Shown here in pieces: positions 1 through 64,000 of a DNA stretch of 64,000 bases (within the stretch, counting starts at the first letter, position 1; the number at the start of each line of letters is the position of its first letter). The stretch is taken from the NCBI GenBank assembly GCA_964106645.2, contig OZ067045.1. One strand, 5' to 3'. The stretch is from Podarcis pityusensis (lineage: Eukaryota). Below the pieces are notes generated by a model. That model worked only from the letters and a program-made list of their open reading frames with translations. It was not told the DNA's origin and ran no database searches. The translations under genes and the position numbers were made by a program.

Positions 1-932
1 CTGTTTTTCTAGAAAAAAGAGATGTCGGAACTCACCATGAACAAGTCCTTTGTTCTCTTATAATGGCAATGGCGTCCGTCTGAGAGGTGCCGGAACTGAG
101 AACTGGTGAGTTCCAGCTGAAATAAGCCCTGGTTGTGAGGATATTTGGTTGTAAGAAGGGTCTGGTGGTTGGGATCACACACACACACACTCTCTCTCTC
201 TCCCTCCCCAGGTATCTCAAACCCAGCCTCCCCTTCACCATCCTGCTGTTTCGAAGCCTTCAGCGGGGCGGGAAGCACAATTTGCTTGAGGAGCACAGTG
301 TGCAGGCTGAGGGGGAGACAGCAAAATTCAGCAGCAGGGGAAAGGTTCAGCAGCTTAAGGAAGCTTAGCCACTGATGCAGGCCACGCTGAAGGTCTCTGA
401 GAGGGCCAGATGTGGCCCTCGGGATGCTCGCATGCATCCTAGTTCTGTAGAATTCAGGAGTGACATCTTGCCAGGCAGGACAAAGCAGCTAAACGACAAA
501 GGCGAGGAAATGAGGGTGGGAATATCATTGCCCCTCATAATTGTGGGGCGCACTTGCATGTCCAAAAAGGTACTTTCCCCATATGTAGTGTGGTGGGTGA
601 TGTGCAGAATCTAGGGTGGAGGGGAACCTTTTGCAGCACCCTCCTGTCCTTATCAGCAAACAATGTTGAAGCTTCCTCATCCCGCTGCCCGGCCTTTGTT
701 CCCATGGAAACCAACTGCTCTTTACCAGCCTGTGCGGGAGTGAGAAAGCTTGCCTGGGTGTTGCCTTTTATCAGCCCAGGTAACAGATATATAGCTTGTA
801 AACATCGGCCTCCCACTCCTTTCCCCAGGGAAGGGAATTGGATGGGGTTGAGGGCATCATAATACCTGCTGGTCTCACCTTTGCTGGGAAGCCAAGCAAA
901 AGAGATTCCTGCTTATGCAGGCTTTTGATTCC

Positions 933-1075
933 CTGTGGATAGCTAAGTCGGTACAGCGTGAGACTCTTAACCTCAAGGTCATGGGTTCGAGCCCCACGGT
1001 GGGCATAAGATTCCTGCGTTGCAAGGGGTTGGACCGAATGACCCGTGGGGTTCCTGCCAGCTCTGCAATTCCATG
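933..1075 (+). mobile_element. tRNA-Lys(CTT)-derived SINE with CR1 LINE 3' tail
   Basis: Degenerate tRNA-Lys head (GATAGCTAAGTCGGTACAGCGTGAGACTCTTAA...GGTTCGAGCCCCACG) fused to the CR1-like tail GATTCCTGC..GGGGTTGGAC..ATGACC. Confidence 0.8.
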
Positions 1076-1170
1076 CGGCGTGATTTTAGCCTCTTTTGAT
1101 GTTGGAATGGGGTGGGGTAGGCAGTGGTGGCTGATGCCCTTTAGGACTGGTAGGGCAGAAGGCAGGGAGC

Positions 1171-1188
1171 CCAACAGTAGGTGGCGCC
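1171..1188 (+). promoter_or_regulatory. CTCF-like motif
   Basis: CCAACAGTAGGTGGCGCC. Confidence 0.35.
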
Positions 1189-1471
1189 AGAGAGTCGATG
1201 GCAGCCAGAACCAACTCATTCTAGTTTTGTCCCCATCTTCTCCTCTTACTTAGTTTTACAAGGGGCAGCACTGAGACTAAGGAGGAGGAATCAGATTGGC
1301 AGTGTCACCTCCTGGACTGGTTGTAAGTGTGAAGGTAGCCAGGTGGGGGCAGGCTGAGGGCAGGCTGAGATTGGCGAGGCTCTGCCCCATTCACCCCCAT
1401 GTACCAACCTGAGCTGGCGGGAGGTGGGATAGGAGTAGGTTCTGTCTTTCCTCTTCTTTTTGATGGAAGGA

Positions 1472-1472
<1 letters not shown>

Positions 1473-1513
<41 letters not shown>
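1473..1513. repeat. (TTA)n microsatellite
   Basis: Direct reading. Confidence 0.95.
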
Positions 1514-1675
1514 CATGGATTTTAAATATCTGATAACTTGTTCTGCATTTTAATATTTTGCAAGTCGCTTTGTAAAAAGCGATGAAAAAACAGCAGCCTC
1601 AACAACAACAGGAAAGAGATGTTTAGGAAGTACATTAGAGGCAGTGGAATTACATTCCCCCCCCCAAAAAAAGTT

Positions 1676-2078
1676 ATTTTATTTTATTTATTATTCATTT
1701 ATTGAATTTATATACTGCTCTATTTGTGGAGGTCGTAGGGCAGTTCACAGAAAGATCACAATATATAAAATCAAAATAAAAACAATAACCCAATAACAGC
1801 CCCCCGAAAAGAGACACATTTTAAAAGGGCATAAGATGTCAATCAAACCAGCCAAGGGCCCGGTTAAAAAGGAATGTTTTTGCCTGGCACCTAAAGGTGT
1901 TTAATGAAGGCACCAGGCGAACTTCCCTGGGAAAGTTCCCATTCTCCTCTTGCCACCCTCCAAACCTCTCCAGGAAGAGGAGGCACATGAAGGAGGGCCT
2001 CAGAAGATGATATCAGGGTCTGTGTAGGTTCATAAGGAAAGAGGTGGTCCTTGCGGTATTGCAGTCCTAAGCCGTTCT
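1676..2078 (-). mobile_element. L2-type LINE 3' fragment
   Basis: Similar to 4905-5540 (TTTTTGCCTGGCACCTAAAGG..AATGAAGGCACCAGG), with an AT-rich tail. Confidence 0.6.
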
Positions 2079-2941
2079 GGAAATCAGGAAGTACCTTAGA
2101 ACAGGTGGCAAACACTTTCCTTGAAGCCCTTTGAGCATTGCTTTTGTGGCGTACTAAATGCAAAGTTCACACTCTCCTGATTTCTGAGATGGGGCTGGTT
2201 GCACTCAAAATAAGATTAGGGGACGGGAGCAGGGCTGGCCTGGGAGGTTTTGTTTCTCGAGGCAAAACCCCTGTTGCCTGCCACTGCCATGCCCCTGTCT
2301 TGCCACCTCCTCTGCGGATGTGCTCTGCTACACTCCTTGTCCTCCTCTGCTGTGGGCATGCTGTATGATGGTACACTCTCTCCACCACAGGGGGCATAGG
2401 CATGGCAGTGGGGAATGCCTTTGGAGGAGGTGGAAGGGATGTGGTATGGTCCCCTGTGGTGAAGGAGGCAGTACACTCCTTGGGCCCAGATCTGCTGCCC
2501 GAGGCCAACTCCTCATTTTGCCTCATGGGTGGGCCGGCCCTGGATGAGAGGACACTGCCCCTCCCCTTGATTAGTTTTGCTAGCAATATATGGGGATTTT
2601 TTCAGTGCAAAGAAAGCATGATTGATTGGCTGGAATACTGGGCAGGAGCACTCCACACTGCAAGAAATAAAATAAAATTGCAGTTCTGAATGGCAACATA
2701 AGCAATAGATGAGACATGGTGCAGAGTAGATAATGGCTGGCATGCAAATGTTTCATTTGTGTGAAGCCAATGGATGCTTATACTTTGATCAGGCAAATTC
2801 ATGGACAAATTGAAGCCTGGCAATTAGCTTTGATGCTTATATGGAAACCCCGCCTTCAGATGTGGTATAACTCTGAATGCCCTTTTTTTTAAAAGGGTGG
2901 GGTGAACAACAAGGGACAATAGGGAAGACTATAATTTCATG

Positions 2942-3899
2942 GCAATGACAAACCTAGACAGCATCTTAAAAAGCAGGGACATCACCTTACCAACAAAGGT
3001 CCATATAGTTAAAGCTATGGTTTTCCCAGTAGTGATGTATGGAAGAGAGCTGGACCATAATGAAGGCTGATTGCTGAAGAATTGATGCTTTTGAATTATG
3101 GTGCTGGAGGAGACTCTTGAGAGTCCCACGGACTGCAAGAAGATCAAACCTATCCATTTAATTTTAAAGATATGGAAATCTGACAATTAAGAGGGAAAAT
3201 TTTAACGTTGTATTACACTAAGATTAAAGATCAGGTTTAAAGAAATTGAAGATATATATTACAATATTATATTAAAGTTAAAGATTGAGATTAAAAAAAA
3301 AAAAAGTTGAAAAGAAATTGCTGGACAAACAATTTGGATTGGAATACAAAAGAGGGAGGTATGAGGAAGTCCAGAAAATAAGTAAACTAAAAAAACGGAA
3401 ATGGAAAAGAGATATTGTTTTTAATTGTTATGCTTTTTGTTTTTTATTGTTGAATTGTGTTTTCCTTTGTGTGTTTTTGTAATCTTTTTTTTCTTTTTTC
3501 TTTTTTGAGGTATGTATTGTGTATGTTTTTCTTTTTCTTTCTTCGTTGTTCAAAACTTAAATAAAAATTATTTTTTTTTTTAAAAAAAAAACCTATCCAT
3601 TTAAGAAATCAGCCCTGAGTGCTCACTGGGAGGACAGATCGTGAAGCTGAGGCTCCAGTACTTTGGCCACCTCATGAGAAGAGAAGACTCCCTGGAAAAG
3701 AGTCTCATGTTGGGAAAGATGGAGGGCACAAGGAGAAGGGGATGACAGAGGACGAGATGGTTGGACAGTGTTCTTGAAGCTACAAACATGAGTTTGACCA
3801 AACTGCAGGAGGCAGCAGAAGACAGGGGTGCCTGGTGTGCTCTGGTCCATGGGGTCACAAAGAGTCAGACACGACTAAACGACTACCGTAAACAACAAC
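2942..3899 (+). mobile_element. BovB (RTE) LINE 3' fragment, interrupted by an L1 insertion
   Basis: BovB 3' sequence (GACAAACCTAGACAGCATCTTAAAAAGCAG...GGGGTCACAAAGAGTCAGACACGACT) with a (CAA)n tail; TSD ATAATTTCATG at 2931-2941 and 3900-3910. Confidence 0.9.
3162..3588 (+). mobile_element. L1-type LINE 3' end nested in BovB
   Basis: AATAAA plus A-rich tail; exact 16-bp TSD AAACCTATCCATTTAA at 3146-3161 and 3589-3604. Confidence 0.8.
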
Positions 3900-3922
3900 A
3901 TAATTTCATGACCTACCTTTCA

Positions 3923-4291
3923 TGGAAAAGAGGAGACTGAGAGGGATAATGATAGCCATCTTCAGGTATCCCAAGGGCAGCCACATGGAAGAGGGGAAAA
4001 GCTTGTTTTCTCCTGCTCTGTAAGGTAGGATTCGAACTAATGGTTTTGAGTTACAAGAAAGGAGATTCTGACTAAACATATGAAAAAACTTTATGAGATT
4101 AAGAACCATTCAACAGTGGAATGGTCTCCCTCGGGAGGCTGTGGACCCTCTTTCCTTGGAGGTTTTTAAGTAGAGGTTGAATGGCCATCTGTCATGGATG
4201 CTTTAGTTGAGATTCCTGCATTGTAGGGGGTTGGACCAGATGAACCCTGGGGGTCCCTACCAACTCTATGATTTTGTGATTCTGTGATTCT
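3923..4291 (+). mobile_element. CR1 LINE 3' fragment
   Basis: CR1 ORF2 end and terminal GATTCT octamer-like repeats. Confidence 0.85.
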
Positions 4292-4856
4292 ACTTGTGGT
4301 CTTCTCAGAAGTGTTTGGTCAGCCATTGTACAAAACAGATGCTGGACCAGATGGACCTTTGGCCTGATCCAACAGGTGTCTTTCTTATGCTCTGATGAAG
4401 TATAAATCTATAGCTCAGAGTTGGAGGACTTGTGGTCCTGCAAATGTCGCTGGACTACCACTCCCATCATCCCTGGCCATTGACCATGCTTACTGGGGCA
4501 GATGGGAGTCCAAGAACATCTGGAGGGCCAACCTCACAGTAAGATGACCTGATATAGGATTACCATTATGGACAAAGGGCTACAGATCTGGCCAGCACCC
4601 CAGTCACCAAGGACTAGAGTGGCTGTCTTGACAGCCAAACCCCAGCAGATGGCAGAATAATGCAAAGGAATGACTTCTCTTTCCAGCAAGTGCTCTTCTA
4701 AACCTGAAAGCAAAAGGAGGCTGCTGGTTGCCTTGGCACAGTGATGGGGAGAGTGTGACCTCCAAGAAATCTCACCATCCCTGATCATTGGCCAAGCTGG
4801 CTCGGGTTGATGAGAGTTAAAGTTCAATGACATGTGAAGAGCCATAGATTTCCCCA

Positions 4857-4904
4857 CCTTCCTTCCTTCCTTCCTTCCTTCCTTCCTTCCTTCCTTCCTT
4901 CCTT
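4857..4904. repeat. (CCTT)n microsatellite
   Basis: Direct reading. Confidence 0.95.
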
Positions 4905-5540
4905 TTGATTTGTATACTGCCCTTCATCCATAGATCTCAGGGCACTTCACAACATAAAATTATAACATAATAAAAAGCAACATACATGATAAAAATAAGG
5001 ACAAACCAATAATCACCCCACCCACCCACCCTTCCATGTCAAAGGTGATCAGATGTCAGTCAGTCCAGGGCCTGGTTGAAGAGAAAAGTTTTTGCCTGGC
5101 ACCTAAAGGCGTATAATGAAGGCACCAGGTAGACTTTGGGGGAGGGGAGCATTCCACAAATGGGGAGCCACTGTGGAAGAGGCCCATTCTCGTGTTGCCA
5201 CCCTCCAGACCTCTTGTGGAGGAGGCCCATGAAGAAGAGCCTCAGATTATTATCTCAGGGTCCAGGTAAATTCATATGGAGGGAGGCAGTCCTTCAGCCA
5301 TTTAAGGCTTTATTGGTCAAAACCAGCACTTTGAATTGGGCCCAGAAACAACTGGCAGTAAGTGCTGTCGGGTCAGGATTGCTGCAAACTGTCTTGTCCT
5401 GATGAGCAACCTGGCCACCGAATTCTGCACTAGCAGAGGTTTCCAAACCATCTTCAGAGGCAGCCCTACATATAACTCATTGCACTAATCTAGCCTAGAG
5501 GTTACTAGAGCATTAACAACAGTAGTTAGGTTCTTTAACA
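4905..5540 (-). mobile_element. L2-type LINE 3' fragment
   Basis: Minus strand translates ..TVVNALVTSRLD.., an L2 ORF2-like motif; similar to 1676-2078. Confidence 0.7.
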
Positions 5541-6645
5541 GAAGTAGCCACAAACAGCCAGAACCAGCTATGCTGGAACAGGGCTGAATTTCATTATAAG
5601 GCAGAGTGTTGGAGGTGGGAAACAGTGGGACAGCCGAAGCAGATGGAGTCAACGGAGCAAGGTGGGTGGGGAACCCCTCTAGAAGTGGACAGGTTGGATC
5701 TCTGACAAGACCAATCTGCCCCTCTGCTGGATGCCTGTTGGGCAGGAAGAGAGAGAGAGAGTCAGAAAGCAGAAAGGAGAAGAAAGAGTGTATGGAGGAA
5801 GATGCAGAGAGAAAAGGGGGGGAAGGATCCCCCCTCCTGTTTTGAACTGCTGACTCTGCTTCTCTGTCCATCCCAGGGTTAGCACTGGTCACTTCCTCCT
5901 GGTCCAGCGGCAGCAACTCCAGTTCACTTCCCATCCAGGAGGAGCTTATTGCTGCCTCTCGCCTTATTGTCAACCCCATTGTCACCTTACTGGCAACTCC
6001 TTGTTGTTGTGTCTGAAGCCTACCAGGGAGACTTGCAAGCAATTCCCAGAATTCTCTTCTTGGGGTCAAGGAGAAAGCCTGGAGCAGCGAGGTAAGGCAA
6101 CCGGGCTCGATGAATCGTGAACTCGCTTCCTCCATTAGGAAGGCCTGCTCCGCCCCTTACAGATCATGGGGAATTAATTTTCTTCCATGCCTGCCACGAG
6201 GGAGCAAGCAACAGCTGTTCTCGAACTGTATTTCCAATGTGAAATCTCTTAATGCATCAGAGAGAAAAAATCCCGCTGGCTCCATTTCAGTTGCTGGAAT
6301 GGGAGCAAGCGGCTGCTCCAAGGCAGTCTATTTGGTGCTCTAGCAGAACAAAAATTTAGCTGCATCTACCCTCTGAAAGATGGTAGAGGTGTCACTTTCT
6401 TCCTAGGATGGGGACGTGCATGACAAATATGGTAGATTGCTTTATGCCTGGTTATATTATTGCTTCACTTGCTCAACCTTTATTTGGGAACTGATCAGTG
6501 GCTGATTGACAGCTTATTCAGCATCATTAAAAAAAGGGTCTTCTTCCAAGCTTCTTCTTCCCAGCTTCAGAAGTCATCATTGTGGTACCTGTGAAGGATC
6601 ATGCACCCACAAATGCCTTGTATTTGTACCATGTACCCACAAAAA

Positions 6646-6893
6646 AGCCAGTGTGGTGTAGTGGTTAAGAGCGGTGGACTCGTAATCTGGTGAACCGGGT
6701 TCGCTTCCCCGCTCCTCCACATGCAACTGCTGGGTGACCTTGGGCTAGTCACACTTCTCTGAAGTCTCTCAGCCCCACTCACCTCGCAGAGTGTTTGTTG
6801 TGGGGGAGGAAGGGAAAGGAGAATGTTAGCTGCTTTGAGACTCCTTAGGGTAGTGATAAAGCCGGATATCAAATCCAAACTACTACTACTTCT
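6646..6893 (+). mobile_element. tRNA-derived SINE (CORE/MIR-like, squamate)
   Basis: A-box TGGTGTAGTGG, B-box-like GGTTCGCTTCC, core GGGTGACCTTGGGCTAGTCAC and a short repeat tail. Confidence 0.8.
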
Positions 6894-9435
6894 CTGGCAT
6901 GAACAGGGTTTCTTCCTTCTGCTCTGCTGAAGTTTGGCTTGAAAGAAACATTCTGTTGTAACTTACAGAAAAGACTGTGGTCTTTTTCTTGGTGGCAGGG
7001 TGTGTGTAGTGCCCACAACAGCTTCCCTAGTTTGCAATGGGCTCATAGACCCTCCCCCAAAAGCTGATGATGTTTGCCTAGTTATTTTACTTTTATGTAG
7101 CCAGCATGATAGCTCCAGAGCATCACAAAATCATTTTCTAACCAATGAGAATTGGCCATGCGATATTGTCACAAAGCCAATTCAGAGTGAAGGGAGTGCT
7201 CTCACTCTGAGCCATCATTGCACCATGTACTATGTCAATGAAGCCAATTCAAAATCAGGGCCGCACCCACAAAGAAAATAGCTTGTCCTCACAACACCAT
7301 ATAGTCAATCAGGTTTTAGCTGCTTAGTGATAGCGCAGATCCAATTCAGAGTGAGGGCAAAAAAGTAGGCGTGTTCACTCTGAACACACAAGCTACATCA
7401 CCACTGTTCTCAACTTTTAAAAAGTGGCTGAAAGGGGGCACTTTGTATTGGATACCAAGGTGCTCATCAAATGTGCTATTAGTAACTGTCGCTTTGAGAT
7501 CCGGCTATATATTCTAAGGGGCAAGGCAAGAATTGTTATTTCCCCTTTACGTTTATCTTGTGCTGAATCGGAACCTGCCAACTCAGTCCCATTTGCACCA
7601 GGCTTTTGGCTGAAGAGAGAACAGAGTAAGCCTGATTAGGGATAATCCACCTAGAGCTTAGTGAAAGTGTCTCATGCCGTTTGATCTAAGCTCATTCCGT
7701 GTAGCTCGGCACCTTCCTGACAATACAAAAAGCAGGGCTTGTTTGGGTTTGTTTGTTTTTTACCAGTGCTTCAAGAGACTCTCAGAGGACCCAAACAAAG
7801 CAAGGGCTTAAAAAGAGTTTTGCTGCGTTGTTGAATATAACACAGTGTTGACATGGCACAACTTGAGGACCATTTAGCGGCGAGTAAAGAACGGCAGAAA
7901 CAAAGTGCTCCTCCCTGCTCCCTGCCAGGGTTTTCGGGTTTTCTTTACCAGCTATTTCTGCCCCATATACGGTAAATCTCATTATTCCATGAGCTTGATA
8001 GCAGGAGCTAGGCTTGAAAATGCTTCAAATGAAAATTTGGGGAAGCTACTCAGAATGGGGTTAGTGAGAATACTCAGGGGGTTTGGGTGGGTTTCCAGGA
8101 GCAGAACAGCAGGCCCGACACTTAGTTTGTTTCTAGAAAATGTTCTCTTCTGCCTTTCAGCACAAAGGCGCCAAAAGTAAAAATACAGAGAAAACCAAAA
8201 CAGACATTGAATAGCTTTGATAATAAAGAACAATTGCAGCTTCTGCCAAGCCCAATGTCCAGTGAAACAAATGTGGGTTTTTTTAATTGTTTGCCAAAAT
8301 ACCTCATTAATTCACTTGCTTGCAGCATTTATGCCCTTCCTTTAGCCAAAAAGGCTCTCAGAGCAGTTTGCAAAAATGAGCTCTGAGACAATTCTCTGCC
8401 CTCAGGGTAACAATATAAAATGCAATGACTCAGGAGGAAAAAAGAACAGGAGAAAAGAGAGGGGGAAAGAAAGCTCAATTACAAGTTCTTTAAGTTACAG
8501 TTATTAAAGTTACAGCTGACACCAGTGCTGGTTCTGTCTGCCTTGCTTTTGATAAAGAGTAGTTCCTCTTCTGAAGGACTATTTCCTACCCCCAAATATC
8601 CAGGAGCAGAACTGGTTGCAGTTCCCAGGCCAGATGGGCAGGGTTGGGTCTGCCACACAGTTCTTCACTTGGCGAACTAACTTGATGGCAGTTGGACAGC
8701 AACCTTGAGAGAGCATTTTGCTATCGTCCTATTTAGGCCATGGGTGCAAAAGGGACCTTGACCCTTGAGCTGTTGGTTCAGAAAAATGCAGTATAGAAAG
8801 GAGAATTCCTAGATGGCAAGATCCAAGTTTGGGTCAAGCACTTTTCGATGAGAGAACCCTAGTGGTTCACAAAATATGCAGCAATGTAAAGCATGGAAAT
8901 ATAGGCTGTTAGATATTTAAAATTTGCCCTTCTCCGTGAGTTCCAAAATTTCCCTCTTCCCTCAGCATAGGAAAAGACCACACATTTGATAAGTTAAGAA
9001 TGGTTTACTTACAAATTGTCCAAAGGTCAAATTCATGTGCTTCAGAAAACTTGCACAGGCGGTAGAACTTAGCTTAGTTACAAAGTGGTGAACATTCCTA
9101 GATTATTGGTATAGGAACTCAAGAGTGGCTAGTAAGAGCCATGCAGTCTGAGCTGGAGCAACCAGCCCAAACCTCTTCACGCCCTGAGTTTTTCATGTAG
9201 GCTGGGGGAGGGGACATTGAGCTTGATTTCCTCCCAAGGTAAGGGGAAGTGACATAGCTAAGCATGCAGGACAGCTTACTCTATGATTTTAACCCCTTTC
9301 GTGCATTAATTAGACTTAAGCATGTTGGTTATATGGGGCTAGTTAGCACACATGAGCCTCCAATGAACTGGCAGGGCAAGTGGGCATAGAGGAAGACCGC
9401 AAATGTATATCTAAGTGCATAGGTTGGATCTTATC

Positions 9436-9693
9436 CATGGGTAGGCAAACTAAGGCCCGGGGGCCGGATCCAGCCCATTCACCTTCTAAATCCAGCCCAT
9501 GGATGGTCTGGGAATCAGCGTGTTTTTACATGAGTAGAATGTGTCCTTTTATTTAAAATGCATCTCTGGGTTATTTGTGGGGCATAGGAATTCATTCATT
9601 CATTCATTTATTTTTTCAAAATATAGTCTGCCCCCCCCCAAGGTCTGAGGGACAGTAGACCGGCCCCCTGCTGAAAAAGTTTGCTGACCCCTG
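9436..9693. mobile_element. hAT non-autonomous element (MITE)
   Basis: TIRs CATGGGTAGGCAAAC / GTTTGCTGACCCCTG; 8-bp TSD ATCTTATC / ATCTTATG. Confidence 0.8.
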
Positions 9694-9927
9694 ATCTTAT
9701 GGGTATCATTGGACCCCAGGATTGACACTGGAAATGATACTAGGTCATATTGTAACATAGTGCATAGTTAAACTATCAAACGGGCTCCCATAGGAGGCAG
9801 TGATGGCAGCCAACCTGAATGGCTTTGAAAGAGGATTAGATGAATTCATGGAAAGGGCTCTCAGTGGCTACTATTCATGATGGTTATGTTCTTCCTCCAC
9901 TGCTGGTTTCAGCATGCTTCATCTAAT

Positions 9928-10022
9928 CAGTGCTTTTTTCCCTGGGAGTACTCGAGAATATTCCCTGGGGGTACTCAGAGATACTCGGGATGTTTCCCCC
10001 TCCCCCTAGAAGGAAAGCACTG
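9928..10022. mobile_element. Short MITE
   Basis: TIR CAGTGCTTT / AAAGCACTG; no clear TSD. Confidence 0.4.
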
Positions 10023-10274
10023 GTTAAAAGTCTGACACTAACTGTAACAATTTTCTTTTTTCTAGAAACGTCTCCAAAGTCTTGTCTAACAGAGGCCAGT
10101 TTTAAAAGACGTGGCTCTTACCGTGCGTGGATTTGATTGAAATTACAGGTTTTTAGCATTACAAATTTTGGGCGATTCCATTGCAAAGCTTTTCTTTTTT
10201 TCTTTTGCAGGCGTTATTGCACAGATCAGTATGTAATCCTTGCTGGGTGCAAATTCATAACCAGGGCGCCCCCA

Positions 10275-10319
<45 letters not shown>

Positions 10320-10921
10320 CCTGCAATTGGAAATTGCATTCCCATCATATTATCACTCAGCACATAATCTCCCCCAAAGCTCCGCAGCTGACATGCCCAG
10401 ACCGCAGGATTTGGCCTCCAACTACGATTTTCATTTGCTAGATCCAAAAGAGATGAAATGCTGAGATTCAGGTCACTGCAGCAGCTTGAGCCAAATGATC
10501 CGTAGCCTTGCTCCTGTTTCGAGGCAGTGCATGCGGGGAGCAAGCTGGGAGCCTGCTGGGTCAGCCAAGGCAAAGCTCTACCCCCACTCCCTGCAACGAG
10601 GGAAGCAGCAGGGAGAAGCAATGTTTTGCTCCAGCCATAGAACCCAAGAAACTGCTTTCTCAGTATTGCCTACGCAGATTGGCAGCGAGAATCCAGGGTT
10701 CTAGGCAGCTCTATTGGAGATGCCCAGGATTGGACTGGGGACCTTTTTCCATGCAAAGCAGATGCTCTCTCACTAAGCTATGGATCTCCTAATAAGCATA
10801 GGAAGCTGTCTTATATTGAATCAGACCTGGAGGTGTAAGAAGGCAGCTGTTTCCATTGTAACCTGTATTTGTCATATTCCGTGCTGTTTCTGTTCTGCTG
10901 CAGTCCAGATTCTGCCAAATA

Positions 10922-11160
10922 CAGTGGTACCTCGGGTTATAGACGCTTCAGGTTACAGATGCTTCAGGTTACAGACTCCGCTAACCCAGAAATAGTAGCT
11001 CAGGTTAAGAACTTTGCTGCAGGATGAGAACAGAAATCGTGTGGCGGTGCAGCGGCAGCAGGAGGCCCCATTAGCTAAAGTGGTGCTTCAGGTTAAGAAC
11101 AGTTTCAGGTTAAGAACGGACCTCCAGAACAAATTAAGTTCTTAACCCGAGATACCACTG
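10922..11160. mobile_element. Tc1/mariner (Tigger-like) MITE, family copy 1
   Basis: TA|CAGTGGTACCTCGGGTTA...AACCCGAGATACCACTG|TA. Confidence 0.9.
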
Positions 11161-12595
11161 TACTATGTGATTTGGCTCACAGGGTGCTATTTAGATTAAG
11201 TTTCTCGTGTGACTTACATAACTTACACTCCATTCAATGTAAAGGAACTGTCAAAACAATGGGAGGGGGAAAGTAAGCATCATTTGCAGACTTAAAAAAC
11301 CCACAAAAATCTGAACAAATACCAATCCTATTCACTTGACTGATTTCCATTCGTGGTCACAAACACACGAACTGAAGCGATTTTTGCTTCGTCCCCCATT
11401 TTCAGCAGAATTATCTGACATCTTTACTTAGACTATTGGTTGATTGTCTAGTCAAACTGGAGGATACTCTCAAAGCAGCCAAATCTAAACAATGGCAATC
11501 ACTGGATAAATTGAAATAGTCAAAATTCATGCAGCTAATATGGCTAATTCAGCAGGGCAGAGAGTTATAAAAGCCTTCAAGTTAATTTTGTTTCTTTCTC
11601 AAATGACCTTACAGGCACTAGCCAGTGCGCCCCTGTGGAAATTGCCTGAAAACATTGTCCCTTGAATTGCAGAGTCAACAATGACTCAGCAGTAGTTATC
11701 CTCCCGACAATACAAATTGTATCCAAAGGCTCTGTCTGTGAAGTGCCTGGGTAGTTATTATGTTGAAAGCTGATAACTTTCTTACTTAAACAGGAAGTAC
11801 GCACTTGTGTAACTGTTATACAGCCATAGACGTGTGTTACTAACCAACTGGGTTTAGATGGTAAAATCTGCCTGTGTTTATTTTTATTTTATTTTATTTG
11901 CAAGATGCCGAGGTCCTCCTAGATTATGAGAACCTTGACTGCAACCTGCTCAGTCTACGTAAATCTGACACTGGTGCTTAATAGGGTTATAGCATTGTAT
12001 GCAACCCATAATTTCCATAAAACGTGCATTTTTTATCACATTTCCTTGAAACCAAACTGCATCACAATTTTCAGTGCATTCTGACTGAGAGGCGGGTTCC
12101 TGGACCAGCAAGCAGATGCCAGTAGCACTGGGGAAACTGCTTTTCCCATAGCCTCTGGGGCCTGCATGGCAGCCATAGCTGTGTGTTAGCTCCTAGATGG
12201 AGGAGGGTGGAGAGAGGAAGACAGCAGGGAAAGAATATTCCCTTTGTTCCACCTTCACTGGTGGAGTAACAGCAAGCAAAGCACAGAAGCCAGCTTGAAT
12301 TCTCCTCTGGCTTCTATCAGGCCTGAATTCTTGGGTGCCATGGGCTCGCTTTGCGTTTGAGTGCAGTGAATTGCTGAGATTTGCATTTTGAAACCATGAA
12401 TTATGCAATCCAGAAATGTCACTACCCTTGACCCTTGTTTCCTTGAGCAACCTGGCGGGGCTACAGACGTCTTAGAAGATACAACACCCGCACGCTATTG
12501 CCATCAGCCAGCCACGAGATAAGAATTCTGTTTTTTTAAATGAGTGCAAAAAGATTGTCGACCCAACACTTAGCAATCCATTCAGACCAAAGTGT

Positions 12596-12601
12596 TTTAT
12601 T
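12596..12601 (-). terminator. Candidate LACTBL1 polyadenylation signal AATAAA
   Basis: First canonical AATAAA I found downstream of the stop (about 1.6 kb), with GT-rich sequence beyond it. Confidence 0.35.
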
Positions 12602-14192
12602 GGAAGGGTATATTATACAAGAGGTTTTATATTCCTGCGCAATACATTTACGGGACCAAAGCCATGAACAGCCCCATTCCCTCACTCTGCCTGCAAACAT
12701 CCTTCTTCAAACTGAAACATGCATTTGTAAGCTGGGGTGAATGAATCTGTTGATTTTGGTTTCTCTCCATTTTTCCTGTTGGACTTCCAAATCAGTTTGC
12801 TGTTGTTGTTTTTTTTTTAAGTCCTCATGTAAATCCACCAGCATTTCAGTGCAAATTTCTCCCTTTCTGTACAAAACGTTACCTGATGCAATTATTTCTA
12901 TATTCTATTTTCATGAATATATGCATTTTGGGGGCCCGCTTGCCCCTAACAGATGCAATTTTTGCACACATTATTTGGCATCACAAAATCTGAGGAAGTG
13001 CAGATTTTGAAGGACGACTGTGTTTCAGTTAACACACCATTTTGGAAGGTGTGAAATCACACCCAATTTCTCCCATCCCATGAATACCCATCTCTTCATA
13101 CCGCCCTGGTGTGAATACATCTGAACAAGACTCACACCATATATAAAAAAAGCACACAACCATTCATCTACAGAAACACCACACACTAGGGGTAGATCCT
13201 GCATCCAGAGACTGTCCGGGATGATGGTGGTTCTACTGTGTTCCGTTTACAAGGTTTTGTACAAAGCTATGACGCAATTCCATGACCTTCTGTTCCATCT
13301 CTCAGCTGACCCTGTGCTGTTATTATTATTATGTCCACACAAAACTTCCCTAGTCCATGGAGATGCCAATGGGCTCAATGTACTTGCTGGCTGGCTGGGC
13401 TTCAATTAGGGGTTGGCAACCTCAAGTCCAAGAGCTTCGTACAAACTCCCAGGTTTCTCTGTATGGCTCCACTGACCCTCCCAGCCACACCCCCATCTTC
13501 CCAGGCCACACCCACACCAATGCTTCCTTGCATTCCTTTAGTGTTTTTGCCTGGCTGTACTGTGTCCTTGAACTCAAATGGCTCTTGCTTGCCTGGACGG
13601 AGGATGGAAAGGGGTATGTGAATGTGTCTATCAGCTAGTCTATTGTACAAATGTAACACTCACATTCATTGATCCACCTGCTTTTGCCTCTGGCCCCGCC
13701 CACCCAGGCACATGACCCCAGGTAGGAGTTCATGAAGGGAATGCAGACCCCAGACTGAACAGGATTTCCCTACGCCTGGTCTTTTTGAAGGGCCCAAGCA
13801 TTTCCCCCCTCTCTTTCTCCCTCTTTTCCTCCAAGATTTGAGATTGCGCCTAGATCAGAACCTAGGCATGGTGAGAACTTGAAGGTGTCCCAAGAACGCG
13901 ATCCCAGAAGCTGTGTTGCTATTGCAGGGGGTGGGGAACTGCCTCCCAATTTTTTTGTGTCTCGGTGACCCATAAGGTGACTGGGGCATGTCCAAGTGGA
14001 CAGCTGTGGAGTTTGTGTTGGGTATCGGAGAGGGAAGAGGAAAGCTAAGCCATTGGCGGAGGTGGATATTCTCGGTTCCTTGCCACCTGGCTCGTTCTTT
14101 TCTGCAACCTGGTTGTTGGATGGCAGACCTGGGGGAAGCTGATACAGGGAGCTCAGAGTAGAAAATGTCTCTCTCACCCCTTCTGCTAGCAG

Positions 14193-15168
14193 CTAACTGT
14201 AGAATACTGGCTTGCGCTGGATGCGCACGACGTTGTATGTGTTCAGACCCGGAGCATCGAAGCCAGGGGACAAGCCCTTGCGATCAAAAGGGTAGAAATT
14301 GAAGAGCTGCCCATCCTGGGTCTCCAGGGACACGGAGGCAGAGCCTAAGTGCAGGGTGCATGGGAATTCCTTATCAAACACCACCTGGAAGACGCGGTCC
14401 TCAAGGTGATGCAGCTTGATGGTCCGATAATTCTCCGGGATCAGCTCCTCAATGTGCGGCCCAAACTGCTGCATGACCAGCACTCCGCCACCCCCAACCT
14501 TGATCTCATAGAAAGTCAGGTTGGAATAGGTGTAGTAGCCAACATAAGGGGTAGGGCTTGGGGGAGGGTTGAGGCTCTTCTCTGCCTCGCGAAAGGCGGA
14601 CTCCATGGCGGGGATCAGGTACTCGTAGGTCTGAGCTACGACGTCTCCTCGAGGGCGGGGACCAGCCATCAGCACAATGAAGCTCAGGCGGAGCTTGGGG
14701 ACCAGGGAGAAGGTGGCCGAATAGCCGTCCAGGTCACCGTCCTTCCTAATGATGTCATAGCCCAGTTGCTCGTTGATCTCCCAGGGCGTGCCGGTCTTGT
14801 TGGCAAAGTATTCGCTGGAGCACTTGAAGAGGGGCGTCAGCATGGTCTTCACGGTGTCAGGCTCCAGGAGACGTCGGTGGTACGTGCCCAGGAAGACCAT
14901 GGCCAGTTTGGCCAGGTCAGCAGCTGTGGAGTACATCTGCCCAGAAGGTCTGTACCAGCCCAGGTCATAGAGGGGTGCTGTCTGCCCGCTGCTGTAGAAA
15001 CCCACGGCCATCTGAGAGCGGATGGGAGGCGTGATGTCAAAGCCCGTGTCCTCCATCCCCAAGCGGTCAAGGATGTTCTCAGAAACCCAGCGCTGGTACT
15101 CGCCTTCTGCAGCGTGTTCAGCTAGGACGTGGGCCATTAACGAGAAAGCCAAGTTGCTATAATGACAT
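14193..15168 (-). CDS. LACTBL1: LACTBL1 last coding exon (976 nt; YSN and KDG motifs, stop TAG)
   Basis: Acceptor ctctcttctcAG at 15170-15169. Corresponds to ORF 14193..15152 (319 aa) with class C/PBP-like segments ILDRLGMEDTGF, PSGQMYSTAADLAK and KDGDLDGYSA. Confidence 0.96.
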
Positions 15169-18100
15169 CTGAGAAGAGAGAAAGAAAGATAGAAAGGAGC
15201 AAACCTTTTTCCAGGGTGCCCACTGAGTTTGACCTGAAATACTTGATGCAGTCATCCCACCTGCATCACAGAGACATAGATAAAGAATGTCAACTGGAAC
15301 TTACCATGGTGCTAATGCATCTTCTTATTCTATTAATGCAAATTTTACAGAGATGGGCGAAATGGATTATTTGGTGCTGTCTTACTAAAAGACCCAGGAA
15401 GACCTTTCTAAGTCGTATTTGGCTTATATATTGGCTGGCAGGGGCAAAATAAATAATGGGATCTGCACTGTTGCAAAGATTCTGTTTCCGTTTGGGTCAG
15501 TCATGCCATTTAATTTCTACGGATCTTTTCTGAGTAGGACTATCACTGCAGATAACTCTACGCATGTTTACTCATTTTATGCTATAAATTATATGATTTC
15601 CGTGTTTTGCACATAACGAAGTTTGCACTGAGATTCCTGCATTTCAGGGGGTTGGACTAAATGACCCTCAGACCCTTTCCAACTCTACAATTCTATCATT
15701 GAATGAACTGGAATTTGAGGATGAATGAAAAGTTGCCAAAAAGAGCAACACTCCACGATCTCTGTATGCTTCCAAAAATCTCACTCAAAAAGAATATCAG
15801 TACAATGGTATGCACAATCACATAGGAAGCTGTTCATCTCACTCAGTATGCCTACACTGACTGGCAGCAGCTCTCCAGGATTTCAGACCAGGAGTCTACT
15901 TGGAGATCGACATGGATAGAACCTTCTGTGTGAAAAATGGGAGTTCTACTAAGCTACACCACTTCCCCAAAGGATGTAGATAGATACACATCAGAAGGAC
16001 AACATGGTAGGGAAATGCTTTTCATTCCATCCTCCCCACACTCTCATAACTGCCTACCGAATGGATACTGCTGAAGGAGTCTGAATTGTAGCCAGATCCA
16101 TTGTGAGATTAAACACTTACAAAAAATATCTTAGGAGAGGACAGGAGAGGAAAGGGATCAGCTAAGCTGCTTTGACGATTTCTCACAGCTGAAGCAAGTA
16201 CATCACCATTTGGTGTCAAAGCCAGAACTGCAGTGTTTATCGTGGATCAGCTCCTTGAGCCTATCCAGCAATACACAAAACCTTGGTTGCAGGCTACTCC
16301 ATTTCAGCCCTTCAACCGGACTAGTAAACTAGAAAGCTGTCACAGTGAGAAACCAGGTTTTGTTTTACACCTGTACAAATCCAGGTAAAATAAGATCATT
16401 GTCTCACTGTTTGAAGCCTTAAAACAGGTGTGGGGAGAATTTTCAATGGTTGCATTCCTTTGTATGCAGCCATCTGGGATCCTGAGGCCAGTGGTGAGCT
16501 GGGCCAGAGGCAAAAGTGAGTAGGGCAATCAATATGACACTTACCTTTATACAGTAGACTATATTGCAACCAAACAAAGGTCAGCAATTTCTACACCTAC
16601 ACACATCTCTCCTTCCGCCATCCAGGTGAACAAGAGATGTTGTAACAGTTCAAGGGCACATTCCAGTCAGCCAAATGCACTCAAGGAGGGCTGGAGAGGG
16701 GTGTGACCCAAGGAGGGGGCATGGAACATGGAGACCCTCAGGGACCAGATAAATAGGCTTGGAGGACTGCATACCCTCGCCGGAAATGTGATTGGAGAAT
16801 GCTGGGTAGGGTACGATCATTCCAGCTTTCCCCTGTGTTCTCCTTATATGGTGTTGCAATTAGTAACTGCAACAGTTTGGAAACAGTCTATCTGGCTTGA
16901 GCTACAAATCAGCACCAATTGTAACAACCCATTCAGCTCTGTAGTGGTTTGTATCTGCTTCAACCAGATCCAGACAGGGCACAAATCAGCCCAATTTGGT
17001 TCAGTTTGGCCAAACATGGTGCAAAGTCCTAGGGCATTCTCACCTGGTTCCTGGGTCAGCCACCAGGACATCATCTTTCAACAGTGCCAATGCTTCTTGG
17101 GTTGTCCCTTTCCACAACAAAGTGGTTGAGCGCAGCCGTCGGGGCAAACCTGCAGTACCCAAGACATGAAAGAGAAGTCACTCATACTATCTACTGATGT
17201 CAGTTGGGAAAGAGGTGTGCGATAGGCTCTCACTTGCCAGATCTAGGTGGTTTAGAGCAAGGGGGAGTGGATTTCAGGCTTGGAAAACCAGAGCCAGTAG
17301 ATACAAACTATAGGGAGGGGTGATGGGAGTTTTAGTCCAACAGCTCTCATGTCTCAGCCTGAGGATTCCTCATCAGAGGATGACTCGGAAGCCCTGGAAT
17401 AGCACCAAGCTTTGGATCAGGCTCAGTTTGAAGATGAGGAACCAGGATCTTTGCATGAGACTATTTGGGGTTGGGCATCTGCACCACGGGAGAGATTGGC
17501 TGCTGAAAGTGAGGCTGAACAAGTCCTGAGCCCACGGGAGAGATGGGGCCTTTTATGAGACTGACAGAAAACCCATTCCATCCAGAGAGGTGTCTGGCTG
17601 CAGACAAGAACCCCTCAGGAATCAAGTCTTCACAAAAGCAGGATCCTTCTCCCAAGGAGACTTCTGGAAAAAGACAAGCTTATAGGCATCTAATGAGGTC
17701 ATGGTGTGGCTCCATCTCAAAGGCCTCGGTGCCATGCTGGGATTGCTGATCAAACAATGTCTGACAGGTTCTCTCCACACATACAATCCCTCACCTGAGA
17801 GCTGGCTGGCCATTCTGCGCAAAGTCACCGGGGACGGCTTGAGGGGCAGAGATCCCTTCTCCAGGAAGATCAGTCCATCCGCTGAGTATCTCTGCTCCGA
17901 CTCTTTGAGCCGCCCTAGGGGGTTCTTAATGGTGAAGCTCTGGGCATAACGTTCTAAAGGGTCGTCAAGTGATGTCACCTTCCCTTCCTCCCATAGCTTG
18001 TACAACATGATGGTGGGGAAGATCTTGGAGACACTTGCAATCCTACCAGGCACAAACATACCATACATAATCAGCTGGAGCATGCAAACAGGACACCCTC

Positions 18101-21100
18101 CAGACATGGTTGGATTTCAGGTCTAATCAGACCCAGGCCAGAACATAGGAAGCTAGCTTCTACCAAGTCAGATCTTTGGTTCACTTAGTTCAACATTGCC
18201 TGTACCGGTGTTTCCCAAACTTGGGTCTCCAGCTGTTTTTGGACTACAACTCCCATAATTCCTGGCTAGCAAGACCAGTGGTCTGAGATTATGGGAACTG
18301 TAGTCCAAAAACAGCTGGATATCCAAGTATGGGAAACATTGGTCTATACCAACTGGCAGAGGCTCTTCAGGGTTTCAGACAGGGAATCTTTCCAAGGCCT
18401 ACTTGGAGATGGTAGGAATTGAATCTGAGACCTTCTGCATGCAAAGCACATGCTAAACCACTGAGCTACATCCCACAGGCAATAGTCAGGTATGATGGGA
18501 ATTGTAGCCCAATAATAGATATGTAGGCTACCCTAGGCTGTGTTAGCTACCAAAGGACTTCCCATGGAAAGCTTCCTTTTCTTGGAAACATTCCACAGCA
18601 AAGGATTTCCCTCACACCTCCTCCCCATGGACGCCATTTGCTGGAAATGGAACCCCTTCTTCATAAGTGTCATTGAGCCACATAGTCCAAGAACGTAGAC
18701 GGGAGGATCGGTGTAGTTCAGAAATGAATATACTGACCGGTCGTGGGTTTCTTGGGTTGCAGGCAGAGGTCTTTCTCAGAGAAGACACTGCACACAGAAA
18801 TGTGCAGGCCGTTGAGACAAGAGACTCAGGCTGTTCACTTCACCTGTCCAGCTGGAGTGAGCAGCAGGCTCACCTGTAAATGGTGTATTCATTGGGGATG
18901 CCAGAGAAAGCGTCGGAGCCGTTGCGTTTCCCAAAGTTTCCTGTCCATAGTACTGTGTCGTTGTAGATGACGATGGCTGACAGAGCTGGCAGGCCAGGGC
19001 TCCGGATTTTGTGACGGAGAAGCGTGTCTACCTGCAGGAGATTTGAGAAGGGTAAAGAATGGAGAATCAGAGGCCTTCATCACCATCACCACCACCACCA
19101 CCACCACCACCACCATCATCATCTCTCTCTCTCTTTCTCTCTCTCTCATATATTTCTTTGCTTCTTATGGTGGGATATTTTTGGATTACCCATCTATAAA
19201 CGCTAGATAATCACTAAGGCTGCAATGAATTTTCACCGCCATGAGAAACGCTCCCTGAGAAAACCTGAACTGTTCCTTTTCCACTGCTGTTCCTTTATTG
19301 CTTCTGCTTTCTGCTGGGTGCCATTCCCTCTGCCCAACTCTCTGCATGATAAGAGATCAAACAAAGATTGTGATAACGTCAGCCTGTTCTGTTTGGGTGA
19401 TGATGCCAGAGAGCTAAGCCCGGGCCGGTCAGTACTTCCTGCCTACACTCTGAACAGCCCCAAAACGTAGCCAATCAGACAAAACCGCAATGCTAAATCG
19501 AAAGCGAGGCTTCCTACTTAAACTCTGAATGGCCGGCGATGGAGTTGTGCTATTGGTTGATATCACGAAGCCAGCTCAGAGGATGGCAGGGCTTCCCCCA
19601 CTCGCTCTGAACTTTCTTTCTTTAACCCAATGTGTATACCCCTTAACTCGATGAAAGATCCCCCTAAGTAGTTTACAAAGGGCAACCTAAAAAAGGAAAA
19701 TCCATTAAGAAAGGCCAATAAAAACAAGAGGAAGTTAACGCAGCAAATACAAATAAAACCAGCTCTCTTAAAACCACTACACTTCATAAAACCGCAAAGT
19801 TGCATGATAAAAATTACATGCCTGGATAGACTTTGCTGAAATGAAAAAAAGCTAAGCCTCCACCCTCCATAAGCCTCACCAAAACGTACCTTTTCAAGGG
19901 CATCCTTCAGTATTGGGATTGGGTGGTCCAAAGGCACGGGGTCTGGGTAACGGGGACACATCTGTACCGCTTCTGGCCTGACCTCCATCACTGATGGGGC
20001 TATGAACAGAAACAGAGACAGAGTGGTGGGAATGCCCATGGTTCAGGTAGGGGTGCTTGAGGAATTTGAGAGGCAGTGTGGTGTAGTGGTTAGAGTATCA
20101 AACTAGGACTTGGGAGACCAGGGTTCAAATTTCCACTCAGCCATGAGGCTCACTGGTTGACCTTGAGCCAGGCACTGTCTCTCAGCCTGCTGACCTCACA
20201 GGATTAAATGGAGACACCTTGAAAGGTGTGACATAAATGCAGTAATAAAGGAACAAACGTTCCAAATCAATAAAATTTGGATTGGCCGTCCTCCTTTCTA
20301 CCGTCTTCCTATCAAACAGGGCCAATGGAGCTTCCAAGGGGAAAACAAACACACCCATGGAAAACCTGGAAGCTGATGCATATAGGCCCCAACTTTTGGA
20401 TCTTTGGCGATTATTCCTGCATCGAAGGGGGTTGGACTAGATGACCTTTGGGGGAATCCCTTCAAACTCTATGATTCTATGATTCCCCCACCCTTTTAAA
20501 TGGACACCACTCTCTTCTATCTTGGCTGTTACTGAGTGAGAGGTTGTTGGGAGCTTAAGCTGCCTGTGCATATAAAAATAAAAACCTGCTTATTCGCAAG
20601 CGTAATGATGCTGAATTGTTAGGGGTGCTGCAAAGCCAGGGGAGGCAGCTTAAATGCCAAACAAGGACACTCTCCCCTCCACCCAGCTTTTGTTTCCCTT
20701 CCCTCTGCCTCCTTCACAGCCTCTCCATTGAGCTCAGAACACCAGCTGCGTTCTGAAAACCTCTTTTACCAGCAGCTAATATAACTGGAATGGAAAGGGG
20801 CACGTTGAGAAAGCAGATGTAGAATTACTAATCTATTGACAGCGGCAAGGCTGTCTGCTTCATTGTATTGGGGAAAGATCACTTCCCCAATTAACGGAAT
20901 GGGGCACTGGTATTACGGCTAAGATAGTGTTTCATGGAAAGGTTTGAGACAATAGGCAGAGACATAATAAACATTTTCCTCAATGGTTAATCAGCAGTGG
21001 AGCAGTTCAAATAAAGCGACAAGGAAACATTTGCAATGCATTTCTGTAAGTGTATGAGAAAAGCCCAGATGCTAGATCAGGCCAAAGGCTCATCTAATTC

Positions 21101-21131
21101 AACATTCAGTTCACACAGTGGCCAAGCAGAT

Positions 21132-21167
<36 letters not shown>

Positions 21168-22162
21168 GGATGGGAGCAGCAGCAGAACCTGATTGAAAAA
21201 GCATTCCTTCCCATTTCAGTTTACCAACTGCCTCTGGCAGTTCTGCAGATCAAAAGTGGTCAAATGGGTTTTGCATAAAAATATGTGTTGAAAAAATAGT
21301 TTCTCTCTAGGCACTTTTTTCTCGTTTTATCATAAAAAAATATACATACACTGGATGCTCAGGTTGAGAACGTGATTCATGTGGGATGCACGTTTGCAAC
21401 CCGCAGCGGCGCATCTGTGCATGCGCGGGTTGCGATTCGGCGCTTCTGTGCATGCGCAAAGTGTGATTTAGTGCTTCTGCGCATACACGACAGCCAAAAC
21501 CCGGAAGTAACCCATTCCGGTACTTCCAGGTTTCGGTGGGTCCGTAACCCGAAAAAACGCAACCTGAAGCGTCTGTAACCCAAGGTATGACTGTATATTG
21601 TGTGCATTTTGAGCCAAGGATTGCATCAGGACACTAGAGAAGCATGGAATCTGATCTGCACACTAGTCCAGGAAGTGCAGATCCACACCCTCCAACACTT
21701 CTCTGATGAAAATAGGGACATCCTATTCAACAACAATTTTATTATTTAAACCGCATCCATCTTGCAGAGTTGCCCCAGCCACTCTGGGTGGCTTCCGACA
21801 TACATAAAAAAACATAATAAAACATTCAGCATTAAAATACTTCCCTACACTGGACTGCTTTCAGATGTCTTCTAAAAGTTGCATAGTTACTTATCTCCTC
21901 GGCTCAGGGTGCAGCACTACTCCAGACCTCCCAACATTTCTCGAATAGGGATGTCCCACCATGCCCTCCAACATTTCTTCAATGAAAATAGGAAAAGCAG
22001 GGCATCCTGAGATCAAATTAGAAACTGGGATGGCTTCCATAAATCTGGGACTGTCCCTGGAAAACAGGGACACTTGGAGGGTCTGCAGATCAGGTCAGCT
22101 GATATGAGAATTTGCAAAGACTAAATTCCTTTAAAAATCCCTAGTTGCCTGGTAGAAGTGTG

Positions 22163-22210
<48 letters not shown>

Positions 22211-22479
22211 AAAGAAAACCTGTAAACGGTTCCCCCCTTGCTACTCTGGCCCCCTACACACTCTTCTGGTGAGAAGTGCCATGAAACTCTTTGGCCAGAA
22301 TGGGCTCGTTCAGATGGGCACCTGGTTCAATACTTACTGGGCTCCACTTTGGGAAGGCTATACTGCCAGAGGAAGCAGCTGGTCATGGCAACCGAGAGAA
22401 GGAAGAAGACGACGAGAGCCACATGGATCAACTTCACTTCCATAGCAGAGAGCCGGAAGAGGCTGTGGCCGCCAGAGGC
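14193..22479 (-). CDS. LACTBL1: Lactamase beta-like 1 (serine beta-lactamase/PBP fold); spliced CDS join(22479-22338,19999-19890,19031-18874,18042-17795,17149-17044,15168-14193)
   Basis: All five introns are GT..AG and phase-consistent. The joined translation is open: MEVKLIHVALVVFFLLSVAMTSCFLWQYSLPK...MCPRYPDPVPLDHPIPILKDALEKVD...IYNDTVLWTGNFGKRNGSD...YRIASVSKIF...HYSNLAFSL...IRKDGDLDGY...KPVFYS*. This matches my recollection of vertebrate LACTBL1. Confidence 0.95.
17044..17149 (-). CDS. LACTBL1: LACTBL1 coding exon (106 nt) GLPRRLRSTTLLWKGTTQEALALLKDDVLVADPGTR
   Basis: Bounded by tgcAG and GTgaga; phases match both neighbouring exons. Confidence 0.93.
17319..17770 (+). mobile_element. Degraded LTR-like fragment in a LACTBL1 intron
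   Basis: Acidic then SPRER reading frame similar in style to 44302-44730; boundaries approximate. Confidence 0.3.
17795..18042 (-). CDS. LACTBL1: LACTBL1 coding exon (248 nt) with catalytic SVSK (SxxK)
   Basis: Bounded by ggtAG and GTgagg; encodes RIASVSKIFPTIMLYKLWEEGKVTSLDDPLERY...VTLRRMASQLSG. Confidence 0.95.
18141..18470 (-). mobile_element. Squam3-like tRNA SINE interrupted by a MITE
   Basis: Reverse complement of the SINE at 48134, split at 18206-18341. Confidence 0.75.
18206..18341. mobile_element. Palindromic hAT MITE
   Basis: TIR GTGTTTCCCAAACTTGG / CCAAGTATGGGAAACA; TSD GCCTGTAC / GTCTATAC; same family as 56726-56869. Confidence 0.8.
18874..19031 (-). CDS. LACTBL1: LACTBL1 coding exon (158 nt) VDTLLRHKIRSPGLPALSAIVIYNDTVLWTGNFGKRNGSDAFSGIPNEYTIYR
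   Basis: Bounded by ctcctgcAG and GTgagc; phase-consistent. Confidence 0.94.
19890..19999 (-). CDS. LACTBL1: LACTBL1 coding exon (110 nt) (T)PSVMEVRPEAVQMCPRYPDPVPLDHPIPILKDALEK
   Basis: Bounded by tctgtttctgttcatAG and GTacgt; phase-consistent. Confidence 0.92.
20069..20250 (+). mobile_element. CORE/MIR-like tRNA SINE
   Basis: GGCAGTGTGGTGTAGTGGTTAGAG...GGGTTCAAAT...GACCTTGAGCCAG. Confidence 0.75.
21349..21593. mobile_element. Tigger-like MITE (related subfamily)
   Basis: TA|CACTGGATGCTCAGGTT...AACCCAAGGTATGACTG|TA; CpG-rich internal GCATGCGC repeats. Confidence 0.75.
21684..22085 (-). mobile_element. Composite hAT-like element carrying an L2-like 3' tail (copy A)
   Basis: TIR CACACCCTCCAA / TTGGAGGGTCTG; subterminal CCCTCCAACATTTCT..GAAAATAGG repeats; internal GTTGCCCCAGCCACTCTGGGTGGCTT. 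Confidence 0.65.
22338..22479 (-). CDS. LACTBL1: LACTBL1 exon encoding the hydrophobic N-terminal anchor: ASGGHSLFRLSAMEVKLIHVALVVFFLLSVAMTSCFLWQYSLPKVEP
   Basis: Bounded by cccagcAG and GTaagt. The phase-1 end joins the next exon in frame (A+CC=Thr). ATG at 22443 is in strong Kozak context (GCTATGG). Confidence 0.88.
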
Positions 22480-22834
22480 CTGCTGGGAGCAATGTTCAGG
22501 AGATGTTTAGCAAGGTTTTAGAATCACAGCTGAAACCACGGAACGCTACATGCAGCACAGAAAATTACATTTTAAGGACAGCGGGAAAAGGGCCATAGCT
22601 CAGCGACAGAGCAGAAGGTGCCTGCCACATTTCCTGGCCCTGGCCTGAGATGCTGGAGAGCCACTGGCAGCCAGTGTTGACAATACTGGCCTATATGGAC
22701 CAATGACCTGACTCAGTATAAGACAGCTTTCTATGTTCTTGGGAAGTGTGTGTGCCCTGTAAGGACAACATTTGACCTTTTATATGTTCCCTCTAAAAAT
22801 TGCTTGCTTGGGCAGGGTCCCTTCTTTGTCTATA

Positions 22835-23063
22835 CAGTGGTACCTCAGGTTACATACGCTTCAGGTTACAAACTCTGCTAACCCAGAAATAGTACATTGG
22901 GTGAAGAACTTTGCTTCAGGATGAGAACAGAAATCGTGTGGCAGCGGAGCAGCAGCAGCAGCAGGAGGCCCCATTAGCTAAAGTGGTGCTTCAGGTTAAG
23001 AACAATTTCAGGTTAAGAACAGACCTCCAGAATGAATTAAGTACTTAACCCGAGGTACCACTG
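22835..23063. mobile_element. Tigger-like MITE, copy 2
   Basis: TA-flanked CAGTGGTACCTC...GAGGTACCACTG. Confidence 0.9.
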
Positions 23064-24314
23064 TACAAGGAGGGGGACAAAACTAGAATTCATTTACTCT
23101 GCCTGTCCTTGGCTCTGGCACCTCCTACTGTTGGCCTCCCTGCTTTTCACCCTACCAATCTCAATGGGTATCAGCCAACACTGGCCTTATGAAATGATAC
23201 CTTTTCCGCCAGTGGTGAAATGGCCAACTGTTTCCTACACTCCTCTGATTCTGTTTGACCTTGGAGGCAGAGATGCTTCTGAGTAACGGTTTCTGGGAAT
23301 CCCAGGTGGATGCACAGGTCCTGTTTATGGGGCTCCCATGGAGCCATCTGGTTGGTCACTGCGAGAACTGGAAGCTAGACTAGATGGGCCATGGGTGTGA
23401 TCCAGCAGGGCTCTTCTTATGTTCTCATCTATTCTTTAAATTAAGGGCTCATCCACACCTCCGCTCATCCCATGTGTAGAAAGCACGGGTCTGAGTGGTT
23501 TCCCCCTTGCTCCCTTTCCAAGGGAAAACCCATTCTTTAGTGCCAAATTGGAGCAAACAGCAATCCAGAGGAAACACAAATTGCTGCTTGCTCCCCAGGA
23601 GGAAGCAGCAGGACAAGAGGAAATGTGGGTAAGCTATCATAATAAAAAATTCTCCAAGCCTTTGATACAAAAACAGTTTTGTAAAAAGCAGTAACTTTCA
23701 GTAACATTTCCTAGTTAAAGAAAGTAAGATAAAAACAAAGCAAATTATGCATATCAAAAGTAAAACCAAGCAGTGTAGAAAGCAGGAGTCAGAATTGAGG
23801 AAACTTTGGGAAAACTAAGTTTTAAAGAGGCATTTAAATGGCATTCCTGTCTGCCTCACTGATTGTCTTCAAGGGACAACCCAGTGGTTGCGGAACAACC
23901 AGCAGGGTCTCTTCAGAAGATCTCAAACATCAGCTTAGTCTGTGTTAGGGGAGGTGGTCTTGTAGATATCCTGGTCCAAAATTGTTTCAAGCAGCACCCC
24001 CCTTTCCAAAACATCACAGCTTCAGAGAACGTAATGGACACCCCTAGATTTTGACCATTTTCTTCATCTGTTGGGTTGAGACCCATAAGGGAATTGCTGC
24101 AAGCCCTACGGTGGACCACTTCAACATCATCACATCCCTCCCCCAACTAAATAGCAGTTAACAAGCAAGGGGGAAAGTGAGAAAGATACAAATTTATACC
24201 AGCTCTATAGAATTTTAAGTGGCATAGGATTCCCTCAAGGAACTGGAAATTTTAGTTTAGGGTAGGTGTCAATAATTTTCTGCTGGATTTCTCTCTCCCT
24301 CCCTCCCTCCCATA

Positions 24315-24352
<38 letters not shown>

Positions 24353-25272
24353 AATCCCAAAGAAGCCTTTGTAATAATAAAAAGTATCCCTTGCGATTGA
24401 AACTTCCACAATAGCCTTCTCAACTCTGACTAAATGTAGACAACCTGGGTACCTACCTAATTCAAATGTTATGGAAAAAATATGTAGCCATACTTCGACA
24501 TCCACATTTCTCTGAATTTTGCCATGCAGTTCTCCAGCTAAGTAATGAGCATGAAAAATGTATCTGCTGGGGTACAATGCGCCTTACTTGGTAAATAGCA
24601 TACAGGAAAACGGCTTTGCAAAACAAAAGAAAAAAAGGTATTTGGGGCAAAATTGCTTACATGTGTATAGAATTCTCACTCAAATGCTGCAAATTTTCAA
24701 TAGGGACATTTTAGAAAAATTGAAGTGGAAATGCAGAGAACTAAACTTACGTTTGGAGAAATAGCAAGAAGCAGAGAGAAACTGAAAGCGACCGCTTTGC
24801 CCATCCCTGGGTGTCAGCCTCCCCAGCCCTTGCCCAGCCTTACCAGCAGGACCTGGGGCTACTGCAAGCCCAACAGAAGGCACTCCCTCCTTCTGCAGTC
24901 TCGAGGTCTTCCAGGCAATGCCATAATGGGCAAGCTGTCATCCGCAATGGAGCAGCAACCCATTAGAGGACGACTCTCCACTGTGCGCTGTGGACACTGT
25001 TGCTGATTCTGGCTGTTGTGGGTCTGCTCCAGTCCCCTTTTGGCATTTCCCCCACACACACCGCACCAGCTGCAGGCCTCCCCCTCTCCCCACTGTCCTC
25101 AGGGACTCCATGGCCCTGCCAACAGGGTGAAAGCCAGAGATTTCCTTGGCTAAACCCCCTGGGGGAGGGGGCGTAAGCTGCTGTGTGCTGTGTTTGTGTG
25201 CTCTGGGATCCCTGCTGCCTGGCAGATACTGACCCCAAAGAACTGGATTCTCCTGTCAATCTGCCTCGTTCC

Positions 25273-25318
<46 letters not shown>

Positions 25319-25395
25319 CCTCCCTGTCTCTTTGCACAGCAGTATCTCACCCTGTGGATGCCACGGCAGTGTCTGGGCCCCAGACATTCCCATAC

Positions 25396-25583
25396 AGGAA
25401 CATTGGAAACTGCAATATACTGAGTCAAAACATTGGTCCAGCTAGCTCAGTGCTGTCTACACTGACTGACAGACGTTTTCCAGGGTTTTCAGGCAAGGGT
25501 TTCTCCCAGCCCTCAAGGGAGATGCTGGGGTTTGGATTTGGGACCTTCTGCAGGCAAGGGAGATGCCCCACCACTGGGCTACG
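25396..25583 (-). mobile_element. Squam3-like tRNA SINE
   Basis: Reverse complement of the SINE at 48134. Confidence 0.7.
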
Positions 25584-26614
25584 TAAATGCAAAACAGGGA
25601 GTTCCCTCGAATCTCCTGCAGACGGGAAAGGAAAAACAAGTCCAACCCCTAACAGATTCGCTCTTGTGAGTTCACCGCAATGTAATTTCACTCCGGCATG
25701 TTAAAGGAAACCAACAGAGCCACTGAAACAACCAGCGATATCAATTTTAAAACCAGCCAGGGTGCAATCTGAGCAAACTCAGGGGAATGGGGGAATACTT
25801 AGAGTTGCTTTATTTTAATTTTAAAAAAGGGTTGTTGTGAATAGCATAGTTGTGCAACTCAAGGTGAAACAACATGCTATCTCGGGAAAATATAGGGTTT
25901 CCAAACCAAGACTTTGCTGCTGTAACACAAACATGGGGATTTGTTAAGGATGAATTAGAGGGTGAGAATGGAGTGTTTATTTCCTCTGACATCCACTGAT
26001 TCTCCCCCATAAATGACTCTTTTTTTTTTTTGGTCTCAGAACATGGCAGCAGGGTGGAAAATGTTTCTGCCATTATGTCCCTTTAGGATACTTTTGGGTT
26101 TGCCCTGCTTTGCACTCTGCCAAACCTGTCCACATTCTCGATTAACCCTGCAGCCACAGAGACGTTTGCCTCCACACATTTGCTAAATGGATAGAGGGAG
26201 ATCAGGGTTATGTCTGCTTAGCTCCACATTTGATGCTGGACATCCCACCGGTCAGTTTCAATTTCTCCCATTTTTCCAATCTTAAATCCAGTTTTTCCAC
26301 ATTTCTGCATCAATTTGCAGTTGCTTCATTGCATTTTAAAAGGCTTCACGGGCATTAGTCAGAAACACAGGATTATATTCAACGCTAGTCCGATTAGTCC
26401 CACTGAATTGAACAGACATGGCTAAATTTGGTTCATCGATTTTAATGGGTCTTCTCTGAGTCCAATTTAGTTGGTGACATCCCTTACATTAATCCTACCA
26501 CAAACATTTCTGAGAGCTGTTTTCTTTAATGGCACGCATCCCCCCCCCCCAAAAAAAGTCATTTTCACCCATATACAGTATTTTGAATGTATAAGAGCAA
26601 GGGCAACTAAGGAA

Positions 26615-26760
26615 GCTGAGATAGCTCAGTCAGTTGAGCATGAGACTCTTAATCTCTGGGTTGTGGGTTCGAGTCCCACATTGAGCAAAAGATTCCTGCA
26701 TCACAGGAGTTGGACTGGATGACCTTTGCAGTCCCTTCCAGCTCTACAATACTATGATTT
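26615..26760 (+). mobile_element. tRNA-Lys/CR1-tail SINE, copy 2
   Basis: Same structure as 933-1075. Confidence 0.8.
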
Positions 26761-27363
26761 GATGACCAAGGCTGGGGCATCATGAAAGGAGAGCACATTG
26801 CTAGTCCTTCTGACTGCAGTTCCATAGCCATGGAAACATCCCTACCAAGGCTGGTGCTCCACTGATTGCCACCCTACTGGGTCTTCTTTGTTAACATAGG
26901 AAATCATTGGTCCATCTAGCTCAGCATTGTCTACACTGACTGGCAGCAGCTCTTTGGGGTTTCGGGAAGGGAGCCTTTTCCAGGCCCACCTGGAGATGCT
27001 GCTGGGGAATGAACTTGGAAAGCAGATGCTCTACCATGGAGCTGTTCCCTTTGATCCCCCTAAGCTGCAATAATAATAATGAAAACATTTGTGCTGGGCT
27101 ATGGATTGGGGCAGGTGTGTCTGTCTGCACCCTGCATTGTCAGTCTCTGCCAGCTTCTGCCTGAGAAGTGAGACCAGTATTACTCCATTAGTGCAGGATT
27201 GCTGTCAGCAGGAGCCCGCAGGAAGTTCAAAACTGAGGGATTCCAGGCATGGGAAGGAGAGGAGTGGGGTCCCACTGCTACCATGGCTGGTGCAGTGATT
27301 TGCTTGGCTCCCTGCCTGCCTTTCACTCAGTCTGGCGTAAGTGATGGGCCTGTGAAGGAAAAA

Positions 27364-27689
27364 AAAGTAAAGGACCCCTGGACGGTTAATTCCAGTCAAA
27401 GGCAACTATGGGGTTGTGGCGCTCATCTCACTTTCAGGCCGAGGGAGCTGGCGTTTGTCCGCAGACAGCTTTCTGGGTCATTTGCCCAGCAGGACTAAAC
27501 CGCTTCTGGTGCAACGGGACACCGTGACAGAAGTCAGAGTGCATGGAAATGCCATTTACCCTTCTTGCCACAGCAGTACCTATTTATCTACTTGCGCTGG
27601 TGTTCTTTTGAACTCCTAGGTTGGCAGGAGCTGGGACAGAGCAACGGGAGCTTGCTCCGTCGTGGGGATTCGAACCACCGACCTTCTGA
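27364..27689 (-). mobile_element. Sauria SINE (5' truncated)
   Basis: AAAGTAAAGGACCCCTG...GGCGCTCATCTC...GGGATTCGAACC. Confidence 0.85.
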
Positions 27690-28474
27690 GCGACCTTCTG
27701 TAGTGGCAGCATGAGGCCTGCCTCTCCATCATGTCCTCCTGCTGCCTGCCTGGAGTTTGGATTCCCTTGCTGGTTCCCTTTCAGCCATTCTGGCTTCCCA
27801 CAACGCCACCGCTTTCATCAAGGAGCAGGGATTAATCCTACGAGAATGGGGAGGGGGAGTTTGCGCTTCCCTCTCACGGAGAGATTGCATATTAATTCTC
27901 TCTAATGCTTCTCAGCCATGTAGGCAAAATGCGGGGGGGGGGGGGCTGACCTCAGCTATTTATAATAAAAAAAACCCTTCAATCTCCTCTCAGCATCTGC
28001 TGGGGCGGGGGATTACCCCAGCCAATGGGCAGCCCCATCCCTCTCTCCTATAACAAGATCCCCGTGGGGCTGATTACACTCCTGTGTGGTCTGTTTTCTC
28101 CTTCCATTTGAATCCTCGCTGCCCATCAACACGCTTTAAATTACAAAGCAAGAGGCACAGTCAGGATCTCTTAAGGCAGAGCCTATCTGTACTGACCAAG
28201 AGATGCTCAGTCTCCTGAAGAACATGAAGGTCAGAATGAGGCCTGAATAGTCCAGCATATTTTTTTTTTTTTGCAAGGAGCCTGTCAGTACTAGGTCATC
28301 CTGCACATCTAGGCCAGTGGTCCATCAGACAACCTCAACCTTCCTCTTCCTGTATGGTTTGCAAGCAGTAGTGGAAATAATGAAAACATCCATTTAGGTG
28401 CACAAGTGAAAATATCTGAGTTCTACAGGGCCGGTAGAGTGAGGCAGCTGCCTTAGGTGGCAGAACCTGGCTTG

Positions 28475-28859
28475 CAGACCTTCCAAGTGTTGCTATTTTC
28501 CAGGGACAGTCCTGGATTTACAAAAGCCGTCCCAGTTTCTGATTTGATCCTGGAATGTCCCACTTTTCCTTAAGACGACCCTATTTCCATCGGAGAAATG
28601 TTGGAGGGTATGGTAGGATGTCCCTATTTTCACCAGAGAAATGTTGGAGGGTATGAAGTTATCCAACCCCCAAGCCATCTGAAGGCAGCTCTGCATAGGG
28701 AAGGTTCCTAAATGTTTAATATGTTATTATGTTTTTATATGTGTTACAAGCCACCCAGAGTGGCTGGGGCAACCTAGTCAGATGGGCTGGGTATAACTGA
28801 ATGAATGAATGAATGAACAGGACATCCCTATTTTCACTGGATAAATGTTGGAGAATATG
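28475..28859 (+). mobile_element. Composite hAT-like element carrying an L2-like 3' tail (copy B)
   Basis: Inverted counterpart of 21684-22085, with the same subterminal repeats and internal tail. Confidence 0.65.
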
Positions 28860-29579
28860 ATGGTAGCAACAGTCTTCCCGCCACGCTTCCCAAGTCCTTC
28901 TCTGCACACAATAGCCTGATGCCTTGGAATACAATGGAGGGTGCTGTCCTATTGCCAGTGTTGACGTAAGATCCAACTGCCCATGTGGTCAGATTCTGCA
29001 TGTGAAATCTGGGCAGCATCACAGGAACACAAGAAGCTGCTTTATATTGAGCCAGGTCCATCTAAGTTTTGCATTTTGTACAGTGACTATTGGCAGCTCT
29101 CTGGGGTTTCAAGCTAGAATCTTTCTCAGACCTACCTGAGCATGTTGGGGATGGAACCTGCAACCTTTGGTATGCAGCCCTTCAAGCTTGTCCTTTGCAC
29201 CACAAGCAGTCAAATGTCTTGGGCTGAGCCTGGGGTTCTAAAACACAGCGGGAGGGGGAGCCTCCACCAGAACAGCAAGCACCCCACTTCACAACGGATG
29301 GAAGGCGATCAGAGCAGCAACACGCAGTGGGAGCGGGTGTGCTCATCCCCACATCCCCTCTGCTGTATATTTCCATAACACAAATACCAAATGCCAGAAG
29401 ACCAGCAGAGGCTACTCCATTAATCCCCACCTGCCTGTTTCCTTATTTGCAACCAATCCAGGGATTGGCCCTGCCTGTTAGCAGGGCCTCCTTAAGTCTC
29501 AGTGTTGCCCCTTGTAGAACTCAACAGGCTGTGTGTGCAAAACTAAAATGACTGGTCTCTGTCTGGCACTGGCTCTGAT

Positions 29580-29797
29580 TTATCTATTTATTGCATCAAC
29601 ACCCCACCTTTTCTTCAGGGTGTGCTTGGTTCTTCCCCCTCCCCTGTTTAACCCCCACAACAACCCAGTGAGGTAGGCCAGGCTGAGAGGCAGTGACCTT
29701 GCCAAGGTCACCCAGTGAGCTTCATGGCTGCTTGGTGATTTGAACCCCAGTCTCTCCCAGATCCTAAGCACTCTAACCATTGCACCACACTGCCTCA
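29580..29797 (-). mobile_element. CORE/MIR-like tRNA SINE
   Basis: CCAAGGTCACCCAGTGAGCTTCATGGCT...ATTTGAACCC...GCACCACACTGCCTC. Confidence 0.75.
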
Positions 29798-30214
29798 CAA
29801 TAGACGAAGTATCTCAGGAGGTGATTCCACCTATTGAAGGGCGGCTGACGCTCTGCGTCATCATTCCCAATAATAGGCAGGGTGAAAGCAAGACTGTAGG
29901 CTTCTTCACTGATTTTTTTTTTATTACTTTAAAAAATCAAAAATTATTTAGTATGGGTGTAGGCATTGGCCAGTCCATGAGTTTCTCATCCGTGCCGGCT
30001 TTATTTTATTTATTAAATTTCCAAACTGCCCTTCATCCGAGGATCACAGGGTAGTTTGCAATATAAAAACCACAAAAATGCATAACTAGAAACAGGCAAA
30101 CCGGCAGCGTCCTCTCTACACAGTTCCTAAAGGTGCAGGATCCCATCCTCTTTTGCATCTGGCTCTCCATCTGGTTAAGGAGGAAACCCCAGCTAACAGC
30201 AGGATCCTGTTCTC

Positions 30215-30631
30215 TCTTTCTAAAAAATATATTTTTATTAATTTTTACATGAAATTTCAAAACAAAACAAAACAACATACAACATATTTTCTCATCTTAT
30301 TCAGTGTTTTGGACTTCCATCAACCATATCTGAAGATTTTTCAATCTTTATCACTTAATCTGCATTTCATTAATTTCACTATTACTTTTAATAGTCTTTC
30401 ACTAATAGTTCTCTTCATACTTTTCTCTGTAATATTTCACATAGTCCTCCTTACAAACCTTCTTGCAATCCTACTAGCATAATCTGTTGATTACAATTGC
30501 TTTTCAGATAATTCACACAGTCCTCTGAGAATCTCTTATCCCGCAGGTTTCAAATCCTTCCTGTCATCTTGTCTAATTCTGCATAGTCATTAATTTTGTC
30601 TGCCATTCCTCTTTCGTCAGTAATTCTTCTT
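30215..30631 (-). mobile_element. L1 LINE 3' end
   Basis: Exact 16-bp TSD GCAGGATCCTGTTCTC at 30199-30214 and 30632-30647; minus strand has L1 ORF2 C-terminus-like KEEWQTKL..DYAELDKMTG and an AATAAA tail. Confidence 0.85.
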
Positions 30632-30719
30632 GCAGGATCCTGTTCTCAATGTACTCCTATTACATTCAGTGGGAACTACTCTAGGTGGGTATGCAATGGC
30701 AGCCTAAACCCTCATTCTG

Positions 30720-31245
30720 TGTCCCACACTTACTATGTTTTGGGAGACAGTGCTGAACTATATTAATAAGACACTATGGGGAAAAGTAAGATTTTTCAGA
30801 GGTCAATATGCTCTTGAACTATATACCCATTGTATGGAAATTGACAACAGGACAGTGAAAATGGATTCTATGTGCCCTAACGGTAGCCAAGAGACTGCTA
30901 CTAAAGAATTGGAAGAATAGAGGTACGATTCTGCTCAATCGATGGCATGACAACATGACAACATTGGCAACATATGAATGGACAGCTTATAGACACAGAC
31001 TGTCTTTGGATAAATACAATGGAATGAGTTTATACAGAATATATTAGGTTATTGAAAAGTATATGTGTATTAGGATAATAAGAATATACATATTTGTATA
31101 TTAATGTATGGTAATGTAACAGTGTTGTTTCTTTTTTTCCATTCTCACTTTTTCTTTCTTCTTTTTCCCCACTCTTTTTTATAAATGATTTTTTCTTAAT
31201 AAAATATTAATATATAATTTTTTTTATTAAAAAAGAAAAGAAAAG
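30720..31245 (+). mobile_element. L1 LINE 3' end
   Basis: Exact 14-bp TSD AAACCCTCATTCTG at 30706-30719 and 31246-31259; AATAAA plus A-rich tail. Confidence 0.8.
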
Positions 31246-31365
31246 AAACCCTCATTCTGCTTTCTGCCCTACATTGCACTACTCATCCTATGGCATGGCG
31301 CAATAAAGAGTTAAATATTTGTGCTGTTTATCATGCCCAGAAGGAGACGACCAATGATATCTATG

Positions 31366-31550
31366 GAACACATGAAGCTGCCTAAAATGCAGATCACTGG
31401 TCCATCTAGCTCACTATTGTCAACTCGGACTGGCAGCATCTCTCCAGGGTTTCAAAGCAGGGACACTGCCTGCCCAATCTGGAGATGCTGAGGACTGAAC
31501 AGGGCTGCTGTCTGCGAAGCAGGAGTTCTACCACTGAGCTACAGCTCTTC
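31366..31550 (-). mobile_element. Squam3-like tRNA SINE
   Basis: GGTCCATCTAGCTCA...TACCACTGAGCTACAG. Confidence 0.7.
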
Positions 31551-31847
31551 CCCAAAGTGCCAAATTTGCAGAACTGCACTTGCGATGACTTGTTTTAAAA
31601 CCACCTTGGCTGTGTTCCCCTCCTGACTGTTGGGGTTGTTTTGTTTTCCTCCATCATTTCCCCCCTCAGTTGTTCAGACTTGCCCCCAGGCAGCAGTTAA
31701 CTTGCAGATACATAAATTAACCTATGCAAATGAGAAATAACGAGGAGGATGGCAGACCTGGCCTTCTTATCAGAGAGCCCAGGTTGCAGCACCCAGAGGG
31801 CAGCTGCAGACTCCCTCTCCTCTCCCCTCCTCCTTATTGAGGCTTAC

Positions 31848-31932
31848 CCGAAGCTGCAGGCCTTCCATAGCTCGCTACAGTTTTTCCTTCATGGCGTCCA
31901 CCGATATCTCTAAAAATCCAGGGAGATGGCCC
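31848..31932 (-). CDS. LACTBL1: Probable upstream LACTBL1 exon (5' UTR plus MEGLQLR, ATG at 31868)
   Basis: Acceptor cctctcttgcAG and donor CGG|GTaagc. GCTATGG start followed by 7 codons ending in phase 0, compatible with the phase-0 start of exon 22479. Confidence 0.5.
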
Positions 31933-32691
31933 CTGCAAGAGAGGTAGGATCAGTTAGAATAGGGCTCCTTCATAATCCAGTGATTGGGAGACCTGGGAAG
32001 CAGGTGCTCTGAAACTTCCTATGGCCTCCGATAAATCTTCATCACCTTTTCCTCCTCCTATATTTGCAGGTAGGATGTCTTCCTCTGGCCTTTCATTTCT
32101 CTAAAAGCCAAAGGAAGCTTAAATGGGTGCTCTGGTGCTGGCCAGGCATTTGGGGCTACGGGGCACTGCCCACCTCCCCAAATCTGTTCCGGTAGACTTT
32201 GCTTGTTGGAATAATCCAACAAGCAAAACCACCCCTACCTCCCCAAAAAGGAGCCTCGCAAGGGCCACCAACTCCCATTTTGCAGAGATGCCATAAAAAA
32301 AAGTTCTTACCAGGCTCTTTGCTTCTGCTTTGTGTGTCCAAGCGGTGCTGCCTGGGAGTTTGGGGGCTGGCGTCCTGCTGCAGATGTTAAGACCGGACAG
32401 AACGGTAATCCCGTCGGGCGCAGATTACTCCCCTCGCCAAGGCAATGTGCAGGCTGTGGAACATCTGGTCCAGAGCAAGCCCAAATGCAGCCTGGGGTTT
32501 CAGGGGGCAGACGGGGAGGAGTGCTTTAAGCCCTGGCATAAACATTTGCTGGCTGAGCTGTGCAGGCAGCTGACCACTCCAGATTTCAGAAGGGAAATGT
32601 GTTAATCGGAGCAGGAAGGGAAGGAGGTGGAAGGGTGCTGGGCCTTGGGACAGCCGGGCAGCCTTCACTGCAAAGGCTGTATGTGTTGCAA

Positions 32692-32773
32692 CATAGAATC
32701 ATAGAGTCGGAAGGGACCACGAGGGTCATCTAGTCCAACCCCCTGCAACACAGGAATCTTTTGCCCAACATGG
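32692..32773 (-). mobile_element. tRNA-Lys/CR1-tail SINE, partial copy
   Basis: CATAGAATCATAGAG...CAGGAATCTTTTGCCCAACATGG, cut off at the adjacent DNA transposon. Confidence 0.65.
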
Positions 32774-32778
32774 AGATT

Positions 32779-33451
32779 CACTGGGAAACAATTTTTTTGT
32801 TGCATTGTCACCTGCAGTTGTTCTAACCTAATTTCGACATGCTGATTTCATATCTGAAGTTGGCTTTGTTCTGTAAGCTCTAGTTTTTTGCAATTCATGT
32901 TTTTCACTTTTCACCATAATCTTTGTTTTTCACAATGCAAGAATTCAACATTTTATTAAACGGATTGCCAAAGTACTACAATATGAGTATAAATGTAAGT
33001 GACTTATATAGTATTGAACATGACATGTATAGCATTGAAGATGACATGTATATCTATGTACAGCTGGAGGTATGCAAAAAATGTATTCCCTTGGGATACA
33101 CAGTATACTGGGGAACAATTTTTTCCCCATTTTGTATTGCATGAGATTTTTCAGCGTGTACATGCTATAGTTATCTTTCAATTTCCGACTTTTGCCGTTA
33201 TGTTATATTTACACAACTATAAAAATAAAGAAAAATAATAATTACCATGTGGTTAGGGTAGATCAATGTGTCAGTGTCCACTTAACCCCAGTGTAAATAT
33301 GACATAACAGCAAAAGTCGGAAATTGAAAGATAACTATAGCACGTACACGAAAATCGATTTCAGATTTGAAATCAGTATTGAAAGAACATATAAGAACAG
33401 TTGAAAAATCTCATGCAAAAGAAAATGAAAAAAAAAAATTGTTCCCCAGTG
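32779..33451. mobile_element. Chapaev3/CMC-like non-autonomous DNA transposon with internal fold-back
   Basis: TIR CACTGGGAAACAATTTTTTT / AAAAAATTGTTCCCCAGTG; subterminal GCTGATTTCATATCTGAA / TTCAGATTTGAAATCAG; a third end at 33106. Confidence 0.6.
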
Positions 33452-33931
33452 ACAGATCAAAATAGGGGCACACTTATTTTCATAGCAAGGATGCCCCATG
33501 GTTGTGCACTGCTGAAGTTTCTATCTTTCCTGGGTTTGTTTGCTGTTTTTGACTGATGTAAAAAAAGATTGCTCTTTTGGTGAAAGATACACTACTACAC
33601 ACTGCCTGAAACCCTGAAAAGCCACCTCCACTCAGCGCAGAGTAGGTGTGGGAAACTTCTGGCCCTCTGGATGATGCTGAACTACAACTCCCATCACCCC
33701 TGGCTTTTGCCCATGCTTGCTGGGGATGCTGGGAGTTGTAGTTCAGCAACACCTGCAGCATGAAAAAGTCCTCCAGCCTTGGCATAGCCAGTTCTGAGAT
33801 AGATGCACCAATGGTTTGACACATCTTCCAATGTTTGCATGTTAAAGTGAATTAAGCTGTGGAAATTCACATTCCTGGAATCACCGTGAAGACATGCTGG
33901 GACCCCTCCCAATGACCCCCCCCCCCACTAC

Positions 33932-34120
33932 CTGCCAGGAGGCTGGCACCTCCCTCCTCAGTTGACGTGGATGAACCACAGCCAGCACACAATCTTGTAC
34001 AGAAGCACCAGCTTAGATCCCTGTTACGTTAAATTATGTAAGGAGCTTTCAGATCCAGAACTCAGCATGGGGTGCTGAGCAGAACCAGCTGGTGCCAGGC
34101 TTAGGATCAGAGCAGCAGCG
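33932..34120 (-). other. Candidate non-coding first exon of LACTBL1 (5' end approximate)
   Basis: Donor CAG|GTagtg is followed by a G-run. It lies just downstream (minus strand) of a dense TF motif cluster and is repeat-free. Confidence 0.3.
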
Positions 34121-34147
34121 CCTCTCGTTTTGGCTCCCCCCTCCTCC

Positions 34148-34177
34148 ATTTGCATATATTGATTTGTTTAACCGGTT
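34148..34177. promoter_or_regulatory. Candidate promoter core: octamer, ONECUT, FOX and GRHL motifs
   Basis: ATTTGCAT 34148-34155, TATTGATTT 34157-34165, TGTTTA 34165-34170 and AACCGGTT 34170-34177. Confidence 0.45.
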
Positions 34178-34652
34178 CCAAATAGCCCGCAGAGGCTGGG
34201 CTAGGAGGCAGAAAGAACAAGCGCAATCAGATTAGTTTAAAGCCCATGCTCCAAGTGGGGTGGGATTCATAGAGTCATAGTATTGTTAGAAGAGTTCCTG
34301 AGTAGGGCCAGTCCCTACCAAAAACCCTAGCCCCAGAAAGCATAAGAAAGGGTGGAAGTTAGAGTCAAACAATGTCTGCAGGTGGCAATGCAGGTTCCCC
34401 ATCGCTGCTCTAGACACCAGCGCTCTCTAAGAGCATCATGCTCTTACTGAAAACGGCAGTTTCAGGGTCTTAAAAGCAGCCTTTGCTTGGGGGAAACAAC
34501 CATAGCTCCCCGACAGAAAGTCTGCTTTCCATGCAGAAGGTCCCAGCTTCAATCCCCAGCAGAGACTCCTTTTTGATATCATGGAGAACCACTGCCAGAA
34601 CTCAGGTACATTATTAAAAAAAACCCAGCGTTTTCAATGCGTAATAAACATG

Positions 34653-34670
34653 CAACACCAGATGGCGCTG
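34653..34670 (+). promoter_or_regulatory. CTCF-like motif
   Basis: CAACACCAGATGGCGCTG is close to the CCASYAGRKGGCRS core. Confidence 0.45.
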
Positions 34671-34956
34671 TAGAGCACAAAATTTTTCTGTGTGATTTTA
34701 CATGGCTTTTTCTCTCTTTTGTTACAACAATTTAATTTATTACTTATTTATAGCGTTGTCCTGTCGTCATCGACCCCATGTGTAGATCCACCCCCAGTCA
34801 GTGTAGAACAATAATCTTCAATGCTTTCTGACCCAATACTTGCTTTTAACCAAACATGCCTTTTGGGATCCATTTCTTCTTATTTATTTTTTGCCATACA
34901 TTTGCATTGAGAGAGTTCTGCTGTTGCAGTCCATCTCACATTCTGGAGTGCTGTCA

Positions 34957-35000
<44 letters not shown>
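34957..35000. repeat. (AAT)n microsatellite
   Basis: Direct reading. Confidence 0.95.
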
Positions 35001-35001
<1 letters not shown>

Positions 35002-35574
35002 TTTATATCCCACCCATCTGGCTGGGTTTCCCCATCTAACAGTTCTATCAGGTACTCCAGCTGAGACCTTACCTGCCTGCCGACTGTCTCGCCAGAGTGG
35101 TACATGCTCTGGTTAGCTCCTGCTTGGACTTGCCCCCTGCCTGGCCCACTCACTCACCAGCAGACACTGCCTGCCTGCCTGTCTGCTCCTTTCTTTGCCC
35201 ACTGGCAGCGGCGTTCCTGGCATGCCCTCCACAGAGGCCACTGCCACCAGCGTGGCCTCTGCCCAAGCCACCACAGGCACGGGCTCCACCTCCTCTGCTG
35301 GTGCTGCAGATGTACTTCTGGGACCCAGTTTCCGGAAGTGCCAAGTGATGGAAGGAGGAAGAAGTGTGGTGACATACAGGGGGCAAGGTAGGTTTTGCTT
35401 CTGCTTTTTGGTCCTGTGCTCTGGTGTGAGCCAACCGACTCGTGTCACAGGATGGGATGATGCCCGTCTTTTGGTCCTGCGCTCCTGCTGGCATTGGGAT
35501 CAGAAGCCAGGGCGGCTTCTGTCAATCTGGGATGTTCCACTTCACACAGTACAGTTGTGTGGTATGTCACAGTG

Positions 35575-35873
35575 CTTCCTTCCACAAGAGGTCATGGTAG
35601 CCCCCCAACCTTTGTAGAGGATTCCACAAACTGATGGCAGATAAGGCCATCAGTTCTTCTTAGCCAAGATGGCTATGTTCTCCCTCCACCTTCCGAGGCA
35701 TCTTGCCTCTGAAAACCAGCTACTGGGAATTGCAAGTGAGGAGAGCTGCTACTGTACCCAGGTCCTGCTTGCAGGTTTCCCATAATGGACATATGGTTGG
35801 CTATGGTGAGAACAGGATGCTGAGCTATGCTGGGCCTTTGGCCCAATCCAGCAGCGCTCTCTTTATGTTCTTA
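35575..35873 (+). mobile_element. CR1-like LINE 3' fragment
   Basis: Ends GGGCCTTTGGCCCAATCCAGCAGCGCTCTCTTTATGTTCTTA, like 52600-53105. Confidence 0.6.
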
Positions 35874-37083
35874 TCTGGTGAACCTTGCCATCAAAAACTC
35901 ATTGTACAGTTTCACATCTGGCTAGCCCAAAGCTGCAGCTGTTTCTTCAGTCTCCTGAGGGAGTGTGCAAACCCATTCCTTGAATTTCCACTTTTCAATC
36001 CCATGATCTTGGGTATCCAACAAAAGCTCTGAGGGGAAAAAAAAAACATGTACATTGTAAGTGTGACCCCCTCCATTCATATTCTCCTGCTACTACACTC
36101 AGCAACTACACCCCTCACCACCAGTCACTAGTAATGGGTCATGCCTGCATATAAACATTTTCCTTGCTTTTAAAATACAATATATTGATTTACATGCAGG
36201 CTGATTTACTGCACTGAAATATATACACCCATGACTGAAATGCATGGTCATCTGTGAAGGAGTGTGCTTAAGAAACAAAAGGTTCCCAATCTTCATTAAA
36301 TTCATCACATTTTTATTTACTATGGTGATGTTTTAATAATGTCACTGTAGTATTTATTTTCCCATGCTTCTGTTCCAGGTGCCTCCCTCAGCATTCACCA
36401 TGGAGCTCAGAAGATCATTGGCTGTTAGAATATAAACCAGCAGTTCCTGGAATCCATTGTTTATAGCTTCGTCAATAAATATATATATATGAAAGGTTCA
36501 CTTCCTCCCTTCGACTTGTGATGACATCTATAAATACAAAAAGCAACTATGTCACATACAATTAACGTCAAGAGCGGGTTTTCCTAGATGCTGAGCAGCT
36601 GCAGCTACTGGGATGGGGCAGATGAGGCCGATTACTGAACATGCTTCTGGGCTCTAAACCAAGCCAATACAGAGCCTGGCTCCAATCTAAGCCAATACTG
36701 AGACATGCCTGGCAGCTCCTGCCATGCCAGTTGCAAAGCAGTGAACTCCAGCTCTCAGGACTGCTCCCATCCCGTCCCATCCAATCTCATATCTCTTTTG
36801 ATGCAACGAGGAGAGCAGTTGACCTTTGCAAGCTGCAGAAGGGATGGGAAAGGCAAGGCACATCCCGACAGGCTGCCTGGCAGGGCACCGTCTCCTGTCA
36901 AGTGCTCTGCTGTGGACCTGTCACCTTTGCTCAAGTCTGCCCGCCAGTCTGCTAAGCAAGAAACCAGATCTAGGAGCTCAAAGGGCCTTCCCAGTTGGCA
37001 CTGGGAGAGGAGAAGACATCTCCATAATGCTACTGCTTGCTTCACTTGGGGTATTGGTGGGCTACAGGTATAATAGACAAGTA

Positions 37084-37508
37084 CAGTGGTACCTCAGGTT
37101 AAGTGCTTAATTCATTCTGGAGGTCCGTTCTTAACTTGAAACTGTTCTTAACCTGAAGCACCACTTTAGCGAATGGGGCCTCCTGCTGCTGCCGCGCCGC
37201 TGGAGCACGATTTCTGTTCTCATCCTGAAGCAAAGTTCTTAACCCGAGGTAATATTTCTAGGTTAGCGGAGTCTGTAACCTGAAGCGTATGTAACCCGAG
37301 GTACTACTGTACATCTTATGTTTTATTATTTCCCCAATTATTGCCTCTTAACTTTTATGCTTATTTTCTTAATTGTAAGTGTTTAGTCAAACCCTGCTAG
37401 TGAGTCTGTTTCTTTACAATGTTTCTGTAGGTACATTATAAACGGTTAGCAGAGTCTGTAACCTGAAGCGTATGTAACCTGAAGCGTATGTAACCCGAGG
37501 TACCACTG
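37084..37508. mobile_element. Tigger-like MITE copy 3 (37084-37309) plus an extra duplicated terminus (37444-37508)
   Basis: One CAGTGGTACC end and two GAGGTAC(T/C)ACTG|TA ends, separated by about 130 bp of AT-rich DNA. Confidence 0.8.
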
Positions 37509-38890
37509 TATAAAGATAACAAAGGGTATGGAAAGAGTTGGCAGTAGAACACTCTGGGAACCTGCAGGGCATCTACAGCTGACCTCTGAAGCCTCCTGCA
37601 TGTCCTCTTTGCTTTAACAGGTTCTCCTTGAGGGCTTCCGATTGGCCAAAAGATGCAGGACTAGACGGACCTTTGTTCCAATCCAGCAGGGGTCTTCATA
37701 TATCCTTCTTGTAGGCTTCCCATTAGGACTTCTGGTTGGCCACTGTGAGAATCAAATGATGGGCCTTTGACCTGGTTCAGCTGGGCTCCTCTGATCTTCT
37801 CACATTGCCTCTGGAAGATGGGGACCAAGCCACCAACCTGGGTGGCTTTAGAAGAGAATTAGGCCATTTCATGGCAGATAAAGCTATTGGTGGCTACTAT
37901 GTTCTGCCTCTGCTATCACAGACTGTGTACCCTCTGAATACCACAAGTATTCGCAAGTGGGAGGAATAGCTCTTGTGCTCAGGTCCTGATTGCTGGTTCC
38001 CCACAGGCATCTGGTTGGCCACTGTGAGAATAGGATGCTGAAGCAGAGTCCTCCTGCCCTCCCCCAATTTGCACTGTGTTTCGTTTGCACAGAAATGAAT
38101 GGAGTGGAATCACATAATGTGCCTAATTAATTACCTCAATTACAAAAGTTAGGTAACGTCGTAGCAAACAATGAAATGAACGATGTTGTTTATGGTGGAG
38201 GATGAACCGCAGTGGAGCAGCAACAGCGCCGCCTGAGATGAATGGAAAACAATGCCCTTGTCATAACCTGTGTGGTTTTCTTGTAAGGATTAATGTGATG
38301 ATGAATGTGAGATGCTTCAAAAGGACTACACAGATTTTCAGTGTCATTAATATTTGCCCATGAGAGAGTGTGCGCCAGAGAGAGGCAGAGAGCGCACATG
38401 TAAGCTCGCATAAACCTCGGCTGGGTCTATGTGCGCCCGATAACCCAGCCTGCTGAGGAAAGCTGGCTCCTGTGGGTCCCTAAGGCTAAAGCACCCTGAT
38501 TCTTCATTGAGTGCTAATAGCCATTAAAGATCTTGTTGCCATGGGGCTGAAATATCCAGAGGCGATATCCATTATCTGTAAACGGGCTGCCGGCGGGCAG
38601 TTAACAAAGGAGCTCGGAGGCGGCTGAGCCCCTGCAGATTTTCTGAGACATGCCTAAAATAGATGCAGGAACTCCCAGGGCTTGGGGGAGATGCTGAAGA
38701 GAGCAGGCAGGCAGGCAGCCAGGCACAGAGAGAGCAAAGGAGGGCATGGCAGAAGTGTATGACATTGTGTATGGTATAGAGAAAGAGAAGTTTTTCTCCC
38801 TCTCTCAATTCTAAAACTCACATCAAGTGCTGCTAAATGTTGGAAGATCCAGGACTGTTGTGCCCCACCACAATATCCAAGCGGTGTGAG

Positions 38891-39485
38891 CAGGGCCGTC
38901 TTTACCCAGGGGTGCAAGGGGTGCGGGGCACCCAGGCGCCGAATTCTGGGGGGTGCCAGGTGCCCACTGCTGAAGCCGCCTAAGCTCTTAACTATCTACC
39001 TGTTATGAAACAATAAATATTTTTTATCAAGCCAGAAAAAACAAAATACATATATACCTAGATATTACCTAAATGTATACCTACTGTTTCACTAAAGGAC
39101 TTTCTACTTTGTGCGCTCGTTTACCAAAGATGCGCCATGCCAGCGGCGGTGCTTGTCATTCACAATGGTGTTGTGTACGCGAAATTAACACTTACATCAC
39201 GTATTGGTACGTATTGCATTGAGTGGCAGCGGCACCTTTGACACGACTGATGTTTCTCCCAAGTAGGTGCCTAAACAATACTTATAAGTTAAATGCGGTG
39301 GTGTTGTATACTTAAGTATAAGTGCATTGTAAGTAAATGAGGAAATAAAAAAGTTTGTTTCTTTTTCCTCCCTTCTTTTGTAAACAAGAGATAAGGCGTA
39401 AGTGTGGTGTCTGACATAAGCATAATAAAAGCTAATTTGGGGGCTAAACTAAATTTGGGGGCGCTGGGTGTATCTTTGCACCCCG
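38891..39485. mobile_element. hAT-like non-autonomous DNA transposon (right end lost)
   Basis: Begins CAGGGCCGTCTTTA; GC-rich subterminal GGGGCGC/GCACCC motifs at both ends. Confidence 0.45.
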
Positions 39486-40099
39486 TGGAAGATACCAGGG
39501 GTTCCAGGCATATGCCCTGAGTTGGTGCTTCCTCTGAGAATGAGGCACAGAGGAGACTGTGGTATCTTCATGATATCTGGTTTATTTACACATATATGCA
39601 ACCTGAGCCTGCAATGGAGGGACTCACAGCATCGACACCTCAAAAGGGACTTGTTTCTCCCATAGCCACAGGCTACGGGAGAAAGCCAGACAATATGGGC
39701 TTTGGGCCTGATCCAACAGGGGTCTCCCTATGTTCTTATCCTTCTTTTTGGCCCCAGTCTGTGTTTGCTTTCCACCTTTGGCAAAACAAAAATCAGTGCT
39801 TCCTGTGGACACAGCAGGGTTTGGAGCAGGGGCAAGGCATGGGCCTGTTTCTATGGTGTGTGCAAACACTTAAGTGCAGATTCATTCTGACTTCTTGGGC
39901 CATTGAAATCAGAGTACTCCAGGGTGAGCTGAATTTTCATGCTCTTTTGCTCCACGTTGTTCTCCATCTTCACTCTTGCATCCTTTGCCCCAAAGTTATT
40001 GAGCTCTTTTTTTTTTTTTTGCAAAATCTCACCCCCCCCCCCCAAAAAAACCCCCATTGAGCTATATTTTTTTTTAGGAAATTCACCAAATCCTATACT

Positions 40100-40400
40100 C
40101 CCCACATGTATGGGTTCCTATGCATTCAGATTTTCCCAGATATTTTAGCAATTTCTGCCCGGCCACTGCTTCAGACTGCAGTATTCCGGCTACATCCAGC
40201 AAATTCCAGATGTATGACAACCCTATTCCAGTTCAAAACTTCCATTCTGGCTCGGCTGAGCTCTGCAATTCTGGGCTGGTTCTGGGCCAAACTGCATGCT
40301 ACATTATTCAATCTCCTGCCACTCCCAAAAGAATACTTAAAACTGGCCACTTCAATTATAATGGACCCTAAAACTCTCTATTTTCCAAGGACAAAGTCAG
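40100..40400 (+). mobile_element. Degraded L1/Tx1 ORF2 fragment
   Basis: Translation ..LFNLLPLPKEYLKLATSII..KTLYFPRTKSG resembles the post-RT region of L1 ORF2. Confidence 0.35.
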
Positions 40401-40782
40401 GCACCTACAAGGAATTATTGCTCTTTTTATAGCAGCTCACACAGAAATAGCACATTTCTCGGAATAAGAGGAAAGGTCTGCAATGAGGAAGAGGGCCAAT
40501 GGAATATGGATGGCCACTGGCACATGCTGATAAGCTAACACAGTCATGTAGGCTTGGTAGGGGCAAGGTGAAGCAAGAAACTTACCCCCCCCCCAGGTAA
40601 TTGGTAGCCTTTTCATTCATATATTAATTCCAACCCCGGGGAACCCAGACCACCACTTTCTCAGATGTTATTTTAGCTTCACCGATATGTGTGAGAAGTC
40701 GGAAATAGATATTATGCCCAGACTTTAAATGTTGAAAGATAGGGCATAAGCATTATCCCAGGTGTGATATATACGCTGTGTA

Positions 40783-41136
40783 AAAGGTAAAGGGACCCTG
40801 ACCGTTAGGTCCAGTCATGGCCGACTCTGGGGTTGCGGCGCTCATCTCGCTTTATCGGCCGAGGGAGCCAGCTTACAGCTTCCAGGTCATGTGGCCAGCA
40901 TGACTAAGCCACTTCTGGCAAACCAGAGCAGCGCACGGAAACACCGTTTACCTTCCCATCAGAGCAGTACCTACGTATTTATCTACTTGCACTTTGACGT
41001 GCTTTCAAACTGCTAGGTTGGCAGGAGCAGGGACCCAGTAATGGGAGCTCACCCTGTCACGGGGATTCGAACCACCGACCTTCTGATCGGCAAGTACTAG
41101 GCTCTGTGGTTTAACCCACAGCGCCCCCTGCATCCC
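40783..41136 (-). mobile_element. Full-length Sauria SINE
   Basis: (ACCTTT) tail and tRNA head; 14-bp TSD ATATACGCTGTGTA / ATATATGCTATGTA. Confidence 0.9.
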
Positions 41137-41148
41137 ATATATGCTATG

Positions 41149-41193
<45 letters not shown>

Positions 41194-41209
41194 GTAATAA
41201 TAATAATAA

Positions 41210-41946
41210 AAATATTTACATTTTTATTTATACCCCACCCTCCCCAGCCAGGGCCGGGCTCAGGGCGGCTAATACCAAATATGAATTACAATAAAACGCA
41301 ATAGGAAAAAAACAACAAAAACAAACGAACAAACAAAGTTAATTAAATTACGGTTTAAAATACAGCTTAAAATACAGCCTCATTTTAGTAGTAGCCCATA
41401 AATCAAGACCAGAAAGGGAGGAAACATCAGATATTCACCTGAGCCAGTTATCCATGCTGGTCCTATATGAGCCAGCAAAAAAGCCAAGGGAAAATTTATA
41501 TACCAAATTCCATATAGAGGGTCAGAGTGAGTCTAAACCGGAGGCCAGGTGGAACAGCTCCGTCTTGCAGGCCCTGCAGAAAGATGTCAAATCCTGCAGG
41601 ACCCTGGTGTCTTGTGACAGAGCGTTCCACCACGTCGGGGCCAGTGCTGAAAAGGCCCTGGCCCTAGTTGAAACCAATCTAATCTCCTTCAGGCTTGGGA
41701 CCTCCAAAGTGTTGTTATTTATGGACCTTAAGGTCCTCCGTGGGGCATACCAGGAGAGGCGGCCCCATAGGTACGAGGGTCCTAGGCCGCATAGGGCTTT
41801 AAAGGGCAAAACCAGCACCTTCAACCTGACCCTGTACTCCACCGGGAGCCAGTGCAGCTGGTTAAGCACTGGATGAATGTCATCCCGTGGCAAGGACCCG
41901 GTAAGGAGCCTCGCCGCGGCATTCTGCACCCGCTGCAGTTTCTGGG
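41210..41946 (-). mobile_element. L2-type LINE 3' fragment with residual ORF2
   Basis: ORF 41522..42040 contains QKLQRVQNAAARLLTG...LHWLPVEYR...RAFSALAPTWWNAL. Confidence 0.85.
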
Positions 41947-42454
41947 TCACCACTGAGCCTCTTGGACTTGCCATTGGAAGGTCGGTGGTTTGAACTGAGC
42001 AACAGGGATGGCAGATGATTTGGAGGGTGGGGCACCCCAATTTGCCCTTCTGAAATGTTGGAGGGTATGCCTTGATTTGACTGGGGGATAGGCTGTCTCC
42101 AGCAGGTTAGTGACTAATCCCTTATATCTCTGAGGTCTGGAGGGGGGAGGGAGGAGTTGCTGCCAGTGATTCCCCATGGCTTGAATGCACAGCTCACATT
42201 CACTGGGAGCCTTTCTATGTCAGTATTGTGGGTCCAATTTTGTGGAACTCCCTTCCAGGTGAGGTCAGGCAGGCCCCCTCCCTGTTGAGCTTCCACTGCC
42301 AAATGAAGACTTTAGGGCTTTTATTATATTTTTATTTTTATGTGTAATTTTTTTCGTTAAATTTTCTGTTCTGCAATTTAGAATACTCATTTAAGCAACC
42401 TTAAAATCTCAATGACTTCCCTTCTTCTCTTTCCATGGTTCATTTTGCATATCA

Positions 42455-42812
42455 TAAAGGTAAAGGTAAAGGGACCCCTGACCATTAGGTCCAGTCATGA
42501 CCGACTCTGGGGTTGCAGCGCTCATCTCGCTTTATGGGCTGAGGGAGCCGGCGTACAGCTTCCGGGTCATGTGGTCAGAATGACTAAGCTGCTTCTGGCG
42601 AACTAGAGCTGCACATGGAAATGCTGTTTACCTTCCCGCCAGAGCGGTACCTATTTATCTACTTGCACTTTGATGTGCTTTCGAACTGCAAGGTTGGCAG
42701 GAGCAGGGACCGAGCAATGGGAGCTCACCCTGTCACGGGGATTTGAACTGCCAGCCTTCTGATCGGCAAGTCCTAGGCTCTGTGGTTTAACCCACAGCAC
42801 CACCCATGTCCC
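42455..42812 (-). mobile_element. Full-length Sauria SINE
   Basis: TAAAGGTAAAGGTAAAGGGACCCCTG...TTAACCCACAGCACCACCCATGTCCC. Confidence 0.9.
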
Positions 42813-43556
42813 ATTAAGCAGAATATAAATGGCTTAAAAATTAAAAAAAAAACAGCTTTGTAGACATTGCAGAGTTGGATCGGTGCCTTAGCAAAAACCG
42901 AGACATGTACCTTACAGCTCTGCTCTGTGATGTTGCAACCATATTTGCATGCTGCACTGAATTCCGAAACAAAAGTTTTTAAACAATCAGATTGTGGCGA
43001 GAGTTTGTGTTCTGAGTCTCAAGAGGGGAGCCAGGACACATCTCTGCCTGAGCAGGTATATCAGGAATAGCCATTTGCTGATGACAGGAGCTTGCTGCAC
43101 ATACCAGGCCCGGCTCAGCCTGGCCCAGCCACTCACTCTTTCTGTTCCCATCTCCACCTGTCCCTTCGCATTCCCAGTCATTCTTTGGGAGCCCCAGGGT
43201 GACTAGTAGTGGGCATCTGCTGCCACCTGCAGGCTGCTGCTTAACTCTGGGCATCTCAGAGAACAGAAAGTAAATATGAGCAGGGTGTTTTGGGGATTCA
43301 GTGAGTGGTTCACATTTTAATACAGATTTACTTAAATCACACCTCCCGAATCAATGTATGAACCAAAACACAGTTATCCTCCCGATTCTGCACTTTTTCA
43401 AATAGTGCAATGTAGCGTTCCAAACAAAAAAAGTGTATATTCAGAGAAAGTGTGCATAAGAAGGGGGGGGGGTATTAGTGAAAATAGCAAGCAGAAATGC
43501 ATTAAATTGGGGGAAATTGCTTGCACAAAGGCATGCAAAACTGCATGTAAAATGTG

Positions 43557-43704
43557 TAGGGTTGCCATATTTTGAAGAACAAAAAAAAAGAGCGCACATT
43601 TGCCAACTTCTACTTTTGACTATGGATCGCTATGACAACTCTCATTTTATATGGCCATGGAAAAGAGGACATGTCCTAGAAAAAGAGGACATATGGCAAC
43701 CCTA
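43557..43704. mobile_element. hAT-Blackjack-like MITE
   Basis: TIR TAGGGTTGCCATAT / ATATGGCAACCCTA; subterminal AAAAGAGGACA repeats; second copy at 49190. Confidence 0.75.
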
Positions 43705-44301
43705 CATGGTTAGGAGAATTGTGCGCCATTGTGATACAGAATGTTCATGCACACTTTTCTTTTTGACATTGCATAACAGACTCACAATTATGAAGAGCTG
43801 AAGAGTGGGGAAAACAAGAAACCAAAGTAGATAGATCTGTCCATCCCCAGCTGAAGGAACCAGTAATACCTGCAAGTTTGGATGCTGTGGATACTCAGGG
43901 TAGACCTGCTGAAATTAAGAGACCTCGGTTAGTCAGGTGCTTGTTGTATAGAACTCCAGGACAGATGCTGCCCTAACTCCTCTTTAACCAGTGCTCCAGT
44001 CCAATGAACAACACCGAGTCTGCGAGCTGATATTTTAATTTCCCATAATGCCCCTGAAGTAGTGTCACGTTGGGGCATGGAATGGTGGATCCCCTCCCCA
44101 TAGATTGCATTATGGGCAGGGGACCATTAGAAGGTGCATTGCTAAGAGGTCCCATAGCCCTGGAGTAAGCCCACCCACACTGCAATGAGTTCCTCCACTT
44201 ATGCATCTAGATGTTTTGCTTATCCCTCAATTGGTACCAGACATGGAGCCCTCAAAGGATGAACCAGGCACCCTACAGGTTCAGGACCTTGGGGAGTGAG
44301 C

Positions 44302-44730
44302 TGTCATGGACCGGCTGTGCACAGAAGAATGGTGGGAGGCACCAGCTGGGGAACCCCCAACAAAAGGAAGCTCAGAGCCCAGGGATTGGTGGTGGGACAA
44401 TGATGAATGGTCAGAGGGAGAAGCCTGGGAGAAGAGGGTGGTGGAAGCTGAAGAAGAGGTAACAGGGGTTTGTGAGCAGGGAGAATCTGTGGCAGAGGGA
44501 AGTCTAGAATCAGAGTCAGAAACTGAAGCAAGTGAGGGAGACCAAAAGGCAGAGATGAGTTAGACTAGTGAAGAAGCCAGGGTGTCTCCCCCTCCTGCTG
44601 TGACCAGCTCTCCTCTAGCCTGGTCTCCCAGAACCAGAAGATGTATGAAGAGGGAGGAGCAGGGATGGCACATTCTCTGATTGCTTGGGAAGGGGCTGGG
44701 GGAAGAGGAGATTCAGGCAGCTGTGGAAAG
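44302..44730 (+). mobile_element. Gypsy-type LTR fragment
   Basis: Starts TGTCATGG; purine-rich with an acidic reading frame; 3' boundary uncertain. Confidence 0.45.
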
Positions 44731-47025
44731 GTAGGTATAGGGCAGTATATAATTTAATTGATAACCACTGGTTGAAAAAACCCTAATGAATCATTTCTCC
44801 CACCTACCCCAAATTAATTTCAGGCTGAATCCGGCTCATGTGTCCCCTGGGTTGGGTCTGGCTGGGGCTAATCTGGGTCTCTGAACAGCCCCGCTGAATG
44901 CTGCATCAAACACTTTGCAACAACATCAAAGCAGATAGCTGCAAACTATTATTTCATCACGTTTCCCCCCCCCCTTTGATTCCCCCACTCACTGCTTTGA
45001 GGTGTGGCTTAGCCACGGCACATGAGCCCTGCAAGGAAATGCCCTGGGTGTATTTCAGGCAAATTGTGGTACAAAAACTGTGCATAGAAGAAGGGCACAC
45101 TCAAACGCTGACTGATTTTCCTGATGAATTTTTAAAAAGAAAAGAAAAAAGATCACCAATCAGTGCAGAAAGGTAGCAAACTCGACAACACTGGACAAAT
45201 GAGAAACCAAGAGGAAGGAAAGTTGGGCATGTGTTTTCACCTGCAAAACGTAGAGGGATGGGGAGTGAGTCAGTCTGGGTGCACCTTTAAAAATGCTAGG
45301 AGGTGTGTGCACTAGTGCTACAGAAGGTGAGTACCTAGGCATCAAAGAGCAAGCCTTGCAAGGTTTATCCCCATGGAAAAGAAAATTTCCCCAAATCTTC
45401 CTTGCAGCTGTCCTTCCCCCCCACTGCCGGCTGAGCAGGCCATGCTGAGTCCCTTTTATGTGCTCATTAAATGGGTCACCAGTAGGTAACAGGAGGAAAT
45501 TACCCCTCATTTTATTCCGAGGAGCTGCAGACCCAGCGCACCCCTGTAGCTAAACAGCAGGGTTGACAAAGGAGGTTTGAGAACGGGAGCTGGCAATGTG
45601 GCTTAACCCCTTCCGTGCCTCTTCCGTCCGCCTGGGGGATGTGCAGCGTGATCGAGGGCTCCTGCTTTCTCCTGTGATCTGTTTGCCTCCAGCTCCTCCT
45701 CCATCCCCTCCTTACCTTTTGCCACATTGCCCGTCCCCTGATACGGTACCCCCTCACACAGGACATAGTTAAATAGAGGGAATTCACTCCTGCAAAATGT
45801 AATCATCGCCACCAACTCGTGTGGCTTTAAAAGAAGATTGGAACAATTCAGAGGGACAAAGCAAGCTGACTGAAAGCGTGCCATTGGTTCATCTAGCTCA
45901 GCGTTGTCCACACTGAAGTTTGGGATTTCAAGCAGGAGATTCTCACAACCCTACTTGAAGATGCTGAGAGTCCATATCAAGGCTTCTGCAAGCAAAGTTG
46001 ATGTCTATCAGTGCACTTTCACTTCATGGAGGATAAAACTATTGATGATTCCTAGCAATGATGGCTACATTCTGATTCCGCTGCCAGGGCCAGTAAGCGA
46101 GTTGCCTGGAATTGCAGGTGGGGAGCATTGCTGTTGTGGGCTTCCCAGAAGCATTGGGTTGGCCACTATGAGAGTAGGATGCTGGACTAGGTGGAGAAGG
46201 ACTCTTCTTATGTTCTTCCTGAGATTTAGAGTTGCTACCAAGTTTTGCATTTCTGGGCTCAGAAGCCCTTGTGTTCTAAGGGGAACATTGTTTCTGGTTG
46301 CAAGTGATATCTCAATGTAGATAGCACTTCCTGGATCAGGATGGGGTTGGAACAAACTCAGTGGGCAAACTCACTGAGACTCCCTCTGGTTTGGCTCAGC
46401 GGAGCCATGTGCAAATCTCCCTACCTCCCAACAAATAACAGTTGGTGGTAAGAATTCCCCAAGCCAAACCAAGTCATTGCAGCCTGGGTAAGAACGTGAT
46501 CTATGCAATGGACTCTGGGCTCCAGCCATCAAACTACCTTCTCAAGAGCTGACCAAGCCTAGATTGCTCTTATTATTTCTATTGGAACTGTTGTTCCTCT
46601 TAATAAAAAGGGAAGAGGGGAAGGGGGGGAGTATGTGTTGGAATCTGCCATTGATGTAGGTTGCTTTGGGGATTTGGGCAGAGGTGGACAGCTTTCTGAG
46701 AAGGACCATAGAGAATGCTGATTTTATACCAGGAACAGGGATCCTGTAGACCTCCAGATGTCACTGAACAGCCATTCCCCTCATGCCCAATGACCATGAT
46801 TGCTGGGGCAAGGCTGAAGGGAGCTTTTAGAGGGTCCCAAAACATCTGGAGGTCTGGAAGATGCCCTAATTCTGGTCAAGAACTTTTCTACATTATTTGG
46901 AATCCTCTCTGAACAATTAACTCCCATTGACCAGTTAGCAATTGATCCTTCCAGACCATTAACCATATGCATTTCTGTGCACACTTACACACACACACTA
47001 CAGATAACTTGACTGAAGAGCTGTA

Positions 47026-47266
47026 CAGTGATACCTCGGGTTACAGATGCTTCAGGTTACAGATGCTTCAGGTTACAGACTCCGCTAACCCAGAAATAGT
47101 ACCTTGGGTTAAGAACTTTGCTTCAGGATGAGAACAGAAATTGTGCTCTGGCGGCGCAGCAGCAGCAGGAGGCCCCATTAGCTAAAGTGGTACCACAGAT
47201 AAGAACAGTTTCAGGTTAAGAATGGACCTCCAGAACGAATTAAGTTCTTAACCCGAGGTACCACTG
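47026..47266. mobile_element. Tigger-like MITE, copy 4
   Basis: TA-flanked TIRs. Confidence 0.9.
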
Positions 47267-48133
47267 TATTGCAAAATTCAGAGAAGTGCGAATTTCAAAG
47301 GATGGCTCTTTTTTGGTTTTCACATTGTTTTGGAAAGGATGGATTCAGTTGGTTTGCCTTTAATGCGACTTGAGTCAAATTCCCTCCCCATCCCTAATGC
47401 AGAGAAGCCCTTACTGAGCCTTGCCTAACTGGCGATTCAGAGCTACATCCAGCCGTAATTGTCACCTCCTCCTACAAAGGTGTAGCTTCTGGAAGAGTGG
47501 CGCTCATGTTCAGAGGTGCATTCATGTTCGGAGCCCCACCTGTGACCCTGCTTGCTAGGTGGGATCCCTTTGACACAAAATGAAACGAGCCCCTTTTACA
47601 AGGTCACCTTCAGCCCTTACCTTGTAGTTGTTAGAAGTCAGTGCCTTCCCCTGGGTGGAGATGAGGCCAAAGATTTTTTTTAAAAAAGGAGATAGCAAGC
47701 TATCAGCAGATGCTGGGGCTGTCAGAGCCCCATCAGAAACGGGTACAAAAGACTCCGCAGTGGGGAACAGGCAGAGAATTAATTGGCCTTGTATTGACAA
47801 AAGCAGCAGGCAACACTGGATTGTCAAGGTCAGCAAGGCAAGGCTGGAATCAGGCTACCCAAACACGTGAGATAATAGGCACTGAGAACAAATGCAGAGG
47901 GGAGGGGGGCAGCAGTGGGGCAGCCCATCAGCACAGCTAGCGCACCGAGTGCCATGCAGAGGCAATGGCTGAATTGATGGCGGAGGTGCACGCCATTTGC
48001 TGAGCCTGCAGAATGAATTGGGTAAGCAGGAGAGGGCTTGCAGAGATTTGGTCTGCATTGGTGGTGGTGTTGGAGCTTATCTTGAGCATGATGGGAATAA
48101 CTGCTGGAGGCTCCCCACAATCCTTCCTCCCCA

Positions 48134-48292
48134 CATAGCTCAGTGGTAGAGCATCTGCCTTGCAAGCAGAAGGTCCCAGGTTCAATCCCCAGCATCTCCT
48201 AGCAGGGTTGGAAGGGACTCCTGCCTGAAATCCCAGCGTAGACAACACAGAGCTAGATGGACTTGGTATAAGTCAGCTTCCTGGGTTCTTAT
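48134..48292 (+). mobile_element. Squam3-like tRNA SINE
   Basis: TAGCTCAGTGGTAGAGC A-box, GGTTCAATCCC B-box and tail GCTTCCTGGGTTCTTAT. Confidence 0.8.
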
Positions 48293-48373
48293 ATGGCCAC
48301 CTTCTTCTGGACTGAGCAGAAAACCACTTGGCATTCTTGATGGTAGGTGGTATCCAACTAAGCTTTACTCAGA

Positions 48374-48630
48374 GTTGTTGGCATCCATGTGTCTCGAGAG
48401 ACAATGGAGTGCACCCCTGGGGGTGAAGCCAAACCTCTGTGCTAGTAGCACTGCAGTGACCTCCCTGGGGCATGTTTATGGAGGTCCTGGGCTGCCTAGA
48501 TGACAAGACCCCCCTCTCAGCCTTGCTTATGTGGACCAAAGGAAAGCAGAGCAATAAACTTGGCACCAGCTTGGCTGCAGGAGTTGCCGGAAGGAAGCAT
48601 ACATAGAGGCATCCAACCATCTTAGGGACA
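48374..48630 (-). mobile_element. Non-autonomous RTE-derived element
   Basis: Minus strand ends CATTGTCTCTCGAGACACATGGATGCCAACAAC, an RTE-like 3' terminus, with no ORF upstream. Confidence 0.5.
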
Positions 48631-49189
48631 TCCTACCATCTTAAGGACTCACTAGGGTGGTGGCTTTGATTTGCCTTCCCGTGACTGATCCATGCACACG
48701 GCTTTGTGTTTCCAACTCAAGACCCATTGAAGAACATCTCATCCAGTTCAATCTTTGAAAAACAGCTTTGAAAAACTTTTTCATATTCTCCAGTGTGCTA
48801 CTTTTGCCGTTGTGGCGGCACGGGGTTGCCGTTCTGTGACTGGACTTATGCGACTTGTTGAATGGTTCATTTATCCAGTCTGTATAACGTTTACTGCACA
48901 TGTAACTTGTTAAGATAGAGTTGTACATTTATCCCCTCCATGTTTACAGTATCTCCAGGCTTTGTCTTGCACATGGCACCTTAGTATGTTTGTTGTTTGA
49001 ATGGTTATAAGTCTATCTCTATTCTAGCTATTATTCAAGTAAATTTGGTTTTATACTTATAAGCCAGTTTGTGGTGTTGTTGTTTTGTTGGCCTTTTTTT
49101 CTCCTGAAGATATTCCAGAAGGCAGCACAGGTTTCTTCTTTAATTGAAAGACTGCATGTAGATATCCTAACAAATAAACTTTTTCTAGA

Positions 49190-49317
49190 AGGGTTGCCAT
49201 ATGTCCTCTTTTTCCAGGACACGTCCTCTTTTTCATGGGTAGAGTTGTCACAATGATCCATAGTTAGAAGTTGGCAAATGTGCCCTCTTTTTTGCTCTTC
49301 TGAATATGGCAACCCTA
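49190..49317. mobile_element. hAT-Blackjack-like MITE, copy 2 (inverted)
   Basis: AGGGTTGCCATAT / ATATGGCAACCCTA. Confidence 0.75.
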
Positions 49318-50392
49318 ATTTCTACTATATATTTTGGAAAGTGGTTTGCCTGTTTCTAACCAATTTCCCCCCGATGGTTTCAGAGATCCAGGAGATCCAG
49401 GAGATCCAGGAACAGTTTGGGTACAGCTGGACACCCTTTTGATACAGGATTGAAGATGGAACCTTTAAAAACTGCAGTGCTTTTAACCACTGGCTTCAGA
49501 ACTGTACAGATTTGGGGGGCTTCTTATAATTCTCAAGCAACACCAGTGACAACGCTGCTAAAACAGCCTTATCTCAGCTGAGTTCCTAGACCCACTTACA
49601 TGGGAGAAGGCTATTCCTCCATCGTGAATTTTTCCAATGCCTGAGTGGGGTTCAGCTGAGCCCGTCTCCCAATTATTTCCAGGCATCACCTTCAAATGAA
49701 CATAAATAGGAGTTTGTGATAAATGGTCCCAAAGCACCCCCAAACCAACACACCATTTTCATGGACGTCAGAGTGTTTTGAGTTTTGTTTGTTTGTTTTA
49801 CACCTGGTGAAAATTAACATGAAATCAGTAAGTAGCTAAAAGGAATGGTGTGTGGAGCAGGGGGAGGCAGGGCATTGAAAGCAATGTCTGCTCGCCTTTC
49901 CAGCCAACTAGGCTGAAGTGGCTGAGAGGCGTCAATGGTGCTGTTTGTGTGGCTGATTCCCAACACTTCTCAGTTCCTCCTCTCCTCTCCCCACTCCCCA
50001 CACCTTCACCTCTGCTCCTCCACCCATCCTCCCCCTCCATTCCAGGGAGAATAAATCAAGGCAAATTGCACAAGGCAGCCGATACGCACATGTCAAACAT
50101 TTCTTAATGGAGTAGCTCAATGAAGGTTTCTGCCACCTGGGCGTGGGGGCTGGGAAGGTTGGCCCTCAACTTGGGGAAAGAGATGATAAGGAGAGGGAGC
50201 AGAGTGTAGGGGAGAGAAGAAGGAACAAAGAGAGGCAGGAGATAGGAAAGAGAATACTTTTGGTTCTGCCTTTGCATCTCAGAGTATAAAATGATCTGGG
50301 CTTTTTTACAAGGTAGAACTGTTAAGGAATTCCTTAGAATAAAATCTGAATGTTGTGTGGTGCATGTTCAATTCATTCCTGTTTTCCCCTGC

Positions 50393-50397
<5 letters not shown>

Positions 50398-50440
<43 letters not shown>
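50398..50440. repeat. (AAT)n microsatellite
   Basis: Direct reading. Confidence 0.95.
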
Positions 50441-50444
<4 letters not shown>

Positions 50445-51456
50445 GCCCTTCACCAGCAGGTCGCAGGTCAAGTTACCACACTTTAAAAGCAATTAACACT
50501 GATGCACTTGTGTGACAAAGGGTCCTCCTGCTGGTACCAGATTTTATTTTATTTTAATTTTTTTTTGCAAACCGCTTTGATGATTTGAACTGATATTACC
50601 CTTGCTGGGACCTTTCCCTGGAAAATCAGCGCCTCACTATGTCAGGTTCCTATTGGAAGACCGGACAAACGCTAGAACATTAGCAGTGGTGAAGTTTTTA
50701 TCGGTGGTTGCAAGAACCAATAATCCCTAACTTTAAGTCTGCACAAAATGCTTGTTTAACCTGGAGGTAGGCTGTCTGAATTGTGCATTGCTTTGTAACA
50801 ATTTGTTGGGTCTCTGGACCATAATAAAGATTGATTGATATAATCAAGATGTATCTAAATCTTGTGAAATAAATAAGATTCTTTCTGCAGGGAAGTAAGA
50901 GCAATTTTTACCTTTGTATATTAGACTAATTTCCACACATTCTAGCACACCCTTTTCCCTATCTTCCATTCAGGGAAGGAAGGAGCATTATTTGGGTTCA
51001 AGGCCACATCCCAGCCAGGCAAAAGCACTCAAGGAGGGTACGAGGAGCAACGGGGGCGGGGTGGGGGGCGGGCTGAGATTCTCCAACCATGGGATAGGTC
51101 TCATCCAAGCCTCATCTTGGAATGAAAAGATTTCCCTTATGTTTCTTATTCCTCTGATACTAAGGTTGTTACCTTTGTTCTGGCAAAATACAGGACAGGG
51201 CGGGGTGGTTGAGGGGCTTTCCCCCTCCCCATCTGGTGCTGAAGTGCCTTCAAAGCAATCCATTGCAATCTATTGCAGCCTAACAGGATGGCCCCTCTGG
51301 AATTTGCCCCACCCACCCACAAATTTGTTAATCTGTCTGTCCTTGGCTACACAGAACTTAAATACATGACCTTTCACACACCCTTTCAAAGATATGCATT
51401 GGAGAGGATCCCTAACTTGGCAGAGAGAGAGAGATGGGGGGGGGGGGAGAGAGAGA

Positions 51457-52089
51457 GAGGACCTGATTTAGGTTTGATGAGGCCCTAAGCTACTGAAGGT
51501 GATGGGGCCCTTTATATGTCCAGCTGTCCTTTGTCAACAACATACAGTGGTACCTCGGGTTGCATACACTTCAGGTTACAGACGCTTCAGGTTACAGACT
51601 CCGCTAACCCACAAATAGTACCTCGAGTTAAGAACTTTGCTTCAGGTTGAGAACAGAAATCGTGCTCCAGCGGTTCGGCAGCAGCAGGAGGCCCTATTAG
51701 CTAAAGTGGTGCTTCAGGTTAAGAACAGTTTCAGGTTAAGAATGGACCTCTGGAACAAATTAAGTACTTAACACGAGGTACCACTGTATTGTCACTGTTT
51801 TTTGTGTTGAATGTATGCTATATGGTAATTTATGGACCTAATAGGTATCTAAAGCCATTTGCACATAACAAAATATGTATTTTATCAAAGTAATTGTTGA
51901 ACTGAAATACAATTAAGAAGTATATTAATAGTGAAATACAATTAAGAAGAAGTATATTAATAGTGAAATAATTATTAAGCTCTAACTTAAAATTTTGGAA
52001 ATGTACATCCTGTTTTTCCCCCTTTAATTTTTTTAGGGGGCCCCACCCTAAGCTATAGCTTGTTTAGCTTATATGTAAATCCAGCACTG
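51457..52089. mobile_element. hAT-like element hosting a Tigger-like MITE
   Basis: Degenerate TIR ..CCTGATTTA / TAAATCCAGCACTG; CCCTAAGCTA at both ends. Confidence 0.55.
51545..51786. mobile_element. Tigger-like MITE, copy 5 (nested)
   Basis: TA-flanked TIRs. Confidence 0.9.
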
Positions 52090-52599
52090 CCTGAAATACA
52101 GGACAAAATTGTATCAATACAGGATGTAGCACTTTACACTGAAATACAGGACAACCTTGTATTATACAGAAGGGGTCGCAGCCCTATCTAATACCCACTA
52201 CTGCTTTTGAACTTCGATTAGACGAGCAGAAGTTCCAAAGTTATTTCCCAAATCAGAGTGTTTTTTGTTTGCCACAGATCTGTCCATTTGCACCTTTTAC
52301 GTTACCAGCGAATATGTGCACCATGATTAACACTGTTACATGAGCTCCACATTAGAAAAGAGGGTGGAGAATTTGGAACTGCAGATTGTAAGCGGAATTC
52401 AGATGAAGTTTCAGAACCTCCCCCTACATTGCAGAAGTTGGGCCTTTTCGGCAAACAGAGTGTTCAGTCTTTGCCTCACTGAAGAAGGGACATATTAGAG
52501 CTGGAGGGAAAGTTGAGATTTGGGTAAGCAAAATGACCAAGGGGGTGGAGCAACACCACCGTGAAGAAAGGTTCCAATATACAACATTATTGTATATAA

Positions 52600-53105
52600 T
52601 AATGGTATAATAGGTTAGTTTAGGGAAGAGGCAAGTCAATAGGGGCATGATAGAGGCTTATAAAATTAGTGTGGAGAAAATGGATAGCGAAAATCTTCAC
52701 TCTCCCACTCATAATACCAGAACTTGAGGACACTCAATGACGCTGAATGTTGGAAGATTGAGAACAGAGAGAAGAAAGAAATGTATTTATGCAGTGCATA
52801 GTTAAACTGTGGGATCTGCTCTCATGAGATGCCCATCAACCTGGATGACTTTAAAGGAGGATTAGGCAAATGCAAGGAGGGTAAGGCTATCCGTGGCTAC
52901 CAGCCACAATGTCTATGTTCTTCCTTCACTGTTGGAGGCAATATGTCTCTGAATACAAGTTTCTGAGAATTAGAATTAGGGAGCAGGCTCAGGTCTGGCT
53001 TGTGGACTTGTCCTGGGGCATCTGGTTGGCCACTGTGAGCACAGGTTGTGGAATTAGATGGGCCTTTGGCCTGATCCTGCAGCAGGTCTCTTCTTAAATT
53101 CTCAC
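52600..53105 (+). mobile_element. CR1-like LINE 3' fragment
   Basis: GGGGCATGATAGAGGCTTATAAAATT...GATGGGCCTTTGGCCTGATCC. Confidence 0.75.
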
Positions 53106-54968
53106 ATTGTTCTCTCCAAGCTGTTGAAAATGAGTTTGGCAAAGGACTGCTGTGTGAAATGAGATTATTATTTTTTAAAAAAAAGGGAGTTCTGTTTTGT
53201 TTTCTCCCCTTAAGTCAAGCAATAGGACAAAGGAACAACATAGTTCCACGTCTTCAGGGATTCCGTGCTCCACATGGCTACAGGGCCTGTCATTCATAGG
53301 TTGACTTTGCGGTGTCTGGCAGAAGTGCAGATAAAGAGTGGCACAAGTCCTGGAGAGCATCTCTGACCTGAAATTTTGCTCATTTTTTTAGCAGCATTTT
53401 CTGCAGTTGTGTGAGATCGTTCCCTCTTTATGCTAGCAACAAACATGGCGGCCCCCTTTTTTTTGCGGGTCTACGGACTGTAGCGGGTCTACAGACTGTA
53501 CTGATAAAATGCTGGGCTTTCATTGTCCAATGGTATTGGGCTTCTACCAGAATGCTCCTCCAATCACAATTAGCCAAGAAAACAGGAAAGGCGAGAATTT
53601 CCCAATTATCCTTATTTGGTGCGAAAAGCTTCCTCCCCTCCCCCACCCGTCACGTTTAGGAATGGGAGGGGGATGTTGATCTCTCCTGATGTGCGCTGAA
53701 CTTTTGAACCCGCGACGACCTATTTTAATTTTTTTTTTTTTTAGTTTTTCAGGAGTCATGTAAAGTTCATTGCCCTTTTGCACATTTGCACCACCAAGGG
53801 GACACAAGGGAGCACATCAAAAGCAATATCCGTCAACCTGAGGATGCATTCAGGATCCATCATTGTATTAGCAACCCCAGTGAAACACCAGTAGCTGTGG
53901 GGGGCGCAACGTGCAGCATAGGCACATGCAACAATATCTCTTTGTGCAGAACATGGGGACCTTTCTTCATCTGCACCAATTAGGAAGCTGCCTCGCTGTG
54001 AGTCGGAGGGGTCCGCAAGACCGACACCCAAATGTACCCAATTTTCGCTGGTTCAGTGCTCTTTCCTTCCTGCCAGAGCTCATAAGGATCCAAACACCAA
54101 TTTGCTGAGCACACAAGGGGTGTGAAATCCCTTCTCAAAGTTAATTGGAGCCGATTGAAGCTTCAGAGAGATGGTGGGCAAGCGAATTCTTCCAGAGCGA
54201 ATTGGGCATGTTCTATAGATAAGAGCTTCGTGGGGCGTTTTCTCTTTGTCTCCCCCGCCCCTGCCCCACAAAGCTTTGATCAGGGATGAGCTGCACGGCC
54301 ATTTTGGTATCAGCGGCTCCACTCACAAGGCGTACTAAAATGGCCATCTCAGTCGCTTCTGATCTTGGTATTCTAAACGTTATGCTTTCCGGCTGGGCTG
54401 AATCGGATACCCAGGCAGACCCTGAGTGCTGTGCAAGCTCTAGATTTGGAAGAACTGCCCCCTCCATGCACAATAATGTCTCCATCTCTACTCTGTTGCC
54501 GGCACTCTCTTGCTTGCCCATGATATAGGAATTCTTAAATATAGAATAAATATAGTCTTAAATATAGAATAAATGTTGATAATTTCACAAGGTAAACACA
54601 CATACATAAGTATATAAACCACATGTCTAAAACAGTACAAGAGAGCAACCCACATGCCATCTTGGCTCTCCTAAAGACTAAATATTTCCTCTGCCTCCTT
54701 AATCCCATCTGCCTGAGAACAGATAGCAACTAGGGGAAGTTCCTGAAGGGATTCCTTTCCTAGATCTATGGACCTCCTTTGCATTAATGGTCATTGTTTG
54801 CCCAGATGCTCTGCATTGAGGGATGTCTGACTGACTTCCTGGTTGTCTTATCAAATGCTACTGTTTTGTACAAACTGTGTCTGGAACTATGTAAAACTTG
54901 CTAAATCCTCAGGAATATCACACCTTGGCCTGCCTGAGCCACAATAACCCCACCTTATGTGTGATGTA

Positions 54969-55087
54969 GGGACGTGGGTGGCACTGTGGGTTAAACCACA
55001 GAGCCTAGGGCTTGCCGATCAGAAGGTTGGCAGTTCGAATCCCTGCGATGGGGTGAGCTCCCATTGCTCGGTCCCTCGCTCGGTCCC
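54969..55087 (+). mobile_element. Sauria SINE 5' head only
   Basis: GGGACGTGGGTGGCACTGTGGGTTAAACCACAGAGCCTAGG..GTTCGAATCCC. Confidence 0.85.
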
Positions 55088-56725
55088 TTAGGTTCTTAGG
55101 AGAACAGGGGGTGGAACAGCTTTCGGGCAGGTGAGTAAGAGAGCAAGGGGTGAAGGGGAAACAGTTGCTAATGGAATGACCCAAGTCAGCAGTGGGCTGA
55201 TGAGAAAGTATCAATGGCAGTGAGGAGCCAGCGCATGAGGTGTCCTTTGGGGCCATCAGGGTGCTAATTGCTGATCTTGAGAAACATCTGCTATGGGGAA
55301 GCTGTGGGTCCTAATCATGTTGTTGGGACACTAGTTTCCATCAGCCCCAGCCAGTGTGGATAATAGCCAAGAATAGTGAGAGATGGAGTCCAGCAACATC
55401 ATGAGAACCACAGCTCCCCCCCCCCCCGCCAGCCCATGAGCAGCACTTCTTTTCCCAGCATTCCTTTCCCAATCCCATCTCTGACATCTGTGCTCATGGT
55501 CAGCCATGGGAGAAGCTGATTCAGACCATGTGCATCAGCTGTTGGGAGTTGAGGCCTTTGAAAGGTGCCTCCTTAGAAGCAAAGGCCAGGGCTTTCTTCT
55601 CCACACCTTGTTCCCAAAGCACACATTTGTCACCCGCTTTTGCCAGAAACTGCTGATAGGTCACACTTCCCCTCTTCCACTTGAATTAAAGTGGGATGGC
55701 ACATTCCAATGTAAGTATGCAAAATAAGATTTACCTTGATGAGTGATTTTGCCATATGTCGCTGTGTTCCACTGTGAGTCCGTGTCCTGCATGGTGGCCA
55801 TTGTTTGGAAGCAAGCCAGCAAGCCCAGATTGTTAACTCACACAGAGATGCAGGGCGCTTTCCTTAGAGGGCAGATGATCCTGATGTTTGTCTGCCTCAA
55901 GAGTGATCAAACTGTCTCATCCCACTTAACACAACAGAGCTAGCCTAATTAACACCCAGAGCCATGAATGATGCAACAACCAGACTTTAATTTGTTAATT
56001 TTCTCCATTCTCACTGTGCTCTTATAGCCATTTTCTCAAAACAGCCCTGAGCGTGCCCAGGGCTGGCATGGAATTTCAGATTTAATCTATTTCCAGTCTG
56101 GTTTATTGAATAATTGCAATTAGAGGGTCCTCCCCTACACTTGTGGGAGTGGGAGCCTCCTCTTGGGGAGCTTGCGCTTACACAACTCAATGTTTCGGTG
56201 AAACTTTCCTCAGTCACCTTCCTCCAACACAGGGATTGAAGGTGACTTGCTGCGAGTCGCTGCTTCATGATCCTGTGAATTTTCACACAAGCGGTACAGC
56301 TGCAGTGGGGAGAGGGCAGTTTCTAACTCACAAATCAGAACTGTGTTGAAGGGAGGCAGCAAAGTTCTGACTGGTGAGGGAGAAACTTTCAGGCTAAAGA
56401 ACCAGGAAATGGAGTGCACCTCAGGCTACGGCAGCTGAGTTTCTCGGATGGCTGCCAGAGACCCAGCAGAACCCAACCTTGAGTGCTGCCCAGTGACACA
56501 AACAACGCCACTCACCACCCTCCCTGACAACCCCTGACAGCATTTTAGCAATGAAAGGGGGGCAGTGCCACTTTTGAATGGAAGCTACTCCCAGTTCCCA
56601 TCTACTGCGGCTCCCTTCAGTTGTTGGGGGCAACCAACCCTTATCAGCCCCAACAAATGTGTGTTGGTGAAAAGCTGCTATAGCTTTGTGCGCTCTGTGG
56701 CTTTCACAGGCTGGGTTTTATAGAC

Positions 56726-56869
56726 CAGGGTTTCCTAAACTTGGGTCTCCAACTGGTTTTTTTTTTTTGGACTACAACTCCCATCATCCCTAGCTAGCAG
56801 GACCAGTGGCCAGGGATGATGGGAATTGTAGTCCCAAAACAGCTGGAGACCCAAGTTTGGGAAACCCCG
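56726..56869. mobile_element. Palindromic hAT MITE
   Basis: Near-perfect palindrome, flanked by the direct repeat TATAGAC. Confidence 0.85.
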
Positions 56870-58761
56870 TATAGACTATCTAGAAACTGGGCATTGTGAG
56901 GAGAGGCAGGACTGAGATTTGGATATATGCTTCAAGGTCCAGACTATGGGAAGTCCCGAAAAATTAATAATTATAATTTGGATGATAATTTGGTCTTTTT
57001 TATTTTAGTTTTTTTATTTTAATTGGATTATGATTTGATATGTTAATTGGATGTTTTTTATTGGAAAATTGATAAAAATGATTTAACAAAAAAAGAGAAA
57101 GAAATTGGGCATTGCATTTTGAGTAAACAATGATGGCAAGATAGCCCCCATAGGTGGGCACCAAGCTTCTCTCTTAAAGGGGACACCACTAGGTGCCCAG
57201 TAAGGAAGGCCTTGAGTGGCAGCATGCCTGGATCAGGGCAGTGAAAGGCCCCTTTGAGACCCTTCACCAGTGCCCCAATCCCACCCCCACCCCACCATGC
57301 AGTGATGAGCACTAAGGGGCTCATTGCCTTCCATAAAGGGAGGATATATGCAATTCAAATCATATAAAACCAGGGCTCCAGTCTTTCCATTTCTAGCTCT
57401 GCCTACTTTTACCTGTGCCCTTACCTGCCTCTGGCATGTGGAAGCTTGCCCAGAATGGAATGTGACCTTCAGGCTGAATTCTAGTCCCCCCCCCTCCCCC
57501 AACCTTGGTAGGCTTATGGGGAGTGAGGCCTGCAGGCTCCATCAGGCAGGACTGCCTAAAAGCCAGAGCCATCCCCAAGCTTCACTTCCATTCTGCATGG
57601 TTATCCAACGAGGCAGTCGACAGACGGCGAACAAAGAATAAGAGCCCGCCAGTGAGTGCTTCAAACTTTTACACTTCACATTTATTTTGAAAAAAAAGTC
57701 TTCTTAAAAATACTCCTACAAAGGCATCGGAGCAGCAGATTTTGTTTCCTTTATAAATACATCTGGTTTATTATTATTATTCATTATTATTCTTTCCTCC
57801 CCAGCAACATCAAAAGATGCATCATGGAGCCAGGAGAAGGCCCTGGTCGGAATGGAAGACACCCCCATGTGAGCAGGGCTGGAACGCCACTTACCTATTC
57901 ACATTTTCTAAAAAATACAAACATGGTCAGGGGAACAGCAAATGTCTCACACCCAAGGCCATGGCCCATGGGCAGGTGGAGACTGCGCAGGCATTCTGAA
58001 GTAGAGACCTGTGCAGTAAATGGGTCACCACTGAGCAGGGAGAAGAGGCTTGGAAACTGAAGACGTTGCTCTGAGCCAGAGCTGAGGTGCAGGGCTGCAG
58101 GGTAGGGGTGGAGTAGGAGAGAACCCAAAGTGGCAACAAACACCCGGCCAGTTTGGTTTTCATCTTGAGACTGGTGATGGTTGGTGCATGGGGATCTTCT
58201 GGGGAAAAAAAGATCCTTTAGCTGTCATTCCTGCATTGCAGGAAGTTGGACCAGATGACTCCAGATGCTGCTGAAGGAATCATTCTTGATGCTATGACTT
58301 TTTTCAGGGCTGTTTGTTGCAGTTGACCTCTTCCCTCCTACATCTGCTGTTTTTTCAGTAGTGTTCATTTCAACCTCTTGGTTGGTTCCAGCCAATCAGG
58401 AATCATGCACTGGATGCAATGATACTAGCCAATCAGGAATCACAGACTGGATGTGAACTATGGTAGCCAGTTGGAATGAGTGATGGGCTAATGTCGATTG
58501 TGGTTAAATGAAACCTTTCAGAGCCAGGGAAGTGCTTCCTGTACTGTTCACAGGGACACATCTAACCTATCAAGCAGCACTGCAAGAAGGGAAAGATCTC
58601 TCAGAAACCACCCCCAATGTACTCTCTTTTAATCCTGATACTGTTGTAGGTGAAACTGTCACCTGCTGTTCTAACCCTTGCAGTAAGAGATCTCCCAACT
58701 TGGTGGCAACAACAGTGGTGTTTCCAGTTGTCTTTCTAGCAGCATTAGAACACAGGGGCAC

Positions 58762-58865
58762 TGGAAGCAGCAGGCAGGGGTCTTTCCTAGCCCTGCCTGG
58801 AGATGCTGGGGACTGAACCTGGGACCTTCTGCATGCAAAGCAGGTGCTCTACCCCTGAGCTACAC
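58762..58865 (-). mobile_element. Squam3-like tRNA SINE head
   Basis: GGGACTGAACCTGGGACCTTCTGCATGCAAAGCAGGTGCTCTACCCCTGAGCTAC. Confidence 0.75.
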
Positions 58866-61800
58866 CCCATCAGCCGGTTTCATCCTTATTGGATTGGGCA
58901 TGGAACTTAAAAACCAAAGTCTACCCCTGGAACTGGTGATGGGGCATGAATCAAAAGACGTCCAGCTGGAAGAGGACAGCAAGTATCTGAGAACAAGGCC
59001 AGGCTGCATCAGTTGCTGCAGGGCCCACCCAGAATTTAAAACAGTAGCCATCTACAGTTATGGCCTTCTAGATGTTGCTGGACTCCCATAATCCCTGACC
59101 ACTGGCCCTGCTGGCTGTAGGGGCTGATAGGTATTCACCAATATCTGGCTCCTCTTTGCTGATCTGTAGAGCATGGAAGTGTACACAAAACTGAAAGGGG
59201 GCACGGACAAGGCAGCCTGCAAGAGCCAGACCAGAGCCTTCTAGCCTGTTTCTTTAGGCAGCCCAAGGCCTCTGGAAAGCCTGTTCTCATGAAAGAAAGG
59301 CAAAGAAGATGCTGAGGTCATTGAGTCTTCCTGGAAGTCACAAGAGGGACAGGCTGTAACCCCAACTTATAGGTATGATTCCCCAGTAGAAGGAATATAA
59401 ACTGAGGATGAACCCAATCTGACCTATGTCTATTCTTTCAGCATCTAATATTTTCTTCCACCCTTTGGGTAATTAATCCATCATTATCCTCAGCAGTGTG
59501 AGATGGCACCATAGGGAAATGGCTCCCATGCTACTGGGCATGTGTGAAGGGTGGGGTTGGGCAGCAGAGACCAAGATCTAACACAGGGCTGGGGAACCTG
59601 CAGCCCTCCCAATGTTGCTGGGAGCCAATTTCTATATCCCACAACCATTGATCAGGCTGGCAAGGGCTGCTGTATATTGTGAAACCAACAGCACCTGGAG
59701 GACTCAAAGCTTTAATGCATAAAAGAAGACCAGATGAGAAGAAGCACCTGGTTCTGAAACCCAACACACAACTCATTTGTTCCACTGAATTCAGTGGGAC
59801 TGACTTCTTGAGTTGGCGGGTATAGGATTGCACTGCAAGCTGGGTTTTTTCATGGGTAGAGTTTTAAAGCAGGGGTGGTGAACTGGATCTGGCTAATGGG
59901 CTGGATCCTTACCTCCCCATCCCACTATGGGTCAGGTTTGGCAGGTTGCAGGCAGCCTGCCCACCTGTCAATCACCTGACATCAATGCCAGGCAACCCAT
60001 TTTTGCCCATGTGGCTTGAAAGCAAACTGTGTGGGTATAGGCACTGCACTTCACCTGCCCTGATGATCGGCTGATTGATAACAGCAACACCCCTTGCTTC
60101 CAGCCCAACCGCATCCTTATCTGCCCCACACCTGACATAAAGTATATCATCGGATGTAGGACATGTGAGCATAGCTTGATCAAAACATCCTAGGGTTTCA
60201 AAACCAGAGACTGGTGGACCTAATGAAGCTAGCTAGCAGAAGCTTCTCCACCCGTGTCTTAAACCAAGGAAGTTCCATTCCAGTTCAGTTACTGTTCTGC
60301 TTTAAAAAAAAAGAAAATCACAGTGAAATATTTGAGCGTTCTATCAGACTTTTGCATTTAGGAATTGCTTTTCTCTGCTCCTCTCTCCCAGCAGCCCCAA
60401 AGTGCTTGCCTTTGATATGCAAATCCTGGGGCCCTACTGAGAAAGTAGGGCTTTCTGACACAACACGCCACCCCTCTCCACTCCTAGCCCTATCACAGTG
60501 TCCAGAAGTGCCAGGGCCCGGGGCCTGACGATTTATTGCTATCTTCAACAGAACGCTGCCAATCCAGTTTCAGCTCCAAGATCGCTAAAAAAAACATGGC
60601 GACGGCAGAGGAAGGTGGCGGGCATGGGATGAAGAGAGGGTGGGTGCTGGCTCAGCGTGTTGGAAGAAATCAGAAGGGTGACTCAAGCAGTTGCAATGGG
60701 GTGATGCGGAGCGACAGGGCAGCTCTGGTGCATTAAAGGCAAGCGCTGTGCACGGAACAGTCCTGATTCTGAATTCTGACACCACACTTGAAATACCTGC
60801 AAAATAAGTCTCTCTGCTGGCTTAAGGACAGATAAAAGACGAGTGTGCATGTTTGCGGGAGGGAAGCACAGTCGAGGAGAAAGAGGGGAGATTTCCAGGA
60901 TCTGGTGAGGTCACAATGAAATATCTAGCATAGATGGGTGAGTCCCATCTCATTAGAACAATGGAAGAAATGAGACGAGTCTCCATCAGCCCCCTTCTCT
61001 TGAAATCGTAGTCTGCATTAGGCGTGCTGCGGGTGGACTCTCTCACACACACAGTGAAATGGCTCAGGTAGATGTGTGTGTGTTGTGTTGTGTTGCCCGT
61101 CTGCTGGTGAAGACAGCTCCCCTGCCCTCCCTCCCGTGATACCAGCAGCACCCAGTGGAACAAGACTGGGCCTTCGTCAGGAGGGAAGGGTCAGGGCAGC
61201 TTTAGTGCAAAGATACGTCAGGTCCTTCCCCCTGTGCAAAGGAGCTTGCACAGAAAAACAGAAGGAAGGCAGCGGAGCACAAAGGCCAAGGCTGGCTCAG
61301 GTTCCAGGGGATAGCTTGGTGTGGCCCTAAATGGGGATGGCTTGGAATGGGACACCCTGCCCCACCAACCAAAGGGATGAAAGCTACCCATGGCATTGTA
61401 AGAGCTCTTTGCTCTGTACAACCAAGCTACACCTGATTCTGTGATAGCTGTATGGGATTATGACAGATTTCAGGACATTGAAATCTGTTTCTCCCTGCCA
61501 TGCGCACACACCTCTGGCAAGTCCACAAGATAGTATATGTACTTCTGCCAGCATTTGTATTTATTTATTTTTTAATCAGCCCAGGTAACCTACCTACAGC
61601 AGCCCAGTTCAGGAGTAACAGAAAATTGTGGCTTTCTGCCATGCGAACAAGCTAAGGGTTGTATCATTCCTTTTCTCCTTTCCTCTTTTCTGGTCACAAG
61701 GAAGAGATCAGATGTTTTTGATCTATTTTTAACCAAGGCACAGTTCCCCACAGTGTCCAAACTCAAGGACTGAAGGTTTGTTTAAACTAGGATTTAAGAA

Positions 61801-64000
61801 CAAACCAGGATCTGAAAAAATGTTTTAGTGCTGGTTGATCTCATTAGCTCTACTTTAATTCTTCATGACATCTGAATACTGGAAACCATGATTTGTTCAA
61901 AGCTGAAAACCAGGAGTCACCTAGGACTCTAACCTTATTTTATGCAGCCTCTGACATCTCCAGAAGCTGCCCCATTCTTCTGCCCCATCAGAGTTCCCTT
62001 CTTCCTGTTTGTTTTTTTCCATTCTCCCAGAGTTTCCCTCTCCTTCAGTGTAGATTCATTACCATCTGTGCAATATTTAATTGACAAAAAATAATTCTAA
62101 GCTTTTATTTGGGGATACGTTTTATTCTGGATTTGTCTTTAGTCTGGATCCCAGATAGTTTTCTCTAAGGTGAAACAAACCACAGTTCTCTAAAGTTTGG
62201 ATATCATGGGGAATCATTACTACTTTAAAATTAGAAGCCAAAGTTTACAAACTCCTTCTGATTTGCTTGAAAGAGGAAGCACTGCTCATTCATGTAGCAG
62301 ATGTCTGCACTTTTCCATTATCCCTGAACCAGGCCTTTGTCTCTCGAACCCGGAGAAATGAAAATTCTGTGGAATTATTGGTACTGCTGGTTATCATTAC
62401 CTTCCCCTACAGAAATAAGAGACCCTGAGCTAAGCAGAGTGACCCTTTCCAACCTGTGACCCCCCTGACAGTGACATGGTGGGTTTCCAAACTATTCACA
62501 ACTTTCCCTGTTCTTTGAACCTTCAGAAGGACAGACTGAGTCAATGAGGAGAGACCTTCTGCAAGGTTAAGCTCCAACCAACAGTCCTTCTCACAACCTG
62601 CCAGAGCTTGGCTGTGGCAGGTCTGAGACCCACAATACCACCCATGTGCTGAGCACCAGCTGGGCTCCAACTTGTGGCTGCCGAGACTGAGATATGGGGC
62701 TTTGGGCTGGAGGTTAAAAGTCCTGCCTTGAGCCTTTCCTGACAAGGCTACAGGCTCCCCTGTTGTTGACCTTCCTCCACTTTTGTTTCCAGTCTCCTGA
62801 GGATGCTGAAGGACAGTTGAGGGTGAGTCAGAGGACTTCAAGAACCATTGCCCCATGCTCCTCCAGCCCTTAGATGTTTCTTCACTCCCAGCTGAACTTC
62901 TCAGTTTAAGGCCCCCTCGGAGCAATTCCCAGGTTGGTATCATTTTTGAAAACTATCACAACATCTCTGCACGAGGTTCAGCAAGGGGTTCCCAATATGA
63001 AACAGCAGACAAGCCAACTAACTTTGAGACAACTGCTAAGGGATGACAAAAGACTTAGGAGCAGCCTGGCAGAACAGGGGGAAGGGGTTAGAGTGTGTCC
63101 GAAATGCTCATGGCCCCCTGGGAGTGCTCAGCCAGGAAGCTGCCCAGGAGGAGACAACAAAGTGTCCCTGGGAGAGAAGAACAGTGGATTTGCCATCCTG
63201 TTTTCTTTTTTCTTTTTGTTCAAACAAAACAACTCGGCTCCCCCCAAAATAATAATTCCCCCCTCCCCCCACATCCCATTGTAAACAAAGTAGAAAAAGA
63301 TGGAACAACGACAACCAAATGGAAATGCACATCAAATCTACAACATACTGCATGGAACAGGACGAGAGGGGCAGGGAGTTTCCCGCCGGAAGCAGGTCAT
63401 TGGCAAACCATGAAGCCTTCTCAAATGTCTTGTGCATATTGATATGTAGGAGCTGCCACCGGGAAGTGCAGCACGCAGAGCCTCTAAGAGGCACCGCTTG
63501 CAGAAACAGTCCCAGCGCAACAGAGACCAAGACCTCCAAAAGCCCCATGACTTTGCTTTCCCCAGTGTGGGGCAAAGATTCTCTTTCGTACAGAGGAGGA
63601 GGTATGGGTGGGTGGGTGGATGGGTGGGTAGGTGAGCTTCGCCCGGATCCAGTCCTTCAGAGGAAAGGAAGTTAAAAAGATGTGTCCATCTCTGAAGTCT
63701 GTGACTCTAGAGGTGACCCCATTACATGGGTGGAAAGTTTGCTGGCGCTTGTCCCCTCTTCGGTCCGCAGATCTGCTGGCTGTTGTGGGAAGGGGAGGGC
63801 ATGCCCAGCAACACTTGTAGGGACATGCAGTTTTGTAACCTCCCCCCCTCCCTGAAGACTTTCTGGTCCACTCTGTGCCCCAGGAGGTCCAACTCGTGCA
63901 AAGGAGGGCGAAAGGGTCCCTCTGGATCCCTCCCCAGCTTGCTTGTCTCAGAGCCCTTAAAGAGAAATCCACTGCGGTTCTGTTTCATTTTAAAACATCC

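Follow-up and report, generated by a model that had tools for sequence, protein, structure and literature searches.

Although LACTBL1 is a named gene, it is unstudied, and its copy in the window analyzed here (64 000 nucleotides of Podarcis pityusensis, GenBank assembly GCA_964106645.2, contig OZ067045.1) raises the question of which side of a membrane this beta-lactamase-fold protein faces and what it may hydrolyze there. An initial annotation had proposed that an exon missing from the ORF track supplies an N-terminal anchor, giving a glycosylated ecto-enzyme. In the literature search no title with LACTBL1 was found among the matches listed, and the passages naming the gene report neither a localization nor an activity.

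The gene is intact in the window, with seven coding exons on the minus strand. The predicted product comprises 587 amino acids and is a vertebrate LACTBL1 orthologue, with an identity of 88% to the owl and alligator proteins and 64% to the human protein (full length); a search of the lizard's own genome with the C-terminal barrel gave one match. The anchor exon (22338–22482), which encodes the remainder of the predicted cytosolic tail, the transmembrane segment and the start of the stalk, is real and is spliced in. Its acceptor is a NAGNAG, in which the previously proposed boundary of 22479 is the second AG and a contig described below uses 22482, and its GTAAGT donor joins in phase 1 onto 19999–19890; five further GT–AG exons continue a single open frame (567 amino acids when read from MEVK). 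The exon at 19890–19999 carries the stalk, the MCPR motif with the conserved Cys70 (19958–19956) and the first helix, and is followed by 18874–19031 with the sequons N116 (18962) and N129 (18923), 17795–18042 with the SxxK motif of Ser148 (18035–18033) and Lys151, and 17044–17149 with a conserved LPR stretch of the S12 domain. The last coding exon (14193–15168) contains YSN (Tyr266, 15161), sequon N386, KDG (Lys405, 14744), a linker, the barrel and the stop, and 14552–15165 of it is spanned by a contig of run X1. The AATAAA nearest 3′ of the stop (12596–12601) is a candidate polyadenylation signal that would be consistent with the length of the contig from another species described below. Eleven other long ORFs of the window gave no Pfam match.

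That contig, of 3639 nt, comes from run X10 of a related species, which is RNA by guess. It covers exactly 22338–22483, with seven of the 146 letters differing, and its loose ends match 19970–19999 and 31849–31878 with 2/30 mismatches each, every match being the single best place in the window. Because one loose end falls on 19970–19999, the junction 22338>19999 that had been suggested as a check is seen, in one contig from another species and in one of the four runs compared with the anchor exon. The other end reaches an upstream exon with an in-frame ATG at 31868, so that MEVK, previously taken as the N-terminus, is probably not the start of the protein. The seven codons of this first coding exon (31848–31868, minus strand) were also located by tblastn with bird N-termini and contribute to a 20-residue tail; the exon ends at a GTAAG donor, and a candidate acceptor would place its start at 31932. 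A five-codon upstream ORF (31875–31892) is in the frame of the main ORF and terminates 6 nt upstream of the main ATG. In runs X2, X3 and X11 the anchor exon was covered by no contig, and the stretch was absent from every run recorded as RNA. A search for reads and contigs over 13500–33000 listed no exon joints, its answer being dominated by repeats, and raw runs X21, X23 and X24, scanned to 6–12% each, had near-zero depth over the LACTBL1 exons, which is uninformative on expression elsewhere.

The initial statement that the human reference protein begins at MCPR without an anchor is not supported; it fits an older 500-residue model of A8MY62. The anchor is missing only from older or Ensembl-type models, and the 500-residue AlphaFold model lacking it is the one used in two recent papers. 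The current RefSeq and UniProt protein (NP_001276903.1, A8MY62; 579 residues) already carries the anchor. It is an orthologue with 64% identity over 576 aligned residues and the same anchor, Cys pair, four sequons, SxxK and KDG, whereas its short tail is another one, with a Lys cluster, and YST replaces YSN. Seven unplaced bases of human NM_001289974.1 were considered as the end of the anchor exon and were rejected, as they match the first codons of the 579-residue protein. The description of the locus as an undescribed system is not supported: RefSeq-type models of 82 of 120 non-mammal matches already have the exon, and of 68 mammal rows 47 contain it in full; the anchor exon is known to the databases and is not new as a sequence feature. 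Its conservation is strict at several positions, with M, F, W, Q and K identical in all 82 exon-bearing rows.

All of the topology evidence comes from hydropathy, charge and conservation, and by these LACTBL1 is a predicted type II membrane protein with a single pass. The hydrophobic segment after MEVK scores highest among the 19-residue windows of the protein (Kyte–Doolittle 2.38), and the predicted helix (residues 25–46 of 587; 22366–22431) is an uncharged run of 22–23 residues in 120 of 131 orthologue rows, corresponding to helix 25–49 in the owl predicted model, with a pLDDT of >90 over most of its length. It is a single segment, about 20 residues long and close to the N-terminus, and follows the positive-inside pattern, the C-side minus N-side charge being negative in 122, zero in five and positive in four of the 131 rows, which supports the type II anchor originally proposed. 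Tails reach about 50 residues before the helix in some orthologue models, and 20 of the 26 long-tail models start with MGxxx[ST]K, the N-myristoylation consensus and a cytosolic mark. The Pro-rich stalk said to follow the anchor is present, with four Pro in about 22 residues, but is poorly conserved (column identity 0.47). It is highly probable that the folded domain is lumenal or extracellular in the secretory pathway, and quite probable that the anchor stays uncleaved, with conservation, tail length and sequon fixation bearing on these points indirectly; the cell surface is only slightly preferred over the ER or Golgi as its location.

The sequons NDT, NGS, NKT and NLT are all present, although NLT lies in the C-terminal barrel and not in the catalytic region to which all four had been assigned. 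The number of sequons was rejected as evidence of glycosylation: four compares with 1.8 in shuffles (P ∼0.09), which is not above chance, and the reversed motif is nearly as common (4.0 versus 4.8 per protein). Their positions are kept in 110/110, 110/110, 119/120 and 120/120 rows, although three of the sites differ between rows in their middle residue; the four are fixed from shark to bird, and all fall in loops or turns of the predicted model. A positional test gave a modest result, with four of 12 conserved Asn in sequons (P 0.012; columns not independent) and two of 12 in reversed motifs. The Cys pair is kept out to amoebae (of 70 distant homologues, 65 retain Cys70 and 69 the barrel Cys), and this co-conservation suggests a Cys70–Cys533 disulfide.

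Pfam, motifs and structure support the serine-hydrolase assignment. Beta-lactamase (PF00144, cut-off 27) scores 66 bits for the last exon and 133–145 bits for the whole owl and human proteins, and SVSK at 148 and YSN at 266 agree with the SxxK and [SY]x[NT] motifs of the PBP/beta-lactamase (S12) group. As third motif, 119 of 120 rows have KDG, which departs from the strict [KH][ST]G; its K and G are invariant, and the middle residue is free in distant relatives. The protein consists of an S12 domain followed by a lipocalin-like barrel (14196–14576; pLDDT 90.7) with sequon N479 and the conserved Cys533, as in Pab87, DAP and SurE. The barrel alone best matches IS11 (Z 9.5), DAP (9.4), SurE (8.7), Ulm16 (8.4) and Pab87 (7.9), with an r.m.s.d. 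of 2.7–3.1 Å over 82–97 residues, and these top five of 48 161 chains are all of the S12-barrel kind; Foldseek with the barrel alone gave no match below E 0.001. The best Foldseek matches are Pab87, IS11, Lip3 DL-peptidase and SurE, and the ESM Atlas returned the protein's own family and then S12-plus-barrel clusters. The fold leaves the substrate unfixed, because esterases, class C beta-lactamases and peptidases fit the catalytic domain equally well (Z 35–38.5) and the barrel, too, is closest to that of an esterase. Catalytic activity is strongly expected, and LACTBL1 is predicted to be an outward-facing serine enzyme, likely a peptidase or amidase.

The two-domain MEROPS S12 enzymes (Pab87, Ochrobactrum D-aminopeptidase, SurE/Ulm16, Lip3 DL-peptidase and IS11) have the same domain order, SxxK and YxN. 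However, they are prokaryotic, show 14–22% identity, lack a type II anchor or glycans, place the barrel differently (whole-chain r.m.s.d. ∼18 Å) and do not have the third motif KDG. A preference for D-substrates is reported for Pab87 and for most S12 proteases (PMC2651629). The CubicO proteases, with Pab87 among them, are defined by an octamer and by specific motifs, the latter described in the same paper. Dictyostelid beta-lactamase-like proteins of the 'LACTB-like 2' lineage (Peitsaro, 2008), which we infer to be that of LACTBL1, show 30% identity (D. purpureum), a CP motif, the barrel Cys and many sequons, but have a signal-peptide-like N-terminus instead of a tail plus anchor. A crude hydropathy rule assigns a signal-peptide-like start to 47 of the 70 distant homologues and an internal anchor to 12 of them; ten anchored rows (six of them named as cnidarian) form one clade with the vertebrates (SH-aLRT 97) in a quick tree without a LACTB row. 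In topology LACTBL1 would resemble neprilysin, DPP4, aminopeptidase N and NAALADase/GCPII, which have a short cytosolic tail, a signal anchor, a stalk and a glycosylated catalytic ectodomain; this likeness is a predicted one, between unrelated folds.

The best explanation, which we consider rather likely, is a type II, glycosylated two-domain serine hydrolase facing the secretory lumen or the exterior. The anchor would insert N-in and remain uncleaved, the four Asn would be glycosylated in the lumen and the disulfide would tie the N-terminal strand to the barrel. Ser148 would be acylated with the assistance of Lys151, Tyr266 and Lys405, as in S12 enzymes, and the barrel may shape substrate access, as in DAP, SurE and Pab87. 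The leading guess for the substrate, a tentative one, is a peptide or amide containing a D-residue or another atypical bond. The same topology could instead belong to an ER/Golgi-resident esterase or acyltransferase whose substrates are lipids or small acyl compounds and whose barrel holds a hydrophobic ligand. IS11, the best structural match of both domains, is an esterase, and esterases and acyltransferases fall within 1–3 Z of peptidases, but the other two-domain matches are D-peptide enzymes. The Phe-rich helix and the Arg clusters of amphibian tails are similar to Golgi/ER retention features; the tail in the window has no Arg clusters and the uncharged run is not short, and we regard this reading as rather unlikely.

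It is improbable that the hydrophobic segment is cut off as a signal peptide, which would release a secreted enzyme like the protist relatives, in particular with translation from the second in-frame ATG (22443). That ATG is in good context and the upstream ORF ends just before the first one, the tail has only four residues in 14 of 81 rows, small residues occur near the helix end and signal-peptide-like starts prevail among the distant relatives. Nevertheless, most models have tails of 17–50 residues, conservation is higher at the helix end than in the catalytic domain (identity 0.90 versus 0.83), which is unusual in a discarded peptide, three of 82 rows have Leu in place of the small residue before F, and the anchor is common to the cnidarian relatives, in which long tails and this helix end are retained. 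A cell-surface protein that binds or acts as a scaffold without catalysis might be suspected from the non-canonical KDG, from YST in place of YSN in 65 of 68 mammal rows and from the fact that catalysis is so far a prediction; this is very improbable, as the active-site Ser, Lys, Tyr and Lys hardly vary over 123 rows (with S148, K151, K405 and G407 invariant) and active LACTB also has YST (PMC2266909). A mitochondrial or cytosol-facing enzyme like LACTB has the least to recommend it and is hardly credible. The name is common to both, as is the fold (Z 35.7, r.m.s.d. 3.0 Å over 333 residues) with its catalytic Ser/Lys/Tyr, but identity is ∼22%, the match ends at the catalytic domain, and LACTB chains match at E ∼3e-15, a level that S12 proteins of bacteria and archaea reach as well. 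LACTB has an HTG third motif and a mitochondrial import sequence, in contrast to KDG and the hydrophobic anchor, and the lineages are separate in PMC2266909; the fixed sequons, the Cys pair and the strongly hydrophobic helix with basic residues on its N-side also oppose this reading. LACTB is mitochondrial, as the initial annotation had it, and is a distant lineage rather than a close paralogue.

In source data of PMC9355568, human LACTBL1 is enriched in the retina and in bipolar cells, and the gene is lost in three subterranean mammals (3/8 low-acuity versus 0/20 high-acuity species); the LACTBL1 row of the same eLife data also reads 'FALSE' for expression in the eyeIntegration atlas. A refractive-error SNP linked to LACTBL1 has been reported. 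Mammalian LACTBL1 is likely to act at the bipolar-cell surface or in the secretory route of the retina, and the enrichment, the convergent loss and the SNP make it a tractable candidate extracellular enzyme of retinal signalling. LACTB is a filament-forming mitochondrial serine protease that cleaves after D-Asp as a D-aspartyl endopeptidase in vitro (PMC12148432), and LACTBL1 is also a candidate extracellular counterpart of this activity. A more speculative history, which we hold to be doubtful, is that a secreted peptidoglycan-type peptidase of phagotrophic protists became an animal ecto-enzyme, anchored before the cnidarian/vertebrate split, and now acts at the surface of vertebrate bipolar cells, where it cleaves a peptide or amide containing a D-residue in the synaptic space of the retina. 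If this were true, LACTBL1 would be an unrecognized, drug-accessible enzyme of vision, its role marked by the loss in blind burrowing mammals.

A human LACTBL1 construct of residues 63–450, with the barrel cut off, was insoluble in Escherichia coli (PMC12148432). If the favoured type II reading is true, such a failure of a bacterial construct would be expected because the protein is a glycosylated, disulfide-tied, two-domain ectoenzyme, to be made as the whole ectodomain secreted from animal cells.

LACTBL1, a beta-lactamase-fold S12 gene on the minus strand, probably encodes a type II hydrolase of the secretory pathway, as judged from its sequence and a structural model. The exon encoding its hydrophobic segment (the anchor exon), which the initial annotation had added to the gene, is real and spliced in frame: the GT-AG exon chain 22443-22338, 19999-19890, 19031-18874, 18042-17795, 17149-17044 and 15168-14193 (minus) forms a single 567-amino-acid frame from the MEVK methionine, and the most hydrophobic segment of the protein is coded at 22431-22366 (minus). 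The last exon shares 96% identity with an Anolis LACTBL1 model, and the gene was found to be single-copy in a genome search using the C-terminal barrel domain as the query. MEVK itself, previously taken as the protein start, probably does not have that role. The frame above it is open up to the anchor-exon acceptor, the N-termini of bird and frog models are 20 residues longer, and tblastn located the first seven residues of these N-termini at 31868-31848 (minus), with a GTAAG donor after them and an in-frame stop above. LACTBL1 therefore probably starts one exon upstream of the anchor exon, which gives a product of 587 amino acids, the form used for numbering here.

The junctions were examined using an assembled sequence of 3639 nt from a related species, taken as RNA by guess (contig X10). 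It covers exactly 22338-22483, and its loose ends find their best place in the window at 19970-19999 and 31849-31878 (two mismatches in 30 each); both anchor-exon junctions, including the proposed 22338>19999, were thus seen, once each and in one of four sequencing runs, while the other three, compared with that exon alone, gave no contig on it. An upstream ORF of five codons at 31875-31892 (minus), in the main-ORF frame with its stop 6 nt before the ATG at 31868, could move initiation to the ATG at 22443. The acceptor at 22479-22482 (minus) is a NAGNAG, at which paired bird and frog models differ by one Gln. In addition, a strong donor-like site (CTG/GTAAGA) lies at ∼32312 (minus), ∼380 nt upstream of the first coding exon, and may be the end of a 5' UTR exon, because contig X10 contains ∼170 nt of 5' sequence beyond what the first coding exon accounts for.

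The anchor-exon motif is present in 82 of the 120 best non-mammal matches; the remaining 38 are either fragments or models whose start lies lower down or in different sequence. Among 68 mammal rows, the anchor is whole in 47, 16 start inside it and five are without it. The exon is therefore already in database models and cannot be called undescribed; the gene and the anchor sequence feature are known. The initial annotation had the human reference starting at the MCPR motif without an anchor, whereas the current NP_001276903.1 (579 amino acids, filed with UniRef100_A8MY62) has one. The anchorless form fits the AlphaFold entry of A8MY62, given as 500 residues in Table 1 of PMC12148432; residue 63, the start of the construct in that paper, is the MCPR Met of the 579-residue form. 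A domain-figure legend there names a 'TM', which may belong to LACTBL1.

Topology statistics come from the 131 rows, out of 192 pooled, in which the anchor is usable. In 120 of these the uncharged run spans 22-23 residues; subtracting the charge on the N-side of the helix from that on the C-side gives a negative value in 122 rows, zero in five and a positive value in four. The AlphaFold2 model of the owl orthologue has a disordered tail followed by a helix at residues 25-49 (mean pLDDT 89.5). A cleaved signal peptide would be the alternative, but such peptides are rarely more conserved at their end than the catalytic domain; conservation here is 0.90 at the helix end, 0.83 in the catalytic domain and 0.47 in the stalk, which argues against cleavage. 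Cys43 (22375-22377 region, minus), three residues before the helix end, belongs to the near-invariant face S-x-x-M-T-x-C-F-x-W-Q; it is conserved in 79 of 82 rows and may serve dimerisation, acylation or partner binding. Furthermore, MGxxx[ST]K, which resembles the N-myristoylation consensus, opens 20 of the 26 models with long tails (18 from named ray-finned fishes and two further rows, e.g. the homologues P0069 and P0087) and is absent from tetrapod tails.

The four annotated sequons are present. Their number is not significant (P about 0.09 in shuffles), the reversed motif being nearly as frequent (4.0 versus 4.8), and fixation is better evidence than count for the predicted glycosylation: the sites are retained in 110/110, 110/110, 119/120 and 120/120 rows, and in 52, 52, 49 and 52 of 52 rows in a set including mammals, with the middle residue free to vary at three of the four. 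Ser/Thr occurs at +2 after four of 12 conserved Asn residues versus two of 12 at -2 (rough P values of 0.012 and 0.25). At site 116, N-x-T is not needed in distant relatives. In 70 distant rows, Cys70 of the MCPR motif is kept in 65 and the barrel Cys533 in 69, and a disulfide would join the two.

Pfam assigns only Beta-lactamase. Ser148 and Lys151 of SxxK, Lys405 and Gly407 are invariant in 123 rows, the third motif being KDG. The second motif (Tyr266) reads YST in 65 of the 68 mammal rows (e.g. P0270, P0381 and P0389); platypus and the other vertebrates have YSN, which marks an active-site change in therians. The first whole-model matches in a structure search were Pab87, IS11, Lip3 DL-peptidase and SurE; the catalytic domain is equally close to class C beta-lactamases, esterases and the mitochondrial relative LACTB. 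The C-terminal 127 residues fold on their own (pLDDT 90.7), and the top five of 48,161 chains for this barrel are the barrels of IS11, DAP, SurE, Ulm16 and Pab87. A D-peptide or amide would be the leading guess for the substrate, because Pab87 and most S12 proteases are D-stereospecific (PMC2651629) and LACTB cleaves after D-Asp (PMC12148432). However, a shared fold is no proof of function, and an esterase gives the best single match. By a structure-embedding method, A8MY62 was placed as class C beta-lactamase-like (10.1101/2023.10.13.562298). A human 63-450 construct was insoluble in Escherichia coli (PMC12148432); barrel, partner Cys and glycans were all missing from it, and their loss would account for the insolubility.

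LACTBL1 is absent from the titles of the listed papers that name it. The mentions seen in PMC5009343, PMC3530609, PMC10425369 and PMC8987137 are list entries and tumour and GWAS associations, and neither these passages nor those covered of PMC2266909 and PMC12148432 contain a topology or activity statement for LACTBL1.

When 1.84 billion representatives were searched with a profile, 221 proteins scored under E 1e-30. From the best 150, 70 long distant rows were chosen and their N-termini classed by a crude rule: the start resembles a signal peptide in 47, 12 carry an internal anchor, five show neither and six have no N-terminus; the named anchored rows are cnidarian and the named signal-led rows dictyostelid. 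In a quick 70-row tree, a single clade with an SH-aLRT of 97 unites 14 vertebrate-type rows and ten anchored ones, with two anchored-called rows outside. This suggests that the ancestor was secreted and the anchor acquired early in animals, an order that we only infer because the tree is midpoint-rooted and without LACTB. Cnidarians have several anchored paralogues (P0146, P0147, P0231 and P0247; three Nematostella clusters and Hydra) versus one vertebrate gene.

The site of action is addressed by data from mammals. Grm6, Gpr179, Pcp2, Lrit1, Sebox and Gabrr1 are bipolar-cell genes, and we take nanGal1, hetGla2 and chrAsi1 to be blind mole rat, naked mole rat and golden mole. A gene-loss screen (10.1101/2022.02.25.481972) reported 26 genes that low-acuity mammals have lost; LACTBL1 is one of them, and its expression is given as retina-type, with a SNP for refractive error close by. 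The source data of that screen (PMC9355568) list losses in nanGal1, hetGla2 and chrAsi1 (3/8 low-acuity versus 0/20 high-acuity mammals) and cite 'bipolar cells' and 'retina' as labels from the Human Protein Atlas, but the eyeIntegration entry is 'FALSE'. In retinal explants, Lactbl1 drops with the six genes named (PMC11412021). The ancestral role of the family is not visual, since cnidarian and protist relatives exist. Short or low-quality-flagged models from bats, echidna and rodents (P0123, P0131, P0356, P0363, P0372 and P0380) may reflect additional losses or errors in the gene models.

Five tRNA-like Rfam matches (940-997, 18404-18475, 26615-26687, 48136-48192 and 58798-58869), three of them in or beside heavily repeat-covered bins or similar text, are probably heads of tRNA-derived SINEs.
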